Below, piece by piece: positions 1 to 64,000 of a stretch of 64,000 bases of DNA. This DNA is from Chloroflexota bacterium (GTDB lineage: Bacteria; Chloroflexota; Anaerolineae; JAAYEA01). Both the position numbers and the translations under genes were made by a program. The DNA lies in the NCBI GenBank assembly GCA_036841525.1, contig DAITVZ010000006.1, positions 5,749 through 69,748 of the forward strand. The letters run 5' to 3'. Under the pieces are notes generated by a model. The model worked only from the letters and a program-made list of their open reading frames with translations, had not been told where the DNA came from and made no database searches. Position 1 is the first letter of the stretch; every line of letters starts with the position of its first letter.

Positions 1-1
1 G

Positions 2-985
2 CCGCAGTGTGTGGCCGAGCGCGAGATGCGCAACCGCGGGATGTGCATCGTCTTTCGCACGAATGTCTTCAAGACGGTGCGCCCGAACGTCAAGGTCACG
101 CAGGACGTCTACTACGAGGGCGAGCGCAAGTTCGTCCGCACGCGCTATGAAACGCCGGTGGGCGTGGTGAGCACGGTGGATGAGCCGGTGGGCTTTACTT
201 CCTGGCACCACGAGCGGATGTTCAAGACCCCGGACGACTACAAGGTGCTGCTCTTCCTGATCCAGGACGAAAACTATGTGCCGACCTACGACTCTTTTGC
301 GCAGAAGGAGCGGCAGCTAGGCGACGATTTTGTCCTGCGCGCCGGCTTTGGGCTGGAGCCGATGCAGCAGTTCATCTCGGGCGGCTATCTCTCCATGCAG
401 GACTGGTGCATGCAGTGGATGGAAAACCGCGACGAGGTGCTCAAGCTGTACGAGGCCCAAGTGCAGCAGCGCCGCAAGATCTATCCGATCGTGGCGCAAT
501 CGCCGGCGTCGCACGCCAACTATGGCGGAAACGTGGTGCCGACCGTGATTGGGCTGCGGAACTTTCAGGAGTACTATGTGCCTCACTACAACGAGGCGGC
601 CGAGGTCATGCACCGCCATGGAAAGCTCATCGGCTGTCACTTTGACGCCGACTGCAAGCTCCTCTCCAAGGCCATCGCGGAGACCGACCTGGACTATATC
701 GAGGCGTTCACTCCGGCGCCGGACACGGACATGTCTGTGGCGGATGCGCGGGCAGCCTGGCCGGATAAGGTGCTGTGGCTGAACTACACCTCGTCCGCGC
801 ACCTCAAGTCGGACGAGGAGGTGGCAGAGATCGCCGCGGACCTGGTGAACCAGGCGGGGAGCCCTGATGGCGTGATCATGGGCATCACCGAGGATATCCC
901 AGAGCACCGCTGGCAGGATAGCTGCCGCGCCATCATGGATGGTCTGGATCGGCACGCTCGAGAGCACCCGGCGCTCTACCGATAG
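2..985 (+). CDS. Uroporphyrinogen decarboxylase (URO-D)/MtaA-CmuA-like TIM-barrel protein, 5' partial
   Basis: Frame is open from the window start. C-terminal HFDADC / IEAFTPAPDTD / LWLNY / ITEDIP pattern is typical of URO-D-like family members. Confidence 0.65.
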   Translation, partial: PQCVAEREMRNRGMCIVFRTNVFKTVRPNVKVTQDVYYEGERKFVRTRYETPVGVVSTVDEPVGFTSWHHERMFKTPDDYKVLLFLIQDENYVPTYDSFAQKERQLGDDFVLRAGFGLEPMQQFISGGYLSMQDWCMQWMENRDEVLKLYEAQVQQRRKIYPIVAQSPASHANYGGNVVPTVIGLRNFQEYYVPHYNEAAEVMHRHGKLIGCHFDADCKLLSKAIAETDLDYIEAFTPAPDTDMSVADARAAWPDKVLWLNYTSSAHLKSDEEVAEIAADLVNQAGSPDGVIMGITEDIPEHRWQDSCRAIMDGLDRHAREHPALYR

Positions 986-991
986 ACAACA

Positions 992-1029
992 CAGCTCCGG
1001 ACCCAAACTGGGCCCGGAGCTGCTTTTTC
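992..1029 (+). terminator. Intrinsic terminator
   Basis: Stem CAGCTCCGG..CCGGAGCTG followed by CTTTTT, just after the stop at 985 and between convergent genes. Confidence 0.75.
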
Positions 1030-1041
1030 CCTCTATTCTCC

Positions 1042-1830
1042 CTACTTGATGAGCCGGTCGAAGGTGGCGGCGTTCTCGGCGATCATGTTGGGGTTGTCGC
1101 CCAGGTAGTGGCCGATGCAGGCGATATCGTTGGCGCGCATGGTCTTGGCCAGGAATCGCCAGCCCTCGTCGATGGGCTTGTTGCCCCCGGCAAAGACCTT
1201 GTAGTGCGCCACCGGCCAGGGGATGGTCTGGATCAGCTCGCCCATCTCGGTGCGATGGCTCTCCTCCCACTTTTCCACCGCCCCTGCGACGTGGTGCGGG
1301 TTGTTGGCGCGGGGTGAGGGGTCATAATAGCAGCACATCTGAAAGTCGAGCGGCACGTTATCCCGAATCCACCGGTGCACCTCCACCGTATGCCCGGCCA
1401 GCCCGGCGGGTACCCCGGCGTCGCGGATGGCCAGGACAGCGTCCTTGATCATCTGCAGTTGCCCCTGGGCATACCAGAAATCCACGATGCCGCCGTGGAT
1501 ATAGACGCCCTTGGCGCCCATCCGCACGGCCTGCTTGGCGGCCTGAATCTGATCCTGGTACTCGCTGGCGGTCTGGCCCACCCACTGGATCGCTCCGCCT
1601 TCGTCCCAGTACTCGAGCATCAGGCGGCTGACGTGGCGATCGGTGCGCCCAAAGAAGGTATTGACCCCGGCGGCCTCCGCCTTGCGCAGGGCGTCCTTGA
1701 TGTTGCCGGCGGAGTAATAGTGGATCATCTCCTGGTCCCGCTTGGGGCTCTGGTGGGAAAAGCCGCTGAAGGGGTTGCCGCCAATGACCAGGCGGGAAAT
1801 CTCGATGTTGCCGATCTGGACCTTGCGCAT
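1042..1830 (-). CDS. Aldo/keto-reductase-like TIM-barrel protein of unknown function
   Basis: N-terminus MRKVQIGNIEISRLVIGGNPFSG resembles AKR-fold starts; HYKVFAGG motif; RBS present. Confidence 0.55.
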   Translation of the reverse strand: MRKVQIGNIEISRLVIGGNPFSGFSHQSPKRDQEMIHYYSAGNIKDALRKAEAAGVNTFFGRTDRHVSRLMLEYWDEGGAIQWVGQTASEYQDQIQAAKQAVRMGAKGVYIHGGIVDFWYAQGQLQMIKDAVLAIRDAGVPAGLAGHTVEVHRWIRDNVPLDFQMCCYYDPSPRANNPHHVAGAVEKWEESHRTEMGELIQTIPWPVAHYKVFAGGNKPIDEGWRFLAKTMRANDIACIGHYLGDNPNMIAENAATFDRLIK

Positions 1831-1940
1831 CGCGTCTATCTCCTGTCAGGTAGTGGATTGCGGGAGGTCGCCGCTCTCGCGGCGAGGGCGCGTCCCGGTA
1901 GTCGTCCCATTGTAGCCCGATTGCCCCGCTGCGCCAAAAG

Positions 1941-2705
1941 CTAGCGAGTGCTCGACGACAGATCCAGCAGCCGCGCGGCATTGCGCCAGAGGATCGCCTC
2001 ACGCTGATCGTCGGTGAGGTCGGCGCCGACGATCTTGCCCAGGCAAAAGTCCAGGTCCGAGTTATCCGTGCCAAAGAGCACCCGCTCGATGCCCACGGCA
2101 TCTACCAGCGACTCGATGCTGTCCCTCTCGGCGAGGGAGCCGCTGGTATCCACAGAGATGTTGGGGCAATCGCGGGCGACTCGGACGCCATACTCCCAAT
2201 CGCCGCCGAGGTGGGCCATGATGAAACGCGCCTTCGGATGGCGCCGGGCCAGTCGGCCCAGGTGCATGGGCGTGCTCTCGAAGGGCAGGTTGCCGCCCGA
2301 GACGCTCTGCCCGCCCACCTTGACCCAGCAATGCACCAGGAGCGGGATGCCGTAGGCGGCGGCCGCCTCCACGATGGAGTCCACACGCGGGTCGTCGGCG
2401 TAGGTGGCTACCCACAGCTTGACGCCGCGGAAGCCCTGCTGTTCCACGCGCTGGCGCAGTTCGTCCACGGCCAGGCTGCCGTGCACGGGATTGACATAAC
2501 AGAAGCCAACCACATGCGCGGGCAGCCGCTGCATCAAGACGTGGACGGCGTCGTTGCTGAGGCGGATGTCGGCAGGGCTGGGATAGTAGCCGCCCTTGAG
2601 GGTGGAAACCCAGAAGTGGTCCGTGAGGCCGCGCTCGGCGCGCTGGACGAAGGTGGCCGTGTTGGTGGTCCCGAACTCGTGGTGGATGTGGGTGTCGATC
2701 AGCAT
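1941..2705 (-). CDS. Amidohydrolase family protein (Amidohydro_2)
   Basis: IDTHIH, RGVKL, LLVHC, MAHLGG, VLFGTD motifs. Confidence 0.85.
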   Translation of the reverse strand: MLIDTHIHHEFGTTNTATFVQRAERGLTDHFWVSTLKGGYYPSPADIRLSNDAVHVLMQRLPAHVVGFCYVNPVHGSLAVDELRQRVEQQGFRGVKLWVATYADDPRVDSIVEAAAAYGIPLLVHCWVKVGGQSVSGGNLPFESTPMHLGRLARRHPKARFIMAHLGGDWEYGVRVARDCPNISVDTSGSLAERDSIESLVDAVGIERVLFGTDNSDLDFCLGKIVGADLTDDQREAILWRNAARLLDLSSSTR

Positions 2706-3478
2706 GGGGCGCCTCCCAGGCCCAGAAATGCGCGCGCGTTGCCGCCGAGGATGGACGCGCGTGCCGCCTCGCCGATATCGGCCCGTTGCACTTGCAGCAG
2801 GGCGGACTCGGGGTAATAGAGGGGCAGGCCCGAGCCATAGGCGAGATGCTCTGCGCCCAAGACCTCCACCATACGCGCCAGTTGGAGCGACTTGTAGGAG
2901 GTGGTGAAGAGCGTCGCGGCGCGATCGCCGAGGAGGGGGGCAAGGGGCGTCGCCTCCGCGGGCAGGTTGGCGTTGCAGATGGCGATGGGCAGGTCGGGGA
3001 AGGCCTTCAGCAGATAGGCCATGTCGTCGGTGGGCAGGGCGGGCACTTGCATGAGCAGCGGATGCGAGCGCTCGTCTTGCAGCCGGACGAAGAGCACCGC
3101 TGGGAGCCCCAGCTCTCGCAGCGCGCCGCAGAGCGCCGCGGCGCCATCGTCATAGACGCGGTAGCCGTGGTAGATGGGCGCCAGCCCGCAGGCGACGCAG
3201 CCCCATTCCTCGGCCATCTGGCGGAGATCGCGTTCCCAGCCGGGGAAGGCGGGGTTCACCATCGCCAGGGGCAGCAGGTCTGGGTGGTCGATCCCCAGCT
3301 CGTCGAGCATCTCGCGGACGCCCTCCGCGGGATTCTTGTAAAAGATGCCCTGGAGGGGCGCGGCCAAGGCTTGGCTGGCGCCGGTGCGGGCCAAGAGGCG
3401 GTGAACGCCCTCCGTCCCCCCATGGCGCAATCGCCGGAAGGGCCACTGGCCGAGATAGACGTTGAGATCCAGTATCAC
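2699..3478 (-). CDS. Amidohydrolase-fold protein (degenerate metal ligands)
   Basis: LDLNVYLGQWPF start and LAYGSGLP C-terminal motif. GTG start at 3478 chosen from the AAGAGG RBS. Overlaps the downstream amidohydrolase gene. Confidence 0.7.
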   Translation of the reverse strand: MILDLNVYLGQWPFRRLRHGGTEGVHRLLARTGASQALAAPLQGIFYKNPAEGVREMLDELGIDHPDLLPLAMVNPAFPGWERDLRQMAEEWGCVACGLAPIYHGYRVYDDGAAALCGALRELGLPAVLFVRLQDERSHPLLMQVPALPTDDMAYLLKAFPDLPIAICNANLPAEATPLAPLLGDRAATLFTTSYKSLQLARMVEVLGAEHLAYGSGLPLYYPESALLQVQRADIGEAARASILGGNARAFLGLGGAPC

Positions 3479-3495
3479 GATGGACACCTCTTGGC

Positions 3496-4590
3496 TCACA
3501 ACTCGCGGGTTTCACGGGCGAGCGCGCGCCGCTCGCGGCGATAGATGCGGACCATGGTCCAGACGGCCGCTGCCCCCATCAGCAGGGCCACGTCGCGCCA
3601 CACGCCACGCCAGTCCAGGGGCAGTTGCGTGGAACCTCCGGGCAGCGGCTCCGCCTCGGGGGCGATGTGGGCGCACAGGAAATCGGTGATCGGCATCGAG
3701 TATCCGGAGGCGCTGGACAGCTCACTGAACTCCTGGGCGAGGTGCGCGAGCTCTTGACGAGCACCGTGCGCATGGGAGAGGCCGTGCTGCGCGGCGGGGG
3801 TGCGCAAGCGGCGTCGCGCGACATACACCAGGAGCGGCTCCGGCAGCCAACGGAGGAGCCGGAAAAAGAAGGGTGTGGCCGTGACGCCGGCAGCGCGCAG
3901 CGCGCCCATGCTTTCCCGCAGGCTGCGAGCCAGCATCACCAAGGCGTCGCGAGTATCGGCCAGGCGCGCGACGTCCATGTCGGTCATATAAGTCGCGCCG
4001 GCCAACGGCAGGATAAAGGCGGCATGCGACTTGAGCCAGTCGTCGATGCGGCGCTCGAGCAGCGCCGGGGTGCCCGCCTGCCGAAACAGGGCCATGGCCT
4101 CGGGCAGGCGCGCAGTTGCTTCGGGATACGGCGCGCCGACGATCACCGGAAAGCGGCGCCCCTTCCGCGAGTCCATGAAGCGCACGAGGTTGCCTTCCCG
4201 CGTGCCCGCTGCGCCGGGGAAGCCCATAAGGACGCGCTCGCGGCCCACGGCGGCGGCCAGCGCCTCGGGCCCGGCGGCGTTGTTACCGAGGAACAGGATG
4301 CAGGGAACCAGGTGGTTAGCAGAGAGCGCCGGCAGGATCTCGGCTACGCAATGCTTGGGCACCAGCGTGATGACCAGGTCATAGCGATCCTCGGGGCCCA
4401 ATGCGTCCACCGCGTCGATGGTCATGGTCAGTCGTTCGCCGGTGATCAGGTCTTCCATCTCGAGGCCGCGCTTGCGGAGGTCGGCGAGGCGCTGGCCTCG
4501 CGCCAGCAGCGTCACATCATGGCCGCCTTGCTTGAGCCGCGCCGCATAGAGGCTGCCGATGACGCCCGCGCCGTAGATCAGAACCTTCAT
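3496..4590 (-). CDS. Ketopantoate reductase (PanE/ApbA)-family NAD(P)H oxidoreductase with C-terminal hydrophobic helix
   Basis: MKVLIYGAGVIG Rossmann motif, VTLLARG, FLGNN; strong RBS AGGAAGGAGG before the ATG at 4590. Confidence 0.8.
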   Translation of the reverse strand: MKVLIYGAGVIGSLYAARLKQGGHDVTLLARGQRLADLRKRGLEMEDLITGERLTMTIDAVDALGPEDRYDLVITLVPKHCVAEILPALSANHLVPCILFLGNNAAGPEALAAAVGRERVLMGFPGAAGTREGNLVRFMDSRKGRRFPVIVGAPYPEATARLPEAMALFRQAGTPALLERRIDDWLKSHAAFILPLAGATYMTDMDVARLADTRDALVMLARSLRESMGALRAAGVTATPFFFRLLRWLPEPLLVYVARRRLRTPAAQHGLSHAHGARQELAHLAQEFSELSSASGYSMPITDFLCAHIAPEAEPLPGGSTQLPLDWRGVWRDVALLMGAAAVWTMVRIYRRERRALARETREL

Positions 4591-4833
4591 CTTGACCTCC
4601 TTCCTGAGGCGGATAACCAGTGTGCGCCCGCGGTTCTGACCCAGACCGCAGGGGTGGCCGCCGCTGCGCACTCGCTGGCGCCTCAAGCGGCAGTGTAACA
4701 CGGGTGTCGCGAATCGCCAAGCGCGCGAGCCTGCAGGTTTGGCGATTCGGTGCAAGATGGTATCATGATCGCGGCAGCGCGCCAGCGGGCAAGCGTTGCC
4801 CCGCCCGGGCGAGATTCGGTCAGGAGGTGACGC

Positions 4834-6189
4834 GTGTCGTCATTCTGGAATCACAGATGGCTTTACATCAGCCGCACCGATCTGGATATCGAGTGGAAAC
4901 AGTGCATCGAGGAGGGCAAGGATCCTGCGCCTCTGGCGGCCGAGTTCGCGCGCGTGCGGGCGCTCGATCTGGAGGACCGGCGCAATCAGCCAGCGGCCCA
5001 GACGCTGCTAGACAAGGCCGCGGCGCTGCCCCTGAGGGGCGACTATGGCTACGAGGAGCCGTCGGACCTGGAGGAAATCCGGGCGCGGCGGCCGAAGGGC
5101 GAGCCCTGGCGAGTCCTGCCGGCCAGCGACGAGGGGCTGCTGGACCGTGTGTACGGCGCCTGGCTGGGCCGAGTCTGTGGCTGCTTGTTGGGCAAGCCGG
5201 TGGAAGGCTGGCGGCGCCCGCGGATGTGGGGGTACCTGAAGGACGCGGGGCGCTGGCCGCTGAGCGACTATTTCACGTTGGCGGTGCCCCAGGCGGTGCG
5301 CGAGCGATACGAGCTCTCTCCCGCACGCGCATTCATTGACACCGTTGACCACATGCCCGAAGACGATGATACCAACTATACGGCCACCGGCCTCGCTATC
5401 CTGAGCAAGTACGGGCCAGGTTTTGCGCCCACCGATGTGGCGACCTTCTGGCTGAACAACATCCCGATCCTGCGGACTTGCACGGCAGAGCGCGTCGCCT
5501 ACCGCAACCTCTGCCAACTGATCCCGCCTCCGCGCTCGGCGGTGGTTCGCAACCCCTACCGGGAGTGGATCGGCGCTCAAATCCGCGCGGACATGTTCGG
5601 CTATGCCGCGCCGGGGAACCCTGAACTGGCCGCCGAGTTGGCCTGGCGCGATGCCAGCATCTCGCACGTCAAGAACGGCATCTATGGCGAGATGTGGGTG
5701 GCGGCGATGCTAGCCGCCGCCCTCGTTAGCGATGACGTGTCGCAGATCATCGCGGCGGGGCTGGCCCAGATCCCGGAGCGCTCCCGACTGGCTGAAGCGA
5801 TCCAGGAGGTCCTGGCGTGGCGTGTGGAGGGCATCGACTATGACGCTGCCGCCGAGCGGCTGCATGCGCGCTGGGACGAGAACCACGCGCACGATTGGTG
5901 CCATACCATCAGCAACGCCATGGTGGTGGCGATCGGGCTGCTGTGGGGTGAGAGGGATTACGGGCTGTCCATCTGCCGGGCGGTGCAGGCCTGCTTCGAC
6001 ACGGACTGCAACGGGGCGACGGTGGGCTCCATCGTCGGCGCGATGCTCGGCGCTAAGCGGCTGCCCGAGCGGTGGACTGCGCCGGTGCACGACACGCTAG
6101 AGACGGGAGTTGCCGGGTACCATCGCGTGCGCGTCGCCGACCTGGCGCGCGAGACGATGGGGGTGATCGAGCGGGTCAGAAACGGCTAG
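4834..6189 (+). CDS. ADP-ribosylglycohydrolase family protein
   Basis: GAWLGRVCGCLLG, EDDDTNYT and DTDCNGATVGSIVG metal-binding motifs; AGGAGG RBS. Confidence 0.88.
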   Translation: MSSFWNHRWLYISRTDLDIEWKQCIEEGKDPAPLAAEFARVRALDLEDRRNQPAAQTLLDKAAALPLRGDYGYEEPSDLEEIRARRPKGEPWRVLPASDEGLLDRVYGAWLGRVCGCLLGKPVEGWRRPRMWGYLKDAGRWPLSDYFTLAVPQAVRERYELSPARAFIDTVDHMPEDDDTNYTATGLAILSKYGPGFAPTDVATFWLNNIPILRTCTAERVAYRNLCQLIPPPRSAVVRNPYREWIGAQIRADMFGYAAPGNPELAAELAWRDASISHVKNGIYGEMWVAAMLAAALVSDDVSQIIAAGLAQIPERSRLAEAIQEVLAWRVEGIDYDAAAERLHARWDENHAHDWCHTISNAMVVAIGLLWGERDYGLSICRAVQACFDTDCNGATVGSIVGAMLGAKRLPERWTAPVHDTLETGVAGYHRVRVADLARETMGVIERVRNG

Positions 6190-6206
6190 CAAGGGAGCGA
6201 GTATCG

Positions 6207-7673
6207 ATGCCACCGAATATCCTGATCTACATGACCGACCACGAACGCGGGGACGTGCTGAGCGAGGGGAGCCCCTGCATTGCGCCTCATGCGGCGCGGC
6301 TGGCGGAGGAGGGCATCTCGTTCCGCCAGGCCTACACCCCCGCGGCGCACTGCTGCCCGTCGCGGGCGACCTTTATGACGGGCCTCTACCCAAGCCGCCA
6401 TGGGGTCTACAACAATGTGCTCACCACCACGCGCATCCACTCGGGGCTGAAGGAGGGTGTGGTTACCTTCAGCGAGCGGCTGCGCGAGGTGGGCTACCAC
6501 CTGGCCTATGCGGGCAAGTGGCACGTCAGCGCCGACGAGAACCCGGCGGACCGAGGCTGGGAGGAGCTGGACGTGACGGCCGTCAAGGGCAATAGCCACG
6601 ACGCCGACCTGAGCCTGTGGCGCGAGGGCAAGGCGGCTGGCGACCTGGCCCCGGGGGAGCGCCAGCCCGGAGAGGTGCTCCGCCCTGGCTGGGGCAACTA
6701 TCGGCTCTATGGCTCCTATCCCACCGCCGGCCCCAAGGGCTATGAGGAGCACCGCGACTATGCGGTGGTGCGCTCGGCCATCGACGCATTGCCGCGTCTG
6801 GCCGATGCTGGGCAGCCGTGGGTGTTGTTCGTGGGGCCGAGCGGCCCGCACGACCCTTATATCGTCCCGGAGCGGTTCGTGCGCATGTACGACGGGATCG
6901 AGATCCCATTGCCGCCCAGCTACCATGACAGCCTGGCGGACAAGCCGCGGATCTACCAGCGGGTGCGCGAGCAGGTCTGGAGCCAGCTTGGGCCCGAGGA
7001 GGTCCGCGAGGCGATCAAGCACTACTACGCCTATTGCACCATGCTCGACATGATGTTTGGAGAGGTGCTGGAGGCGCTGGCAGCCACCGGCCAGTCGGAC
7101 GACACGCTGGTGCTGCGGATCAGCGACCATGGCGACTATGGCGGGGCGCACGGCCTCTTTGCCAAGGGGGTGCCGGCGTTCCGCGAGGCCTATCATGTCC
7201 CCGCCATCGTCCGCTGGCCGAAGGGACTGGCCCAGCCCGGGCGAGCAGTGGAGGCGTTCGTCACGCATGCCGACTGGGCGCCGACGTTCCTGGATCTGGC
7301 GGGGCTGGCGGCGCCGGAGCGCACGGCCGGGCGTAGCGTGCTGCCGATCCTGCGCGGCGAGACCCCCGTGGACTGGCCCGACGCCTTTCACTCCCAGTTC
7401 AACGGCGTCGAGCTTTACTACACCCAGCGCGTGACCATGACGCACCAGTTCAAGTATGTCTATAACGGCTTTGACTATGATGAGCTCTATGACCTGCGCA
7501 ACGATCCCCACGAGATGCGAAACCTGAGTGAGCACCCGGGCTACCAGGGGATCAAGCGCGAGCTGGTGAAGCGCATGTGGCGCTTTGCCGACCAACAACG
7601 AGATCACCTGTTCAACCGCTATATCACGGTGGCTCTGGCGCCCTGGGGGCCGGCCATTGCATTGGAGGAGTGA
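6207..7673 (+). CDS. Sulfatase (Cys-type, formylglycine-dependent)
   Basis: PNILIYMTDH, CCPSRATFMTG (CxPSR), GKWH, SDHGD, ELYDLRNDPHE. Confidence 0.92.
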   Translation: MPPNILIYMTDHERGDVLSEGSPCIAPHAARLAEEGISFRQAYTPAAHCCPSRATFMTGLYPSRHGVYNNVLTTTRIHSGLKEGVVTFSERLREVGYHLAYAGKWHVSADENPADRGWEELDVTAVKGNSHDADLSLWREGKAAGDLAPGERQPGEVLRPGWGNYRLYGSYPTAGPKGYEEHRDYAVVRSAIDALPRLADAGQPWVLFVGPSGPHDPYIVPERFVRMYDGIEIPLPPSYHDSLADKPRIYQRVREQVWSQLGPEEVREAIKHYYAYCTMLDMMFGEVLEALAATGQSDDTLVLRISDHGDYGGAHGLFAKGVPAFREAYHVPAIVRWPKGLAQPGRAVEAFVTHADWAPTFLDLAGLAAPERTAGRSVLPILRGETPVDWPDAFHSQFNGVELYYTQRVTMTHQFKYVYNGFDYDELYDLRNDPHEMRNLSEHPGYQGIKRELVKRMWRFADQQRDHLFNRYITVALAPWGPAIALEE

Positions 7674-7677
7674 GTCC

Positions 7678-8664
7678 ATGTTCGTTCATCCCGGTGATCC
7701 CCGTCTGACCTGGCCGGGCGCCGTCTCGGTCGAGCAAGGAGACGGGTGGGTCATGCCCTGGCGCATCCCGCATGCCGACCGGATGCTCTATAACGACCAG
7801 CTGCTGATCCGGGCGGCCATGCCTTCCGGGGTGCGGCTCGCCTTCCGCAGCGACACCACCCATGTGGCCGGCGCGTTCGTTCCCGCCCCCGACATGGCGC
7901 CCATCGACATCTGTTGCGATGGCGAGTTCGTCGGATCCTGCCCGCTGGAAGGACAGCAGAGCTTTCGCTTCGATGGGCTGGCTTCGCGAGACAAGCTCAT
8001 CGAGCTGTGGCTGCCGCAGGCGGATCTGCTGAAGCTGCAAGGGCTGGAGTTGAGCGAGGGGGCGACCTTGGTCCAGGCTGAGGACACGCGGCCTCGTTGG
8101 ATCACCTACGGCAGCTCGATCACCCATTGCCGGACTGCCGCCTCGCCGACGCAGACCTGGCCCGCCATCGTGGCGCGCCAGATGGGGCTGCACCTGACGT
8201 CGCTGGGCTTTGGCGGGCAGTGCCACCTGGACCCGCTGATCGCGCGACTGATGCGGGATCTGCCCGCGGATTACCTTTCCATGTGCGTGGGGATCAACAT
8301 CTATGGCGGGGCGTCGCTGGGGCCGCGGACCTTTCGCTGGGGGATCATCGGGTTTGCCGAGATCGTGCGAGAGAAGCACCCTGATACGCCTTTCGTGATC
8401 ATGTCGCCCATCTACTCGCCGCCGCGGGAGACGGCGCTCAATGCCGTGGGTTTCACGCTGCAGGCCATGCGCGAGGAGGTGGCGGAGGCAGTGGCGGCGA
8501 TGCAGGCGCATGGCGATAGGAACGTGCACTATGTGAACGGCCTCGCCGTCTTTGGAGAGGACCTGGGCCGCCTGTTGCCGGACGAGCTGCACCCGAACGC
8601 CGAGGGGTATCGGATCATGGGCCGCAGCTTTCTCGACGTGGCGGCGCGTCGCTACTTCGTATAG
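7678..8664 (+). CDS. SGNH/GDSL hydrolase family protein
   Basis: YGSSITH (block I), LGFGG, VGIN, DELHPN (DxxH). Confidence 0.88.
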   Translation: MFVHPGDPRLTWPGAVSVEQGDGWVMPWRIPHADRMLYNDQLLIRAAMPSGVRLAFRSDTTHVAGAFVPAPDMAPIDICCDGEFVGSCPLEGQQSFRFDGLASRDKLIELWLPQADLLKLQGLELSEGATLVQAEDTRPRWITYGSSITHCRTAASPTQTWPAIVARQMGLHLTSLGFGGQCHLDPLIARLMRDLPADYLSMCVGINIYGGASLGPRTFRWGIIGFAEIVREKHPDTPFVIMSPIYSPPRETALNAVGFTLQAMREEVAEAVAAMQAHGDRNVHYVNGLAVFGEDLGRLLPDELHPNAEGYRIMGRSFLDVAARRYFV

Positions 8665-8699
8665 GCGGCCAGTCGCGCGAAAGGCTGGAGAGACATCAC

Positions 8700-10097
8700 A
8701 TGAAGCGACCGAACATCCTGATCATCCAGACGGATCAGCAACGATGGGATGCTGTGGGGGCTAACGGCAACGAGGAAGTCATCACGCCGAACCTGGATCG
8801 GCTGGCCGCGCAGGGCGCGACCTTTTTGCACCACTATGTGCAGAACCCCGTCTGCATGCCCAGCCGTGCCAGCTTTCTCCTGGGGCAGTACCCCTCCACC
8901 GTCGGCAGCCTGAAGAACGGCTCGCCGGTCCCGGAGGATGCGATCACCTTGCCGCGGATTCTGCGCAACTATGGCTACGTGAGCGGGAACGTGGGCAAGA
9001 TCCACTTTTTGCCGCACGCCAACCGCGATCACCGGCAGATACACCCCGACTATGGCTTTGACCATATGGAGATATCGGACGAGCCGGGCTGCTATGAGGA
9101 CGTATATCGCGCCTGGGTGCGCCGCAAGGCGCCCGATCAACTGCCTTACATCAGCCGGGTGCTTCCGCCGGCGGCGCAGGTCTACCGAGACGAGGTGGGG
9201 CCGCTGGAGGATTTCCCACACCCGGCCAAAGGCGCACCCGGCTATGGCATCGAAACCGCGGTGCGCAAGGACGTGACGCAGGCCGCCTTTGTGGCGGAGC
9301 AGACGATGGAATTCGTGCGCCAGCGCCGCGAGGGGCCGTTCCTCTGCATCGCCGGGATCTATGCGCCGCATAGCCCTTGCCTGGCGCCGCAAGAGTACCG
9401 CGACCTCTATGACCCTGGGCGGCTGAGCTTGCCCCAGTTTCCGCCAGAGGTCGAGGCCCGGCGCGCGGGCTCCACCTATACGGACGCCGAGCTGCGCGGC
9501 GCCAAGCATGGGTACTATGCCATGGTTAGCGAGGTGGATGCGCAGGTGGGGCGCATGCTGGCCTATCTGGACGAGCTGGGCATAGCCGACGAGACCATCG
9601 TGGTCTTTACCTCGGACCACGGGGAGTGGCTGGGCGAGCACCTTCGGTACGGGAAGGGCTACCCAGGCCACGACTGCGTCAGCCGAACCCCGCTCATCGT
9701 CCGCTGGCCGGGCGTGGTTGCGGAGGGCCGCCGGGTGGAAGCGGTGGTGGAGGCGATCGATGTGTTGCCCACCCTGTTGGCGGCGGCAGCGATCCCCACG
9801 CCGCCGCACCTGCAGGGCCGTTCGTTCCTCGACCTGCTGGAGGGACGCGCGCAGGAGGGCCGCGACTCGGCGCTGACGGAGGGCGATGGCTGGAAGAGCT
9901 TGCGGCTGCCTGGATTGCGCTACGTGGTGGAGGCCAGCGGCAAGGAGAGCCTGTTCGATCTGAGGCATGACCCGGGTGGCTACCAGAACCTGGCCGGCGA
10001 AGCGGAATACGCCGAGGCGCTCCACGACGCCCGGCTGCGGCTGTTGCAGCGCCTGTTGCAGATGGAGCGGTCGCTGCCGCGCACCTGGACCTATTAA
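8700..10097 (+). CDS. Sulfatase (Cys-type)
   Basis: RPNILIIQTDQQR, CMPSRASFLLG, GKIH, SDHGE. Confidence 0.92.
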   Translation: MKRPNILIIQTDQQRWDAVGANGNEEVITPNLDRLAAQGATFLHHYVQNPVCMPSRASFLLGQYPSTVGSLKNGSPVPEDAITLPRILRNYGYVSGNVGKIHFLPHANRDHRQIHPDYGFDHMEISDEPGCYEDVYRAWVRRKAPDQLPYISRVLPPAAQVYRDEVGPLEDFPHPAKGAPGYGIETAVRKDVTQAAFVAEQTMEFVRQRREGPFLCIAGIYAPHSPCLAPQEYRDLYDPGRLSLPQFPPEVEARRAGSTYTDAELRGAKHGYYAMVSEVDAQVGRMLAYLDELGIADETIVVFTSDHGEWLGEHLRYGKGYPGHDCVSRTPLIVRWPGVVAEGRRVEAVVEAIDVLPTLLAAAAIPTPPHLQGRSFLDLLEGRAQEGRDSALTEGDGWKSLRLPGLRYVVEASGKESLFDLRHDPGGYQNLAGEAEYAEALHDARLRLLQRLLQMERSLPRTWTY

Positions 10098-10115
10098 CCT
10101 GGAGGAGAACCACCT

Positions 10116-11255
10116 ATGGATGTCTATCGCGAACTGGGCGTCGAGCCGCTGATCAACGCGGGGGGAACGCTGACCACGCTGGGCGGGTCGCTGATGCTGC
10201 CCGAGGTGACGGATGCTATGGCGGCGGCCAGCCGAGCCTTTGTGGACATGAGCGAGCTCCACCTGGCGGCGGGGAAGCGGATCGCTGAGCTGGTCGGCGT
10301 GGAGGCGGCGCACGTCACCTCAGGCGCCGCGGCGGGGATCGCCCTGATGGCGGCGGCTTGCATGACCGGGGCGGATGGCGAAAGGATCGCCCGCCTGCCG
10401 GATACGACTGGAATGAGAAACATGTTTGTCATCCAGCGGCCACACCACAACCCATTCGACCAGGCGCTGCGGCTGACGGGAGCCAGCTTTGTGGACGTGG
10501 CAGCCGATGAGGATGAACTGGCGAGCGCTCTGCGCCGGCCGGACGCCGCGGGAGTCTATTCCACTTTCGCTTGGTTCTGCCGGCTGCCGGTGCTGCCGCT
10601 GCCGAGGGTGGCGGAGCTGGCCCATGCGGCGGGATTGCCGCTGATCGTGGACGCCGCCGCGGAGGTGCCACCGCTGGAGAACCTGGCGCGCTTTGTGCGC
10701 GAGGGCGCCGATTTGGTGGCGTTCAGCGGGGGCAAGGCGATCCGCGGGCCGCAGTCCACCGGCTTTGTGCTGGGGCGAGCCGATCTGGTGGAGGCCTGCC
10801 GCCTCAACGACAGCCCGAACATGGCGATCGGACGCCCGATGAAGGCGGGTAAAGAGGAGATCGTCGCGGTGGTCAAGGCGGTGGAGCTGTATACGCGCAA
10901 GAACCACGCTACCGAGATGGCCGTCTGGGAGAGGCGGGTGGCGCACGTGATCGGTGAGCTGGCCGCGCTGCCGCATGTGCGGGCGTGGCGGCAATTGCCC
11001 TTTGGCACCGGGCAACTGATCCCGCACGCGGCGGTGAGCTGGGACGAGGGCAAGGTGGGGCTGACCCATGAAGAGGCGCTGCGTCGCCTGAAGGAGGGCC
11101 GTCCGCGGGTCGCCGTGCAACTGGTTAGCCCGCAGCGCTACGCCTTTTCGGATTTTACGGCGCCGGAGCTGCGGATTCACCCGCACACCCTGGCGGACGG
11201 AGAAGAGATGGTGGTGGCGCGGAGGCTGGTCGAGGTGCTTTCCGGCAAGCGATAG
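10116..11255 (+). CDS. SelA-like PLP-dependent enzyme (DgaE/D-glucosaminate-6-phosphate ammonia-lyase-like)
   Basis: INAGGTLTTLGGS, VTSGAAAGI, IVDAAAE, FSGGKAIRGPQ (PLP lysine), GRPMKAGKEEI. Confidence 0.82.
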   Translation: MDVYRELGVEPLINAGGTLTTLGGSLMLPEVTDAMAAASRAFVDMSELHLAAGKRIAELVGVEAAHVTSGAAAGIALMAAACMTGADGERIARLPDTTGMRNMFVIQRPHHNPFDQALRLTGASFVDVAADEDELASALRRPDAAGVYSTFAWFCRLPVLPLPRVAELAHAAGLPLIVDAAAEVPPLENLARFVREGADLVAFSGGKAIRGPQSTGFVLGRADLVEACRLNDSPNMAIGRPMKAGKEEIVAVVKAVELYTRKNHATEMAVWERRVAHVIGELAALPHVRAWRQLPFGTGQLIPHAAVSWDEGKVGLTHEEALRRLKEGRPRVAVQLVSPQRYAFSDFTAPELRIHPHTLADGEEMVVARRLVEVLSGKR

Positions 11256-11263
11256 GGGGCGCG

Positions 11264-11806
11264 GTGCGGCGGATCGCGGTGGTGGGCCCGACGGGCAGCG
11301 GCAAGACGACGCTAGCGGCAGAGCTGGCGAAGCGGCTGGGCGTGCCTCACGTCGAGCTGGATGCGCTGCATTGGGGACCAGGCTGGGCGCCGCCGGACCT
11401 GGAGGCCTTTCGGGACCGCGTGGCGGCGGCGCTGGCCGGCAAGGGCTGGGTCGCCGACGGCAACTATCGCAAGGTGCGCGGGATCATCTGGACGCGCGCG
11501 GATACGCTGGTGTGGCTGGACTATCCGCTCTGGCTGACGCTGTGGCGGTTGCTGCGGCGCACCGTCCGTCGGGTGGGCAAGCAGGAAGTGCTCTGGAACG
11601 GGAATCGCGAGACCTGGTGGGGGACGCTCTTGGCCAAGGACTCGCTGCTGCGGCTATCGGTGCAGGGGCATCGCCGCATGCGGGAGGGCTATCCCCTCGC
11701 GCTGCAGCTCCCGGAATATCGGCATCTGAGGGTCGTTCGCCTGCGCACGCCACAGGAAACGGGCGCGTGGTTGGCGCAGGTGAGCCAAGATCCAGGGGAG
11801 GGATGA
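11264..11806 (+). CDS. Adenylate-kinase-like P-loop protein (FlaR/topology modulation family)
   Basis: VVGPTGSGKTT, ELDALHW, WVADGNY, LVWLD. Confidence 0.82.
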   Translation: MRRIAVVGPTGSGKTTLAAELAKRLGVPHVELDALHWGPGWAPPDLEAFRDRVAAALAGKGWVADGNYRKVRGIIWTRADTLVWLDYPLWLTLWRLLRRTVRRVGKQEVLWNGNRETWWGTLLAKDSLLRLSVQGHRRMREGYPLALQLPEYRHLRVVRLRTPQETGAWLAQVSQDPGEG

Positions 11807-11810
11807 GAGC

Positions 11811-13184
11811 ATGGGCAAGCTTGTGGCAGGTGTGGCAAAGGGCGATATCACACCGCCCGCAGGATTGGTGCAGGCAGGATACGGAAGCCGTACGGCGCCG
11901 GCCTTGGGCACCCATGACGACCTGCATGTGGTGGCGTTGTACCTGAGCGACGGCGAGACCGAAGCGGCACTGCTCACCGCGGACCTGCTGAGCGCCGATG
12001 TGGCGGGAGCGAACCGAATAAGGGAGGCCGCTGCCGCAGCGAGCGGGGTTCCCGCGGGGCAGATCATGGTGGCCTTTTCGCACACGCATGGGGCGCCGAA
12101 GACCTTGCTTCACGCCATGGAGTCGGCAGACCCCCTGGTGGTGACCTACACCGACATGGTGGTCTACAAGCTGGCCGGCGCGCTGGCGGAGGCCAAACGC
12201 GCTGCGCGGCCCGTGCGGATCGGCTACGGTCGGCAGGCCTGCACCGTGGGCATGAACCGCCGTGAGATGCGCCCAGATGGCAAGGTGATCCTGGGCGTGA
12301 ACCGCGAGGGACCGACGCGGCCCTGGGCCGACGTGGTGCGCTTTGATCCAGCTGAAGGGCAGCGCCCCCTGGCGGTGTTGTGCAGCTATGCGTCCCACGG
12401 CACCACTCTGGGCGGCGACAACCTCCTCTATACGGCGGACTATATCGGGTACGCCAAGAGCACCATCGAGCAGCTCTTGCCGGGGGCGACGGCGCTGTTT
12501 GCGGCGGGCTGCAGCGGGGACATCAATCCTTATCCGCGCGGCAGCTTTGCCGACTGCGTGGATAACGGCCTTCGCGTGGGGTGCGCGGCCACGCAGGCGG
12601 CGCTGGCCATCGACGAGCTGCAGGAGGTGGATCGGGTGATCGTGGCTCACCGCGGGTTCGAGTGGCGCGTCCAGGAGCCGCCGACGCTGGCCCAGGCACG
12701 GGCCGCGCTGGCCCCGCTGGAGGCGGCGGCCGCCGCGGACCTGGCAAAGGCCAGACAAGCGGCCAATGACCCCACGCTGACCGAGCAGCAGGCCATCGAG
12801 TTCTGGACGCTCCGAAGGCTCAACAGCGCCAGGCAGCTGGTGGCGGGGCTCGAGAGCGGCCAACTGGACTTGACCATCAAGCTGCAGACGCAAGCCATCG
12901 CTTTGGGCGACATCGCGTTGGTGGGCCTGCCTGGGGAGATCTTTGTGCGTATCGGCGAGGCGGTCATGGAGCGGTCGCCCTTTGCCCATACTATCGTCAC
13001 GAGCCACACCAACGGATGGGCGGGCTACTTGCCCACGGCGGATCAGGTTCCGTTGGGGGGGTATGAGGTCGAGCGAGCGCGCGCACATCGGTATGGGCTG
13101 ACTATCCTGGATAACTCGGACCAGATCGCGGTCGACGCGGCGGTGGCCGTGTTGCAGGACTGCTATACGGCACGCGGGGCCTGA
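11811..13184 (+). CDS. Neutral/alkaline ceramidase-like hydrolase
   Basis: GVAKGDITPP, GTHDDLHV, SHTHGAP, YASHGTT, GCSGDINP, LPGEIF, GYLPT. Confidence 0.78.
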   Translation: MGKLVAGVAKGDITPPAGLVQAGYGSRTAPALGTHDDLHVVALYLSDGETEAALLTADLLSADVAGANRIREAAAAASGVPAGQIMVAFSHTHGAPKTLLHAMESADPLVVTYTDMVVYKLAGALAEAKRAARPVRIGYGRQACTVGMNRREMRPDGKVILGVNREGPTRPWADVVRFDPAEGQRPLAVLCSYASHGTTLGGDNLLYTADYIGYAKSTIEQLLPGATALFAAGCSGDINPYPRGSFADCVDNGLRVGCAATQAALAIDELQEVDRVIVAHRGFEWRVQEPPTLAQARAALAPLEAAAAADLAKARQAANDPTLTEQQAIEFWTLRRLNSARQLVAGLESGQLDLTIKLQTQAIALGDIALVGLPGEIFVRIGEAVMERSPFAHTIVTSHTNGWAGYLPTADQVPLGGYEVERARAHRYGLTILDNSDQIAVDAAVAVLQDCYTARGA

Positions 13185-13209
13185 GGCGCGCCTGCCAGAA
13201 GGAGGACAT

Positions 13210-14364
13210 ATGTACGATCTGCTGCTGAAGGGTGGGCACGTCATCGACCCGGCCAACGCGGTGGACGAGGCGGCGGACGTCGCCATCGCCGACTCCCGCG
13301 TGGTTGCGTTGGGGCCAGGCCTCGACCCAGGAATGTCCAAGCGGACCATCGATGTGTCGGGGCACTATGTCGTCCCCGGGCTCATCGACATGCACGTGCA
13401 CGCCTTCGGGTACAAGGCCTCGTTGCCGCCGGATGTGCATGCCCTCTCCAACGGCGCGACGACGGTGGTGGATGCGGGGGGCGCTGGGTGGCGGAGCTAC
13501 GACGCCTTCTGGGAGCAGGTGATCAGCCGGTCCAGGGTCAGGGTGCTGGCCTTTCTCAACATCGTGGATGCGGGTATGGTGGATGAGGTGGAGCAGTACG
13601 TTCCGGCCATGAGCCCGGGGCCGTGCGCCGAGACGATTCGGCGCCACCACGGCGTCCTGGTGGGGGTCAAGGTGGCCCACTTTATGGGCACCAGTTGGGA
13701 GGCCGTGGATCGGGCGGTGGCGGCGGGCGCCGAGAGCGACACGCCGGTCATGGTGGACTTTCGACCCCGGCCCGGGCGCAGCTATGCGGACCTGCTGCTG
13801 GAACACCTGCGCCCCGGCGACATCCACACGCACATGTATGCCCAGCATATCCCGCTGCTGGACGAATCCGATCGGGTGTGCGACTATATGTGGGCGGCTC
13901 GCAAGCGGGGGGTGTTCTTTGACCTGGGGCATGGCGCGGGGAGCTTTTGGTGGCGGATCGCTGCTCCGGCGGTGGAGCAGGGGTTTGTGCCCGACACCTT
14001 GGGCACCGATCTGCACACAGCCAGCGCCCTGGGGCCGAACGCGCTCTTGTTGCCGACCATGTCCAAGATGCTCTGCCTGGGCATGAAGCTGCCTGAGGTG
14101 ATCGCGGGGGCGACCACCATGCCGGCGCGCGTGATCCGCCGCACGGACCTGGGCGCGCTGGGGCTGGGGGCGACAGCCGACGTGGCGGTGCTCCAGATGG
14201 TGGAGGGGCGCGTGGGGATGGTGGATTCGGGCGGGGCGCGGCATTGGGGCGACAAGCAACTGCGCTGCCTGCTCACGCTGCAGGGCGGCAAGGTGGTCTG
14301 GGATCCCACGGGGCTGGCCAGTCCCGACTGGCAGTCGGCGGGCCGCTACACCTTTTTGCGTTGA
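13210..14364 (+). CDS. Amidohydrolase/deacetylase, dihydroorotase-like (DgaD/EF_0837-like)
   Basis: LLKGGHVIDP, PGLIDMHVH, VDAGGAG, DIHTHMY, DLGHGAGSF, GTDLH. Confidence 0.85.
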   Translation: MYDLLLKGGHVIDPANAVDEAADVAIADSRVVALGPGLDPGMSKRTIDVSGHYVVPGLIDMHVHAFGYKASLPPDVHALSNGATTVVDAGGAGWRSYDAFWEQVISRSRVRVLAFLNIVDAGMVDEVEQYVPAMSPGPCAETIRRHHGVLVGVKVAHFMGTSWEAVDRAVAAGAESDTPVMVDFRPRPGRSYADLLLEHLRPGDIHTHMYAQHIPLLDESDRVCDYMWAARKRGVFFDLGHGAGSFWWRIAAPAVEQGFVPDTLGTDLHTASALGPNALLLPTMSKMLCLGMKLPEVIAGATTMPARVIRRTDLGALGLGATADVAVLQMVEGRVGMVDSGGARHWGDKQLRCLLTLQGGKVVWDPTGLASPDWQSAGRYTFLR

Positions 14365-14376
14365 AGCGGCTGAGCG

Positions 14377-14405
14377 TTGGCGCGGAAGAGAATCGGTGCC
14401 ATAAT
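14377..14405 (+). promoter_or_regulatory. Putative sigma70 promoter
   Basis: TTGGCG-17 bp-CATAAT with a TGn extended -10, upstream of the Gfo/Idh/MocA gene. Confidence 0.5.
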
Positions 14406-14463
14406 GAATGGGTGCGCCCCGGCGTCACGGGGCCAGTACCAAATAGCGACAAGGAGCGAGTTC

Positions 14464-15528
14464 ATGAAGCCGGTAAAGGTAGGAGTGGTCGGGTGCGGGG
14501 TGATCGGGCCGACGCACATGGGGCCCGCGATAGAGTCGCCGTTGATCGAGTTGGTGGCGGTGTCCGACCTGGTCGAGTCCCGCGCCAAGGCGGCCGCGGC
14601 GCAGTACGGTGTGCGCAAGTGCTATGTTCAGGGTGACGACCTCATCGACGATCCGGAGGTCGAGGCAGTGGTGCTGGCGGTGCCGGCCGATGGGCGGTTC
14701 GCGCTGGCAAAGCATGCCCTGGCGGCCGGGAAGCACATGCTGACAGAAAAGCCTGTGATGATGAACGCCAAGCTGGTGCGGGAGCTCATCCAGATGCGGG
14801 GGAACCTAACGGCGGGGTGTTGCTCGCTGCGCATGCGGCAGACCGACGCGGCGGTGCTGGCGACCCAGATCGTCACTTCGGGCGCGCTGGGCGAGCTGCG
14901 TGTGCTGCAGGCGCGGGAGATTCGCGGCTGCGGGCGCAAGCCCGACGCCCCGCGCCCCGACTGGCGGCTGGTGAAGGCGCGGAACGGCGGCGGCATCTTG
15001 CTCAACTGGGGCTGCTACGACCTGGACTATATGCTGGGCCTGTGCGGCTGGCAACTCAGGCCGACCACGGTGTTTGCTCAGTGCTGGACGATCTCGCCGC
15101 ACCTGCAGGAGCACGTCTGGCCCGGATCGGATGCCGAAACCCATTTCGTCTCGCTGATCCGCTGCGAGGGCGGCGCGATGATCAACTTTGAGCGAGGCGA
15201 GTTCGTGGCCGCGCAGACCGAGTCCTCCTGGCGCATCACCGGCTCGCGCGGGTCGCTCCAGCTGGATATGCTGGGCAGGCGCGGCTCGCAGATGGTGCTG
15301 GACGAGACCACCCCCGAGGGCGGGGTCAGCTCGCGCACGGTGTGGGAGTTCGGCCCGGACAATTCGGGCTACAACTCGTCGCCGATCGTCGATTTCGCCC
15401 AGGCGATTCGCGAGGGGCGGCAGACCGATACCAGCCTGGAGCGTGCCCTGGTGGTACAAGAGATCAGCGACGCGATCTATGCCTCCGCCGAGAGCGGCGA
15501 GGCGGTTCATATCGATGTGACGGTCTAG
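14464..15528 (+). CDS. Gfo/Idh/MocA family oxidoreductase
   Basis: VGVVGCGVIG, HMLTEKP, GGGILLNWGCYDLD. Confidence 0.9.
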   Translation: MKPVKVGVVGCGVIGPTHMGPAIESPLIELVAVSDLVESRAKAAAAQYGVRKCYVQGDDLIDDPEVEAVVLAVPADGRFALAKHALAAGKHMLTEKPVMMNAKLVRELIQMRGNLTAGCCSLRMRQTDAAVLATQIVTSGALGELRVLQAREIRGCGRKPDAPRPDWRLVKARNGGGILLNWGCYDLDYMLGLCGWQLRPTTVFAQCWTISPHLQEHVWPGSDAETHFVSLIRCEGGAMINFERGEFVAAQTESSWRITGSRGSLQLDMLGRRGSQMVLDETTPEGGVSSRTVWEFGPDNSGYNSSPIVDFAQAIREGRQTDTSLERALVVQEISDAIYASAESGEAVHIDVTV

Positions 15529-15538
15529 GGAGGCTGCA

Positions 15539-16354
15539 GTGAAATACGCATTCATGACCTTTTCCACGCCATCGCTCACCCTGGATCAGGTGCTGGCGAC
15601 GGCCAAGAGGTATGGCTATGATGGCATCGAGCCGAGGCTGGTGGATCGCCAGGCGCACGGCATCGAGGTGGAGATCAGCTCGGCGGCGCGCCGAGAGGCG
15701 CGAGCCAAGGTAGCGGACAGCGGCATCGCCCTGGCGTGCATCGCCACTTCTTGCATGTATGCCAACCCGGCCACGACGCAGGCGAACGTCGACGAGACGT
15801 TTCGATGCATCGACTTGGCGGGCGATCTGGGGGCGCCGACGATCCGTGTGTTCGGCGGCAAGCTTGGCCCGGGCCTGAGCCGCGCTGACGCGATTCAACT
15901 GGTGGCGGAGTCGTTGCTGAAGGTGGCCGGGCAGGCCGCAGCGCGGGGTGTGACCGTCTGTGTCGAAACGCACGACGACTGGTGCGAGCCCACCCACCTG
16001 GCCGCGGTACTCAAGCAGGTGAATCACCCTGCCATCGCCATCAACTGGGACATCATGCACCCGGTGCGCGTCGCAGGGGCGACCATGGACAGCGCGTTTG
16101 AGGCAATCAAGCCGTGGATCGGGCACGTGCACCTGCACGATGGCGCGAAGGATGGCACCACGGCGCTGGCCCCGATCGGCGAGGGGGCGATCGATCACAA
16201 GCGGGCTGTGGAGCTGCTGCTGTCGCTGCCCTATCGTGGTTTCCTCAGCGGGGAGTGGATCAAGTGGGCCGACCCCTACGAGGTGCATCTGCCGCGCGAA
16301 CTCGCGACGATGAAATCGTACGAACAACTGGCAAGCAGCCACCTGCGGAGATAG
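15539..16354 (+). CDS. Sugar phosphate isomerase/epimerase (xylose-isomerase-like TIM barrel)
   Basis: GYDGIE, IRVFGG, VETHD, NWDIMH, HVHLHD, IGEG, SGE. Confidence 0.88.
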   Translation: MKYAFMTFSTPSLTLDQVLATAKRYGYDGIEPRLVDRQAHGIEVEISSAARREARAKVADSGIALACIATSCMYANPATTQANVDETFRCIDLAGDLGAPTIRVFGGKLGPGLSRADAIQLVAESLLKVAGQAAARGVTVCVETHDDWCEPTHLAAVLKQVNHPAIAINWDIMHPVRVAGATMDSAFEAIKPWIGHVHLHDGAKDGTTALAPIGEGAIDHKRAVELLLSLPYRGFLSGEWIKWADPYEVHLPRELATMKSYEQLASSHLRR

Positions 16355-16366
16355 CCCGAGCATCGG

Positions 16367-16395
16367 AACCGGGCCGCGCACAGCGGCCCGGTTTT
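16367..16395 (+). terminator. Intrinsic terminator
   Basis: Perfect 11-bp stem AACCGGGCCGC/GCGGCCCGGTT with a 5-nt loop, followed by TT. Confidence 0.75.
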
Positions 16396-16443
16396 CGCGT
16401 TCTGCTGGCCGCTGCATCTAGCGTCTGGACAGCGATGAGTGCG

Positions 16444-16767
16444 CTAGAGCAGCCGCCTGGCGATGGCCACGACGGCGATGCCGACGAGGACCGCGGCGAC
16501 AAAACTGTGGGTGCGCCGGGCGACCAGCCAGGCGGGGATGCTGGCCCAGAGGTAGAGGTTGGACAGGTTCACGGCCAGGTCGCCTTCAGGAGCGAGCAGC
16601 GTAGGCACGAGCATGGCGGCCAGGACGGCAATAGGCATGTGCTTGAGCCAGCCAGCGAGGACCGGCGGGAGGCTGCGCGCGGAGAGCGCCTTGATGGGCA
16701 GCAGGCGCGGGAGAAAGGTGACGACGGCCATCCCCAATATGGTCAGGGTGATCTGCGTTTGGTCCAT
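16444..16767 (-). CDS. azlD: AzlD branched-chain amino acid transport protein
   Basis: ILGMAVVTFLPRLLP, LKHMPIAVLAAM; immediately downstream of azlC. Confidence 0.85.
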   Translation of the reverse strand: MDQTQITLTILGMAVVTFLPRLLPIKALSARSLPPVLAGWLKHMPIAVLAAMLVPTLLAPEGDLAVNLSNLYLWASIPAWLVARRTHSFVAAVLVGIAVVAIARRLL

Positions 16768-17447
16768 CTCTCCAGAAGGCTCCCCAGGGTGGCACCAGCC
16801 AGGGCGGCGCCGATGACGTGCCAATGACCCCAGCCCGCGCGTTGCAGCGCAACCGCCAGGCCGCCGGAGAAGATGGCCACGGCGAACTGTCGGCCTCCCT
16901 TGATCTGCAGGGCCAGCAGGGCGATGAACAGCGCGGGCAGGGCAAAGTCCAGGCCCAAGGCGCGCAGATCGCCCACCACCTGGCCGGCAAGGACGCCCAG
17001 CGCTGTCCCCGCGATCCAGGCAGCCTGCGCCGAGAGATTGAGGGCGAGCGATTCCGCAGGATTCAGGGCGCCTGTCGACACCTTCATGGCGTGAACGGCA
17101 AAGGTCTCGTCCGTCAGCTCGAAGGCAAAGGCACCTTGTTGCCGCCATCGCCATCCCTTGAGGGCCGGGGCCAGCGTCGCGGACATGAGCATGTGACGCA
17201 GGTTGACGATCAGCGTGGACAAAACGATGGACAGGGGCGAGGCGCCGGAGGCCAGCAGGCCCACGGCGACGAACTGAGAGGCCCCGGCGTAGACCAACAG
17301 CGACATGAGCAAGGTGTTCAGAGTCGAGAGGCCAGCTCCCTGCGCCAGGACGCCATAGGTGAAGGCGATGGGCAGGTAGCCTGCCGCGATGGGGAGCGCC
17401 TGCAGGGCTCCTGTTCGCCAGGCGGCGCGCGGCGACGACGGATTCAC
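16743..17447 (-). CDS. azlC: AzlC family branched-chain amino acid permease
   Basis: MSLLVYAGASQF, VNLRHMLMS, LTDETFAV, GLDFALPALFIALL. Confidence 0.9.
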   Translation of the reverse strand: MNPSSPRAAWRTGALQALPIAAGYLPIAFTYGVLAQGAGLSTLNTLLMSLLVYAGASQFVAVGLLASGASPLSIVLSTLIVNLRHMLMSATLAPALKGWRWRQQGAFAFELTDETFAVHAMKVSTGALNPAESLALNLSAQAAWIAGTALGVLAGQVVGDLRALGLDFALPALFIALLALQIKGGRQFAVAIFSGGLAVALQRAGWGHWHVIGAALAGATLGSLLERWTKRRSP

Positions 17448-17457
17448 CGCGCGAACC

Positions 17458-18045
17458 TCAGTTCACCAGGCCGGCGTCCTGCAGCGGCCAATAGGACACC
17501 CAGGCTCGGCCGAGGACCTTGTCCAGGGGCACCGCCCCGAAATAGCGCGAGTCGTTCGAGTTGTTGCGGTTATCCCCCATCACAAAGACGTGATCCTCGG
17601 GCACGGTGGTGGGGCCATAGTCGCGCTGAAGGACTCCGGAGAGGTACGGCTCATCGATGGGCTGCCCGTCGATGAAGAGCTGACTTGCCCTGATCTCGAC
17701 CGTCTCGCCGGGGAGGCCGATGACGCGCTTGATGAGCGGGATCTCGGCGTGATCCACGTCGATAACGACCACGTCGCCGCGTTCCGGCTCGCCGAAGCGG
17801 TACGTCACCTTCTCGATGAGGAGGTGCTGGTCGTCATGCAGGTTGGGCTCCATGCTCTGGCCCAGGACATAGGTGGTCTGGGCCACAAAGTGGTTGATCA
17901 AAAGCGCCAGGACGAGGGCTGGCAGAAAGGTCAGCACCAGTTCCTGAACCAGGGTGGCGACGATGGCGCCGAGAGAGGCGCGCTTGGGCGCGGGTGTGGT
18001 CTCGGGGAGCGCCGGGCTGTTCTGTGGTTGGCTGGATGGTTCCAT
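17458..18045 (-). CDS. lepB: Signal peptidase I
   Basis: TM helix then GQSMEPNL (Ser), LIKRVIG (Lys), GDNRNNSNDSR. Confidence 0.95.
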   Translation of the reverse strand: MEPSSQPQNSPALPETTPAPKRASLGAIVATLVQELVLTFLPALVLALLINHFVAQTTYVLGQSMEPNLHDDQHLLIEKVTYRFGEPERGDVVVIDVDHAEIPLIKRVIGLPGETVEIRASQLFIDGQPIDEPYLSGVLQRDYGPTTVPEDHVFVMGDNRNNSNDSRYFGAVPLDKVLGRAWVSYWPLQDAGLVN

Positions 18046-18087
18046 GCGGCTTCCTTCGGAGCGACGGATGGGGCGATTGCCGGGCCT

Positions 18088-18116
18088 AGTATACCCCCAA
18101 AGGCGCGATTCGCCAA
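18088..18116 (-). promoter_or_regulatory. Putative sigma70 promoter of lepB
   Basis: TTGGCG-17 bp-TATACT on the minus strand. Confidence 0.55.
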
Positions 18117-18194
18117 AGAACGAGATGCGGCGGGTTTGGCTCTTGGCGCGAGGCGAGTATACTGTCGCCCAGTTGGACTGACGAGGAGCGAGGC

Positions 18195-19037
18195 ATGGAC
18201 AACGGGCTGGCGCCCGTGCGGATGACAAGCCAGGATCGCGACAACCTGGGGCGCATCCGGGCGATTCGCATAGAGGCCGGGCTCGACGACGCCGAGGCCC
18301 TGGCCAGGCTGTTCGAGGATCAGGGCATCGTCGGTGATGGCGCGCTGGAGGCCCGGCTGCGGGCGGTCCTATTAGCGACGCAACAGCACTGGCTGCCAGG
18401 GCACGCCACGCCCCTGGACTTGCCCGGCCTGCGGGAGATTCGAGAGGCGGGCGACCGGGGCTTTCGGCCCCAATTCCGCGACCCATGGGCGAACAGCCGC
18501 GACCAGATCGGGCATTTTCTGACCGCGTTGGGGCTCTTCCTCTACCCTCAGACCGTGCGGACGCGCCGCCTGGGCATCTGCGTGCGGGATTGGGTGCGGT
18601 CGCCGCAGGATATGTCCGACGAGGAAGTGGCGCTTCGCTTCATCATTGGGCACGAGAAGGTGCCCGACCCGATTCTGGGCGATCCCCGGGCGCTGATCCA
18701 GTTTCCCAAGCAATTCACCAGCGCCACGGCGGAGGACGTCGCGACGTACCGGCGCGCGTTGGAGGCTCTTGGCGCAGGGTGGCGAGTGAACCTGGAAGCG
18801 GCCGTGGAGATCCTCTCTGGGATCGCCGTTGGCCAGGGACGCGGCAACAGCATCCAGGACTTGGCGCTCAGCCTGATGGCGTGCCGGTTGGGGCAGATGA
18901 TCCGCAGTGGGGCGATCCGCGACGGCGCGGAGGTGGCCGCATGGATCAGGGACAACCTGGCGGGGGCGGACGAGCCCCTACAGGCCCGGGCCGGCCAGGA
19001 TACCGCTACCGGAGGAACTCGGGATGGGATTGGCTGA
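18195..19037 (+). CDS. Hypothetical protein
   Basis: 280-aa ORF with GGAG RBS that fills the gap between lepB and the antiporter; no family recognised. Confidence 0.6.
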   Translation: MDNGLAPVRMTSQDRDNLGRIRAIRIEAGLDDAEALARLFEDQGIVGDGALEARLRAVLLATQQHWLPGHATPLDLPGLREIREAGDRGFRPQFRDPWANSRDQIGHFLTALGLFLYPQTVRTRRLGICVRDWVRSPQDMSDEEVALRFIIGHEKVPDPILGDPRALIQFPKQFTSATAEDVATYRRALEALGAGWRVNLEAAVEILSGIAVGQGRGNSIQDLALSLMACRLGQMIRSGAIRDGAEVAAWIRDNLAGADEPLQARAGQDTATGGTRDGIG

Positions 19038-20529
19038 TCTATTGGGCGGGTTGAGCGCAGGACCATTCGAGCTGGCCTTGGTGGCCTCTGCTTTGCTGGT
19101 TCTGCTGGCGGTCCTGACCAGCAAGGTGTCTGACCGGGTCGGCGTGCCCGCGCTCCTTTTGTTCCTGGTGCTGGGGATGCTGGCTGGCTCGGATGGGCCG
19201 GGAGGGATCTATTTCGATGACCCTGCGCTGGCCCAAGCGGTGGGGACCGTTGCGCTGGTGCTGATCTTGTTCGCGGGCGGCTTGGGCACCGAGTGGGGGC
19301 GGGCGCGTCCGGTGTTGGGGGTCGGAATCACCCTGGCGACGGCCGGCGTGATCATGACCGCTCTGCTTCTGGCGGTGTTTGTGTCGGCGGCGCTCAAGAT
19401 CCCCTTTATCGACGCGCTGCTGCTGGGCTCGATCATCTCTTCCACAGACACGCCGGCGGTCTTTGCGGTCATGCGCGCGAAAAGGACCGGGTGGCGCGGC
19501 AAGCTGGGCGCCATACTCGAACTGGAGGCCGGGAGCAATGACCCCACAGCCATCCTGCTGACCACCAGCGTGATCGGCGTGATCCAGTCCGGAGAGTCGC
19601 CGCTGCTTAGCCTGGCGCTGAGCTTTCTCCTGCAGATGGCCCTGGGCGCGGCCATAGGCTATCTGGCCGGGCGGCTTCTGCCGTGGCTGGTGAACCGCCT
19701 GAATCTGGGGCAAGATGGCCTCTACGCGCCACTGACCACCGCCTTGACGCTGCTCACCTATGCGGGCACGGCGCTGGTGGGCGGGAACGGGTTCCTGGCG
19801 GTGTACGTGGCGGGGCTGGTGGCGGGCAATAGCGAATTCATCCACCGCCGCAGCTTGATTCGGTTCCACGACGGCCTGGCCTGGGTCATGCAGATCGGGA
19901 TGTTTCTCGTCCTGGGCTTGCTGGTCTTTCCCTCGCGGCTGCCCGCGGTCATGGGGACCGGCCTGCTGGTGACCGTGATACTGATGCTGGTGGTGCGGCC
20001 GTTGGCCGTGTTCCTCCTCACGGCCCCCAGCCACCTCAAGGTGAGCGAGAAAACAATGCTCTCGTGGGTGGGCCTCAAGGGCGCGGTGCCGATCATTCTG
20101 GCGACCTATCCGCTGCTTGCGGGGCTGCCACAGGCCGAGCTCATTTTCAACGTGGTGTTCTTTGTCGTGCTGGTCTCGGTGGTGGTGCAAGGCCCCACGA
20201 TCCCATACCTGGCGAGGTGGCTGAAGTTGACCGAGCCGATGGGGCTGCAAGAGGCTGCTCCGCTGGAGATGAACGAGGTGGCGGGGCTGAACACCGCGCT
20301 GCAAGAGATCGTTCTTCCGGAAGGCGCGGCGAGCGTGGGCGAAAAGATCGTCGATCTCTGCTTGCCTGACGACTTTTTGGTGGTGCTGATCGAGCGCAAT
20401 CGGGAGTATATCGTCCCCTACGGAGGGACCGTGCTGGAAGCTGGAGATCGCATGTTCGTGATCTCGAACAAGCTGACGCTGGAGCGCCTGGGATCGCAGC
20501 TCACGCAATGCCCAGTCGGCCTTGGTTGA
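19024..20529 (+). CDS. cvrA: Potassium/proton antiporter (CvrA/NhaP2) with C-terminal TrkA-C domain
   Basis: GMLAGSDG, ISSTD, EAGSNDP, GLKGAVPI, IERNREYIVPYGGTVLEAGD. Confidence 0.9.
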   Translation: MGLADLLGGLSAGPFELALVASALLVLLAVLTSKVSDRVGVPALLLFLVLGMLAGSDGPGGIYFDDPALAQAVGTVALVLILFAGGLGTEWGRARPVLGVGITLATAGVIMTALLLAVFVSAALKIPFIDALLLGSIISSTDTPAVFAVMRAKRTGWRGKLGAILELEAGSNDPTAILLTTSVIGVIQSGESPLLSLALSFLLQMALGAAIGYLAGRLLPWLVNRLNLGQDGLYAPLTTALTLLTYAGTALVGGNGFLAVYVAGLVAGNSEFIHRRSLIRFHDGLAWVMQIGMFLVLGLLVFPSRLPAVMGTGLLVTVILMLVVRPLAVFLLTAPSHLKVSEKTMLSWVGLKGAVPIILATYPLLAGLPQAELIFNVVFFVVLVSVVVQGPTIPYLARWLKLTEPMGLQEAAPLEMNEVAGLNTALQEIVLPEGAASVGEKIVDLCLPDDFLVVLIERNREYIVPYGGTVLEAGDRMFVISNKLTLERLGSQLTQCPVGLG

Positions 20530-20549
20530 GTCGCACAGGCTGCTCTGCG

Positions 20550-20578
20550 TTGCGGATTCCGGGCGACTGTGCTATACT
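20550..20578 (+). promoter_or_regulatory. Putative sigma70 promoter of tRNA-Arg
   Basis: TTGCGG-17 bp-TATACT with TGn. Confidence 0.6.
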
Positions 20579-20620
20579 CTCGGGTGAACCGCATGGGCCG
20601 CGCCATTGGCCGCGCTTCGC

Positions 20621-20694
20621 GCCCCTGTAGCTCAGTGGACAAGAGCAACTGCCTTCTAAGCAGTGGGTCGCAGGTTCGAATCCTGCCAGGGGTA
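20621..20694 (+). tRNA. tRNA-Arg (anticodon TCT), CCA not encoded
   Basis: Cloverleaf: GCCCCTG/CAGGGGT acceptor, GCTC/GAGC D-stem, ACTGC-CTTCTAA-GCAGT anticodon arm, GCAGG-TTCGAAT-CCTGC T-arm; followed by A then CTA. Confidence 0.96.
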
Positions 20695-20782
20695 CTACCG
20701 CATATCGCATGACCGTTTGGGCGCGACCGTGTCGAGCCTAGCCGCCAGGGTGCGCGGCGATCGAGTGCAAGGAGGCGCTTTC

Positions 20783-21916
20783 GTGAAGATCACGGACATC
20801 GAGGCAATCGCCTTTCGATACCGCTCCAAGATCGTCCAGGACGAGGAAGGGCACGCTCATCCAGGGCCTGAGCACGATGCCACCGAGACGCTGACCAAGG
20901 TCAGCACCGATGCGGGGGTGGAGGGCTATTGCTTTGGCGGCAGCCAGGCGACGGTGGAGGTGGCCCGCCCGGTGCTGGTGGGCCAAGATCCCTTCGATCG
21001 GGAGAGCATCTGGCAAAGGCTGCGCCAGTACCAGCGCATGGGCAAGGCGCGCACGGCGCTGGCGGACCGCTACCTCGGCGTCATCGACCAGGCGCTCTGG
21101 GACCTGGCGGGACGCGCCACTGGCCTCCCCGTCTACAAGCTGCTGGGCGGGTACCGTGACAAGGTCCTGGCCTATGCCAGCACCATGTGCGGCGATGACC
21201 TTCCGGACGGCCTGGATACCCCCGAATCCTACGCTGACTTTGCGCAGTCCTGCAAGGAAATGGGCTACACCGCGTTCAAGCTGCACACCTGGATGTCTCC
21301 CCTCGGACCGGACCCCAAACATGATGTGGCCGCTTGTCGCGCTGTGCGCGAGCGGGTGGGGCCTGACATGCGCCTCATGCTGGATTGCCACCATGACTAT
21401 AGCCGGGAGGATGCTCTGTACATCGGCCGCGCTCTGGAGGAGTTGGACTATTACTGGTTCGAGGAGCCGATGAACGAGCACAGCATCTCTTCCTATGTCT
21501 GGCTGACGGAGCAGTTGAGCATCCCCGTGATGGGGCCGGAGACTGCGGAAGGCAAGATGTACACGCGAGCCGAGTGGATCCTGCGCGGGGCGTCGGACAT
21601 CAGCCGGTACGACGTGTGGCATGGCGGGATCACCCCCATGATGAAGACGATCCATCTTTGCGAGTCGTTCGGGGTGCGGCTGGAGGTCCATGGCGGCGGG
21701 CCGGGAAACCTGCAGGTCCTGGGCGCCATGGGCATCCCCGGCGAGTATTATGAATTGGGCCTCCTGCACCCCTTCATCGACCACTATGCCCGGACTCCCT
21801 GGTTGACCGAGCCGATCGACCCATTGCTGCCGGGCGGATATGTGCGGATTCCCCAGCGGCCAGGGCTGGGCATGGAGATCGATTGGGGCTATATCGAGAG
21901 GAATCGGATCAGGTAG
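20783..21916 (+). CDS. Mandelate racemase/muconate lactonizing enzyme (enolase superfamily) protein
   Basis: IDQALWDLAG, LPVYKLLGG, FKLH, MLD, WFEEP, GPET, EVH; GTG start with AAGGAGG RBS. Confidence 0.9.
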   Translation: MKITDIEAIAFRYRSKIVQDEEGHAHPGPEHDATETLTKVSTDAGVEGYCFGGSQATVEVARPVLVGQDPFDRESIWQRLRQYQRMGKARTALADRYLGVIDQALWDLAGRATGLPVYKLLGGYRDKVLAYASTMCGDDLPDGLDTPESYADFAQSCKEMGYTAFKLHTWMSPLGPDPKHDVAACRAVRERVGPDMRLMLDCHHDYSREDALYIGRALEELDYYWFEEPMNEHSISSYVWLTEQLSIPVMGPETAEGKMYTRAEWILRGASDISRYDVWHGGITPMMKTIHLCESFGVRLEVHGGGPGNLQVLGAMGIPGEYYELGLLHPFIDHYARTPWLTEPIDPLLPGGYVRIPQRPGLGMEIDWGYIERNRIR

Positions 21917-21996
21917 GACAGAAGCAGCATGGTCGGCGTGGCCAGGGAGCGGCGCGCGGCCACTCTTGCGGGCACGGAAGCGGGCCAAAGGAGGTC

Positions 21997-22200
21997 ATGG
22001 TGGAACGTGCCAAGGAAATATGTGATCGCTGTGGAGAGCCCTTGGGCCCCAATCCCGTGATGCGAGGGGAGAAGGTCTATTGCTGCCAAGCCTGCGCCTT
22101 TGAGGCGCAGCGCCCTGCCGATTGCGGCGGGCGAAGCGACTCGGTCATCCCTCACCAGGTGGTGCTGCCTGAATCGTATGAAAAAACCCAGTCCGAATAG
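21997..22200 (+). CDS. Small Cys-rich metallothionein/zinc-finger-like protein (67 aa)
   Basis: AAGGAGG RBS; CDRC...YCCQACA...C (6 Cys). Confidence 0.65.
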   Translation: MVERAKEICDRCGEPLGPNPVMRGEKVYCCQACAFEAQRPADCGGRSDSVIPHQVVLPESYEKTQSE

Positions 22201-23275
22201 CCTGTCGCCGACGCGACCCGCCGGGTCGCCGCTGAGCGAGCCGACGCCTCTGGAGCCCATGGTGGACGCGCCTTCACGCGCCCAGGCCGCGTCGATGGTG
22301 CAGCACGCCGCTTGCATGACCTACGGGGCGAACGGTGACTTTTCGGAACGGCAGGGGGTGGACCTCGCCAGCGTTCTTCCGTTGGATAGCCGGCGTGTGA
22401 CATGGCTGGACATCCACGGCATGACGGAGCCAAGCGCCCTCGAGCCCTTTTCCACGTCCCTTGGTATCCACCCCCTCACCCTGGAAGATATCCTCAATAC
22501 CGAGCAACGCCCCAAAATGGAAGACTTTGGTGACTATGTGTTCATCGACCTCAATATGCTCTGGTACGATAGCGAGCAAGGGGTCGAGGCCCAACAGGTG
22601 AGCTTTATCTTGGGCAGCCGATATGTGATCTCTTTTCAGCGCGGTGACGTGGATGTCTTTGCGGGGGTCCGCGAGCGCCTGCGGAGCGGGAAGGGGCGCC
22701 TTCGCAAGATGGGCGCCGACTATTTGGCTTATGCGCTGGTGGACGCGGTGGTGGACAACTATTTCCTCGTTCTGGAAAAGCTCGGCGAGGAGATCGAAGA
22801 CATCGAGGAGGCGCTGATCGCGAATCCAGGGCGAGAAACGCTCCGCGGGATTCACCATCTGAAGCGAGAGCTGCTGCACCTGCGCAAGTCGGTTTGGCCA
22901 TTGCGAGAGGCGGTGGGGGCGCTGGATCGCGGCGAGTCGGCGCTGATTCAGCCTGGGACTCGCGCCTACCTCCGCGATGTGTACGATCACACCATCCAGG
23001 TCATCGATGCGCTGGAAACGTATCGGGACATGGTATCGGGCATGCTGGACATCTATTTGTCCAGCATCAGCAACCGGATGAATGAGGTGATGAAAGTATT
23101 GACCATCATCAGCACCGTGTTCATCCCGCTGACTTTTCTCGCGGGGGTGTATGGCATGAACTTTCGCTTCATGCCAGAGCTCTCGTGGCGATGGGGGTAC
23201 CCGGCCCTATTGGGTATCATGTTGACCGTGGCGGCCGTGATGTTGGCGTTTTTCAGGCGGAAGAAGTGGCTCTAG
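22178..23275 (+). CDS. corA: Magnesium/cobalt transporter CorA
   Basis: [44 protein letters not shown] (GMN signature); start codon uncertain. Confidence 0.95.
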
Positions 23276-23301
23276 GGGGCACGGAAGATCCAGGAGGAGA
23301 A

Positions 23302-23751
23302 ATGAAAAAGTTCTTTCAGGAGTTCAAGGCGTTCGCTACCAAAGGCAACATACTCGATCTGGCAGTCGCTTTCATGCTGACGACGGCCTTTGGCCAGATC
23401 ACCCAGTCCTTCGTCAAGGACGTGATCATGCCGCCGATCGGGCTCTTGCTCGGGAAGGTGGACTTTGCGAACCTGTATATCAACCTGACCAGCACCAAGT
23501 ACCCGACCCTGGCGGCGGCCAAGGAAGCTGGCGCGGCGGTCATCAGCTACGGCGCCTTCATCAACACGGTGATCAACTTTATCATCGTGGCGTTGGTGCT
23601 CTTCCTGATTGTCAAGGCCGTGAACAAGGCGGCGGCCAAGAAGGAAGCCGCTCCCGCGGCGCCCACCACCAAAGAGTGCCCGTACTGCTTCACCAATATC
23701 CCGATCAAGGCGACGCGCTGCCCGAACTGCACCTCTCCTTTGGGGGGCTAG
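23302..23751 (+). CDS. mscL: Large-conductance mechanosensitive channel with C-terminal zinc-ribbon tail
   Basis: [31 protein letters not shown], tail [22 protein letters not shown]. Confidence 0.93.
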
Positions 23752-23856
23752 GCCTGGCGAAAGCGTGCGAGCATATGACGCGCATCCTATACTAGGCGGG
23801 CCCTCTGCGCTATGCTGTTAGCTGGGGACCAGACGGATTTTCGCTGGGAGTTCCAG

Positions 23857-25107
23857 ATGAACGACAGGTTCGGGCTCGCAAGGCGCAAGGATGTGGCGTG
23901 GGTGCTGGTCGCGGCGCTCGTGTTGGGGTTGCTGGCGGCTGGACCTGCGCTGGCAGCCGAGCCGGCGTCGTGGCCAGAGGTGGCGGTGACCAAGGTGGTT
24001 GGAGGCATCCAACGGCCGGTCCATGTGACCCACGCCGGGGATGGCTCCAACCGCCTTTTCGTTGTGGAGCAGGCCGGGCGGATCATGCTGGCGAAGAACG
24101 GTGCGGTTCAGCCCGTTCCTTTTCTCGACATTCGCGAGCGCGTGTTGTGCTGTGGGGAGCGCGGCCTGTTGAGCGTAGCCTTCCCGCCGAACTATGCCGC
24201 CAAGGGCTGGTTCTACGTTTACTATATCGACAAGGAGAACCGGTCGGTGGTCGCGCGCTTTCGGGTGGGCGCCGACTCTGACCTGGCGGACGCGGCCAGT
24301 GAGGAGATCCTCTTGACGGTACCCCAGCCCTACGTCAATCACAAGGGGGGCCAGTTGGCCTTTGGCCCCGTTGACGGCTACCTCTACATCGGGCTGGGCG
24401 ATGGGGGCAGCGCGGGCGATCCCGGAAACCGGGCGCAAGACCCGGCACAGTTGCTGGGCAAGATACTGCGCATCGATGTGGAATCCGGCGCGCAGCCCTA
24501 TGCAGTCCCAACAGATAACCCCTATGTGGGCGATACTACGTACCGTCCGGAGATCTGGGCCCTGGGCCTGCGCAATCCCTGGCGGTTCTCTTTCGATCGG
24601 CTGACGGGTGACCTATACATCGGCGACGTGGGGCAGAGCGCCTATGAAGAGATCGACTTCCAGGCAACCACCAGCGCCGGCGGGGAGAACTATGGTTGGC
24701 GGATCCTGGAAGCGCTGCACTGCTACAGCCCGTCGGCTGGCTGCGTTCCGCCGGAGCGGTACGCGCCTCCCGTGATCGAGCATGCCCATGCAGAGCAATG
24801 GGTCTCCATTACCGGGGGAGTCGTCTATCGCGGGCGGGACCACGCCTCACTGCAAGGCATCTATCTGTATGGCGACTATGGCAACGGGGATATCTGGGGC
24901 TTGCGGCGCGCCGGGGGGCAGTGGGCGAACACCCGTTTGCTCGTCACCAACTATAACATCTCGACGTTTGGCGAGGATGAGCGAGGCACGGTGCTTGTCG
25001 CTGACTATGCCACGGGCGACATCTATGCGATCACCGCGGCTGCTCCGACGGCGACGCCTGCCCCAACGCGGCTCCCCCTTTTGCTGCCCCTGATACTGAA
25101 GCACTGA
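23857..25107 (+). CDS. Secreted PQQ-dependent glucose/sorbosone dehydrogenase family protein
   Basis: Signal peptide; LFVVEQAG, GERGLLSVAF, NHKGGQLAFG, GLRNPWR, GDVGQ, NYGW; Pro/Thr linker plus LPLILKH tail. Confidence 0.88.
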   Translation: MNDRFGLARRKDVAWVLVAALVLGLLAAGPALAAEPASWPEVAVTKVVGGIQRPVHVTHAGDGSNRLFVVEQAGRIMLAKNGAVQPVPFLDIRERVLCCGERGLLSVAFPPNYAAKGWFYVYYIDKENRSVVARFRVGADSDLADAASEEILLTVPQPYVNHKGGQLAFGPVDGYLYIGLGDGGSAGDPGNRAQDPAQLLGKILRIDVESGAQPYAVPTDNPYVGDTTYRPEIWALGLRNPWRFSFDRLTGDLYIGDVGQSAYEEIDFQATTSAGGENYGWRILEALHCYSPSAGCVPPERYAPPVIEHAHAEQWVSITGGVVYRGRDHASLQGIYLYGDYGNGDIWGLRRAGGQWANTRLLVTNYNISTFGEDERGTVLVADYATGDIYAITAAAPTATPAPTRLPLLLPLILKH

Positions 25108-25124
25108 GATCCTTGGCCTGGTCG

Positions 25125-25170
25125 CGCTCTCAGAGCCACGACGTAGCGGCATCTCCAGGCTCTGAGAGCG
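25125..25170. terminator. Hairpin between convergent genes (possible bidirectional terminator)
   Basis: Perfect 13-bp inverted repeat CGCTCTCAGAGCC/GGCTCTGAGAGCG with a 20-nt loop; no clear U-tract. Confidence 0.5.
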
Positions 25171-25180
25171 GGGCAGGTCG

Positions 25181-26305
25181 TCAGGGATCGTCGGTGTGGG
25201 CTGCTTGTCTGGTACGCTCCTGGCGCAGATCGTCGAGCGAGATGCCGCGATCCTGGGCGCGCTGCTCCATCCACTCATCCATGTCCGCCGGCGGCGGGGA
25301 GGCGAGGGGCCGCCGGACAAGCTGCAGCGCCTCGGCAGGACACACCGAGACGCAGATGCCACAGCCCAGGCAGCGGTTCTCGTCCACGGCGCATACTCTA
25401 TCGACGGTCAGCGCATGGAATGGGCAGCGCTCGGTGCAGAGCTCGCAGCCGGTGCAGAGCTCCTGGTCCACCTGAACCAGGAAATCCGAGTGAGCGATGG
25501 CGGTAGGGATGGCGAACTCGGCCACGCCGCGCAGGATGCCGCAGCAGCAGGTGCAGCAGTTGCAGATGAAAAAGTGCCCCGTGCGGTAGTTGCCGGTGGT
25601 GTGGACGAGCCCCTCCTTTTCGGCCTCCCGCAGGATGCACAGAGCCTCCTCCTTCGAGATCGCTTGTGTGACGGTGCTGTGGTCAAAGGCGTGCTCTGCG
25701 GTGGAAAAGGTGATGCAGTTGTGCACCGTGTGGTCGCAGCCTTTGCCAACGAGGCGCTGCTGTGTGCGGCAGAGGCAATCCTGAACGCCCCACGACCTGG
25801 CCTCATCCAGGATCGCTGCGGCGCTCTCGTGGGAATAGACCTCCATGTCAAAGCGAACGGCCTCGCCTACCGGGATGACCCTGTTCAGTGGCGGGTTGTG
25901 GCGTACCATCGTGCCGCCCTGGCTCTCCTGGTAATAGGCCTCGAACAGCGCGGCCAGCTCGGCGTCCATACGGGGGAGCTGCATCTCATAGATGCCCACG
26001 GCAACGGGCATGAGCCAGAACCCAAGCTTCCGATCATGGCGCCCCGCAAAGATGAGCCCCTTGCGCGCCATCTCTTTGAGCATGGCATAGGCTGCTTTGG
26101 GGTCCACATCAGCCCGTGCGGCGATCTCCTCGGCGGTCTCGGGGACCAGCTTCATCACCGCGGCAAGGGCCGCTTCGTCGGGCGTGAAGAGCTTGGCGAG
26201 CAGCCGGACCTCCGCCCCGCTCGGAGTGGGGCTAAAGCCGTTGGGGATGGCGTCCAGCCGCTCGGCGAGCTTGTGGTAGATTTCCTCGCTTTGTACCATC
26301 GGCAT
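25181..26305 (-). CDS. 4Fe-4S dicluster (ferredoxin-like) protein with N-terminal winged-helix-like region
   Basis: CLCRTQQRLVGKGC, ICNCCTCCCG, CTGCELCTERCP and CLGCGICVSVCP. Confidence 0.85.
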   Translation of the reverse strand: MPMVQSEEIYHKLAERLDAIPNGFSPTPSGAEVRLLAKLFTPDEAALAAVMKLVPETAEEIAARADVDPKAAYAMLKEMARKGLIFAGRHDRKLGFWLMPVAVGIYEMQLPRMDAELAALFEAYYQESQGGTMVRHNPPLNRVIPVGEAVRFDMEVYSHESAAAILDEARSWGVQDCLCRTQQRLVGKGCDHTVHNCITFSTAEHAFDHSTVTQAISKEEALCILREAEKEGLVHTTGNYRTGHFFICNCCTCCCGILRGVAEFAIPTAIAHSDFLVQVDQELCTGCELCTERCPFHALTVDRVCAVDENRCLGCGICVSVCPAEALQLVRRPLASPPPADMDEWMEQRAQDRGISLDDLRQERTRQAAHTDDP

Positions 26306-26426
26306 CTCTCCCTCAGTCCAATCTACGTCTATAAACCCCCAAGCTGGCCCGGGGTTGTGCCGAGTTGCCAGGATGGGACGGCCGTGTAGAATGAACCAAG
26401 CTCTCTCGCCTCATGGAGTACGTGGG

Positions 26427-28529
26427 ATGGAATCCAAGGAAGCTAGCCAGGTCATTACCGCACCGCACAGCGGAGGCTACTCGGTGTTTCTCGAGGGCCC
26501 GGCTGGAGCGGGCAAGACCACTGCGGCCGTGCGCCGGCTGGAGCACCTCTTGCACGAGGGTGTGCCCGGCGATGCCATCCTGGTACTGACCCCGCAACGG
26601 ACGCTGGCCGAGCCTTACCAGCGGTTCCTCCGCTCGCAGGATGCGCCGGGGGGCAGCGAGGTGACCCTGGCCACGCTTGGCGGGCTGGCGCGGCGCGCCA
26701 TCGACCTCTTGTGGCCCCTGATCGCCGAGGATGCCGGTTTTCGGGCTGCGGAGCGCCCCGTTTTTTTGACCCTAGAGACCGCCCAGTACCATATGGATCA
26801 GGTGCTGGCCCCGTTCCTGGAGAAGCGCTACTTTGACTCGGTCGCGATTCGACGCAACCGCCTCGCCAGCCAGGTCATCGACAACCTGAACAAGGCCGCG
26901 GTGGTGGGGTTCCCGCACCAAGAGATAGCCGCGCGGCTGAGCCAGGCCTGGACGGGAGATCCCGGCCAGCCGAGGGTGTATGAGCAGGTGCAGGAATGCG
27001 CCAGCGCCTTTCGCGCCCGCTGCCTGGAGAACAACCTGCTCGACTTTTCGCTGCAGATCGAGACCTTTGTGCGCCACGTGTTGCCGACCCCGGAAGGACA
27101 GTCTTTCCTCTTTCAGCGCTACCACCATCTCATCGCCGACAATGTGGAGGAAGATGTGCCAGTGGCCCATGAGCTGGTCACCCGCTGGCTCGCCCTGGCC
27201 GAATCGGCCACCCTGGTGTACGACTGGGATGCCGGCTACCGCGCCTTTCTCGGCGCCGACCCGCAGTCCGCGTACGAGTTGCGCAAGTCCTGCCGCCGGG
27301 TGATCTGGATGGAGCGCTGCCTGGTCGCTTCAGAGGAGCTGCAGGACCTGGGCACCCGCTTGGCCCCGAGGCTGCGCCGAAGCGCCTCCCTCCCAGCGGG
27401 CCGGGGGCGGCAAGCGCTGGTGTATGCCTCCTTTCGCTTCCATCCCCAGATGCTGGATTGGGTGGCCGATCAGGTGTCGCGGCTGGTCACGGAGGAGGGG
27501 ACGCCGCCGCGCGAGGTGGCTATCGTCGCGCCGTACCTGAGCGACGCCCTGCGCTTCGCCCTGGCGTTGCGCCTGGAACGGTACGGCATCAGCGCGGTCT
27601 CGCATCGTCCCTCGCGCTCCTTGCGGGAGGAGGAGGGCACGCGCTGCCTGCTGACCCTGACGGCTCTGGCGCACCCGGACTGGGGCATCGCGCCAGGCCC
27701 GTTCGACGTGACGCGGATGTTGGTGCAGGCGATTGATAGCCTGGACGTGGTCCGGGCGCAGCAGCTGAGCCGCATCGTCTATCGGGTGCGTGACGGGCGG
27801 CCCGCGCTGACGGCCTTTCAGGAGATCGCCGGAGAGGCCCAGGAACGGATTACCTTTCTCCTGGGCGGCAGGTATGACGAGCTACTGGGATGGCTGGAGG
27901 CCTATCGCCAGGGCGGGGCGTCGTCGCTGGACCACTTTATCTCGCGTCTTTTTGCCGATGTGCTCTCACAGGCCGGGTTTGGCTTCCACCGCGACCTCGA
28001 CGCTGCGCGGGTGGCTGCCAACCTGGTCGAGTCGTTCTCCAAGTTCAGGCGGACATTTCCGAGTGATGCGGACCAGGCTCAGATCGGGCGCGAGTATCTT
28101 CGGATGGTGCAGCAGGGGGTGGTGGCAGCTCAGTACATCGAGGACTGGCAGCTCGATGGCGATGGGGTGCTCTTGGCGCCCGCTTATACCTTCCTGATGC
28201 GTAACCGGGCGGCGGACTATCAGTTCTGGCTGGACGCGGGCAGCAGGGGATGGTGGGAGCGCCCTTACCAGCCGCTGACCCACCCCTACGTCCTCACGCG
28301 GCATTGGCCGGAGGGCAAACAGTGGACTGATGGCGACGAATACCAGGTCCGGCAACTGACCATGGATAGGCTGCTGCTGGGCCTCGTGCGGCGCTGCCGG
28401 AAGGGGATCTATCTGGGGATCAGCGACCTTGGCGAGCAGGGCTACGAGCAACGCGGGCCGCTGCTCGAGGTGTTCCAGCGGATGCTGCGGCACGCGGTTC
28501 AGGCCGGTCGGGGGGAACGCGATGCCTGA
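26427..28529 (+). CDS. UvrD-like SF1 helicase-fold protein with degenerate Walker B
   Basis: EGPAGAGKTT Walker A; motif II reads IADNVEED rather than DExQD; no C-terminal nuclease motif seen. Confidence 0.75.
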   Translation: MESKEASQVITAPHSGGYSVFLEGPAGAGKTTAAVRRLEHLLHEGVPGDAILVLTPQRTLAEPYQRFLRSQDAPGGSEVTLATLGGLARRAIDLLWPLIAEDAGFRAAERPVFLTLETAQYHMDQVLAPFLEKRYFDSVAIRRNRLASQVIDNLNKAAVVGFPHQEIAARLSQAWTGDPGQPRVYEQVQECASAFRARCLENNLLDFSLQIETFVRHVLPTPEGQSFLFQRYHHLIADNVEEDVPVAHELVTRWLALAESATLVYDWDAGYRAFLGADPQSAYELRKSCRRVIWMERCLVASEELQDLGTRLAPRLRRSASLPAGRGRQALVYASFRFHPQMLDWVADQVSRLVTEEGTPPREVAIVAPYLSDALRFALALRLERYGISAVSHRPSRSLREEEGTRCLLTLTALAHPDWGIAPGPFDVTRMLVQAIDSLDVVRAQQLSRIVYRVRDGRPALTAFQEIAGEAQERITFLLGGRYDELLGWLEAYRQGGASSLDHFISRLFADVLSQAGFGFHRDLDAARVAANLVESFSKFRRTFPSDADQAQIGREYLRMVQQGVVAAQYIEDWQLDGDGVLLAPAYTFLMRNRAADYQFWLDAGSRGWWERPYQPLTHPYVLTRHWPEGKQWTDGDEYQVRQLTMDRLLLGLVRRCRKGIYLGISDLGEQGYEQRGPLLEVFQRMLRHAVQAGRGERDA

Positions 28530-30744
28530 GCGGTTGCTGGTCCCTCGGCCGAGCCAGCAGGAGATCCTGCGCTATGCTGGAGGCAGGATGGGCGTGTCGG
28601 CCGTGCCTGGGAGCGGCAAGACCCACATCCTTTCCTACCTGGCTTCCCAACTCGTGGCTACCAGCATCGATGAGGACCAAGAGGTCCTCATCGTGACCAT
28701 GATGAACTCGGCGGTGGACAACTTTTCCCGACGGATCGCCGAGTTCATGCAGCGGGAGGCCGGGCTTTTGCCCAATGTCGGCTATCGTGTGCGCACGTTG
28801 CATGGGCTGGCCGTCGACATCGTCAGGGAGAGGCCGGCGTTGGTGGGCCTCTCGGAGACGTTCGACATTGTGGATGAGCGCGCGGCCACGCGGCTGCTCG
28901 AGGACATCGTGCAATCCTGGGTCAGCGCGCACACCGACGTTCTGACGAGTTTCCTTATGGGTGACATCGATGACAACAAGGCGCGCTGGCTGCTGCGGGA
29001 CCGGTGGCCGGGAGTGGTGCAGGACGTGGCGCTGGCCTTCATTCGCCGCGCCAAGGACCAACAGATGACCCCTGCGGGCGTACGCGAGGCGCTCTCCGGG
29101 AGCGAGCAACGCTTCACGCTGGCCACGCTGGGCGCCGAGATCTATGAGCTCTATCAGCGCGCGCTGATGTACCGCGGAAGCGTGGACTTTCAGGACCTGA
29201 TCGTGCTGGCGCTCCGCGCCCTGGAATCCGACGCCGAACTCCTTGCCCGATTGCAGAGGCGCTGGCCTTTCGTCCTTGAGGACGAGGCGCAGGATAGCAG
29301 CCGGTTGCAGCAACGCATCCTTGAGTTGCTCTCGGGCCCCAACGGCAACTGGGTGCGTGTGGGGGATCCCAACCAGTCCGTCCACACCACCTTTACCACG
29401 GCCAATCCTCAGTTGCTGTTGGACTTCATGGACGACCCCCTGACCAAGTCGATCACCATGCCCAACTCGGGACGGTGCGCCAGGCCCATCCTGGCGTTGG
29501 CGAATCAGCTTGTGGACTGGACCGTGGCGGAGCACCCTTCGCCGGCCTGCCGAGACGCTTTCAGGCAGCAGCACATCGAACCAACGCCGCCTGACGATCC
29601 ACAGCCCAACCCCTCCCACGATGGCAGGGTACTCTACATCGATGGCACCGCGTACGCGCCCGAGGCGGAGCTCAAGACGATCATCGAATCGCTGGCCAGA
29701 TGGGTGCCTGCTCACCCCGACGAGACGGTGGCGGTGCTGGTGCCCCGGAACGAGAAAGGGTTCCAGGTCAGCGAGGCGCTGCGCAACAAGGGCGTTCCCT
29801 TTGCGGAGCTCTTGCAGAGCACCATCTCGACGCGCAAGACGGCGGGCGCGCTGGTGCACGTGTTGCGCCATCTGGTGGATCCCATGTCCGCGGCCAAGCT
29901 GGCGCGGTGCTATGAGGTCTGGCGGCGAGACGATCGGGGCGAGGACGAAGTGGCGGAGCGGAACGACGAGGCCATCGCGGCGCTGCGCCGGCTGCGTAAC
30001 GTCGAGGATTACCTCTGGCCGCGGCTGGGAAACGACTGGCTCGCGGAGATCGAGGCCGGTGGCGCCGTTCGCGAGGTGCTGGGGACATTCCGAGAGGTGA
30101 TCCAGCGCTGGCACCGGGCTGCGGGCCTACCGGTGGATCAGTTGCTGATCACCCTGGGGCAGGACCTGTTCACAGACCCGCCCAGTCTCGCGCTGACCCA
30201 CAAGTTGGCGGCGCTCATGCGGCAGATCGGCGACGACGATCCCACGCTCCGCCTGCCCGAGCTGGCGGATAACCTGGCCGAGGTGGCGAAGAACGAGCGC
30301 CGCTTCCTGGGCTTTGATCAGGAGGACAACGGCTTTGAGCCGCCCAAGGGAGTGGTCACGGTGACGACGATGCACAAAGCCAAGGGGCTGGAGTGGGATC
30401 GCGTGTACCTCATGTCGGTGAATAGCTATGACTTTCCCTCGGACCTACCATCGGACACGTATGTAGCCGAGAAATGGTTCGTGCGGGACAGCCTGAACTT
30501 GGTCGAGGAGGCCCTGGCGCAGTTGGCCAGCCTCAGCAACCTGTACGCCGGCTATGTCGAAGGGCGGGCGACGCGGCAGGCTCGGCAGGACTATGTGAAA
30601 GAGAGGCTGCGGCTGCTCTATGTGGGGATCACGCGCGCCAGGCGCGACCTGATCCTGACCTGGAACACGGGCAAAGGGCGATTGCCCGCCCAGCCGGCGA
30701 TACCGCTGGTGGCGCTGCAAACCTGGCTGGAGGAGAAGCGATGA
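28522..30744 (+). CDS. ATP-dependent SF1 DNA helicase (UvrD/PcrA/Rep family)
   Basis: AVPGSGKT, EDEAQD, VGDPNQS, TMHKAKGLEWD, RLLYVGITRAR; start overlaps the upstream stop. Confidence 0.9.
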   Translation: MPERLLVPRPSQQEILRYAGGRMGVSAVPGSGKTHILSYLASQLVATSIDEDQEVLIVTMMNSAVDNFSRRIAEFMQREAGLLPNVGYRVRTLHGLAVDIVRERPALVGLSETFDIVDERAATRLLEDIVQSWVSAHTDVLTSFLMGDIDDNKARWLLRDRWPGVVQDVALAFIRRAKDQQMTPAGVREALSGSEQRFTLATLGAEIYELYQRALMYRGSVDFQDLIVLALRALESDAELLARLQRRWPFVLEDEAQDSSRLQQRILELLSGPNGNWVRVGDPNQSVHTTFTTANPQLLLDFMDDPLTKSITMPNSGRCARPILALANQLVDWTVAEHPSPACRDAFRQQHIEPTPPDDPQPNPSHDGRVLYIDGTAYAPEAELKTIIESLARWVPAHPDETVAVLVPRNEKGFQVSEALRNKGVPFAELLQSTISTRKTAGALVHVLRHLVDPMSAAKLARCYEVWRRDDRGEDEVAERNDEAIAALRRLRNVEDYLWPRLGNDWLAEIEAGGAVREVLGTFREVIQRWHRAAGLPVDQLLITLGQDLFTDPPSLALTHKLAALMRQIGDDDPTLRLPELADNLAEVAKNERRFLGFDQEDNGFEPPKGVVTVTTMHKAKGLEWDRVYLMSVNSYDFPSDLPSDTYVAEKWFVRDSLNLVEEALAQLASLSNLYAGYVEGRATRQARQDYVKERLRLLYVGITRARRDLILTWNTGKGRLPAQPAIPLVALQTWLEEKR

Positions 30745-31592
30745 GCCTGCCCGCGAGCTTTGCCTTCAGCCAAGCGAGCCTGCAAGACTATGTGGACTGC
30801 CCTCGTCGTTTCCAGTTGCGATACGTGGAGCGCCTGGCCTGGCCCACGCCCGTGGCGGAGCCCATGCTGGAGGTGGAGGCTCACCTGGCAAGGGGCCTCG
30901 ATTTCCACCGCTTGGTCTATCAGCATGCGCTGGGCCTCGATCCCGCCACTATCGGCGAGTCCATCAGCGACGCCAAACTCGCCATGTGGTGGGAGGCCTA
31001 TCTGAGCCATCCGCTGGAACTGCCGGGGCGCCGATTTCCGGAGATTGGGGTCTCGACGTCGCTGGGGGGTCATCGTTTGGTGGCGCAGTTCGACCTGGTG
31101 GCGGCCGCGCCAGGTGAGCGGCTGGTTATCGTGGACTGGAAGACCAACGAGGGGCGGCGCCCGCGGCGTGAGTGGCTGGCGAAGCGGCTGCAAACACGGG
31201 TATACCGGTATGTGTTGGCGCAGGCAGGACAGCGCTTCAACCAGGGAGAGCCCGTTGATCCGAGCTGGGTAGAGATGATCTACTGGTTCGCGGCGTTTCC
31301 AGCCCAGCCGGAGCGATTCGGCTATGATCCGGCGGAACTCGAGCAGGATCGAGGCGATCTGGAGGCGCTGGTGGGCGAGATCGAGGCCGCTGTGGCGCAA
31401 GCGGGGTCGGGTGCGGCGGGGTTGGCCCAGGCGCGTGGGGACGCGACATGCCGCTACTGTCGCTATGCTTCCTATTGCGAGCGCGAAGCGGGGGCGGCGA
31501 CGGCTGACGATCTGGAGGGACAGGCTGACGAGGGCGCGCCAGGGGCAGGTTTCGATTTGGGCCTGGAGCAGGTTGCCGAGGTGGAGTTCTAG
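30741..31592 (+). CDS. Stand-alone PD-(D/E)XK RecB/AddB-type nuclease with four-Cys Fe-S staple
   Basis: FSQASLQDYVDCPRRF, FDLV, IVDWKT, QTRVY, CRYCRYASYC; ATGA overlap with the helicase. Confidence 0.85.
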   Translation: MSLPASFAFSQASLQDYVDCPRRFQLRYVERLAWPTPVAEPMLEVEAHLARGLDFHRLVYQHALGLDPATIGESISDAKLAMWWEAYLSHPLELPGRRFPEIGVSTSLGGHRLVAQFDLVAAAPGERLVIVDWKTNEGRRPRREWLAKRLQTRVYRYVLAQAGQRFNQGEPVDPSWVEMIYWFAAFPAQPERFGYDPAELEQDRGDLEALVGEIEAAVAQAGSGAAGLAQARGDATCRYCRYASYCEREAGAATADDLEGQADEGAPGAGFDLGLEQVAEVEF

Positions 31593-31595
31593 ACC

Positions 31596-33899
31596 ATGCT
31601 GGAGACCAGATGGATTCTGCCGGCACAGGTGGAGGCCTCGGACGCACTGCGCCAGGCGGTCGGGGGGCACGAATTGCTGGCAACGATCCTGGCGCGGCGC
31701 GGCCTGGGCGATCCCGAGGCAGCCCGCGCCTTCCTGGATCCCTCAGCGTACCAGCCCGCGTCCGGCTATGAGCTGCCGGGCCTGGATCGAGCCGTGGCGC
31801 GCCTGCGCCGAGGCATCGAAAGCGGAGACCGGGTGACTATCTGGGGGGATTTCGATGCCGACGGGCAGACGGCCACTGCCCTTCTGCTGGATGCGCTGGG
31901 TTGCCTTGGCGCCAACGTCGGGTACTATGTGCCGAGTCGAGAAGAGTCGCACGGCCTGAACCTTCAGGGTGTGGAGCGGCTTGCTCAGGAGGGAACCAAG
32001 CTGCTGATTACGTGCGACACCGGCGTGACGGCAGATGAGGAGGTTGGGCTCGCTCGCCAGCTTGGCGTGGACTGTATCATCACCGACCACCACGATCTGG
32101 CGGCCACGCTTCCCGTTGCCGAGGCCGTGGTCAATCCCAAGATGCTGGATGCGGCTCACCCGTTGCGCGAGCTGACCGGCGTGGGTTGCGCTTTCAAGGT
32201 GGCCGAGGCGCTGAATGAGGTGCTGGGCGTCTCGGCCAACACGACGGGCCTCCTGGACCTGGTGGCCGTGGGTATGGTGGCCGATGTGGCCTCCCTCGTG
32301 GGGGACGTGCGCTACCTGACCATGCGCGGGCTGATTGCCCTTCAGCACGCCAGGCGGGTAGGATTGCGCGCGTTGTTGGAAAGCGCAGGGCTCGACCCCG
32401 CTGGCATCACCGCCGAGCATATCGGCTACGTGATCGCTCCACGGCTCAACGCCCTTGGCCGGCTGGGCGATGCCAGCTTGTGCGTCGAGTTGCTGACCAC
32501 CCAGGATCTTGGCCGCGCCAGGGTGATCGCCACGATGATCGAGCAGTCCAACGACCAGCGCAAGCTGCTGGTGAAGCAGGTGCTGGACGCCGCCGAAGCG
32601 CAGATCCAGCGTGAAGGGTCACGGACGCTGGAGGAGCCCGTGCTGGTGCTGGCGCACGCGAGCTGGCCCGAGGGAGTCATCGGCATCGTGGCGGGCAGGC
32701 TCGCCGAGCGGTATGGACGGCCCGCGGTGCTCATCGCGGAGGGGCGTGATGGCTTTGCCCGGGGCTCGGCCCGGTCCGTGGCTGGGCGTGACATCCACGC
32801 GGCCATTGCGGAGCAGGCCGATCTGCTCGAGCGCTATGGTGGCCACCCGATGGCGGCAGGTTTCTCGCTGGCGGTGAGCCGCCTGCCCGAGTTCCGCCAA
32901 AGGCTGGCGGCCGCCGTGGCGCGACAGGCTGCCGAGGGGCCTCGCCCGGACGAGTTGGTGATCGATGCCTACGTTCAGCTCGGCGATCTGTCACTGGAAC
33001 TGGCGCGCGACCTGGCGCGGCTGGGGCCATTCGGGCCGGGGAACCCCGCGCCCTGCCTGGTGGCGGGCAATCTCGAGCTGGTCTCACAGGCGATCATCGG
33101 GCGCACGTCCGAACACAGGCGACTGGTGGTCCGCGGCGTCGATGGGCAGGAGCGAACCGCCCTGCAGTGGCACGGCGCGGATACGCCTCTGCCCGAGGGC
33201 AGGTTCGACCTGGCCTTCTCGCTTCGCGCTAGCGACTATCAAGGCCGAAACGAGGTGCAGATCGAGTGGATCGCGGCGAGAGAGCTGGAACCGACGATCG
33301 CGGCGGCGCCCAAGGCCAAGGCGGAGGTCGTGGACCTGCGATCCGTGCTCGATCCCGTCGCCGCAGTGGCGGGGGCGGCGGCAGGGCAGGAGGCGATGAT
33401 CTGGGCCGAGGGACTGACGACACCACCCGCTGGGGCCCGAGACCGCGCCCTGTTGGGGCCTGCTGCTGTTCTGGCGATCTGGAGTATTCCCCCGGGGCCA
33501 TCCGAGCTAAGGAGGGCGATGGCCGCCGCGGCTTCGCAGCGCATCCTGTTGCTCGCCATCGATCCCGGCCTGGACGAGCCGGGCAAGTTCGTGTCCCGCT
33601 TGCTCGGCCTGGTGAAGCACACCCTTGCCAGCAAGGGGGGTAAGGTTGCGCTCGCGCGGCTTGCGGCGGCGATGGCTCATCGCGAGGAGACGGTCCTGGC
33701 GGGACTGCGGCTGCTGCAAGCCAGAGGACAGATCGTGGTTGGAGCGCAGAATGGCGACTTGGCGCTGGCGCCGGGGGATGGATCGGCCAGTCCCGATACG
33801 CGAGCCCTGGAGAAGACACTACTGGAGCTCCTGTCCGAGACGGCGGCTTACCGCAGACACTATCGCACCGCGCCGCCCGAGTCCCTGCTGGGTGACTGA
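31596..33899 (+). CDS. recJ: Single-stranded-DNA-specific exonuclease RecJ with C-terminal extension
   Basis: WGDFDADG, ITCDTG, TDHHD, PRLNALGR, GSARS, GGHPMAAG. Confidence 0.95.
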   Translation: MLETRWILPAQVEASDALRQAVGGHELLATILARRGLGDPEAARAFLDPSAYQPASGYELPGLDRAVARLRRGIESGDRVTIWGDFDADGQTATALLLDALGCLGANVGYYVPSREESHGLNLQGVERLAQEGTKLLITCDTGVTADEEVGLARQLGVDCIITDHHDLAATLPVAEAVVNPKMLDAAHPLRELTGVGCAFKVAEALNEVLGVSANTTGLLDLVAVGMVADVASLVGDVRYLTMRGLIALQHARRVGLRALLESAGLDPAGITAEHIGYVIAPRLNALGRLGDASLCVELLTTQDLGRARVIATMIEQSNDQRKLLVKQVLDAAEAQIQREGSRTLEEPVLVLAHASWPEGVIGIVAGRLAERYGRPAVLIAEGRDGFARGSARSVAGRDIHAAIAEQADLLERYGGHPMAAGFSLAVSRLPEFRQRLAAAVARQAAEGPRPDELVIDAYVQLGDLSLELARDLARLGPFGPGNPAPCLVAGNLELVSQAIIGRTSEHRRLVVRGVDGQERTALQWHGADTPLPEGRFDLAFSLRASDYQGRNEVQIEWIAARELEPTIAAAPKAKAEVVDLRSVLDPVAAVAGAAAGQEAMIWAEGLTTPPAGARDRALLGPAAVLAIWSIPPGPSELRRAMAAAASQRILLLAIDPGLDEPGKFVSRLLGLVKHTLASKGGKVALARLAAAMAHREETVLAGLRLLQARGQIVVGAQNGDLALAPGDGSASPDTRALEKTLLELLSETAAYRRHYRTAPPESLLGD

Positions 33900-33917
33900 G
33901 AGCCTCAGCGTGGCCTG

Positions 33918-34853
33918 CTAGCGTGCCTCATGCCTGCGCGTGATGTCCATTTGGCGGCGCAGGCCCTCGCCCAGCAGGTTGAAGGCAAAGATCATGGCGA
34001 AAACCACGATGCCCACGATGATCGGCTCCCACGGCACCATGATCACCTTGGCCCAGACGCCAGAGAGCATCTGCCCCAGTTCGGGGTAGCCGGCGGTCAG
34101 CATCTTCCACGTGTCCGGATTGTCCCCCCGCGCGACCTCGTAGATAGTCCCTCCTCCAATGTAGACACCCAAGAAGCCGAGCTCGGAAACGATTAGCAAG
34201 ACGGTGCCTATCTCGAAGGAGATCAGGGCGGGGAGCGCAGGCCATAGCTGCGGCAGCACATGCCTCCACAGGATGCTTCGGGGCCTGACGCCTACGGCCC
34301 GCGCGCTCTCGATGAACGGCGACTGCAGCGTGCTGAGGGTCTGGTTGCGTACAAAGGCCGCGACATCGGCCCAGCCGGTGAGGGCGAGGGCGATCAGGAA
34401 AGCGGCCAGCCCACGATGAGCCCCCATGAACGAGATCGCTGCGACGCAGAACACCAAGGCCGGAACCGCCAGCGCCGCGCTGATGGCCAGGTCGATCATC
34501 TGCCGAGGCAGCCCGCCAAGCCAACCCGCGGCCAGCCCGAAGGCGATGCCCAGCACGGCGCGAATGGCCACCGCGATGCTGCAAAGCAGCAGGGTGGGGC
34601 GGATCGCGCAAAGCAGGCGGCTCAGGATGTCGCGGCCAGCCTCGTCGGTGCCCAAGGGGAACAAGCCTGGCAACCGTCCTGGGGCGACGGGCTGACGGGC
34701 CGGGACGACCATCTCGCCATCGAGGTACATCACCTTGTCGAAGACCTTGAGGGGATCGTGCGGCGCGAGGGAGGGGCCCACAAAGCCCAGCAACAGGAAC
34801 CCCGCGACCAGCACGAGCCCTATGCGGAGCAGTGGGTCGCGGCGGCGAGACAT
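33918..34853 (-). CDS. Oligopeptide/dipeptide ABC transporter permease (DppC/OppC-like)
   Basis: PLGTDEAGRDILSRL, FIESARAVG, RHVLPQ EAA motif. Confidence 0.85.
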   Translation of the reverse strand: MSRRRDPLLRIGLVLVAGFLLLGFVGPSLAPHDPLKVFDKVMYLDGEMVVPARQPVAPGRLPGLFPLGTDEAGRDILSRLLCAIRPTLLLCSIAVAIRAVLGIAFGLAAGWLGGLPRQMIDLAISAALAVPALVFCVAAISFMGAHRGLAAFLIALALTGWADVAAFVRNQTLSTLQSPFIESARAVGVRPRSILWRHVLPQLWPALPALISFEIGTVLLIVSELGFLGVYIGGGTIYEVARGDNPDTWKMLTAGYPELGQMLSGVWAKVIMVPWEPIIVGIVVFAMIFAFNLLGEGLRRQMDITRRHEAR

Positions 34854-34866
34854 ACCTCTCTCTCCT

Positions 34867-35829
34867 TTAGTGGATCGTGAGCTGGGCGCCATTGGGGTGG
34901 CGCTGCCTGGGATCCAGCCAGAAGGCCAGGACGCTGGCAACCAGGTCCGTGAGCAACAGCACGGCGCCGAAGGCCACCGCGAGGGCGGCCAGCAGCTCCG
35001 GGTGGGCATAAAGGGCTGAGGGAGCTCTCCCGTCGGCGCGAACGCCGATGTCATACATGAAGAGGCGTCCGAGGCCTGGCCACAGGAACAGTGTCTCCAC
35101 GATGATCAGGCCGCTCACAAAGATGCGGCTCGCGTGCCCGATGGCGATCGCCACTGCCGAGGCGACATTGGGCAAGGCGTGGCGCCACAGCAGCCTGCCC
35201 CAGCTCAGCCCCTTGCTTCGGGCAACGCGGACGTATTCCTGCTGCAATTCGCTCTCCACCAGGGAGGCCACGAGGTGCGCGATCTGCAACGCGGGCCGGC
35301 TGGCCAGAACGAGCACGGGTAGAACGAGATGCTCATCGATGCCGTAGCCGCTGAGCGGCAGAATGCGCGCGCTGGAGCCACGGAGCAATGTCAGGTAGAT
35401 CAGGCCTCCGATGGCGGCGACGCCGACTAAGAACCCGGGGAGCGAGAGCCCGCCGCTGTATAGCAGCAGCGCCCAGGGTTTGATGCGCATGGTGCGCCGG
35501 GAGACGGAGAGCATGCCCAAGCCGAGACCTACCACCGAGCTGACCAGCAACGCCGCGCCCACCAGGATCATGCTGTTCTTGGCGGGCTCTCGCAGGACCT
35601 CCCGAATGGGGGCGTTCGAGAGCTCGCCCAGGTCTCCTCGCGCGAGCCCTCGGAGGTAGTCGGCATAGCTGGGAAATGCCAGCCCCTGGTTCTGCCATAG
35701 CTTCAGCACAGACCCACCAACGTACGGGTTGAACCGAGGGTGGGCCACGGCGTACTGGAACCCCACCCAGTTGAGGAGGGGCAGCAGGATCGCGATCAGC
35801 AGCAACTTGCGCCCAACGAATCGAGCCAT
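34867..35829 (-). CDS. Oligopeptide/dipeptide ABC transporter permease (DppB/OppB-like)
   Basis: EYVRVARSKGLS, RHALPN, IIVETLFLWPGLG. Confidence 0.85.
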   Translation of the reverse strand: MARFVGRKLLLIAILLPLLNWVGFQYAVAHPRFNPYVGGSVLKLWQNQGLAFPSYADYLRGLARGDLGELSNAPIREVLREPAKNSMILVGAALLVSSVVGLGLGMLSVSRRTMRIKPWALLLYSGGLSLPGFLVGVAAIGGLIYLTLLRGSSARILPLSGYGIDEHLVLPVLVLASRPALQIAHLVASLVESELQQEYVRVARSKGLSWGRLLWRHALPNVASAVAIAIGHASRIFVSGLIIVETLFLWPGLGRLFMYDIGVRADGRAPSALYAHPELLAALAVAFGAVLLLTDLVASVLAFWLDPRQRHPNGAQLTIH

Positions 35830-37007
35830 CAGCCTCCCTTTGAGGGTTGAGCGGGGCCCGAGTTGCCCGGTGCGGCGCGGGCCAGCAGCCGCCACTCGTC
35901 GAACATGGCCAGGGCGTTCTCCCAGGGCCAATGGGCGCGGATCGAGGGGACCGCACTCAGGATGAGACCGCGCGGTCCGAAATGCCCGAAGGCGTCGCGC
36001 ACGGCCTGGCGGGCGATCTCGGGCGTGCCTTCGCCGATGTGGATGGGGCCGGAGACGCCGCCCCAGATGGCGTGGCGCGGGCAGAGACGCCGAGCCACCA
36101 GGCCCATGTCCTGGTTGCCCAGGGCTGGCTCAATAGAGTGGTACGCGTCAAAGTCGAGCTCGGCCAGGATATCGAGCATGGGCATGATGCCGGTGCAGAC
36201 TGTGTAGGTGACCGCTGCGCCACCAGAATGCATGGCCTGGATCTCGCTTTTGAGCAGGGGGACCAGAAAGCGTTTGATCTGGCGCGGGCTCCAGAAATCC
36301 ATCGTCTCGTAGAACCCGTTGCGGCAGACCACGTCGACGCCCCAATCGGCCAAGACCTCGGCGCGCTTCATGGTGGCCTCGTGCTCGACGGCCAGGAAGC
36401 GCTCCATGATCTCCGGATTGTCCATGGAGACTGTGACGGCCTGGGCGGCGCCAAAGACCTGGACCGCGGAGGTGAGGCCCATGCCGCATGAGGCGAAGGT
36501 GATCACCCCGAACTCGTTGGCTAGCCGCTTGCGCTCGATGAAGCGCTCTCTGCCCTGCGAGATGGCCTGGTCATTGGGGCCGAGTTGCACATATCGGAAC
36601 CGCTCGACATCTTCGAGGGTCTCTAGCCAGGGCTTAACATAACGGGAGACGCACCAGTCGCTGTTGAGCGGAATGTCGTCCCCGTGGGGCCAGTCATCGG
36701 TGACGCGCACCGCGGCAGTGAGGGGGCCCTCGGGCGTGCTGATCTCTTTGCGCAGGATCGGCCAGGGCTCCTGAGGTGACGTTTCCTTCCACACCCGCGT
36801 GGTCACGGCGGGATGCCAGGAGGGCTCCAGGCTCACAGGGACGTAGCTGTCCAGACCCAGGCCGCGCACGATGCGGTCTAGCGTATCGGCCCGGCCTCGC
36901 CAGGTGTAGGCTGGGCCGAGGAGGGACTCGCTGAAGGAAGGGCAGCAGGGCACATGATCAACGTCTTGGCGGCGCAGCGCCGCCAGCATCCGCTCGCGAG
37001 AGGTCAT
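35829..37007 (-). CDS. Uroporphyrinogen decarboxylase (URO-D)-like protein
   Basis: MTSRERMLAALRRQDVDHVP N-terminus; IWGGV...G..E..RQAV C-terminal pattern; stop overlaps the permease start. Confidence 0.75.
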   Translation of the reverse strand: MTSRERMLAALRRQDVDHVPCCPSFSESLLGPAYTWRGRADTLDRIVRGLGLDSYVPVSLEPSWHPAVTTRVWKETSPQEPWPILRKEISTPEGPLTAAVRVTDDWPHGDDIPLNSDWCVSRYVKPWLETLEDVERFRYVQLGPNDQAISQGRERFIERKRLANEFGVITFASCGMGLTSAVQVFGAAQAVTVSMDNPEIMERFLAVEHEATMKRAEVLADWGVDVVCRNGFYETMDFWSPRQIKRFLVPLLKSEIQAMHSGGAAVTYTVCTGIMPMLDILAELDFDAYHSIEPALGNQDMGLVARRLCPRHAIWGGVSGPIHIGEGTPEIARQAVRDAFGHFGPRGLILSAVPSIRAHWPWENALAMFDEWRLLARAAPGNSGPAQPSKGG

Positions 37008-37085
37008 GGCTGTAGTCAAGAACGGGCTCCTGGGCTGGGATTCCGCTGCCACTGAGGCGCAGCGGTACATTGGCGATCGGTGCGT

Positions 37086-37113
37086 ATCATAGCGCCTTTG
37101 CGGCTGCTGTCAA
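37086..37113 (-). promoter_or_regulatory. Putative sigma70 promoter
   Basis: TTGACA-16 bp-TATGAT upstream of the URO-D-like gene. Confidence 0.5.
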
Positions 37114-37132
37114 CTTGCCTGCGGCGGAGGGG

Positions 37133-37963
37133 CTAGATCAGTGTGCGGCGCGGCGAGAACAGGAAGGTGAGCACAAAGACGACCGTGCAGGTGAGCACGA
37201 TGGCAGGGCCAGAGGGCACATTGAGATAGTACGAAAGATACAGCCCGACCACGCCGCAGAGTCCGCCAATGGCTGCTGCCAGCCCCATCATGCTGGGAAG
37301 CCTACGGGTTACCAAGTAGGCGGTGGCGGCAGGCGTGACGAGCATGGAGAGCATCAGGGCGACTCCCACCGTTTGCAGCGAGACGACGATGACGATGGCG
37401 ATCATGATGAGCAACAGGTAGCGCAGGAGGTCCACGGGCCACTTGAAGGTAACGGCCAAGGTGGGGTCGAAGGAAAGGACGAGGAACTGCCGGTATAGCA
37501 CCAGGACAAGCGCGAGCACGGCCAGGCTCAGGCCCGCCGTGAGCCAGAGGTCGCCTTCGGACACGCCTAGGACATTGCCGAACAGAAAGTGGGTGAGGTC
37601 CACGGTATAGGAGCCGACAAAGCTGAGCATGACGATGCCGAGCGCAAAGAGCCCCGAAAAGATGATGCTGATGGAGGTGTCCTCGCGAAGCCGGCCCTGT
37701 TTGGTGAGATAGCCGATGCCGAGCGCCGTCGCGACGCCCATGATCAGGGCGCCCAGCGAAAGGGGCAACTCGAGCAGATAGGCAATGGAGACGCCAGGGA
37801 GGATGGCGTGGGCCAGGGCGTCGCCGAGGAAGCCCATGCCCCGCAGCACCACGAACGATCCTAACACAGCGCAGACCACGCCAACCATCACCGCCGCCAG
37901 CATGCCTCTCTGCATGAAAGGGTACGCGAGTGGCTCGAGCAGCCAGGTCAACATGTCAGGCAT
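37133..37963 (-). CDS. Zn/Mn ABC transporter permease (ZnuB/MntB family)
   Basis: GDALAHAILPG, REDTSI, SLQTVGVALMLSMLVTPAATA. Confidence 0.92.
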   Translation of the reverse strand: MPDMLTWLLEPLAYPFMQRGMLAAVMVGVVCAVLGSFVVLRGMGFLGDALAHAILPGVSIAYLLELPLSLGALIMGVATALGIGYLTKQGRLREDTSISIIFSGLFALGIVMLSFVGSYTVDLTHFLFGNVLGVSEGDLWLTAGLSLAVLALVLVLYRQFLVLSFDPTLAVTFKWPVDLLRYLLLIMIAIVIVVSLQTVGVALMLSMLVTPAATAYLVTRRLPSMMGLAAAIGGLCGVVGLYLSYYLNVPSGPAIVLTCTVVFVLTFLFSPRRTLI

Positions 37964-38768
37964 TCTCCTCGTGGCGTTCCACGCAACCGCTGTGAGAGCA
38001 ATGGGTGTCGCCAACCACCAGGGTGCCTCCTCCAGCAACAGGCCAGGTGGTCACCTGGCCGCCAAATGCCTCGCGGAGGATCTCGGGACGAAAGACGTGC
38101 GCGGGAGTCCCGAAGGCGACGAGCTTGTGATTCAGCAGAAGCATCAGGTCAAAGGCGTCGGCTGCCAGCTCGATGTCGTGGGTGGAGAGGAGGATGGTGG
38201 AGCACACGCCCTTGAGGTCCTCCAAAAGGGACAAGATGGCCTCTTGGCTGGGCACGTCGATGCCACGAAAGGGCTCGTCGAGCAGGAGAAGCTGCGCCTC
38301 CTGGGCCAGGGCGCGCGCCACAAAGACGCGCTGTTGCTGCCCGCCGGATAGCTCACTGATCTGCCGTGAAGCCAGGTTGGCCATGCCCACGCGCGACAAG
38401 GCGTCCATCACGATCTCTTTGTCGTGCTTGGTGGGCCAGCGCATCCAGCCGATATGGGCATAGCGGCCCATCATGACGACGTCGTATACGGTGACAGGGA
38501 ATCGCAGGTCCATCCCGCTGCTCTGGCTGACATAACTCACAGGAACCCGGCGGTCCTGGGGACTGTGTCCAAAGACGCGCACCGTGCCGTGGGAGAGCGG
38601 CAATATGCCCACGATCGCCTTGAACAGCGTGGACTTGCCGGCGCCGTTCGGGCCGATCACGGCGACGCGCCGCCCGCACGGGATATCCACGGTGACGCGA
38701 TCCAGCGCGTGATGGCTGTTGTAGCTCACGGTGGCCTCGCGCAGCTCCAGGGCGTTCGTTTCCTGCAT
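37956..38768 (-). CDS. Zn/Mn ABC transporter ATP-binding protein (ZnuC family)
   Basis: GPNGAGKST, LSGGQQQRV, LLLDEP, STHD. Confidence 0.93.
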   Translation of the reverse strand: MQETNALELREATVSYNSHHALDRVTVDIPCGRRVAVIGPNGAGKSTLFKAIVGILPLSHGTVRVFGHSPQDRRVPVSYVSQSSGMDLRFPVTVYDVVMMGRYAHIGWMRWPTKHDKEIVMDALSRVGMANLASRQISELSGGQQQRVFVARALAQEAQLLLLDEPFRGIDVPSQEAILSLLEDLKGVCSTILLSTHDIELAADAFDLMLLLNHKLVAFGTPAHVFRPEILREAFGGQVTTWPVAGGGTLVVGDTHCSHSGCVERHEENA

Positions 38769-38785
38769 GCTGGCCTTTCGGGGCG

Positions 38786-39784
38786 CTATCTGAGCGCCGA
38801 GACGATAGAGTTCGTGTTGTACCGCATCATATCGATATAGGTCTCTGCTCCCGAGCCGGGCGATCCCAGCGAACCAGAGTACAGCGGCACGACCTTGGCC
38901 CCGGCATCTTGGGCGATCCGCTCGGCCAAACGAGGGTTGACGGTGCTTTCGGTAAAGATCGCCTTGACGCCCAGTTCACGGATGGCGGTCTCGAGCTTGG
39001 CCACATCCTGGGCGGAAGGCTCGGCGGAGGGGCTGATGGGGTAAACGGTCCCCACTTGCTCCAGGTCGTACCGCTCCGCATAGTATCCAAAGGCCTCGTG
39101 ATTGGTCACCAGGCGCCGATTCCTGGCAGGGATAAGCGCGACCTGCTCGATGATCCACTGGTCCAGTTCTTCGAGTCGGGCTTTGTAGGCAGCCGCATTG
39201 CCCTGGTAGGTGGGCGCGTTGCTGGGGTCAAGGGCGCCCAAAACCGTGGCGATATTGTCAGCCCAGAGCAGCACGTGCCGCACGTCTAGCCAGACATGGG
39301 GATCCGCGGCCTCGTGATCCTCATCCGCTGTGGCGCTCTGATCCCCCTCGTGATCATGCCCCGCGCGGGGCTCGATCCCGGAGGAGACGTAGGCCAGGGC
39401 CGCGCTGCCTCCGGCATTGCGCAGCATACTGAGGAGGAACTCTTCCAGCCCGAAGCCGCTGGCCAGGACCAGGTGCGCTCTGCTGACGGCGGTGAGGTCC
39501 GAAGGAACTGGCTGGTACGAGTGCGGGTCCCGGCCAACCTGGAGCAGAACGTTCAGATCAATCAAGTCCCCGCCGACGTTCCTGGCCACATCGCCCACGA
39601 TGTTGGTGGTGGCGACCACTTGGAGCTTCTGCCCTGGCGAAAGAGACAATGGTTGCAGTTCGGGCAACTGGTGGCTCCACGAGGGCCCCGCCTGCTCTGC
39701 TCCCCCCGTCGAGCCGCAGGCGGTCGCCAGCGATAGCAGGATCGCGAGGAGCAAGCAGCCGATACGATTCCGGGAGAGAGTCAT
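38786..39784 (-). CDS. Zn/Mn ABC transporter substrate-binding lipoprotein (ZnuA/TroA family)
   Basis: Lipobox LATAC, DPHSY, His/acid-rich loop, DPHVW, TNHEAFGY. Confidence 0.93.
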   Translation of the reverse strand: MTLSRNRIGCLLLAILLSLATACGSTGGAEQAGPSWSHQLPELQPLSLSPGQKLQVVATTNIVGDVARNVGGDLIDLNVLLQVGRDPHSYQPVPSDLTAVSRAHLVLASGFGLEEFLLSMLRNAGGSAALAYVSSGIEPRAGHDHEGDQSATADEDHEAADPHVWLDVRHVLLWADNIATVLGALDPSNAPTYQGNAAAYKARLEELDQWIIEQVALIPARNRRLVTNHEAFGYYAERYDLEQVGTVYPISPSAEPSAQDVAKLETAIRELGVKAIFTESTVNPRLAERIAQDAGAKVVPLYSGSLGSPGSGAETYIDMMRYNTNSIVSALR

Positions 39785-39904
39785 GGGCCTTCCTTCTAGG
39801 CTTGGGCAGCGCAACTTGGACAAGACACGCCGCCAAGCCCTGAGAGACAGCCCATTATACCCTGGAGTGGCGCTGGACACAAACGGCCAGAGGCTCGAGC
39901 GGGG

Positions 39905-40996
39905 TCACGAGGGGCGACGACGGCGGCTCGAGGCCAGTCGCAGGAGGCGCCGCCACTGCCAGAGGATCGCCGCCCATAGCTGCCGCCCGCGGCCGCGGAC
40001 GGCCACGTGCCATGGAGGCCGGATCGTCCTGCCCCAGCGCACGATGGCGGCGCCCCAACTCAGCCCGCCGCCAAAGGCAACTAGGGCGACGAGCTCGCCA
40101 TCGCGCAGGCGGCCCTCGTCGGCGGCCTCGCAGAGTGCAATGGGCACCGAGGCCGCGGAGGTGTTGCCGTAGCGCTCCAGGTTGCTATAGACCCTGTCGG
40201 GCGGATACCCGAGCTCCTCGCAGGCGGCATCCATGATCCTTTGGTTGGCCTGATGCGGGATTACCAGACTCAGGTCGCTGACGGCGAGTCCCAGCTTGCT
40301 GGTGACCTCTCGCAAGGAAGAGGCCATGATGCGAGAGGCGAAGCGAAAGACGCGCCGGCCATCCATGGCGATAACCGGCCCTTGGCCCGCCGCGCCTTCC
40401 CCTGGCCGGGAGCGCAGCACCAGGGCCTCGCCATCCGACCCATCGGATCCCAGCACGGAGGCAAGCAGGCCGGCTTTGGGGTCACCGGCCTGCAGGATGA
40501 TCGCCCCTGCGCCATCGCCAAAGAGGACACAGGTATTACGGTCTCCCCAGTCCACGACCCCCGACATCTTTTCGGCGCCGATGACCAGCGCCGCGCGGAT
40601 GGAGCCCGCGCTGATGGCGTCGCTGGCCAGGGAAAGGGCGTAGACGAACCCGGAGCAGGCCGCGCTCAGGTCGAAGGCGCCGGCGTGATTGGCACCGATC
40701 GCGTACTGGACGATGCTGGCCACGGAAGGGAACACCTGGTCGGCGGTGGAGGTGGCCACGATGACCAAGCCGATCTCGCCGGGGTCGATCATGGCCTTGC
40801 GGAGCGCCTCGCGCGCGGCGTGAACCGCCATCTCGGCGGCACCCTCAGCGGGCCGCGCGAGGCGTCGCTCGCGGATGCCGGTGCGCTGGCGGATCCACTC
40901 ATCGCTCGTGTCCAGGGCTTGGGCGAGCTCGTCGTTGGTGACCGTTCGGGAGGGCAGATACTTGCCCCAGCCGGTGATCTGGGCTCTAGGTGGCAT
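39905..40996 (-). CDS. fabH: 3-oxoacyl-ACP synthase III with C-terminal basic/aromatic extension
   Basis: DLSAACSGF, LFGDGAGA, IPHQAN, YGNTSAAS, FGGGLSWG. Confidence 0.95.
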   Translation of the reverse strand: MPPRAQITGWGKYLPSRTVTNDELAQALDTSDEWIRQRTGIRERRLARPAEGAAEMAVHAAREALRKAMIDPGEIGLVIVATSTADQVFPSVASIVQYAIGANHAGAFDLSAACSGFVYALSLASDAISAGSIRAALVIGAEKMSGVVDWGDRNTCVLFGDGAGAIILQAGDPKAGLLASVLGSDGSDGEALVLRSRPGEGAAGQGPVIAMDGRRVFRFASRIMASSLREVTSKLGLAVSDLSLVIPHQANQRIMDAACEELGYPPDRVYSNLERYGNTSAASVPIALCEAADEGRLRDGELVALVAFGGGLSWGAAIVRWGRTIRPPWHVAVRGRGRQLWAAILWQWRRLLRLASSRRRRPS

Positions 40997-41007
40997 ATGG
41001 GTCCGCC

Positions 41008-42240
41008 CTACGCGGCTCGAAACACGAGCGTGGCATTGTGCCCGCCGAATCCGAACGAGTTGGTGAGGACCGTGCGCACTTGGGCTTGCCGAGGACCCGC
41101 CGGAACATAGTCGAGGTCACACTCGGGATCGGGATGCGACAGGTTCAGCGTCCCTGGGATGAGCCCCTCCTGCATGGCCTTGATGCAGATGATCGCCTCG
41201 ATGGCGCCCGCGGCGCCCAGCAGGTGCCCCGTCACTGGCTTGGTGGAGCTGACCGGGATATGGTAGGCATGGTCGCCGAATACCGCCTTGATGGCGCGCG
41301 TCTCGGCGAGATCGTTCAGTTTGGTGCCGGTGCCGTGCGCATTGATATAGTCCACCTCCGCTGGCGAGATGCCGGCGGACTGGAGCGCCGCCTGCATGGA
41401 CTTGGCGGCTCCGCGGCCGTCTTCTATGGGTGCGACGATGTGGTAGGCGTCTGCCGTGGCGCCGTAGCCATCCAGGGCGGCAAGAACCGTGGCGCCGCGC
41501 GCACGCGCGTGCTCTTCGGATTCGAGGACGAGGATCCCCGCTCCTTCGCCCATGACAAAACCGCCGCGCGTGGCGTCGAAGGGACGACAGGCGTGAGCGG
41601 GGTCGTCGTTCTCAGTGGAGAGCGCGCCCATCACGCTAAAAGCGGCGACCGCGAGCGTCACGATGGCCGCCTCGGTGCCGCCGCACAGGGCAATATCTGC
41701 CGCCCCTCGGCGGATGATCTCGGCGGCCTCGCCGATGGCATTCGCCCCGCTGGCGCAGGCCGAAACCACGGCGAGATTCGGGCCGCGGGCGCCCAACTCG
41801 ATGGCAACCTGTCCGGCCGCCGAGTCGGTTAGCATCATGGGCACGAACAGCGGGCTGACGCGGCGAGGCCCTTTCTCGTCTAGCACGCGCACCTGGTCGA
41901 GGAGCGTGCCCATCCCGCCGACTCCACTCCCGACCACGACGCAGGTTCGGTCAGCGTTGTTCTCGTTGATCTCTAGCCGCGCGTCGGCCACCGCCTGCTG
42001 AGCGGCATAGACGGCGAATTGGATGAAGCGATCCATGCGGCGCGCGACCTTGGGCCCAAAGTGCGCGTCAGGGTCGAATCCCTTGACCTCGGCGGCGATC
42101 TTGGCCTGATAATCCGTGGTGTCAAAGGCAGTAATGGGACCGATGCTGGAGGTTCCTTCGACGACGGCATTCCACAGTTGGGCGACGTTGTGTCCCGCAG
42201 GGGAGATGGCTCCCATGCCCGTTACGACGACTCGAGTCAT
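41008..42240 (-). CDS. fabF: 3-oxoacyl-ACP synthase II
   Basis: RVVVTGMG, SACASG, NAHGTGT, GHLLGAAG, NSFGFGGHN. Confidence 0.96.
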   Translation of the reverse strand: MTRVVVTGMGAISPAGHNVAQLWNAVVEGTSSIGPITAFDTTDYQAKIAAEVKGFDPDAHFGPKVARRMDRFIQFAVYAAQQAVADARLEINENNADRTCVVVGSGVGGMGTLLDQVRVLDEKGPRRVSPLFVPMMLTDSAAGQVAIELGARGPNLAVVSACASGANAIGEAAEIIRRGAADIALCGGTEAAIVTLAVAAFSVMGALSTENDDPAHACRPFDATRGGFVMGEGAGILVLESEEHARARGATVLAALDGYGATADAYHIVAPIEDGRGAAKSMQAALQSAGISPAEVDYINAHGTGTKLNDLAETRAIKAVFGDHAYHIPVSSTKPVTGHLLGAAGAIEAIICIKAMQEGLIPGTLNLSHPDPECDLDYVPAGPRQAQVRTVLTNSFGFGGHNATLVFRAA

Positions 42241-42288
42241 TGTGACCACCTGGACGAGATTGATAGGGCGCCGTGCAGCATCGGCTCC

Positions 42289-43239
42289 CTAGTGGGGCAA
42301 GCGCATCTCGCAGACGCGCTGGATGGCCTGCTCGGCCTGGGCCATGATGTCATGGATAAGCTGGGCGGCGGGAACCACGCTGTTGACCAGGCCGCAGATT
42401 TGGCCGGCCATGACGGTGCCTTGTTCCGTGTCTCCCTCCACGGCGGCCAGCCGAAGCCTGCCGGTGCCGAAGGCGATGACTTCCGCCTCGGACGCGCCCG
42501 TCCGCTCGAGTTCCGCGAACTGCTGCGTCATCTGGTTGCGGATGGCGCGCACGGGATGGCCGAGGGAGTGCCCCGATGTCATGGTGGAACGGTCCCCGGC
42601 GCGGCAGATGCGCTCCTTATAGTTGGCATGGGCGGTGCATTCGGTGGTGCAGATAAAACGCGTGCCCATCTGGACCCCTTTGGCCCCCAGCGCGAGCGCC
42701 GCGATGAGCCCGCGTCCGTCGCCGATGCCGCCCGCCGCGATCACGGGCACCTTGACCGCGTCGACCACCTGCGGGATCAGGGGCATCGTGGTCACATCGC
42801 CGATATGGCCGCCGGACTCCATGCCCTCGGCGACGATGGCGTCCGCTCCCATGCGCTCGACGCGCCGCGCCAGCGCCACCGACCCAACCACGGGGATCAC
42901 CTTGATGCCGGCGCCCTTGAGCGGGGGGATCACGGCGCTGGGGCTTCCCGCCCCGGTGGTCACCACAGGGACGTGCTCTTCGATGCAGATCCGGACGATC
43001 TCGTCGACATACGGGGAAAACAGGGCGATATTGAGCCCGTACGGGCGATTGGTGCGCTCCTTGACGCCGCGCACTTGATCGCGCACAAAGTCGGGCGGGG
43101 CATTCCCGGCGCCGATGATGCCGAGCGCCCCGGCCTCGGAGACGGCGGCCACCAATTCCTTCGTGGCAACCCACGCCATGCCTCCCTGAAGGATGGGATA
43201 CTCGATTCCCAGCAGATCGCAGATCTCGGTTTGGATCAC
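42289..43239 (-). CDS. fabK: Enoyl-ACP reductase II (FMN-dependent)
   Basis: LLGIEYPILQGGMAWV, EGMESGGHIG, IAAGGIGDGRG, MAGQICG; GTG start with GGAGG RBS; located in a fab cluster. Confidence 0.9.
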   Translation of the reverse strand: MIQTEICDLLGIEYPILQGGMAWVATKELVAAVSEAGALGIIGAGNAPPDFVRDQVRGVKERTNRPYGLNIALFSPYVDEIVRICIEEHVPVVTTGAGSPSAVIPPLKGAGIKVIPVVGSVALARRVERMGADAIVAEGMESGGHIGDVTTMPLIPQVVDAVKVPVIAAGGIGDGRGLIAALALGAKGVQMGTRFICTTECTAHANYKERICRAGDRSTMTSGHSLGHPVRAIRNQMTQQFAELERTGASEAEVIAFGTGRLRLAAVEGDTEQGTVMAGQICGLVNSVVPAAQLIHDIMAQAEQAIQRVCEMRLPH

Positions 43240-43412
43240 GATAGACCTCCGGCCGTCAGGTGTGTACTGCTCAGCCTGCGCCCGCCAGCGATGCGGTGCA
43301 GGTTGTTGGCTTCTATAACCCGCGACTGAGGCGATGGTTGCATGTCTGACGGGTTGCGCTCCAATCCGAGTTGGCTTATACTCCTGCAAGCTCGGGACGA
43401 ACCGGAGGCGAG

Positions 43413-44246
43413 ATGAAGCTATCAGTTGCAGCGTGCCAGATCCTATCGCACAGCGAGCCGGACAAGAGCGCGGACAAGGTGCTCGGCTGGATGGAGCAAG
43501 CGGCGGCCCAAGGTGTCGACGTGCTCTCTTTTCCAGAGGCGTGCCTCTGCGGCTACTCCTGCACCCCTGAGTACTGGGCGGCGGCCAAACCGGAGGATTT
43601 CGCGCGGGCAGAAGGGCGCGTCATCGCCAAGTCGCGGGAGCTCGATCTGGCCGTGATCCTTGGTACTGCCCATTGGGAGGGCAAGTCGGTCTACAACAGC
43701 CTGCTGGTGATCGACAAGGGTGGTGTGGTGCGTGGACGTTACGCCAAGACGCACCTCGCGGAGGACTGGGCCGCGCCGGGGCATGCCCTGCCTACCTATC
43801 AGGTCGCTGGCGTCGAGTCGTGCTTTCTGGTCTGCCATGACATCCGCTACCCCGAGCTGGTGCGCCTGCCGGCGATCGCCGGAGCGCGCATCTGCTACTT
43901 TTGCAGCTCGGAAAGCGGCCTGACGCAAGAACACAAACTATCGGCCTACCGGGCGATGCCGATCTCGCGGGCGTGCGAAAACACCGTCTATCTGGTGATG
44001 GCCAACATGCCGGCGGATCCGCACGACATCCTGGGCAAGTCACAATCGCACGGCAACAGCAAGATCATCGACCCCCAAGGGAATGTGCTGGATGAGGCGG
44101 GATACTTTGAGGAGCGGCTCGTGACGGCCGTAGTCGATGTGGAGGCAGCCACCCGCGCCATGGCCATGCGGGCCGTGACCGATTCAACGATCATGCGTGA
44201 TTGGATGGTGGAGGGCGTTCGCCTGGTGGAGCGGCACTCTGCTTGA
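43413..44246 (+). CDS. Carbon-nitrogen hydrolase (nitrilase superfamily)
   Basis: Catalytic triad FPE / YAKTHL / VCHDIRYPE. Confidence 0.9.
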   Translation: MKLSVAACQILSHSEPDKSADKVLGWMEQAAAQGVDVLSFPEACLCGYSCTPEYWAAAKPEDFARAEGRVIAKSRELDLAVILGTAHWEGKSVYNSLLVIDKGGVVRGRYAKTHLAEDWAAPGHALPTYQVAGVESCFLVCHDIRYPELVRLPAIAGARICYFCSSESGLTQEHKLSAYRAMPISRACENTVYLVMANMPADPHDILGKSQSHGNSKIIDPQGNVLDEAGYFEERLVTAVVDVEAATRAMAMRAVTDSTIMRDWMVEGVRLVERHSA

Positions 44247-44265
44247 TGCGGCCGGCGCTGGACAA

Positions 44266-44294
44266 TTGCCTCGCCGTGGACAATGCCCTATAAT
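44266..44294 (+). promoter_or_regulatory. Putative sigma70 promoter
   Basis: TTGCCT-17 bp-TATAAT; flanked by two TGGACAAT direct repeats. Confidence 0.55.
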
Positions 44295-44361
44295 GGGCCT
44301 GCGGCGCACGGGTCGACGGCCACGTAAACCTATGCTGCTCAGAACTCACTTGGGGGGAGCT

Positions 44362-45153
44362 ATGCGCATCACTTGCCTTGGCACGTGCAGTGGCACCGAG
44401 CCTATGCCCGGGAGGCATCACGTCTCCATCGCGGTGGAGGAAGCGGGCGGGGTATACTGGTTCGATGCGGGGGAGTGCTGCTCGCACACGGCGCACAACT
44501 TGGGGATCGATCTCTTGGCGACGCGGGCGATCATCATTTCGCATACCCACATCGATCATATCGGCGGGCTGCCAAACCTGATCTGGACGATCCGCAAGCT
44601 GGAGGGACGCACCACCGATTCGGCGCGGCGCATCGCCGGGCGCACCGTGCCCCTCCTCATCCCCGACCTGCGCACGTGGGAGGCCGCGGTTGGCCTGATC
44701 GCTGACCCTGTGGCGTGGGGTGTGGGGCTGGACTTTCACCTGACTGCGCGAACGTACCAGGATGGCGTCATCCTGGATGACGGTGTGTTGCGGGTGACGG
44801 CGCAGCATAACCTGCACCTCGGTGATCCCGGGCCGGACCAACCCTGGCGGTCGTTCTCCTTCCGGATCGAGTCGGCGGGCCGAGCCATGGTGTTCTCAGG
44901 CGACGTCAAGGACATCCGCGATTTCGCCCCACTGATCTCGCCGTGCGATGTGCTGTTCATGGAAACGGGCCACCATCGCGTGGAGGATGTGTGCCGCTAC
45001 CTCGCCGATCACGAGACAGAGTTCGGGCGCCTGGTCTTTATTCATCACGGGAGGGCTATTCTCGCTGACCCGGAGGGGGAGGCTGCCAAGGCGCGCGCCA
45101 TCCTGGGCGACCGCGTGACCATCGCCGATGACGGCATGCCATTCGAGCTGTAG
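44362..45153 (+). CDS. MBL-fold metallo-hydrolase (RNase Z/arylsulfatase-like)
   Basis: MRITCLGT, FDAGE, SHTHIDHIGG (HxHxDH), VFSGD. Confidence 0.88.
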   Translation: MRITCLGTCSGTEPMPGRHHVSIAVEEAGGVYWFDAGECCSHTAHNLGIDLLATRAIIISHTHIDHIGGLPNLIWTIRKLEGRTTDSARRIAGRTVPLLIPDLRTWEAAVGLIADPVAWGVGLDFHLTARTYQDGVILDDGVLRVTAQHNLHLGDPGPDQPWRSFSFRIESAGRAMVFSGDVKDIRDFAPLISPCDVLFMETGHHRVEDVCRYLADHETEFGRLVFIHHGRAILADPEGEAAKARAILGDRVTIADDGMPFEL

Positions 45154-45204
45154 CGCCTGGCTGAGGCTTCGGACAGTCAGAGCATGGAGGGAGGACCGAC
45201 GAAC

Positions 45205-46545
45205 ATGACAAGGCCCAACATCATCCTCATCACACCGCATGACCTGGGCGATTATCTGGGCTGCTACGGCACTCCGGTGCCCACGCCTCATATTGACTCG
45301 CTTGCTCGGGATGGCGTCCTGTTTCGGAACCACTTTTCCTGTGGGACGGTCTGCTCGCCTAGCCGGGGGGGCATCATCACCGGCTGCTATCCGCACACGA
45401 ATGGGCTGATGGGGCTAGTGCACCGCGGGTGGGAGCTGGACGTGGCCAAGTGCCCGCCCATCATGCAGCTCCTGTCGGACGCAGGTTACCAGACCCATCT
45501 TTTCGGCTTCCAGCACGAGCACTATGACCCTCGCCGGCTGGGGTACGGCGAGATCCATGGCGGGGCGGGGAACCACGTGGAGGAGGTGGTGCCTCTGCTG
45601 GCCGACTGGCTGCGCACGCCGCAAAGCCGGGAGAAGCCGTTCTTTGTGGGCCTCGGCTTCTCCGAGGTGCATCGCATGGGGCTGAACCCCTCCGGCTTTA
45701 GGCGGGATATATACGAACCCGCAGACCCCGCGGAGGTGGAAGTGCGCCCATTCTTGCCGGACATCCCGCAGATACGAGAGGACCTCTCCGGCTTTTACGG
45801 GGCGATCAAGCTCATGGACAAGATGGTGGGCGAGTTCTTGCGCGCACTGGACGAGACGGGGCTGGCGAACAACACCATCGTGCTGTTCACAAGCGACCAC
45901 GGCGCGTCGTTCATGCACTCCAAGGCGACGCTGTACGATGGGGGGACGAAGGTGCCCTGGATCATGCGGTGGCCGGCCGGGTTGCCCGCCGGAACGCTGG
46001 TCGAGGGCCTCACTGGTCATGTTGACATAACACCGACCCTGCTGGACCTGGCGGGCTGTCCCGTGCCGCCCTGGATGCAGGGGCAAAGCATGGCGGCGGT
46101 GGCGCGTGGGGTGGGGGGATCGACTCGGGAGCTCGTGTTTGCCGAGAAGAACTATACCAACTTTTATGATCCCAGCCGGATGGTGCGCTCCGACAAGATC
46201 AAGTACATCCGCAAAGGGTTGCAGACTTGTATCTTTGACTTTGTTATCCCAGAGATCGAGCAGTGTACGTCGGATTTCCGCCGAACGCGGGAGGTGTGGG
46301 AACACTATTCGGCGCGCCGCTGCACTGAGGAGCTCTATGACCTGGAGAGGGACCCGGGCGAGCTGACGAACCTCATCGATGACCCCGCCTACGCCCAGGC
46401 GCTGGAACAGATGCGGCGCGCCCTTGATGAGCACCTGGAGAGCACGGACGACCCCTTTAGGCGCCTGCGAAATGAGCTGCCGATGCACCCGACGGCTTAT
46501 GAGGGATTTGGTAGCATGCGGCGGAAGGGTGGCGCACACTGGTAA
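45205..46545 (+). CDS. Sulfatase (Cys-type; N-sulphoglucosamine sulphohydrolase-like)
   Basis: RPNIILITPHD, CSPSRGGIITG, TSDHG, EELYDLERDPGE. Confidence 0.92.
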   Translation: MTRPNIILITPHDLGDYLGCYGTPVPTPHIDSLARDGVLFRNHFSCGTVCSPSRGGIITGCYPHTNGLMGLVHRGWELDVAKCPPIMQLLSDAGYQTHLFGFQHEHYDPRRLGYGEIHGGAGNHVEEVVPLLADWLRTPQSREKPFFVGLGFSEVHRMGLNPSGFRRDIYEPADPAEVEVRPFLPDIPQIREDLSGFYGAIKLMDKMVGEFLRALDETGLANNTIVLFTSDHGASFMHSKATLYDGGTKVPWIMRWPAGLPAGTLVEGLTGHVDITPTLLDLAGCPVPPWMQGQSMAAVARGVGGSTRELVFAEKNYTNFYDPSRMVRSDKIKYIRKGLQTCIFDFVIPEIEQCTSDFRRTREVWEHYSARRCTEELYDLERDPGELTNLIDDPAYAQALEQMRRALDEHLESTDDPFRRLRNELPMHPTAYEGFGSMRRKGGAHW

Positions 46546-46597
46546 CGACCTACACAAGCATCGCGACAAGCGGACATAACGAAACGGAGGAGCGGCT

Positions 46598-47467
46598 GTG
46601 AAGACGAGGACCGGCGGATTCCCGATCGGGTTCAGGCGAGGCGGGGGCGATTGGCAGAAGGATCTGGCCCAACTGATGGAATGGGCCAAGGCCCATGACC
46701 TTGGCGTGATCGACTTGGGCCGCGATGGCGACCGAAGCGTGAGGCAGGCGGTCACAGCTGGGCTACGGGTGGGCTCAGTGGACCTGCTGGAGTGGCAAGG
46801 CATGATCTCGCCGGACAAGGGGAAGCGCGCAGACGCGATCGCGCGGAACGCGGCCTACATCCAAGCCAGCACGGAGACCGGCCCCGCCAACTTTTTCCTG
46901 GTCATGCTGCCGGCAGAACCATCGCTGCCACGGGTCGAGAATTTCGGCTATATGGTGGAGAGCTTTGGCGAGTTGGCGCCCGTGTTGGAGCGGCACGGCG
47001 GGCGCCTGGCGATCGAGGGGTGGCCTGGCCCTGGGGCCCTCTGCTGCACCCCCGAGGCCTTTCGCGCGTTCTTTCGCGAGATCCCCTCGGGCGCCATGGG
47101 CATCAACTATGACCCGTCGCACCTGATCCGCATGGGCATCGACCCGATCCGGTTCCTGCGCGAATTCGTCGGCCGCGTGTATCACGTGCACGGCAAGGAC
47201 ACCGAGCTGCTTACCGAGGAGCTCTACGAGTACGGGCATGAGCAGCCCGCTACCTTCGCCAAGCCGATCCGGTACGGGGGGTATGCCTGGCGCTACACCA
47301 TCCCCGGGCAGGGGTGCATGAGATGGGGCGAGGCGTTCCGGGTGCTTCGCGAGGCGGGGTACAGCGGCTGTGTCAGCATCGAGCTGGAGGATGCGAATTT
47401 CCACAGCGATGCGACGGCTCAACAGATGGGCATCCTGCAGGGCGCTGGCTTTCTCGCCGGATGCTAG
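46598..47467 (+). CDS. Sugar phosphate isomerase/epimerase (TIM barrel)
   Basis: LAIEGW, NYDPSH, HVHGKD, YTIPGQG, SIELE. Confidence 0.85.
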   Translation: MKTRTGGFPIGFRRGGGDWQKDLAQLMEWAKAHDLGVIDLGRDGDRSVRQAVTAGLRVGSVDLLEWQGMISPDKGKRADAIARNAAYIQASTETGPANFFLVMLPAEPSLPRVENFGYMVESFGELAPVLERHGGRLAIEGWPGPGALCCTPEAFRAFFREIPSGAMGINYDPSHLIRMGIDPIRFLREFVGRVYHVHGKDTELLTEELYEYGHEQPATFAKPIRYGGYAWRYTIPGQGCMRWGEAFRVLREAGYSGCVSIELEDANFHSDATAQQMGILQGAGFLAGC

Positions 47468-47486
47468 CAATCCAAGAATGGGAGAC

Positions 47487-48380
47487 ATGATGATTCCTAC
47501 GCTCTTTACGGTAAGCTATGCTGGGTTCTGGGGCCAGGCGAGGCTGAGCTTGGCCGACTCGCTGCGGAAGGCCAAGGAGCTTGGCTACTCGGCGGTCGAG
47601 ATCGCGGGCAAGCGGCCACACCTGTCGGTGGTCGACTGCGATATCGACGAGGTCAAGTCCTATCGCCGATTGACGGACGAGCTCGGCCTCAAGGTGGCCA
47701 GCCTCGCGGCGTACACGAATTTCACGGCAGGAATGGAGAGCCGGGAGGTCCCGCTGCTCGAGATCCAGTTGGGGTACATCGATCGCCTGGCGCAGTTCGC
47801 CAACGTGCTGGGGTCCGATCTGATTCGCATATTCACCGGATATCAGGTGGATGCACTCTCTTTCGATCAGCAATGGAACTTGTGTGTGGAAGCGGTGCAA
47901 GGGGCCTGCGATGTGGCGGCGCGGCATGGGGTGCGCATCGGCGTCCAGAATCACCACGACATCGGGGTTGGCGTCGAGGCCTATGAGGATTTCCTGGCGC
48001 AGGTGAGCCGGCCCAACTGCTATGCCATGTTCGATGCGTGGAGCATCGCGCAGCATGGCACGGACCTCTATAGCGCAGCCAAGAGGCTGGCGCCGAAGAT
48101 GGCGCAGACGACGGTGGCCGACTATGTCCGGCAGCCTAGGTACAAGTACCTGTCTGGGCTGGTGGGTTATGAGCGACTGCCGGACGTGGTGCGCGCCGTG
48201 CCCCTGGGCGAGGGTTTCATCGACTACCCTGCCTTCTTCGGGGGGTTGCGGGACGGGGGCTTTGACGGTTACGTCTCGTTCGAGATGTGCTCGCCCGTCA
48301 AGGGCGGGGGAAGCCTGGCCAACCTGGACCGCACCGCTTCTGCCGCTCTGAAGACGCTGCAGGAGTGGATGGCGGGCTGA
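47487..48380 (+). CDS. Sugar phosphate isomerase/epimerase (TIM barrel)
   Basis: GYSAVE, IRIFTG, VQNHHD, MFDAW, PLGEG, SFEMC. Confidence 0.85.
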   Translation: MMIPTLFTVSYAGFWGQARLSLADSLRKAKELGYSAVEIAGKRPHLSVVDCDIDEVKSYRRLTDELGLKVASLAAYTNFTAGMESREVPLLEIQLGYIDRLAQFANVLGSDLIRIFTGYQVDALSFDQQWNLCVEAVQGACDVAARHGVRIGVQNHHDIGVGVEAYEDFLAQVSRPNCYAMFDAWSIAQHGTDLYSAAKRLAPKMAQTTVADYVRQPRYKYLSGLVGYERLPDVVRAVPLGEGFIDYPAFFGGLRDGGFDGYVSFEMCSPVKGGGSLANLDRTASAALKTLQEWMAG

Positions 48381-48531
48381 CCGCACGCGGGCACGGAGCA
48401 GAGCCAGGCCCGGTAAGCTCTGAGGTGGGCAAGCCTTGAGGGTGGATGCGCCTCTGGAATCTGGGCTGCGGGTCGTGGGGCCGCCTTGCCAAAGCAGCTA
48501 TGTGGGCGATCACGGGCGTTGGGGCAAGCGC

Positions 48532-50733
48532 ATGGCAATGGCGCTTGCCCTGTTGTTGGCTGGGGGGCTGCTGGCGCTGGCGCAGGTGGTGGCCACGTTG
48601 AGCCAGTGGTACGGCTGGTCGCTCCCTTGGCTGGCCAATCTGGACTGGCTGGCGCAAGCTTGCCCGTATCTGGGCAACCTGGGCTTCGGCCGGTACCTGC
48701 CCGTTGCGCTAGCAGCCGCCTTGGTGGGGGGGCTGGTTGGGGCGGCTAGTTCGTTTCGCCTGCGGCAATCCGTGCTTGCCGATCCACCCTCGCGCGCGAC
48801 GGTGGCGCAACGCTCGCGGATTCCCATGGCGGCGGCGCTTCTGCTGGTTGCCGCAGTGGGCCTGGAGGCTGTGGCCGTCTGGCGGGCGCTCGAAGGCGGA
48901 CTGCCACCCGCCGCGCTTTGGTGTCTGCCGCCCATTCTTGTGGCGTCTGCGCTCAAGCTATGGGAACGCTCCGGCCAACGCCCGCCTCTCTTGGTATTGG
49001 GCGACTGGCTGTATCTGCTGGCTTATCATTGCGCGATTGCCGGTTGCGCGTGCGCTGGTGGCAGGGCCTGGATCCCCGCTGTCATCCTCTGGCTGATGGC
49101 GGGTGCGGCGCTGTATGCCTCGGTGGCTGACCCATCGCCGCGTCCAGGCGGGATGTGGGGAGGAGCATCGCGGGTCATTGTGTTGGCGCTGGGGCTGGGC
49201 TACTTTGCTCTTGCCGCATGGGACCTCAACTCGTGGCGCTTTGCGGTCATTGGCGACGAGTACTCGTTCTTTCTGTACGCTTGGCAGTTGCTCAAGGGCG
49301 TGTTACATAAGCCGCTCCTGACGGGGCTGGGGAACTATGGGATGCATCCAGCCTTGTCGTCTTACTTGCAGGCAGCCTCCATGCGGTTGTGGGGGATAGA
49401 CAACTATGGGTGGCGCATCAGCAACGTGTTGGTGGTAGCATCGGCGCTCCCTTTCTGGTACATGCTTGTCAGGTCAATCGCAACCGAACGCGTGGCCTTG
49501 TTGGCGACGGGCTTTCTGGCCTGCTCGCATTACCTGATCGGGTTTGGCAAGATTGGCTACAACAACTTGCAGGCACTGTGGCCGGTGTGTGTGTCGGTGG
49601 CCTTCCTCTTCCTGGCGATGCGCAAGGATAGCCTGCTGGGTTACTGGCTCGCGGGCACGGTGGCAGGGCTCGGCTTTTACGTGTTTGCTCTGGCGCGCCT
49701 GGCGGCTCCAGCCCTTGGCCTGCTGATGCTGCTTTATCGGTCGCCTTTTCGGCGGCGCAACTGGCTCCCTTGGGCCGCGCTGCTGCTGGGCATCGGCGTC
49801 ACGGCATGGCCCGTCATCGCTGAGCCTGGTGGCTCCGAAGTGCTGTGGCAGCAGACTGTGTTCGGAGGCACTGGCATCGGGGCCATCGACGAGATCGCGC
49901 GCAGGGTCGGAAGCAACTCGCTGAGGGCGCTGTTCTCGTTTCTGATCAGCCGAAAGAACACGCACTTTGTCTACGGTGCGCATCTGGACCCGTTGACCGG
50001 ATCTCTGGCCGTCGCGGGGCTATTTGGCCTGTTCATGGGCTGGCGCAAGGTCAAGGCGCCCTGGGTGGTTCTGCTTGGGTATGGGGCGTGCATTCTGGCG
50101 CTCGGCGGGCTGGCGCAGTACGATTACCCGCCGAACACCCGGCTGTTCGCGCTGGTGCCGTTGTACGCCCTGATGGCTGCGGTTGGCTGCGATGGCTTGG
50201 CGCGAACGCTCGCACGGGTCGTAGGCTGGCCGAAGCTAGCTGTCTTGCTGAGCGCCTTGTGCGTGGGGGCGGCCTTCGGAGTCAACGCCTACATCGTCTA
50301 TGACAGGCTCCCCGCCGGGCGAGCGATCACCCAAGAGAGCGTGCTCGTGCGGATGCTGCAAGAGATGGAGAGCGGGCAGGCCCCGCTACGGCCTGTGTAT
50401 GTGGTCCGCGCAGAGGGGGATCAGTACGACCTGGTACGCTACCTGATGTCAGCCTTTGGGCTGGAGCGCGTGAGCGTTCGAGTGCTGGCCCCGCAGGAAG
50501 CCGTCGAGGCGCTTCGCCAGGGCGGCTTTGCCAACACGCCGGCTGTGGTGCTCATCCCCTCCCAGTTCGCTGAGGGGGCCTCCGCAGTGGTTGCAGCGGC
50601 GCGCGAGGCGTTCCCAGGGAGCGAGGTGGTCCGGGTTGTGGATCGTTCCGGCGCCTATCACTTCGAGCAGATTATCGCGCCTGTGGCCATACCTGAAACG
50701 GTTGGCATCCGGCTGGAGCCATGGGCTCCATAG
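48532..50733 (+). CDS. GT-C fold membrane glycosyltransferase (GT39/PMT/ArnT-like)
   Basis: Multiple TM helices; first-loop VIGDEYSFF (DE motif), HPALSSYLQA, KIGYNN; start uncertain (the ORF opens at 48436). Confidence 0.75.
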   Translation: MAMALALLLAGGLLALAQVVATLSQWYGWSLPWLANLDWLAQACPYLGNLGFGRYLPVALAAALVGGLVGAASSFRLRQSVLADPPSRATVAQRSRIPMAAALLLVAAVGLEAVAVWRALEGGLPPAALWCLPPILVASALKLWERSGQRPPLLVLGDWLYLLAYHCAIAGCACAGGRAWIPAVILWLMAGAALYASVADPSPRPGGMWGGASRVIVLALGLGYFALAAWDLNSWRFAVIGDEYSFFLYAWQLLKGVLHKPLLTGLGNYGMHPALSSYLQAASMRLWGIDNYGWRISNVLVVASALPFWYMLVRSIATERVALLATGFLACSHYLIGFGKIGYNNLQALWPVCVSVAFLFLAMRKDSLLGYWLAGTVAGLGFYVFALARLAAPALGLLMLLYRSPFRRRNWLPWAALLLGIGVTAWPVIAEPGGSEVLWQQTVFGGTGIGAIDEIARRVGSNSLRALFSFLISRKNTHFVYGAHLDPLTGSLAVAGLFGLFMGWRKVKAPWVVLLGYGACILALGGLAQYDYPPNTRLFALVPLYALMAAVGCDGLARTLARVVGWPKLAVLLSALCVGAAFGVNAYIVYDRLPAGRAITQESVLVRMLQEMESGQAPLRPVYVVRAEGDQYDLVRYLMSAFGLERVSVRVLAPQEAVEALRQGGFANTPAVVLIPSQFAEGASAVVAAAREAFPGSEVVRVVDRSGAYHFEQIIAPVAIPETVGIRLEPWAP

Positions 50734-50758
50734 AGACTAGACTGAGGGTCGGATTCGC

Positions 50759-52111
50759 ATGTCGTCACAAGAGTGCCCGCTGAGCGGGCGCGAACTGGAG
50801 ATACTGGCCCTGGTGGCCACCGGCGTCACCAACGCCCAGATCGCGAGCGTCCTCGACATCAGCCCCAACACGGTGAAGGTTCACCTGAGAAACATCTTTG
50901 CCAAGCTGGAGGTCGAGTCGCGGACGGAGGCGACCACGCTGGCCATCCGGCAGGGGTGGATACGCGTCGACGCGGCACCGGACACGGCGCCAGAGAGCGG
51001 CCAGGTGGCTGGGCGAGCCCAATACGAGGAGCCCCAGAGGCGTTGGGAGCCTCTGTCGCTCTGGCGGCGCGCAGCGTTCGTCGCGCTGGCGTTGGTGGCC
51101 CTGGCTGTTGGGCTCTGGCCGCGCTCGGGATTGTCTCCCGCTCGGCAGGGAGATGCCTTCGCTGACCACGCCACGACCATGAGCGGCAATGCTCCCCGCC
51201 CCGGGGTCTCGCGCTGGACCGAGGGGGCGCAGATGCCTACACCGCGAGCGCGCCTGGCTTTCGTGGCCCTGAACGGGCTTCTCTATGCCATTGGCGGGGA
51301 TTCGGCGCAGGGGATCAGCGATCTGGTGGAAGTCTATGACCCCGCGGCTGACTTGTGGAGCAGGGGCGCCAGCAAACCGACCGCCGTCGCCAACATTGGG
51401 GCGGTGGCCTGGCAAGGCAAGCTGTATATCCCCGGGGGATATACGACGACTGGGGCGGCCACGGCGGCGCTAGAGATCTATGACCCGCAGGCAGACACCT
51501 GGAGCCGCGGCCCGGACCTTCCAGAGCCGCTTTTCGGTTACGCGCTGGCCGTGGCTGGCGATACCTTGCTTGTGTTCGGAGGATCGGATGGCTCCAGCTA
51601 CCGCGACACCACTTACAGCTATGACCTTGTTAGCGAGCGGTGGTCCGTCGGGGCGCGCGCGGGCACTCTCAGGGCCTTCGCGGCGGCTGCAACGGGTGAC
51701 GGAGGCGAGGTCTATCTGCTGGGCGGATGGGACGGCGAGAACGAGCTCAACCTGTGCCAGCGCTATGATCCGCAGGCTGCCGCGGCTGGAGAGCAACCCT
51801 GGTCCGTATGCGCGCCCATGCTGTCCAGAAGGGCGGGGCTGGCGGCGACGCTTGCCGCCGGCCAGGTGTATGCGATAGGCGGCGGCTGGGAGAACCCCCT
51901 GTACTACAATGAGAAATACGATCCTCGCAACGATATGTGGGCGAGCGTGGAGACCCCCATCGTCGGGCAGTGGCGGACCCTGGGCGCTGCCGCACTGGGG
52001 CAGGGGGAGGAGACCGTGGTCTATGCAGTGGGCGGCTGGAACGAGGGCTACCTTGCTGTGACCGAGCGCTTCCGGCCGCTCTTTTACGTGAACTTGCCAA
52101 ACATTCCTTAG
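50759..52111 (+). CDS. LuxR-type HTH - transmembrane - Kelch-repeat protein
   Basis: LSGRELEILALVATGVTNAQIASVLDISPNTVKVHLRNIFAKL; hydrophobic helix AAFVALALVALAVGLW; repeated YAIGG/YIPGG/LVFGG/YLLGG...W Kelch units. Confidence 0.88.
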   Translation: MSSQECPLSGRELEILALVATGVTNAQIASVLDISPNTVKVHLRNIFAKLEVESRTEATTLAIRQGWIRVDAAPDTAPESGQVAGRAQYEEPQRRWEPLSLWRRAAFVALALVALAVGLWPRSGLSPARQGDAFADHATTMSGNAPRPGVSRWTEGAQMPTPRARLAFVALNGLLYAIGGDSAQGISDLVEVYDPAADLWSRGASKPTAVANIGAVAWQGKLYIPGGYTTTGAATAALEIYDPQADTWSRGPDLPEPLFGYALAVAGDTLLVFGGSDGSSYRDTTYSYDLVSERWSVGARAGTLRAFAAAATGDGGEVYLLGGWDGENELNLCQRYDPQAAAAGEQPWSVCAPMLSRRAGLAATLAAGQVYAIGGGWENPLYYNEKYDPRNDMWASVETPIVGQWRTLGAAALGQGEETVVYAVGGWNEGYLAVTERFRPLFYVNLPNIP

Positions 52112-52119
52112 CGGTGAGG

Positions 52120-52668
52120 ATGGAACGGATGAAGACAGCGGATGGTGCGGCGGTGGTGGGCATTGCAGGTTGGTCAGGAGCTGGCAAGACCACGTTTCTG
52201 GAAAAGCTCGTGCACGAGTTGAAGGGGCGCGGGTACCGCGTGGGGACGGTCAAGCATACCACCCACGAAGGCGCACTGGACGTGCCGGGAAGCGACAGCT
52301 ACCGGCACTTTGAGGCCGGGAGCGACATGGTGACCCTGGTAGGAAGCCGGCAGCTTGCTATCTTTGAGCGGCTCGAGGAGGGCCTGGGCTTGGAGCAAGT
52401 GGTGGCGCGGGTCAGCGGGGTCGACATCCTGTTGGTGGAAGGGTATAAGCGAGCGCGCTTTCCCAAAGTCGAAGTCTCGCGGTGGGGAGTCCCTGAGTGG
52501 AGCCGCCTGGTGTCGCACCCAGAAGATCTACTGGCCGTCGTGACCGATCGGCCCTGGTCGGTTGGCGTGCCATGCTACGAGCTCGACGACGCCGCGGGGG
52601 TAGCGGATCTGCTAGTGCAGAGAGGCCTGCTGGCCCCTAAAACCCTTCTTAGGCCGAACTTCGCATAG
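52120..52668 (+). CDS. mobB: Molybdopterin-guanine dinucleotide biosynthesis protein B
   Basis: GWSGAGKTT, GYRVGTVKH, GSDSYRH, ILLVEGYK. Confidence 0.9.
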   Translation: MERMKTADGAAVVGIAGWSGAGKTTFLEKLVHELKGRGYRVGTVKHTTHEGALDVPGSDSYRHFEAGSDMVTLVGSRQLAIFERLEEGLGLEQVVARVSGVDILLVEGYKRARFPKVEVSRWGVPEWSRLVSHPEDLLAVVTDRPWSVGVPCYELDDAAGVADLLVQRGLLAPKTLLRPNFA

Positions 52669-52733
52669 TCATAAAAGCATGATACCCGAATTAGGGCTTT
52701 TGATTTCTATTAGTGACTAGGGTACTATGCGAA
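52660..52733. repeat. AT-rich segment bounded by a 10-bp perfect inverted repeat
   Basis: TTCGCATAGT (52660-52669) and ACTATGCGAA (52724-52733), with nested internal stems. Confidence 0.6.
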
Positions 52734-52887
52734 ACGCCCAGCGTGCGACGCCGGGCCAAGGCGACCCGGGTGGGTGAAACAGATGGTGCGACAGACGGCG
52801 AACGCCGCGGGTGCACGGGGGCTCTTCCGCGGCGTTCCTGGTTCTGCTTGTGACTAGGGAGTGGGGAAGCGGCGCGACGAGGAGTCG

Positions 52888-53757
52888 TTACGCTTTGATA
52901 TACTTGCCGATGAGAGGCGCCAGGTCGCGCTTCACGCGCTGAGGGATGACATCGCGGTTCGTGATCATGGCAGTGGCCAGCGCGGAGCCGCAATCACACT
53001 CGCGAGCAGCGGGGATCATGGACACCAGAACCTCGATGGCTCGCTTGGTCACAGCCGCATTGGCTGTCAGGTTCCCGATGAGCATGTCGACGCTCACGGG
53101 TTCTTCCGTCTCATGCCATACATCATAGTCGGTCACATGGGCCATGCAGGCATAGCAGATCTCGGCCTCCCGCGCCAGCTTGGCCTCTGGAATAGCGGTC
53201 ATGCCAATGATATCGACGCCCCATTGCCGGTAGATGCGTGATTCAGCTTTGGTCGAGAACTGCGGACCATCGATCACGATGAAGGTGCCGCCTCGATGCA
53301 CGGTGGCCCCGGTCTGTTGAACCGCCTCGTAGAGCAGGTGGCTGAGCTCGGGGCAGAACGGCTCCGCCATCCCGATGTGTACGACCAGGCCATCGCCAAA
53401 GAACGAGTTGGCTCGAGCCTTGGTACGGTCAAACAACTGGTCAGGAATCACAATGTCGCGGGGAGCGTAATCGGCGCGCATGCTGCCGCACGCGCTCACC
53501 GAGATTATCCGCTCGACTCCCAGCGTCTTGAGCGCATAGATGTTGGCGCGCGAGTTCAACTCATGTGGCATGATGCGGTGACCCCGTCCGTGCCGAGGCA
53601 GGAAGGCGATGCGGCGGCCCTGCAGGGTCCCAACGATGATCGCGTCGCTGGGATCGCCAAACGGAGTCTTGACTCGCACCTCCGAGACGTCAGTTAGCGC
53701 CTCCATCTCGTAGATGCCGCTGCCCCCGATTACGCCGATGCTGACTTGCTCTTGCAT
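52888..53757 (-). CDS. mtnP: S-methyl-5'-thioadenosine phosphorylase
   Basis: IGVIGGSG, FLPRHGRGH, SACGS, DGPQFST, IGMT, VTDYD. Confidence 0.95.
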   Translation of the reverse strand: MQEQVSIGVIGGSGIYEMEALTDVSEVRVKTPFGDPSDAIIVGTLQGRRIAFLPRHGRGHRIMPHELNSRANIYALKTLGVERIISVSACGSMRADYAPRDIVIPDQLFDRTKARANSFFGDGLVVHIGMAEPFCPELSHLLYEAVQQTGATVHRGGTFIVIDGPQFSTKAESRIYRQWGVDIIGMTAIPEAKLAREAEICYACMAHVTDYDVWHETEEPVSVDMLIGNLTANAAVTKRAIEVLVSMIPAARECDCGSALATAMITNRDVIPQRVKRDLAPLIGKYIKA

Positions 53758-53778
53758 ATCCACTATCCTCTCTATAGC

Positions 53779-56700
53779 CTAGTTCGCGCCAATGGCCTGC
53801 AGTCGCTCCGCAGCGCGATCTTCCCAGTCAGTGCCAACGCCGATCTGCATGGCCTGGGTATAGGCCCTGCGCGCGCCGGTGCGGTCCCCCTGACTCTCCA
53901 GGGCTGTACCCAGATGGAAGAAGGACTCGGCGAACCCCGGATCGGCCTGGGTTGCCCGCTCAAAAGCTTGTGCTGCCTCGCCCCAGTGCTGCCGCTCCAG
54001 GTAGGCCATCCCCAGCTTGTTGAGCGCGGCGGGGTTATCAGGGGCCACCGCCACCGCCCTGGCATACTGGGCCAGGGCTTGTTCGAGATCGCCCATCAGA
54101 GCGTATGTATCGCCCAAGGTGTGATACATGGCAACGTCCTCGGGGTGCAGCTCGAGCGACGCCTCGAAAACGCGCGCAGCATCCTCTGGTCGCCCCAACT
54201 GACGGTAGCGATCGCCCAGCTCGAACTGCAGGCCGGCATTTCCCGGGTCAGCCTTGGCGGCGCGCTCCAGGGTCTTGAGCGCATCCCTGCTGATGCTGCT
54301 CTCTGCCCTCGGCGCCACCGTCGGGATGGCAACGGCTTGGGCTGCACCGGACACGTAACCGGCGAACTCGCGCCTGACCTGATCGAGCACGCGATAGATG
54401 CGGACGGTATCCTCATCGTAGACCAGCGCCAGGTACTCGCTCATCGCATCGAACTTGGCGAGGCTGGCCTCAGAGTAGACCGATCTTTCGAATGGCCCCA
54501 CGTACACATAGGAGACGCCGTACTTGGCCAGGAGGCGCGCCGTTTCCTCCGCGTCCATCGAGCGGTACATCTGCTCTGCGTCGCGGTGGCGGGGCCCGAT
54601 CAGCTCGTCGTAGCGCTGTTCGTTTTCGTGCAGCGGGTTGAGCACAGTGGGCAAGCCGGTGTTCACGGCGATCCGCACACCATTCTCGCGATAGTAGCCG
54701 TAAGGGGCCTGCAGAATGATCGGCGTGCCCTCGAGGTTATCGATCAACCACTTGATGGCCTTCAGATCGGGCTCCAGGTAGATCTGGTGCCCATCCCAAT
54801 TGTACGTTGCGGTCTCCATGTAGGCCAGCCCATCGAGGGTGCCCCAAGCAGGCGGGGCCGGGAATCGGTCACGCCAGCGACTCTGAATCGCCACCAGTGG
54901 ATAGGCCGCCGCCAAGAGCAGCAAGCCGCCCAGGATCACCTTCCATATGGCGCCCAAGGCATGTCGCCGCACCCACCAGGACCGAAGCAGAACGCCAAGA
55001 CAGGCCGCCGCCGAGAGGGCAAGAAGCACCCAGGCCTGGATATAGAACTTGAAGATCGTGTTCATCCGATACCAAGTATCACCCAGGTGGTCCCGGATAT
55101 AGATGACTTCCACGCCAATGGAGATCAGCAGGCCAGCCAGGCCGAGCCATAGCGCGAATCGCTCCGGCAGGATAAGGTCGGCGCGCCCCATGGCCGCCAG
55201 CGATAGCAGGATAAGCTCCGCGATGCTCCAGAGCGTCAGCAACTGCCGCCAGTTGACATCAGGATACAGAAGCTGTGCTATGCCAAGAAGCAGCGGGAGC
55301 AGCGCCAGGCTCACAAGAAACACCCACTTGCTGGACAGCCAGGCCAGCAGGCGCGACCTGGCCGTGGCCTCTGGGGCCTTGGCCGGCGCCGCCGCAACAG
55401 CAGCAGAAGGCACCTCGTCGCCGAGCAATAGGCTGGGGACAGGCTCGGCCAAGGCCAGCACGTCCGGCACTTCCGCAGCCAGCGCGTCCAGGTCGAGGAC
55501 CAGCGGGCTCGGTGTGGCGTCCGGCAGCGGAGCATCCCGAGGACCGTCCTCGGCGCTTGTGGAAGCCACCGAAACCTCTGCCGAGAAGCTGCGAGCGGTG
55601 GCCCTCCGCCCGGCGACGCGCCAGACGACATAGGTAGCCAGGACAAACAGGAACAGGCCAAAGAAGGACCAGTAGTAATTGAACTCGGTGGGATAGCGAA
55701 CGAGTCCTATCCCCTTGATGAAGGCCTGGAAGTGGGTGAAGAAGGGGAAGAACAGCGCCAGGCCAAGGCCTGCCAATGCCAGGGCGCCAACGGTGGCGGC
55801 CAGGATCGTCCTCACCTTCCGTCGCCACCCAGCGGGCTGATCATCACCATCGCGAGGGGCGTGCGCCAGCAGCAGCGCCCCAAACGCCACCAGCGCGAAC
55901 GCCGGGAAATCCCACGAGTTCGTGACAGCCAGCGTGCCGAGCACCAAAGCCGCCAAGAAGCCGACCAACCACGGCGCCGCCCGGAGACGTTCCTGGGTAT
56001 GGCCCTCGGTCTCTGTTACCTGGCGAACCCCCTGGGCGATGCGCAGGGCAAGGGCGATGGACAGGATGGTGAACGGGATATTGATGGTATGCGGGTGAAG
56101 ATCCGCGAACAAAAAGCTCCAGAAGGGGAATTCGGTGATGGTGTTCTCATAGAATCCATGGGACCGAGAGGCGTCCCAAAACCAGTCGGTGCGCAGGGGC
56201 AGAGTGGCAGGCCCGAGCCATCTCCAGAAGCCTTGCCAGAGCCGAGCCAAGGCGCCGGACGTGTCCGGGTCCGCCAGCTGCTGGAGCGCCGACACGACCT
56301 CGCCAAAGCCGCCACGTCCGCGGACCGGGAACGCTCCGCTGAGAGGGCCCACCCAGACCACCAAGAAGCCAGCCACGACGCCAAAGAGCTTGCGGCCGGT
56401 CAGCGTAGCCACAACAGAAAAGCATCCTGACACGGTGAGGGCGAACAGGGTAGCAATGATCAGGTTGAAGGCGACTCCTGGCATAAGCCCGGACAGCTTG
56501 ACCAGGGTAGACACTGCGAATAGCCCATAGTAGTAATAGTTGATGTATCCGCCGGAGAAGAAGGGGTCAAGAGGCGGCATGGTGGAGCTGCGGAGAATGG
56601 CATTTAGGAAGCCAAACTCCATGGGCTTTTCTCCGCCGTTCACCGGGTGCCAGATATCCGGATTGCCAAGCCGCAGCAACAACCCTGCCGCGAAGGCGGC

Positions 56701-59106
56701 TAGAAAGACCAGCTCGAAGGCCAGCAGTCGGCGATGCTCCCGCCAGAAAGCTGTCACGCTGAGCCGCCGCTTGCGCAGTAGCAGATAGGAAAGGAATGCA
56801 ACTGCGGCGATCGCTCCCCACACGGCCCAGACGGTGTAGTTCCAGAGTCCCAGGCTCACCGGCATCCAGACGAGGTAGGAAACCAGCACCAGGCCAAGGG
56901 CCTTGGTGAGCAGATAGCCCCTATCAAGGAAGGTTGAAAAGACAGCGCTCGTCACCGGCCAGGCTACTAAGGAGACAAGGGCCAGGCCGAGAAGCCAGAC
57001 CACGATTGCGAGCGGGGTGCTCGAGCTGGCTACGCGGTTCCAGCCATAGTCAGAGACGGCTGGCAGGGCTTCCACTGGCACGTCCAGCATCAGTGGCTTC
57101 TGATATTGGGGCACGGGCAACACCACTGGCGCATCGGACCCCATGCGTGTGACCGCAGGCGCGGCGTTGAGGACATCGCCAAAGAGCCCGCGGATCTCCT
57201 GCTCGGGCAAGTCGCGGACCTTCTGGTAGATGAGCACCTTGGGATGATCATAGACGCTGAAACTCTCGTCGGCGGCATCGTCCACGAACGTCAGTCCCCA
57301 GATGGAAGGGTAGGACATGGCCGTGTGCGCGAGCTCGAAGCCCAGACGCTCGGTGAAGAGCAGCTCATAGTACTTGAGCTCCACGGGGTACCGCCAGGGC
57401 AGCCGCCGGATGGCCCCATACAGCCGCGGGGTAGCCAGCACGATATAGTCGGATCGCTGCATGGTCTGAATCAGATGCTGAAGCTTGGCCTCTGGGGCCA
57501 TGTCGTGATAGATGTCAAAGGTCACGTTGCCGGCCAGCCTGGACCGATTGAACCCTTCGAGGGCCAGGTCCACCGGCAGGGCGTCATCCCAAGCTTCCGC
57601 GCTCACCGTGGAGCCACGCGGGGCATTGGCGTATAGCCACCGAGAAGCGTCGTGCCAGGTGTGCGGCTTGGCATAGATGCTCATGAAAGCCAGCGCCCAG
57701 ACCAGCGTCGGGAGCAGGATGGCCACTACCGTGAGGGTGCTCACCACCCGCGAGAACCGCTCCGCTACGCTCGGGCTCACTTGCCGATCGGCCGTCAGGT
57801 GCGCCTGGACCCAGGGACGTGCCGCCAGATCGCGCCCCCAGCGGCCAAGGAGCCTCGCGACGCCGAGCACCAGCCAGGCCCCCAGGACGCACAGCGCTGG
57901 GACCAGCGGCAGCATGTACCGCATGAACTTGACCTCGTACCGGCCCACCACGGCCAAGTAGGGGAGTACCCAGCCAAGGAGCACCGCCATGCCACGCAGC
58001 CGATCGTCATAATACAGGGCGTGCATGGCGCGATGCCACCAGTTAAGGCCGCCTGCGCCACGCGGCCGAAGGAGTGTCCATACGATCAAAGCAGCTGCCG
58101 CTATCACGCCCGCAAAGGCAGCGATTCCCAGCGGCCAGCCCAGCCCCCAGCGCCCGAGGTTGCCCAGGTGGTACAGGTAGGGAAGGGTGTTGATATACTG
58201 GCGGGTGAATGGCCAGTCGTTCGCGCCGCTGACCATCTCGGATTGGTTCGCGAGGGCGGCGAGATACGTCTGGGGGTCAAGGAAGACATAGAACTCAAAG
58301 ACACCGTAGATCAACAGGGCGCCCAAGAGAACCAGAAAGACATAGCGGAGCCCGTGCAGCCAGGGTCGGCGCACCCTCTTGGCGGCGGGACCCAGGGCCC
58401 AGAGCAGCAGGGAGACGACAACCGCTGCAAGGGTGGTTGCTCCGCTGACCTTGCAGGCCATAGCCCCGCCCAGCGACAGCCCGAGGAGAAGCGCGTTGCG
58501 CCAACCGCCGCGGCGCGCCAAGCGCAGCCCCCAGCACAGGGCGCCGGTGGCGAACATGGCCAAGGCCAGATCAACGGTCATAAAGTGGCTGAGCTGTATG
58601 TGCGTGACGCTGAAAGCCAGGAAGGCGGCGCCAAGCAATCCCGCGCCGGGGCCAAAGAGCGCCGCGCCGATGGCGTATGCCAGCACAACCGTGATCAGGG
58701 CAAAGACAACCGTCACGGCGCGCCCGACGACAAAGTAACCATCGTAGGTGTCGAACTGTGGGTAGCCAAGCCAGCGCAGCGCCGCAGTCGTGGCGCGGTA
58801 GATGTAGATCGGGAGGGTGCCGTACGCGAGGTCGTAATGACCGCCGTCGGCCGGATTGATGCGACGAGGGTTCAGCGTGCTGACGTCGGGGTCGGCCAGG
58901 TTGCGCCAGTCGGGCGGCCAGGGCAGGGAGATGCGTCCCATCGTATTGGCCAGGTGGCGCTCGTCGGGATGGGGATATGCCCCGAAGTCGGCGTCCCACC
59001 CCAGGCCATAGATGCGCAGGGCGCCAGCGCACAGCAGGATGATCGCCAATGCCACAAACGCCAGGTTGCGGCGCCAAGTTGGGCCCAGTCGGTCTTGCAG
59101 CGACAC
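53779..59106 (-). CDS. Large membrane protein: GT39-like N-terminal module + DUF2298/Chlor_Arch_YYY domain + TPR repeats
   Basis: HPDERH GT-C motif; GGEKPMEFG, DPFFSGGYINYYYYG, TITEFPFWSFLFADLHPH, LDGLAYM; C-terminal TPR helices; GTG start with GGAGG RBS. Confidence 0.88.
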   Translation of the reverse strand: MSLQDRLGPTWRRNLAFVALAIILLCAGALRIYGLGWDADFGAYPHPDERHLANTMGRISLPWPPDWRNLADPDVSTLNPRRINPADGGHYDLAYGTLPIYIYRATTAALRWLGYPQFDTYDGYFVVGRAVTVVFALITVVLAYAIGAALFGPGAGLLGAAFLAFSVTHIQLSHFMTVDLALAMFATGALCWGLRLARRGGWRNALLLGLSLGGAMACKVSGATTLAAVVVSLLLWALGPAAKRVRRPWLHGLRYVFLVLLGALLIYGVFEFYVFLDPQTYLAALANQSEMVSGANDWPFTRQYINTLPYLYHLGNLGRWGLGWPLGIAAFAGVIAAAALIVWTLLRPRGAGGLNWWHRAMHALYYDDRLRGMAVLLGWVLPYLAVVGRYEVKFMRYMLPLVPALCVLGAWLVLGVARLLGRWGRDLAARPWVQAHLTADRQVSPSVAERFSRVVSTLTVVAILLPTLVWALAFMSIYAKPHTWHDASRWLYANAPRGSTVSAEAWDDALPVDLALEGFNRSRLAGNVTFDIYHDMAPEAKLQHLIQTMQRSDYIVLATPRLYGAIRRLPWRYPVELKYYELLFTERLGFELAHTAMSYPSIWGLTFVDDAADESFSVYDHPKVLIYQKVRDLPEQEIRGLFGDVLNAAPAVTRMGSDAPVVLPVPQYQKPLMLDVPVEALPAVSDYGWNRVASSSTPLAIVVWLLGLALVSLVAWPVTSAVFSTFLDRGYLLTKALGLVLVSYLVWMPVSLGLWNYTVWAVWGAIAAVAFLSYLLLRKRRLSVTAFWREHRRLLAFELVFLAAFAAGLLLRLGNPDIWHPVNGGEKPMEFGFLNAILRSSTMPPLDPFFSGGYINYYYYGLFAVSTLVKLSGLMPGVAFNLIIATLFALTVSGCFSVVATLTGRKLFGVVAGFLVVWVGPLSGAFPVRGRGGFGEVVSALQQLADPDTSGALARLWQGFWRWLGPATLPLRTDWFWDASRSHGFYENTITEFPFWSFLFADLHPHTINIPFTILSIALALRIAQGVRQVTETEGHTQERLRAAPWLVGFLAALVLGTLAVTNSWDFPAFALVAFGALLLAHAPRDGDDQPAGWRRKVRTILAATVGALALAGLGLALFFPFFTHFQAFIKGIGLVRYPTEFNYYWSFFGLFLFVLATYVVWRVAGRRATARSFSAEVSVASTSAEDGPRDAPLPDATPSPLVLDLDALAAEVPDVLALAEPVPSLLLGDEVPSAAVAAAPAKAPEATARSRLLAWLSSKWVFLVSLALLPLLLGIAQLLYPDVNWRQLLTLWSIAELILLSLAAMGRADLILPERFALWLGLAGLLISIGVEVIYIRDHLGDTWYRMNTIFKFYIQAWVLLALSAAACLGVLLRSWWVRRHALGAIWKVILGGLLLLAAAYPLVAIQSRWRDRFPAPPAWGTLDGLAYMETATYNWDGHQIYLEPDLKAIKWLIDNLEGTPIILQAPYGYYRENGVRIAVNTGLPTVLNPLHENEQRYDELIGPRHRDAEQMYRSMDAEETARLLAKYGVSYVYVGPFERSVYSEASLAKFDAMSEYLALVYDEDTVRIYRVLDQVRREFAGYVSGAAQAVAIPTVAPRAESSISRDALKTLERAAKADPGNAGLQFELGDRYRQLGRPEDAARVFEASLELHPEDVAMYHTLGDTYALMGDLEQALAQYARAVAVAPDNPAALNKLGMAYLERQHWGEAAQAFERATQADPGFAESFFHLGTALESQGDRTGARRAYTQAMQIGVGTDWEDRAAERLQAIGAN

Positions 59107-59141
59107 GGAGCAACCTCCAGCGGCCATAGTGCAACAGGGCT

Positions 59142-59169
59142 ATTGTAGCGGAATCCCGGGGCAGGTCAA
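59142..59169 (-). promoter_or_regulatory. Putative sigma70 promoter of the YYY gene
   Basis: TTGACC-16 bp-TACAAT. Confidence 0.45.
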
Positions 59170-59206
59170 AAAGCAAAGAGCCCACTGGCGACCCAGCAGG
59201 CCCTTT
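59167..59206 (-). terminator. Intrinsic terminator of ssrA
   Basis: 14-bp stem (with G-U pairs) AAAGGGCCTGCTGG-GTCG-CCAGTGGGCTCTTT followed by GCTTTTT. Confidence 0.8.
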
Positions 59207-59219
59207 ACTTTACATAACA

Positions 59220-59663
59220 TGGAGATGGCGGGAATCGAACCCGCGTCCAAAGAGTTCGCCCGCAAGCTTCTACAAGCTTAGCTGGTCTGTTGTTTCTCGC
59301 CCAACGACCACCCGTCCAGCAAGGATGTCATTAGGCCAGCCGATGATCTTGAGCCTCCTTATCGACATGGGGAAGCAGCACCCCGACTTTTATTACGCCC
59401 AGGGCTTGTCCCATCGGGGTGGGGGCAAGGTGGACGTGACCGCGGTTAGGCGGTCAGGGCCAGGAATGCGCTAGGACCGCTTACGCAGCGCCGGCTGGGG
59501 ATGCGCAAGGCACCCCTGCCCAAGGCTGCTTAGGCAGCCATCGCGTATTCGTAGGCCGGGAGTTTGGCTGTTTTGCCAGTTATTGTTTGCCCCATTTTAC
59601 GAGAGCGAGGCGCCTCGGCTTGCAGCTCACGGACAGCCGTCCCTGTCGAAACCTGTCATCCCC
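59220..59663 (-). ncRNA. ssrA: tmRNA (444 nt); tag GKTAKLPAYEYAMAA* at 59577-59530; CCA not encoded
   Basis: 5' GGGGATG pairs with 3' CATCTCC-A, including the G3-U wobble; T-arm GCGGG-TTCGATT-CCCGC; UAACU before the resume codon; GGCTGC-CTAA-GCAGCC stop hairpin; pk1-pk4 pairings traceable; directly downstream of smpB. Confidence 0.96.
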
Positions 59664-59731
59664 TGGATCAAGATCCGACTGGCAATCCAAACCCCACCAT
59701 ATCAACATCCCAAGGTGCATGGAACACCCAT

Positions 59732-59760
59732 ACTGTACCACAGATCACGTCGCGCGTCAA
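59732..59760 (-). promoter_or_regulatory. Putative sigma70 promoter of ssrA
   Basis: TTGACG-17 bp-TACAGT with TGn. Confidence 0.6.
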
Positions 59761-59778
59761 GTACCGCCAAGGACGCGA

Positions 59779-60243
59779 TCAGTAATCCTGCTCTTTCAGC
59801 GCGCGCTGGATGGAACGGTCCGCTTCCTTCTGCGCCAGCGCCTCTCGCTTGTCATAGAGTTTCTTGCCGCGAACCACGGCGATCTCCACCTTGGCCAGGT
59901 TGTTGAGCAAGTACATCCGCAACGGGACAATGGTGATGCCCTTCTCCTTGACCTGACTGTGCAGGCGCAGGATCTCTCGTCGATGCAGCAAGAGCTTGCG
60001 ATCCTGGCGCGGGTCGTGGTTGGCGCGGTTCCCCTGGTCATAGGGCGCGATGTGCACGTTGACCATCCAGGCCTCGCCGTTGCGGAAGGTGACATAGCCA
60101 TCCTTGAGGTTGACGCGGCCGGCGCGAACCGACTTGATCTCCGTCCCGGTCAGCACCAAGCCGGCCTCGAGCTTGTCATCCACGAAATAGTCGTGATAGG
60201 CTTTGCGGTTTACCGCGACGTCTCTTACCTTGTCGTCTTTCAT
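59779..60243 (-). CDS. smpB: SsrA-binding protein
   Basis: NRKAYHDY, EAGLVLTGTEIKS, RKLLLHRREI, RGKKLYDKRE. Confidence 0.98.
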   Translation of the reverse strand: MKDDKVRDVAVNRKAYHDYFVDDKLEAGLVLTGTEIKSVRAGRVNLKDGYVTFRNGEAWMVNVHIAPYDQGNRANHDPRQDRKLLLHRREILRLHSQVKEKGITIVPLRMYLLNNLAKVEIAVVRGKKLYDKREALAQKEADRSIQRALKEQDY

Positions 60244-61481
60244 CGCGCCTGCTTCTCAAGGAGATACTCGATCGCGCGCTGCAGTTGCGCGTCCTGGTCA
60301 GAGAGCACGGCGGAGGGATCCATCTCGACCAGGATGTCCGGCTCCAATCCCTCGCCATCGATCCCACGGCCATTCGGCGTGTACCAGCGCGCGATGGTCA
60401 GCACCAAAGAGGAGCCATCGCTCAGAGCGTAGGGTATCTGCATAGACCCTTTGCCGAAGGTGGTCGAGCCAATCAGCGTCCCACGCTGGCGATCCTGGAC
60501 AGCCCCCGCCACGATCTCGGAGGCGCTAGCGCTGCCCTCGTTTACCAGGACCACCAGCGGGATCTCGGTGGCGATCCCGCCGCCCCGTGCGGTATACTCG
60601 ACGCCCTCATCGCCCAGGCTCTTTCGCTCTATCAGCACGAGCCCCCGATCCAGGAACTCGCTGGCGATATCCACCGCCGCCGAGAGCAAGCCTCCTGGGT
60701 TGTTCCGCAGGTCGAGGATCAGGCCAGTTGGGCGCTGCTTTATCAGATCGGCGAGCGCCTCGTGCACCTGATCGCTCGCCTGGGCGTTGAACTCGTTGAG
60801 CCGCAGGTATCCCGGCCCCTCCGGCAAGACCCTGTACTCCACCGTGGCAAAGTCGAGCTTGGCGCGCACGATGGTGACCTCGAACTCGCTCGCCTCGTCC
60901 TCGGCCAGCCGCCGGACAAGCAGGCGAACAGAGGTACCCTCAGGGCCGCGGATCAGCGCCACCGCCTGGAGCACGCCGAGCCCCTCGAGCGGGCGGCCGT
61001 CCGCCTCCAAGATAATGTCGCCAGCGCGGATTCCGGCTTGCTCCGCGGGGCTGTTCGGCAGCGGCGCCACCACGGTCAAGAAGCCATCGACATTGTTCAC
61101 CGACGCGCCAATGCCCTCAAAACTGCCGCTGAGGTCCTCTTCCAGGACAGCGGCCGCTGCTGGGTCGACCCAAACCGTATGGTCGTCGCCCAGGGAGTCC
61201 ACCGTGCCACGGATCGCCCCGTAGATCATCTCTTGCTGATCGAGCGGCGCCTCGGTGTAAAAGCTCTCCTCGATGCGGTGCCAGGCCTCCCAGTACACGC
61301 GGAAGCTCTGCTCGAGCTCCTCGGAGACCTCCCCAACGGGGTACTGGACATCCGGGCGGCTGAACCAGGATACGCCATAACCCGCCAGAAAGGTGCCCGT
61401 CAGGAGCGCACCCGACAGTGTCGCCATCGCCAGCAGCCGAAGTAGTGGCTGCGCCTTCTGGTCTCCACTCTTGTTCGTCAT
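60240..61481 (-). CDS. ctpA: S41 carboxyl-terminal processing protease (PDZ), membrane-anchored
   Basis: FEGIG PDZ, DLRNNPGG, ASASEI, TFGKG; ATGA overlaps on both sides. Confidence 0.92.
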   Translation of the reverse strand: MTNKSGDQKAQPLLRLLAMATLSGALLTGTFLAGYGVSWFSRPDVQYPVGEVSEELEQSFRVYWEAWHRIEESFYTEAPLDQQEMIYGAIRGTVDSLGDDHTVWVDPAAAAVLEEDLSGSFEGIGASVNNVDGFLTVVAPLPNSPAEQAGIRAGDIILEADGRPLEGLGVLQAVALIRGPEGTSVRLLVRRLAEDEASEFEVTIVRAKLDFATVEYRVLPEGPGYLRLNEFNAQASDQVHEALADLIKQRPTGLILDLRNNPGGLLSAAVDIASEFLDRGLVLIERKSLGDEGVEYTARGGGIATEIPLVVLVNEGSASASEIVAGAVQDRQRGTLIGSTTFGKGSMQIPYALSDGSSLVLTIARWYTPNGRGIDGEGLEPDILVEMDPSAVLSDQDAQLQRAIEYLLEKQAR

Positions 61482-62809
61482 CTGTCACCCTCGGATTGCT
61501 CGGCCAGATACTGCAACGCCCGATCCAACTGCGGGTCGTTCCCTGCCTGCATGTCTTCCGTTGTCCGCGGCACCAGGATGTCCGGATCAAGCCCCAGGCC
61601 ATTGATCGGTCGCCGGTGCGGCGTCAGCCAGTGGGCGGCGGTCACGTGCAGGCTCGAGCCATCGCTGAGCTCGTGAACGTATTGCATGGAACCCTTGCCA
61701 TAGGTCTTTTCGCCGATTAGGACGCCCCGCGCATAGTCCTGGATCGCGCCGGCGACAATCTCGGCCGCGCTGGCGGTTCCCTCATCCACGAGGACCACCA
61801 AGCGCCCCTCGGCGTACGACGTAGCCGCGTCGGGAATCATATAGGCTTGCTCAACCAACTCGCCGTCCTCCCCGCGTCGCCTTTCGTAGAGCAGCACGCC
61901 CTCCGGGAGCAGCTTGCTGGCCACCTCACCGGAGGCGCTCAGCAAGCCGCCACGGTTCCCTCGCAAGTCCAGGACAATCTCCGAAATCCCCTGCTCGCGA
62001 ATCTCGGCCAGGGCGCCAGCCAGCTCGTCACCCGTGGGCTCGGCAAAGAAAGTCAGCTGCACGTAACCAACCTGGCCATCCTGCAAGGGTTCCCAGGTGA
62101 CCGTGATCTGCTTGATCTCGGCGCGAACCACTGGCACGAGTAGCAGGTCCTCCTGGTCCTGGCGCTGGATGCCAAGGGTCACCGTGGTCCCCACGGGCCC
62201 GCGAATGAGCAACACCACCTCGTCCTGTGACAGGCCATCCACCGCGACGCCGTCCACCTGCGCGATGATGTCTCCGGCGCGCAGGCCTGCCCCTTCCGCC
62301 GGCTGGCCCGGCATGATCGCCGAGATGAACGGCTGTCCTTCCTCGGTCATGCCGACATAGGCGCCGATGCCGCCAAAGCTGCCCTCGTATCCGCTCTTGT
62401 CTAGCTCGGCCTGGGGCGGCTCGACAAAAGAGGTGTGTGGATCACCCAGCGTGCCGACAAGCCCGCGAATGGCGCCATAGGCGGCCGCCTGGTAATCCAG
62501 GGCCTGCTCGGAGTAGAAATCGCGCTGGATCAGCTCCCATGCCTCGGAAAAGGGCTGCAAGCGCGAGCCCGGAGTTGCCTGTTCATCGGCGGCGCCACTC
62601 TCCGCTTGCGCGGAAGCGTCACCTCGCGCGGGATCCGCAGCCTGTGCATCGGGCGGTGGGGTAGGGGGGCGCACTTCGCTCACCCCAGGGGCAGATGGGC
62701 GAAGCGATCTCCCGTACCAACCGATTCCCAAGCCTGCAAGAAACGATGCGCCGCTCAAGCACAGGGCGCCAAACACCGCCGCAACAAGCCAAACAGACGA
62801 TTTCCGCAT
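61478..62809 (-). CDS. ctpA: S41 carboxyl-terminal processing protease (PDZ), membrane-anchored, second paralogue
   Basis: FGGIG PDZ, DLRGNRGG, ASAAEI, TYGKG; N-terminal TM plus Pro/Ala linker. Confidence 0.92.
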   Translation of the reverse strand: MRKSSVWLVAAVFGALCLSGASFLAGLGIGWYGRSLRPSAPGVSEVRPPTPPPDAQAADPARGDASAQAESGAADEQATPGSRLQPFSEAWELIQRDFYSEQALDYQAAAYGAIRGLVGTLGDPHTSFVEPPQAELDKSGYEGSFGGIGAYVGMTEEGQPFISAIMPGQPAEGAGLRAGDIIAQVDGVAVDGLSQDEVVLLIRGPVGTTVTLGIQRQDQEDLLLVPVVRAEIKQITVTWEPLQDGQVGYVQLTFFAEPTGDELAGALAEIREQGISEIVLDLRGNRGGLLSASGEVASKLLPEGVLLYERRRGEDGELVEQAYMIPDAATSYAEGRLVVLVDEGTASAAEIVAGAIQDYARGVLIGEKTYGKGSMQYVHELSDGSSLHVTAAHWLTPHRRPINGLGLDPDILVPRTTEDMQAGNDPQLDRALQYLAEQSEGDR

Positions 62810-63150
62810 GAGAGAGGGCCTTCCGCTTATGTTAAACGATTGCCGATTATTGACATAATCGCTAGGCATGTTAACTATTGCTATTCTAGCACATATCGGG
62901 GACAGAACCAAAAGCCTGCGCCTCCGGCCAGGGCCGGTCACATCCCAGTGGCCGAGGTGGAGCACAGGACGGCCAGGCCGTGCTCCGAACAGGGTCACCA
63001 CAACGAATCGAGACGGGTGTGCGCGAGCCAACCAAGGAGCGATGCGTCGACTGCGCGCGCGGGTTCGGCCAGTCACATGCTCGGTGCTACGTGGGCTTGA
63101 GCACGCGGCCACAAGACAACCAGCGATCGGAGAAGCCTGTTTGGGGGGGC

Positions 63151-63179
63151 TTGACACCCGGACAAGGTTATGGTATAAT
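63151..63179 (+). promoter_or_regulatory. Perfect-consensus sigma70 promoter of the recombinase gene
   Basis: TTGACA (63151-63156), 17 bp, TATAAT (63174-63179), with TGn extension. Confidence 0.85.
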
Positions 63180-63212
63180 ACTTCGCATAATGTCACTTAT
63201 ACGAAGTATTAT
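63175..63212. other. dif/loxP-like recombination site (16-bp arms, 6-bp core)
   Basis: ATAATACTTCGCATAA-TGTCAC-TTATACGAAGTATTAT; the arms are 15/16 complementary; lies 45 bp upstream of a tyrosine recombinase. Confidence 0.8.
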
Positions 63213-63257
63213 CTGCGCGAACACCCTGATCTCCGCCCCACTCACAAGGAGCGCCTG

Positions 63258-64000
63258 ATGACCATCGATGAGGCCATGCAAGCATTTGCTGATCATATCC
63301 GTGCGGCGCAGTCAGAGGGCACGGCCCGAACCTATGCGACGGGCGTCAGCCACCTGCGAGCCTACCTGCTGGAGCAAGGACTACCCGCCGAGAGCACCCC
63401 CGTCGACCGCCTCGATCTTCCTATCGCCACCGGCTTTGTCACCTGGCTCTACGAGTACCTCCTTGTAGAGACCGCCGACGGCGACCCGGAGCAGATCTCG
63501 CAGCCGACCAAGGCAACCTATCTGGCGGCCATCTCGCGCTTCTTCGAGTATCTCATCGTCGAGTCGCAGGCGCTAGCGATGTCGCTTGATGATTATGACA
63601 AGTTGCGAAAGGCCATCGCGCGGGCCAGCAAGGTCCATGCACGTCAGCAACTGCCGCCGGACAAGCTGCCCTCGCACCAGATCGTGGAGGCGCTTCTCGC
63701 TGAGGTGAGGATGCCGCCTCCCTTGCCGGAAGGGACGCCCCCCGGGGAGCAGCGCCGCCGGCAGTTGGCGCACTTGCGCGACGTGGCCATCATCGAGTCC
63801 CTGCTCAGTTCGGGGATGCGCGTCTCCGAGTTGGTTCGGCTCCGCAGAGGCAATCTGTTGCACGACGATCGCGGCGCGCTGCTCAAGCACACCAAGGGGA
63901 ACCGGGAGCGCGAGATCCTCTTTTCCGACGCGGCCTGGGAGGCCATCTGGGCCTATCTCGCCGAGCGCCAGGACGGCGCGCAGGTTCGCGCGCTGGCTGA
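63258..64000 (+). CDS. Tyrosine recombinase (Xer-like), 3' partial
   Basis: Translated by hand (absent from the ORF track). AAGGAG RBS; MTIDEAMQAF..TARTYATGVSHLRAYL..TKATYLAAISRFFEYL core-binding domain; RDVAIIESLLSSGMRVSEL (box I Arg); TKGNRERE (catalytic Lys loop); no stop before the window end. Confidence 0.9.
   Translation, partial: MTIDEAMQAFADHIRAAQSEGTARTYATGVSHLRAYLLEQGLPAESTPVDRLDLPIATGFVTWLYEYLLVETADGDPEQISQPTKATYLAAISRFFEYLIVESQALAMSLDDYDKLRKAIARASKVHARQQLPPDKLPSHQIVEALLAEVRMPPPLPEGTPPGEQRRRQLAHLRDVAIIESLLSSGMRVSELVRLRRGNLLHDDRGALLKHTKGNREREILFSDAAWEAIWAYLAERQDGAQVRALA

Follow-up and report, generated by a model that had tools for sequence, protein, structure and literature searches.

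An Anaerolineae tmRNA with three helix-5-like hairpins and a lineage-specific segment of about 49 nt between its tag and pk2

A 64,000-nt stretch of DNA from a Chloroflexota bacterium of the class Anaerolineae (hereafter, the window) carries a tmRNA gene (ssrA) with two hairpins between its stop hairpin and pk2 that again hold TAA in the loop. The question is whether the additional sequence encodes something or is RNA that folds and is left untranslated. The first-pass annotation, made from the sequence alone, had read it either as back-up or alternative degradation tags or as a tandem duplication of the end of the tag. The 444-nt gene and all coordinates and peptides given there proved correct by ARAGORN, Rfam, translation and folding, and both further TAA-loop hairpins are present, the nearer TAA in the +1 frame and the farther one in the frame of the tag. 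Its interpretation held in part: the evidence supports a tandem duplication of the tag-end module but not back-up degrons or alternative tags.

Judged from its sequence, the window gene has all of the testable defining features of a standard tmRNA. The covariance model RF00023 of Rfam matched it over model positions 1-374 with 173.9 bits (threshold 47, E 1.4e-70). In the tRNA-Ala-like domain, the 5' GGGGAUG pairs with CAUCUCC-A in an acceptor stem with G3.U; the T arm (GGGTTCGATTCCC) lies at 59244-59228. At the level of the alignment, the Rfam model placed all four pseudoknots, pk1-pk4, which are kept in relatives. A two-piece (permuted) tmRNA was rejected because the match is colinear with the model. 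An intron-containing tmRNA was also rejected, as the T arm is uninterrupted, the 49-nt insert lies between tag and pk2, and Rfam reported RF00023 alone. The features of the locus are collected in Table 1.

Table 1 Features of the ssrA locus, with positions in the window
Feature	Position	Strand	Description	Basis
smpB	59779-60243	-	154 aa, partner protein, 115 nt upstream of ssrA	ORF; PF01668
Promoter-like site	59732-59760	-	TTGACG-17-TACAGT (with TG), sigma-70-like, upstream of ssrA	consensus scan only
ssrA (tmRNA)	59220-59663	-	444 nt, standard one-piece, CCA not encoded	ARAGORN and Rfam RF00023
Tag frame	59530-59577	-	resume GGC (59577-59575) to TAA (59532-59530); GKTAKLPAYEYAMAA and stop, 15 residues	translation
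Module 1	59524-59539	-	functional stop hairpin GGCTGC-CTAA-GCAGCC, helix 5-like, stop in loop	folds; conserved in all relatives
Lineage-specific extra segment	59475-59523	-	about 49 nt	not in any of the 14 nearer relatives examined; shared with sister species L053
Apical hairpin of insert	59493-59520	-	GGC-A-GGGGTGC / GCA-T-CCCC-A-GCC	fold -16.6 kcal/mol
Module 2	59476-59489	-	most likely a decayed stop-hairpin copy, GCTGC-GTAA-GCGGT; TAA 59483-59481, +1 frame	self-alignment versus shuffles
Linker	59457-59475	-	CCTAGCGCATTCCTGGCCC, orthologous to the post-stop-hairpin linker of relatives (CTAGCG motif)	alignment with L005 (ATCTAGCGCAATTGTAGGCCC) and others
Module 3	59437-59456	-	pre-pk2 hairpin TGACCGC-CTAACC-GCGGTCA; TAA 59448-59446	class-wide; Rfam helix 5 aligned here
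pk2	59381-59436	-		Rfam alignment; conserved in relatives
Terminator-like hairpin and T run	59178-59194	-	downstream of ssrA	consensus scan only

Among 401 sampled genomes of the class, 349 had a tmRNA. The best-scoring 150 of these 349 ranged from 347 to 435 nt, and the window gene was the longest when compared with them; other very long tmRNAs of the class owe their length to tags of 20-24 aa. The mRNA-like stretch from pk1 to pk2 spans 152 nt in the window, and a survey of 2005 gave 48-126 nt for this region (PMC1168896). One relative genome held two tmRNA genes of identical score (G006:C6:27609-27990 and G006:C32:16742-17123), which could be a true duplication or redundant MAG contigs.

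The surroundings of the gene are also shared with relatives. The order S41 peptidase, S41 peptidase, smpB, ssrA (window 59779-63196) is kept down to 71% SmpB identity (loci L043-L053, L061, L079 and L080), with one peptidase only on the shorter contigs, and the second S41 peptidase gene overlaps smpB by 4 nt. Directly 3' of ssrA lies a gene for a 1,782-aa membrane protein with PMT_2, DUF2298 and TPR domains (window 53779-59127, minus strand), the start site of which varies by annotation, giving 1,775 or 1,782 aa in other assemblies of the same organism.

The tag has a non-polar terminus (..AMAA), and its resume codon was validated by comparison with relatives. One relative (L061) has an identical tag, and two others have near-identical ones (L007, GNTAKLPAYEFAMAA; L005, GNTAKLPAYQFAMAA). 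Gly resume codons are known from 30 sequences, and the helix 5 loop is a known site of stop codons (PMC1168896). Overall, tags are most often 10 aa long (PMC11915505). In this class, many tmRNAs carry unusually long ones of 20-24 residues that have a core in common, such as ANTGKAFNFAPRFAAAPAMALAA and AKNTGKAFNFPRLAAQPAMAIAA (loci L016, L020, L023, L028, L065-L071 and L073-L078), and the conserved (A/T)FNF(A/V)PR block in these long tags suggests a second recognition element.

The tag called by ARAGORN for the window, AVTSTLPPPRWDKPWA followed by two stops, is wrong, and ARAGORN also called a wrong tag for L005 and L031. Several long-form Anaerolineae tmRNAs that score 160-177 bits with Rfam were missed by ARAGORN altogether; the loci at which it had problems are window 59220-59663, L005, L010, L017, L018, L034, L042 and L064. 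ARAGORN seems to be misled by the extra helix-5-like hairpins. The Rfam model in turn puts helix 5 on module 1 in L007 and on module 3 in the window. Tags in this class need comparative checking.

In the window, 87 nt (59523-59437) separate the stop hairpin and pk2, and the first-pass annotation had taken all of them as an insertion. The 87 nt do lie there, but they are an excess only relative to E. coli. The distance from stop to pk2 is 96 nt in the window, and among the 14 nearer relatives examined it is 46-51 nt; since the relatives already have this much, only about 49 nt are lineage-specific. Where this insert begins and ends is ambiguous because it is, most likely, itself a duplication (see below). 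In relatives of the same tag family (399-421 nt), the interval comprises the 3' arm of the stop hairpin, a short linker or hairpin with CTAGCG, and a 7-8-bp hairpin abutting pk2.

The distribution of the insert was profiled in the tmRNAs of 40 genomes belonging to this class, together with a tag-pattern scan of genome contigs and look-ups of SmpB and CtpA homologues. Its carriers were the window species, a strain variant (SmpB 99% identical) and one sister species (L053), the SmpB and CtpA of which are 91% and 82% identical to those of the window; the tmRNA of L053 is 446 nt long and has an insert of the same length. The relative with the identical tag peptide (L061, SmpB 71%) is without the insert, as are L079 and L080. 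The tag-pattern scan of genomes found 11 relatives, none of them with the insert, the SmpB and CtpA homologue searches for more carriers gave the one sister species only, and a metagenome pattern scan for further carriers returned only an L005-type gene. A second copy of the 48-nt insert was sought in the 5.2-Mb genome and none was found, blastn giving the insert itself and chance matches of at most 23 nt. A miniature mobile repeat (MITE- or REP-like) was thus ruled out, the insert being single-copy in the genome.

The genome is a MAG, and duplicated segments can be assembly errors, so a chimeric join or a collapsed repeat within ssrA is a reading to be weighed. We regard its probability as negligible. 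In ENA, NCBI and JGI assemblies, the contigs with an identical SmpB all have an identical 444-nt ssrA, at least eight of them being independent; they come from different samples, assemblers and archives, and truncated Logan and ENA contigs match the gene as far as they extend. The strain variant keeps the insert, the diverged L053 has one of the same length, and modules 1 and 2 have diverged from each other and are not exact repeats.

The hairpin next to pk2 (module 3) had likewise been counted as part of the insertion; it is instead a class-wide covarying element. Of 28 class members, 24 form it with a stem of 7-8 bp; pairs 3, 4, 6 and 8 covary, and the loops are variable. In the short tmRNAs of the class (349-359 nt, GEPQLALAA being one of their tags), the only helix 5 abuts pk2, and this helix matches the pre-pk2 hairpin of the long forms, as seen in L015 (gccCTGGCTGCC-TAGa-GCAGCCAcg) versus L005 (gccCTGGCTGCT-cgaaat-AGCGGCCAcg). 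On the strength of this match to the single ALAA-stop helix 5 of the short forms, module 3 is probably a fossil of an ancestral tag end. If so, the stop hairpin in use would be an upstream copy or a replacement, and the CTG ACC GCC TAA of the window (LTA and stop) would be a remnant, not a designed back-up.

Module 2 has its TAA 49 nt past the first one, and L053 keeps the module as GCTGC-CTAA-GCGGT. Its sequence, GCTGCGTAAGCGGTCCTAGCGCA, resembles the tag end plus linker, GCTGCCTAAGCAGCCTTGGGCA, at a spacing of 49 nt (18 of 23 positions identical), and this self-similarity exceeds that of dinucleotide shuffles (p 0.038 and 0.009). The tag end and linker of L005, too, are matched best by module 2 with its linker. 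The loop of module 2 reads TAA and not TTA, so the copy would be direct and not inverted. The 49-nt insert, consisting of module 2 and the apical hairpin, is most likely a decayed and imperfect tandem duplication of the tag end. The statistics for duplication are modest (p 0.01-0.04) and the similarity could be partly convergent, since hairpins made of Ala-Ala-stop codons resemble one another in any case.

Shortly after the stop hairpin (window 59473-59470) comes a CTAG(C/G)G motif that is kept across the PAYxYAxAA tag family. Its TAG lies in differing frames, and the motif is thus kept as RNA and not as a stop.

If the region past the first stop were translated, read-through of the first UAA in the window would add AALGRGALRIPSRRCVSGPSAFLALTA, ending AFLALTA (AFVALIA in L053) at the TAA of module 3, which lies 84 nt past the first stop and in frame with the tag. 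A +1 slip would end at the TAA of module 2 with ASPAGAA (ASPAIAA in L053). Either route would yield a non-polar, degron-like tail and could serve as back-up for termination or degradation. The pre-pk2 TAA is in frame in both species, and module 2, read in its own frame, ends with PAGAA in the window and with PAIAA in L053. Tandem in-frame stops are moreover a known feature of tmRNA, found in 85 sequences (PMC1168896). The wider comparison nevertheless makes this back-up role very unlikely. Stop triplets occur in the pre-pk2 loop of about one third of the relatives, in frame 0, 1 or 2, and between the near-identical L037 and L038 a 1-nt indel shifts the frame of this stop. The in-frame state of one downstream TAA has a prior of one third, which is no more than chance, and in the window it would be a by-product of insert length, as the fossil stop is out of frame without the 49 nt. 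The LTA and LIA endings also differ from the canonical AA terminus, and UAA is the most efficient of the stop codons.

Comparison of the window with L053 gave the same picture. Their read-through peptides are identical at 16 of 31 residues and differ at 15, with 3 synonymous versus 15 non-synonymous codon changes. The differences fall on the three codon positions as 11/7/6, 7/6/11 and 6/11/7 in the three frames, and none of the three reading frames past the first stop had a significant excess of third-position or synonymous changes. Relatives conserve neither the loop stops nor their frames, which is largely the finding that the first-pass annotation had named as speaking against such tags, and no coding signature reached significance. 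There is therefore no support for back-up or alternative tags. We explain the PAGAA and PAIAA endings, and the fact that both species retain TAA in the loops of modules 2 and 3, by recency and structure, although a coding model would predict the same.

GCA is the usual Ala resume codon, and the resume site ACUGGCAAA can be read at GGC, giving the 15-aa tag, or one base later at GCA, giving 31 residues (AKQPNSRPTNTRWLPKQPWAGVPCASPAGAA). In a dual-frame tag of this kind, the second tag would end at the TAA of module 2 and the insert would supply a second degron. The +1 frame is open from GCA to this TAA in both species, and it is the highest of the three frames in third-position differences (7/6/11) and in synonymous codons (7). 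Its last eight codons (ASPA-G/I-AA and stop) differ by four third-position synonymous changes and one replaced codon, and the part upstream of them diverges freely, as tmRNA tags do. If true, this would be a natural choice of frame on tmRNA, with new degrons arising through duplication of the tag end.

We consider both parts of this reading, the two resume frames and the second degron, highly improbable. The third-position excess (11 of 24) is not significant, at roughly p 0.1-0.2 before choosing among three frames, and the synonymous-looking changes run on past the stop of module 2. Of the four synonymous changes, two also restore or create pairs of the apical hairpin, and another falls in a hairpin loop. 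The GCC resume codon of relatives aligns with GGC and not with GCA, the tag conserved across the family is that of frame 0, and 16 open codons are expected by chance in GC-rich sequence. To our knowledge, no natural tmRNA has two resume frames.

The substitutions are distributed very unevenly along the RNA. Between the window and L053, the 5' part including the whole tag differs at 1 of 139 positions, the apical hairpin region at 17 of 35 (49% divergence), the stretch from module 2 to module 3 at 7 of 53, and the rest of the RNA at 17 of 219. Despite its divergence, the apical counterpart in L053 folds at the same place (-16.1 kcal/mol). At paired sites, one change from T-A to C-G is compensatory, and one from G.T to A-T preserves pairing. 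Random substitution at equal density kept the apical stability in 1-4% of simulations (p 0.01-0.04). An apical hairpin that differs at 17 of 35 positions and still folds indicates a constraint on structure and not on sequence. Only two species carry the insert, and its covariation thus comes from a single pairwise comparison.

The stop hairpin is nearly palindromic, so the arms of module 1 are able to pair with those of module 2. One long irregular helix is the minimum free energy (MFE) fold of the isolated 66-nt segment in both species. When the surrounding region is included, L053 prefers the long helix (-46.7 versus -40.8 kcal/mol), and in the window this helix and three separate hairpins are equally stable; over the whole region, the window has its MFE in a third fold (-52.8 kcal/mol) and not in the long helix. 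The folding z-scores in the window (-0.9 and -1.5) are not significant.

These data bear on the reading that the insert is a functional structural extension, with the long helix selected as a platform for a protein, as a brake on unwinding by the ribosome at termination, or as an RNase III-type processing site; the last variant would yield a two-piece tmRNA, as happens with rRNA intervening sequences. Retention of apical folding beyond random expectation at 49% divergence and the long helix as the isolated MFE in both species fit such a role, and in E. coli the pairing of helix 5 and its contact with pk2 matter for tagging (PMC1168896). Set against this, the insert occurs in two species only and L061, a close relative with the identical tag, does without it; its sequence is unconstrained, without conserved loop motifs or a significant z-score in the window, and selection against misfolding alone explains the same data. 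We therefore hold a selected function of the helix to be unlikely.

The explanation that we consider likely is that of an ordinary tmRNA that stops at the first UAA, in which the 49 nt are an untranslated, foldable expansion segment that arose by duplication of the tag end and lies beside an older fossil. Three helix-5-like modules would then stand in series between tag and pk2, made by local duplication. Module 3, the counterpart in position and sequence of the ALAA-stop helix 5 of the short forms, would be an untranslated structural hairpin in all long-form relatives, and module 1 would be the stop hairpin now in use, where translation ends. Module 2 and the apical hairpin would be a young insertion from the common ancestor of the window species and L053. 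As an RNA expansion segment, the insert may drift almost freely in sequence as long as its folding is kept. It could form one long irregular helix with module 1, the stop codon lying in an internal loop, or three adjacent hairpins, and the ribosome would have to open up this structure when tagging ends, as it opens helix 5.

The presence of three stop-hairpin modules of differing age in one RNA suggests that tag ends and helix 5 may evolve by local duplication, the upstream copy taking over termination and the old copy staying as a structural hairpin beside pk2. In the limited literature searched, no description of duplicated tag-end modules or of helix 5 modules in series was found. The idea offers a small and testable account of changes in tag length and sequence, and leaves the understanding of trans-translation unaltered.

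In comparison with known systems, the gene is like the one-piece tmRNA of the E. coli type (RF00023) in its G3.U domain, pk1, resume codon, stop in a loop and pk2-pk4, with smpB adjacent. It is unlike the E. coli RNA (363 nt) in its length of 444 nt and in having three helix-5-like hairpins in series, not one. With the long-form Anaerolineae tmRNAs (399-435 nt; L005, L007, L061, L032 and others) it shares the tag family ..PAYxYAxAA, the stop hairpin, the pseudoknots, the CTAGCG linker and the covarying pre-pk2 hairpin, and it differs from them in the 49-nt segment with the apical hairpin and second stop-hairpin module. As in tmRNAs with tandem stops (UAA UAA in the helix 5 loop; PMC1168896), more than one stop lies downstream of the tag; the stops are adjacent and in frame there, whereas in the window the next in-frame stop follows only after 28 codons (84 nt), the stop before it being out of frame.

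Anaerolineae tmRNAs are known to vary greatly in length and to have introns (PMC11915505). Group I introns occur in the tmRNA T-loop, one subsite being specific to Anaerolineae, and the intron-form genes are at least 545 bp long (PMC11915505). Like them, the window gene is a tmRNA gene of this class that contains an insertion, but the inserted segment is 49 nt long, is located in the mRNA-like region and had no intron match in Rfam. By analogy only, as a different RNA is concerned, the insert may be likened to the expansion segments and intervening sequences of rRNA, in which a lineage-specific helix sits at a tolerant site, drifts fast and retains its folding. The window locus is a small structural variant of the standard tmRNA.

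Follow-up and report, generated by a model that had tools for sequence, protein, structure and literature searches.

A palindromic site in the promoter of a chromosomal Xer-like recombinase of Chloroflexota: a candidate single-recombinase Xer/dif-type module

We analyzed a 64,000-nt stretch of a Chloroflexota genome (hereafter, the window) together with its 10-kb continuation, 74 kb in total. We propose that a palindrome near the end of the window is the core site of the tyrosine recombinase encoded 45 nt downstream, and that the two form a single-recombinase Xer/dif-type module acting in dimer resolution near the terminus and in repression of the recombinase's own promoter. We give this reading a probability of about 0.6. 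The most likely explanation of our data is a one-enzyme system, as yet undescribed, by which joined daughter chromosomes are separated.

In the proposed mechanism, one protein species would bind both 11-14-nt arms of the site, two sites would synapse in a homotetramer, and strand exchange would take place at the two borders of the 6-bp central region. Chromosome dimers would be resolved in this way near the replication terminus, as by XerS/difSL, XerH/difH, and XerA/dif, and the bound recombinase may also repress its own promoter. Binding, catalysis, dimer resolution, autorepression, and the homotetramer are what we infer from the genomic comparisons described below.

The palindrome and the recombinase promoter

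On re-reading the sequence, we confirmed the 38-bp palindrome of the original prediction at 63175-63212 of the forward strand. It has the form ATAATACTTCGCATAA-TGTCAC-TTATACGAAGTATTAT (16-6-16), with 16-nt arms that are 94% complementary (one arm mismatch) around a 6-nt spacer. It contains the geometry of a core site, inverted 11-6-11 and extendable to 14-6-14. Based on the palindrome and on comparison with orthologue sites, the left half-site was placed at 63177-63190 (AATACTTCGCATAA, with the core 11-mer ACTTCGCATAA at 63180-63190) and the right arm, TTATACGAAGTATT, at 63197-63210, one transition short of perfect symmetry (family consensus TTATGCGAAGTAAA). The predicted central (crossover) region, TGTCAC, occupies 63191-63196, and this spacing is constant in all sites found. 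Across the 64-kb window, half-sites with three or fewer mismatches were confined to the two arms of the palindrome (chance expectation, 0.02), and a weight-matrix scan of the full 74 kb revealed no further site copies besides 63175-63212.

The reported resemblance to loxP also held, at 25 of 34 positions overall, 21 of 26 in the arms, and 4 of 8 in the spacer; the runner-up 34-mer in the window reached 19/34. The whole site matches Escherichia coli dif at 18 of 28 positions, and its inner arm CGCATAA is that of the XerC side of E. coli dif. The likeness to loxP is a property of a widespread half-site, which P1-like lox variants and low-GC prophage modules also carry.

The site lies within the predicted promoter of the recombinase gene on the same strand. 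Sequence reading and a promoter scan placed the -35 hexamer TTGACA at 63151-63156, followed after 17 nt by TATAAT at 63174-63179; with TG at 63171-63172, the latter forms a predicted extended -10 element, TGgTATAAT (63171-63179), which shares its final 5 nt with the outer end of the left arm. The scan scored 12/12 matches with the TG also present, bearing out the claim of a perfect promoter in whose -10 box the site begins. The ribosome-binding site AAGGAG (63246-63251) precedes the ATG at 63258, which confirms the 45-nt distance from the end of the palindrome. The predicted transcription start is covered by the site, falling inside the left arm. Recombinase bound to a site that begins in the -10 box and spans the predicted start should therefore repress its own promoter.

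The same arrangement recurs in relatives. In an 84%-identical relative (L086), the 450-bp intergenic region is otherwise unalignable with the window; the -35, the extended -10 with the left arm, the inner right arm, and the ribosome-binding site are identical in the two despite the diverged flanks. The extended -10 and left arm form a 20-nt identical block, TGGTATAATACTTCGCATAA, and the spacer differs, being identical at only 2 of 6 positions. In at least 12 orthologue loci and three phage loci, a TTGAC[A/G]-like -35 has the same spacing to the site, and a -10 box touching the left arm is conserved across orthologues. In most site-bearing orthologue loci, a conserved -35/-10 promoter reading into the gene is touched by the site, and this conserved overlap lends support to the earlier suggestion that the palindrome could serve as an autorepression operator.

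Conservation of the site among orthologues

The same 11-6-11 site, ACTTCG[C/T][A/C]TAA-N6-TTATGCGAAGT, was found at about 60% of orthologue loci, in line with the expectation that the palindrome would be kept beside orthologues. In 17 of approximately 29 genome loci the site is no more than 3 kb from the gene, mostly 11-282 bp upstream and in constant orientation, and all four additional long-contig loci have it upstream of the gene. A search that started from the site yielded nine high-GC metagenome matches with an orthologue 118-222 bp downstream (1992 bp in L068), and in one further locus (L062) the site occupies the same place beside ctp-ctp-smpB, at the contig end. About 40% of orthologue loci carry no site within 3 kb, indicating that adjacency is not obligatory; in the 13 site-less loci, a relaxed weight-matrix scan detected nothing above 18 bits within that distance.

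Among 27 unique sites, the arms approach 2 bits of information, a value attained at CTTCG and TAA. The spacer holds 0.2-0.8 bits and is free in sequence, and its length is 6 in every site found. This pattern of conserved arms, free spacer, and fixed 6-bp gap is typical of tyrosine-recombinase core sites. The outer arm sequence is equal on both sides (ACTTCG/CGAAGT), and in diverged relatives the two arms change together: L007 has GGTTCG/CGAACC, and the phage-borne relatives L083, L084, and L085 have ACAA/TTGT, CAAA/TTTG, and GGCAAA/TTTGCC, respectively. Equal outer arms and joint changes fit a single protein acting on both arms, supporting the original proposal of one protein and no XerD-type arm.

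Symmetric changes would be equally expected of a protein that binds both arms and of a nucleic-acid hairpin, either a stem-loop in the 5'-UTR or a cruciform, and we considered whether the palindrome might be such a structure rather than a protein-binding site. In favor of a hairpin, 84% of arm cells are pairable and a few pairs are altered on both sides. Against it, 15 of 21 sites have a conserved C-T mismatch at pair 11/24. With its predicted start inside the left arm, the mRNA would also be missing most of the stem's 5' half. In addition, the 5'-UTR folds no better than shuffled sequences (z = 0.63), and the site has no Rfam match. On these grounds we rejected an RNA element at the site, and the hairpin reading as a whole seems scarcely credible.

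It is also improbable, in our judgment, that the palindrome is a transcriptional operator and nothing else, bound by the recombinase as a repressor or by an unrelated dimeric regulator and never recombined. The conserved overlap with the -10 box and predicted start of a strong promoter is what such an operator would show. However, 11-nt arms ending in TAA/TTA, separated by exactly 6 bp of free spacer, have the geometry of dif and lox core sites, and all catalytic residues are strictly conserved in the recombinase. Moreover, in L009/L068, L020, and L021 the site is found either 2 kb upstream of the gene or downstream of it and has no promoter, yet it is fully conserved, and the recombinase gene is the sole component common to chromosomal and phage loci.

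The recombinase, its phage-borne relatives, and its chromosomal position

The window contains the 5' 743 nt of the recombinase gene (63258-64000, forward strand; residues 1-247), identified by a match of the open reading frame to Pfam Phage_integrase (PF00589; 7.9e-10) and by a full-length relative. The gene would stop approximately 298 nt past the window end. The full-length protein (P0001, locus L001) has 346 aa and differs from the window protein by one residue. It carries the catalytic residues of a tyrosine recombinase, R188, K213, H293xxR296, H319, and Y328, which are invariant in 27 orthologues; the window itself encodes R188 and K213, and the remaining residues were read from the full protein.

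Against NCBIfam models, the best scores were obtained with XerA (NF040815; 123.2 bits, cutoff 220), XerD (TIGR02225; 114.7 bits, cutoff 329.6), and XerC (TIGR02224; 112.4 bits, cutoff 335), and XerS (NF003462) gave 81.8 bits against a cutoff of 267; XerA is thus the top-scoring family, yet all four scores fall below the cutoffs. The best matches in a PDB profile search were XerA (5hxy, 4e-23; 4a8e) and XerD. The same search matched XerH (5jjv) over a short C-terminal stretch only (2.4e-9) and returned no Cre chains at E ≤ 1e-3. The AlphaFold model (pLDDT 84) has the two-domain CB+CAT architecture of the superfamily and matches XerA, IntI, XerD, and Cre folds, with XerA as the best structural match; in Foldseek, Cre chains appear from rank 18 on at 12-15% identity, after XerA, IntI4, the Tn1549 integrase, and XerD. 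The N-terminal domain spans about 165 aa and includes an extra segment at approximately 125-165 that is partly of low confidence in the model. Members of the family occur in Anaerolineae, Caldilineae, and Thermoflexales, all Chloroflexota. The recombinase is Xer-type, nearest to XerA and XerD, and belongs to a distinct Chloroflexota clade. The original prediction had left the system between Xer/dif and Cre/lox; the first part stands, whereas by profile and Foldseek comparison the enzyme is not Cre-type.

Outside the chromosomal clade, the nearest relatives belong to phages. This sister clade, at 51-58% identity, has the same promoter-palindrome-gene architecture and lies in gene clusters with tape measure, tail tube, and tail-fibre-like genes, an SNF2 helicase, and a ParB-like gene. 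A 44%-identical relative near rpmH-rnpA has no palindrome. It is conceivable that the module has a function derived from phages and distinct from dimer resolution: it might be a resident Cre/lox-like cassette whose chromosomal site serves related phages or plasmid-prophages as an attachment or recombination target, or a domesticated remnant used for some other recombination task. The shared architecture is consistent with this, as are the half-site in common with P1-like lox variants and low-GC prophage modules and the observation that the module of site and gene is inverted in place between the same neighbors in different genomes. Nevertheless, we regard such a cassette as rather unlikely. 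The chromosomal proteins form one clade apart from the phage ones, and the neighbors in the window and in orthologues are housekeeping genes; the window has ssrA-smpB-ctp-ctp to one side of the module and POR genes to its other side. The smpB/ctp/hflX/POR synteny is common to orthologues of 60-85% identity, among them those of 60-67%, and no phage genes were found within the 74 kb. Furthermore, the single site copy in the 74 kb does not flank anything as it would an integrated element, and it adjoins a GC-skew switch.

By these comparisons, the context of the module in its host is chromosomal and vertically inherited. The cumulative G-C maximum lies at 59589, within a terminus-like zone at 53000-60000 where skew passes from positive to negative. 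Over 1-53 kb, (G-C)/bp averages about +0.05; past 53 kb the average is about -0.015, all 2-kb bins from 60 kb to 74 kb are negative, and the sign on each side holds for genes of both strands; this evidence comes from one 74-kb stretch that extends just 14 kb beyond the switch. In relatives, for which loci of 7 kb and about 20-21 kb were available, skew was noisy and mixed in sign, and in one (L073) it was confounded by convergent genes. One copy of the site is present in these 74 kb, approximately 3.6 kb from the switch. Together with the housekeeping neighbors, this position would be compatible with the chromosomal, terminus-like location that a dimer-resolution site had been expected to have. 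No other tyrosine recombinases were detected in the 74 kb.

Another way to read the position is that an invertible or excisable segment ends at the site, which would then belong to a phase-variation switch or mark a mobile-element boundary. Inversion switches are often driven by tyrosine recombinases with adjacent inverted-repeat sites, and tmRNA genes are common targets of genomic islands; the tmRNA gene ssrA is 3.5 kb from the site. However, neither 63 kb of upstream sequence nor 11 kb of downstream sequence contained a second copy or half-copy, and synteny is conserved across the 60-85%-identical orthologues. The recombinase also lies on the 5' side of ssrA, with smpB and two ctp genes between them, and not at the ssrA 3' end. 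An island integrated at ssrA was rejected on this geometry, and we consider the segment reading very improbable.

A broader hypothesis would join the phage-borne relatives to the dimer-resolution reading. This Chloroflexota clade may have replaced or supplemented classical XerCD with a phage-derived, Cre/lox-like single-gene module, in which a lox-like site sits in the recombinase promoter. A single protein would handle both dimer resolution and the control of its own amount, and might also give related phages a place to dock. In that case the family would be a graded natural series of co-evolved recombinase/site pairs (inner arms ATAA, ACAA, CAAA, and GCAAA) with potential as orthogonal tools. 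We put this forward tentatively, as a possibility that we do not favor at present.

Comparison with known single- and two-recombinase systems

Three lineages of single-recombinase Xer systems are known: XerS, XerH, and XerA. If our reading is true, Chloroflexota would be a further independent lineage, extending the picture of dimer resolution, and the phage-borne sister clade bears on the origin of such modules from mobile elements. Our literature search, with subscription journals mostly outside it, found no described Xer/dif or lox-like system of Chloroflexota or Anaerolineae. In the one survey found to contain dif predictions for Chloroflexota, these concern Dehalococcoides only (PMC3025954).

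The likeness to Cre/loxP of phage P1 lies in the palindromic site near the gene, the loxP match, the predicted cleavage points 6 bp apart, and the phage-borne sister clade. Cre-type systems also include Dre, Vika, Nigri, and Panto (PMC10250229). The Chloroflexota protein differs in not being Cre-type and in being chromosomal in a housekeeping context, so that the resemblance is confined to the site. A series of sites and enzymes that co-vary, with loxP-like arms and an unrelated protein, offers material for specificity studies, and its members are candidate orthogonal recombination tools if the enzymes act without host factors.

With XerC/XerD-dif, the module shares the catalytic domain, the site geometry, the CGCATAA inner arm, and the position near a skew switch. 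In contrast, its family scores are far under the cutoffs, and its site is linked to the gene. The equal outer arms and the lack of a XerD-type arm imply one protein, unlike XerC/XerD. XerH/difH of epsilon-proteobacteria combines a single recombinase with a palindromic site and a 6-bp center (PMC3325230), features that the module shares, the single recombinase being proposed here; however, the match to 5jjv is short and C-terminal, and the arm sequences are unrelated. Archaeal XerA/dif is the best-scoring family and structure and likewise has a single recombinase and a dif-like site with a 6-bp center, but the score remains below the cutoff, the Chloroflexota N-terminal domain is longer, and the host is bacterial.

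XerS/difSL of streptococci and lactococci is similar in overall organization, with one tyrosine recombinase and a site directly upstream, forming one module in the terminus region; those who described difSL, which directly precedes xerS, proposed that it mediates autoregulation (PMC1914069). The immediate upstream position is shared by the Chloroflexota site, at 45 nt in the window and 11-282 bp in most site-bearing orthologues. The two differ in that difSL is an atypical, weakly dif-like 31-bp site, whereas the Chloroflexota site is a near-perfect 11-6-11 palindrome resembling both dif and loxP, and in that the Chloroflexota protein falls below the NF003462 cutoff and comes from another phylum. 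In addition, the Chloroflexota site visibly overlaps a strong promoter, and the conservation of this overlap makes autoregulation, merely speculated for XerS, testable with a simple reporter.

Promoter and palindrome upstream of the recombinase gene

The recombinase promoter consists of a -35 hexamer TTGACA (63151-63156), a 17-nt spacer and a -10 box TATAAT (63174-63179) preceded by TG. The palindrome ATAATACTTCGCATAA-TGTCAC-TTATACGAAGTATTAT (63175-63212) has 16-nt arms that depart from perfect symmetry at one position and enclose a 6-nt spacer; between its end and the gene lie 45 nt, a gap confirmed by the RBS AAGGAG (63246-63251) and the ATG start codon (63258). On re-reading, the sequences and coordinates in the original prediction were correct for both promoter and palindrome. 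Because the genome has a G+C content of ~65%, this A+T-rich element is conspicuous; its half-site, allowing up to three mismatches, was found at two places in the 64 kb, both within the palindrome, against 0.02 expected by chance. The reported likeness to loxP was also reproduced: the 34-mer at 63177-63210 is identical at 25 of 34 positions (21 of 26 in the arms), and the runner-up elsewhere in the window reaches 19/34.

Against the closest relative (L086, 84% protein identity), the ~450-bp intergenic region was essentially unalignable apart from a few conserved islands. Within the promoter and palindrome these are the -35 hexamer, the 20-nt block TGGTATAATACTTCGCATAA and the inner right arm TTATACGAA; the others are the RBS and the divergent ctp promoter. 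The palindrome spacer differs, reading TGTCAC in the window and GGTAGA in L086. The stretch that separates ctp from the recombinase promoter (62811-63150) is long (~340 nt) and G+C-rich. It contains two imperfect copies of a 28-nt direct repeat, at 62916-62943 and 63051-63078 (71% identity), and is not conserved in this relative.

A promoter of the form TTGAC[A/G]-17-TAnnnT, in many cases with an upstream TG, was present in at least 12 diverged loci, where it is directed towards the gene and ends 0-3 nt ahead of the left arm; the predicted transcription start therefore falls inside that arm. Because this overlap is conserved, it supports a putative operator role for the bound recombinase, as the original prediction had proposed in the form of autorepression. 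Autoregulation via the site was previously proposed for difSL-xerS, without a mapped promoter (PMC1914069). An RNA hairpin was considered and rejected: transcription would miss the stem's 5' half, 15 of 21 sites share a conserved C-T mismatch at one stem position, the UTR is no more stably folded than shuffled sequence, and an Rfam search at the site returned no match.

The recombinase and its candidate binding site

The window ends at residue 247 of the recombinase ORF. P0001, the complete protein (346 aa, one substitution relative to the window-encoded part), was obtained from metagenome contig L001; this contig shares 1,517 nt with the window, starting at 62484 and with 1 mismatch, and extends 10.3 kb further. 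The full gene encodes the catalytic residues R188, K213, H293-x-x-R296, H319 and Y328, and all six positions are invariant across 27 orthologues. P0001 is a Pfam Phage_integrase protein whose top NCBIfam score was archaeal XerA (123 bits, cutoff 220), followed by XerD (115, cutoff 330), XerC (112, cutoff 335) and XerS (82, cutoff 267), so that none of these curated thresholds was reached. A PDB search with the family profile matched XerA (5hxy at 4e-23; 4a8e) and XerD and returned no Cre chains, and the AlphaFold model (pLDDT 84) matched XerA first, with Cre appearing from rank 18 onwards at 12-15% identity. Based on these scores and matches, P0001 is a Xer-superfamily recombinase in a clade of its own; of the two affiliations originally suggested, the enzyme is of the Xer and not of the Cre type. 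The 83 close homologues, where named, belong to Anaerolineae, Caldilineae, Thermoflexales or unclassified Chloroflexota.

The nearest proteins outside this chromosomal clade (51-58% identity) lie within phage gene clusters, and a neighbour-joining tree placed them as sister and outgroup to it. In L083, the module (recombinase 10001-11035; site ~9956-9983) is set in reverse orientation within a tail gene cluster, with the tape-measure gene on one side and distal tail genes on the other. The L084 gene (4648-5706; site ~4588-4615) adjoins SNF2-helicase, PAPS-reductase-like, ParB-like and structural genes, and the L085 gene (1062-2111) adjoins a tail-fibre-like gene. All three share the promoter-palindrome-gene layout.

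Unlike in XerC/XerD dif, the outer sequence is the same on both arms. Where it has diverged, both arms have changed jointly: GGTTCG / CGAACC in the chromosomal locus L007, and AGCTTCGTACAA-N6-TTGTACGAAGCT, ACTTCGTCAAA-N6-TTTGACGAGAT and ATGACGGCAAA-N6-TTTGCCGCTAT in L083, L084 and L085, respectively. Because the recombinase gene with its promoter is the only component common to these four loci, the recombinase is the most parsimonious candidate as their cognate binding protein. These symmetric changes agree with the earlier proposal of one enzyme predicted to bind both arms, with no XerD-type arm. Overall, the palindrome is very probably the cognate core site of the adjacent recombinase.

The core TTCGNNTAA-N6-TTATRCGAAGT was also present in 23 contigs of IMG/VR. 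A subset is low in G+C (0.32-0.36) and prophage-like (L038, L039, L044, L051-L054 and L056), with TTTCGCATAA-N6-TTATGCGAAGT lying ~90-500 bp from a gene for a 297-aa XerD-like recombinase (in L052, site 4360-4385 and gene 4473-5366). These contigs again show a site-then-gene module, in a Firmicutes-type background, and their right arm is followed by TATGTCAAAC, resembling a XerD-type arm. Others, viral contigs of G+C 0.49, carried P1-like lox variants ATAACTTCG[C/T]ATAATGTGTGTTATACGAAGTTAT, in which the arms are those of loxP and the spacer is not (L050, 1596-1623; L059, 2095-2122); no Cre-like ORF was found in the 3.5 kb of L059 inspected. Judged by sequence, the loxP likeness is real, and because the half-site occurs with several distantly related recombinase lineages, it is a shared half-site rather than a sign of Cre kinship.

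Conservation of the site and its neighbourhood

The palindrome recurs near orthologues of the gene. Among 31 genome loci of GTDB species representatives (~29 usable), 17 carried a site of the form ACTTCG[C/T][A/C]TAA-N6-TTATGCGAAGT(AAA) within 3 kb, mostly 11-282 bp upstream, with one case 2 kb upstream and two just downstream; its orientation was constant throughout. It was also upstream in 4/4 additional long-contig loci. A metagenome search with the site as query yielded 19 loci, including nine of high G+C content with an orthologue 118-222 bp downstream (1992 bp in L068). One apparent gene-less site, in L062, was rejected as such: the contig ends at the site, which directly precedes ctp-ctp-smpB as usual. 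Because 13 orthologue loci lacked a site within 3 kb, also when the threshold was relaxed, adjacency is common without being obligatory.

Across 27 unique sites, arm positions reached up to 2 bits, the six central positions only 0.2-0.8 bits, and the inter-arm spacing was always 6. Conserved arms around a free 6-nt centre are the signature of a putative tyrosine-recombinase core site. Slight asymmetry is frequent among these sites, with CGTCTAA on the promoter side and CGCATAA (as reverse complement) on the gene side, reminiscent of the functional asymmetry of difSL and difH.

In an Anaerolineales subclade (L017, L019, L020, L022-L024, L026 and L030; 3 kb upstream), the gene follows two POR-like genes almost without gaps, in an operon-like manner, and a nearby site is mostly absent; here the site must be elsewhere or different. 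Separately, a direct-repeat motif T[TA]ATGT[CA][GA]A was observed ahead of the recombinase gene in five loci, 26-67 nt from the ATG (L008 ~173-213, three copies; L011 ~158; L007 ~2953; L010 ~2973; L014 ~791), enriched ~30-fold there over the rest of the loci and absent from the window.

On the minus strand upstream of the recombinase lie tmRNA (59217-59663; Rfam 174 bits; tag peptide AVTSTLPPPRWDKPWA), the adjoining smpB (59779-60243) and two S41 (Ctp) peptidase genes; 2-oxoacid:ferredoxin oxidoreductase (POR) genes and a mannose-type PTS follow downstream. A minus-strand gene for a 1782-aa multi-pass membrane protein with a C-terminal TPR region (53779-59127) also belongs to the conserved neighbourhood, its counterpart near an orthologue being annotated PMT_2/DUF2298. 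Since smpB, ctp, hflX and POR flank the gene in varying combinations in many 60-85%-identical orthologues, and the 74 kb formed by the window and its continuation on L001 contain no second recombinase, the gene is indicated to be chromosomal and vertically inherited. The main rival reading, a phage-derived module with another role, has the phage gene clusters of the nearest relatives on one side and this inheritance on the other, and we regard it as unlikely.

Comparison of L033, L037, L020/L021 and the window (59779-64000) revealed three arrangements beside ctp-smpB: <xer [site] ctp>; [site] xer> ctp>; and xer> [site] ctp>. These imply that the module, or the gene alone, was inverted in place between the same neighbours, and recombination at the site may have been the cause. 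In L034 (2570-6343), mutS contains an intein with a LAGLIDADG endonuclease; in the near-identical L033 (2409-6343), gene calling gave no more than a MutS_V fragment and an unrelated ORF on the minus strand.

Possible terminus position and relation to known systems

GC skew was positive in 28 of 30 2-kb bins up to 60 kb, strongly so only to ~53 kb, where the best two-segment change point lies, and negative in 7/7 bins from 60 to 74 kb. Based on approximate gene calls, plus- and minus-strand genes showed +0.088 and +0.039 left of the switch and -0.029 and -0.064 right of it; because the sign holds for both strands on each side, the switch is not an artefact of gene orientation. Given a G-rich leading strand, a positive-to-negative shift in skew has terminus polarity. 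The cumulative G-C maximum (59589) falls inside the tmRNA gene, 3.6 kb from the site. This evidence comes from a single stretch, of which just 14 kb lie past the switch; relatives, covered by shorter stretches, gave mixed skew signs.

We consider it probable, at roughly 60%, that the module resolves chromosome dimers and represses its own promoter, and class it among single-recombinase Xer/dif modules. No description of this Chloroflexota system was found in the searchable literature: a broad dif survey covered Dehalococcoides as the only Chloroflexi (PMC3025954), and a Cre-type discovery study mentions neither Xer nor Chloroflexi (PMC10250229). For Xer specialists, the module is no surprise in kind but a clean, apparently undescribed lineage that offers testable autoregulation, a link to phages and a series of natural enzyme/site pairs that co-vary. 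The closest functional analogue is XerS/difSL, with one recombinase, a site immediately upstream and, putatively here, a terminus location, whereas XerA is closest by protein sequence and fold, and loxP or dif by site sequence.
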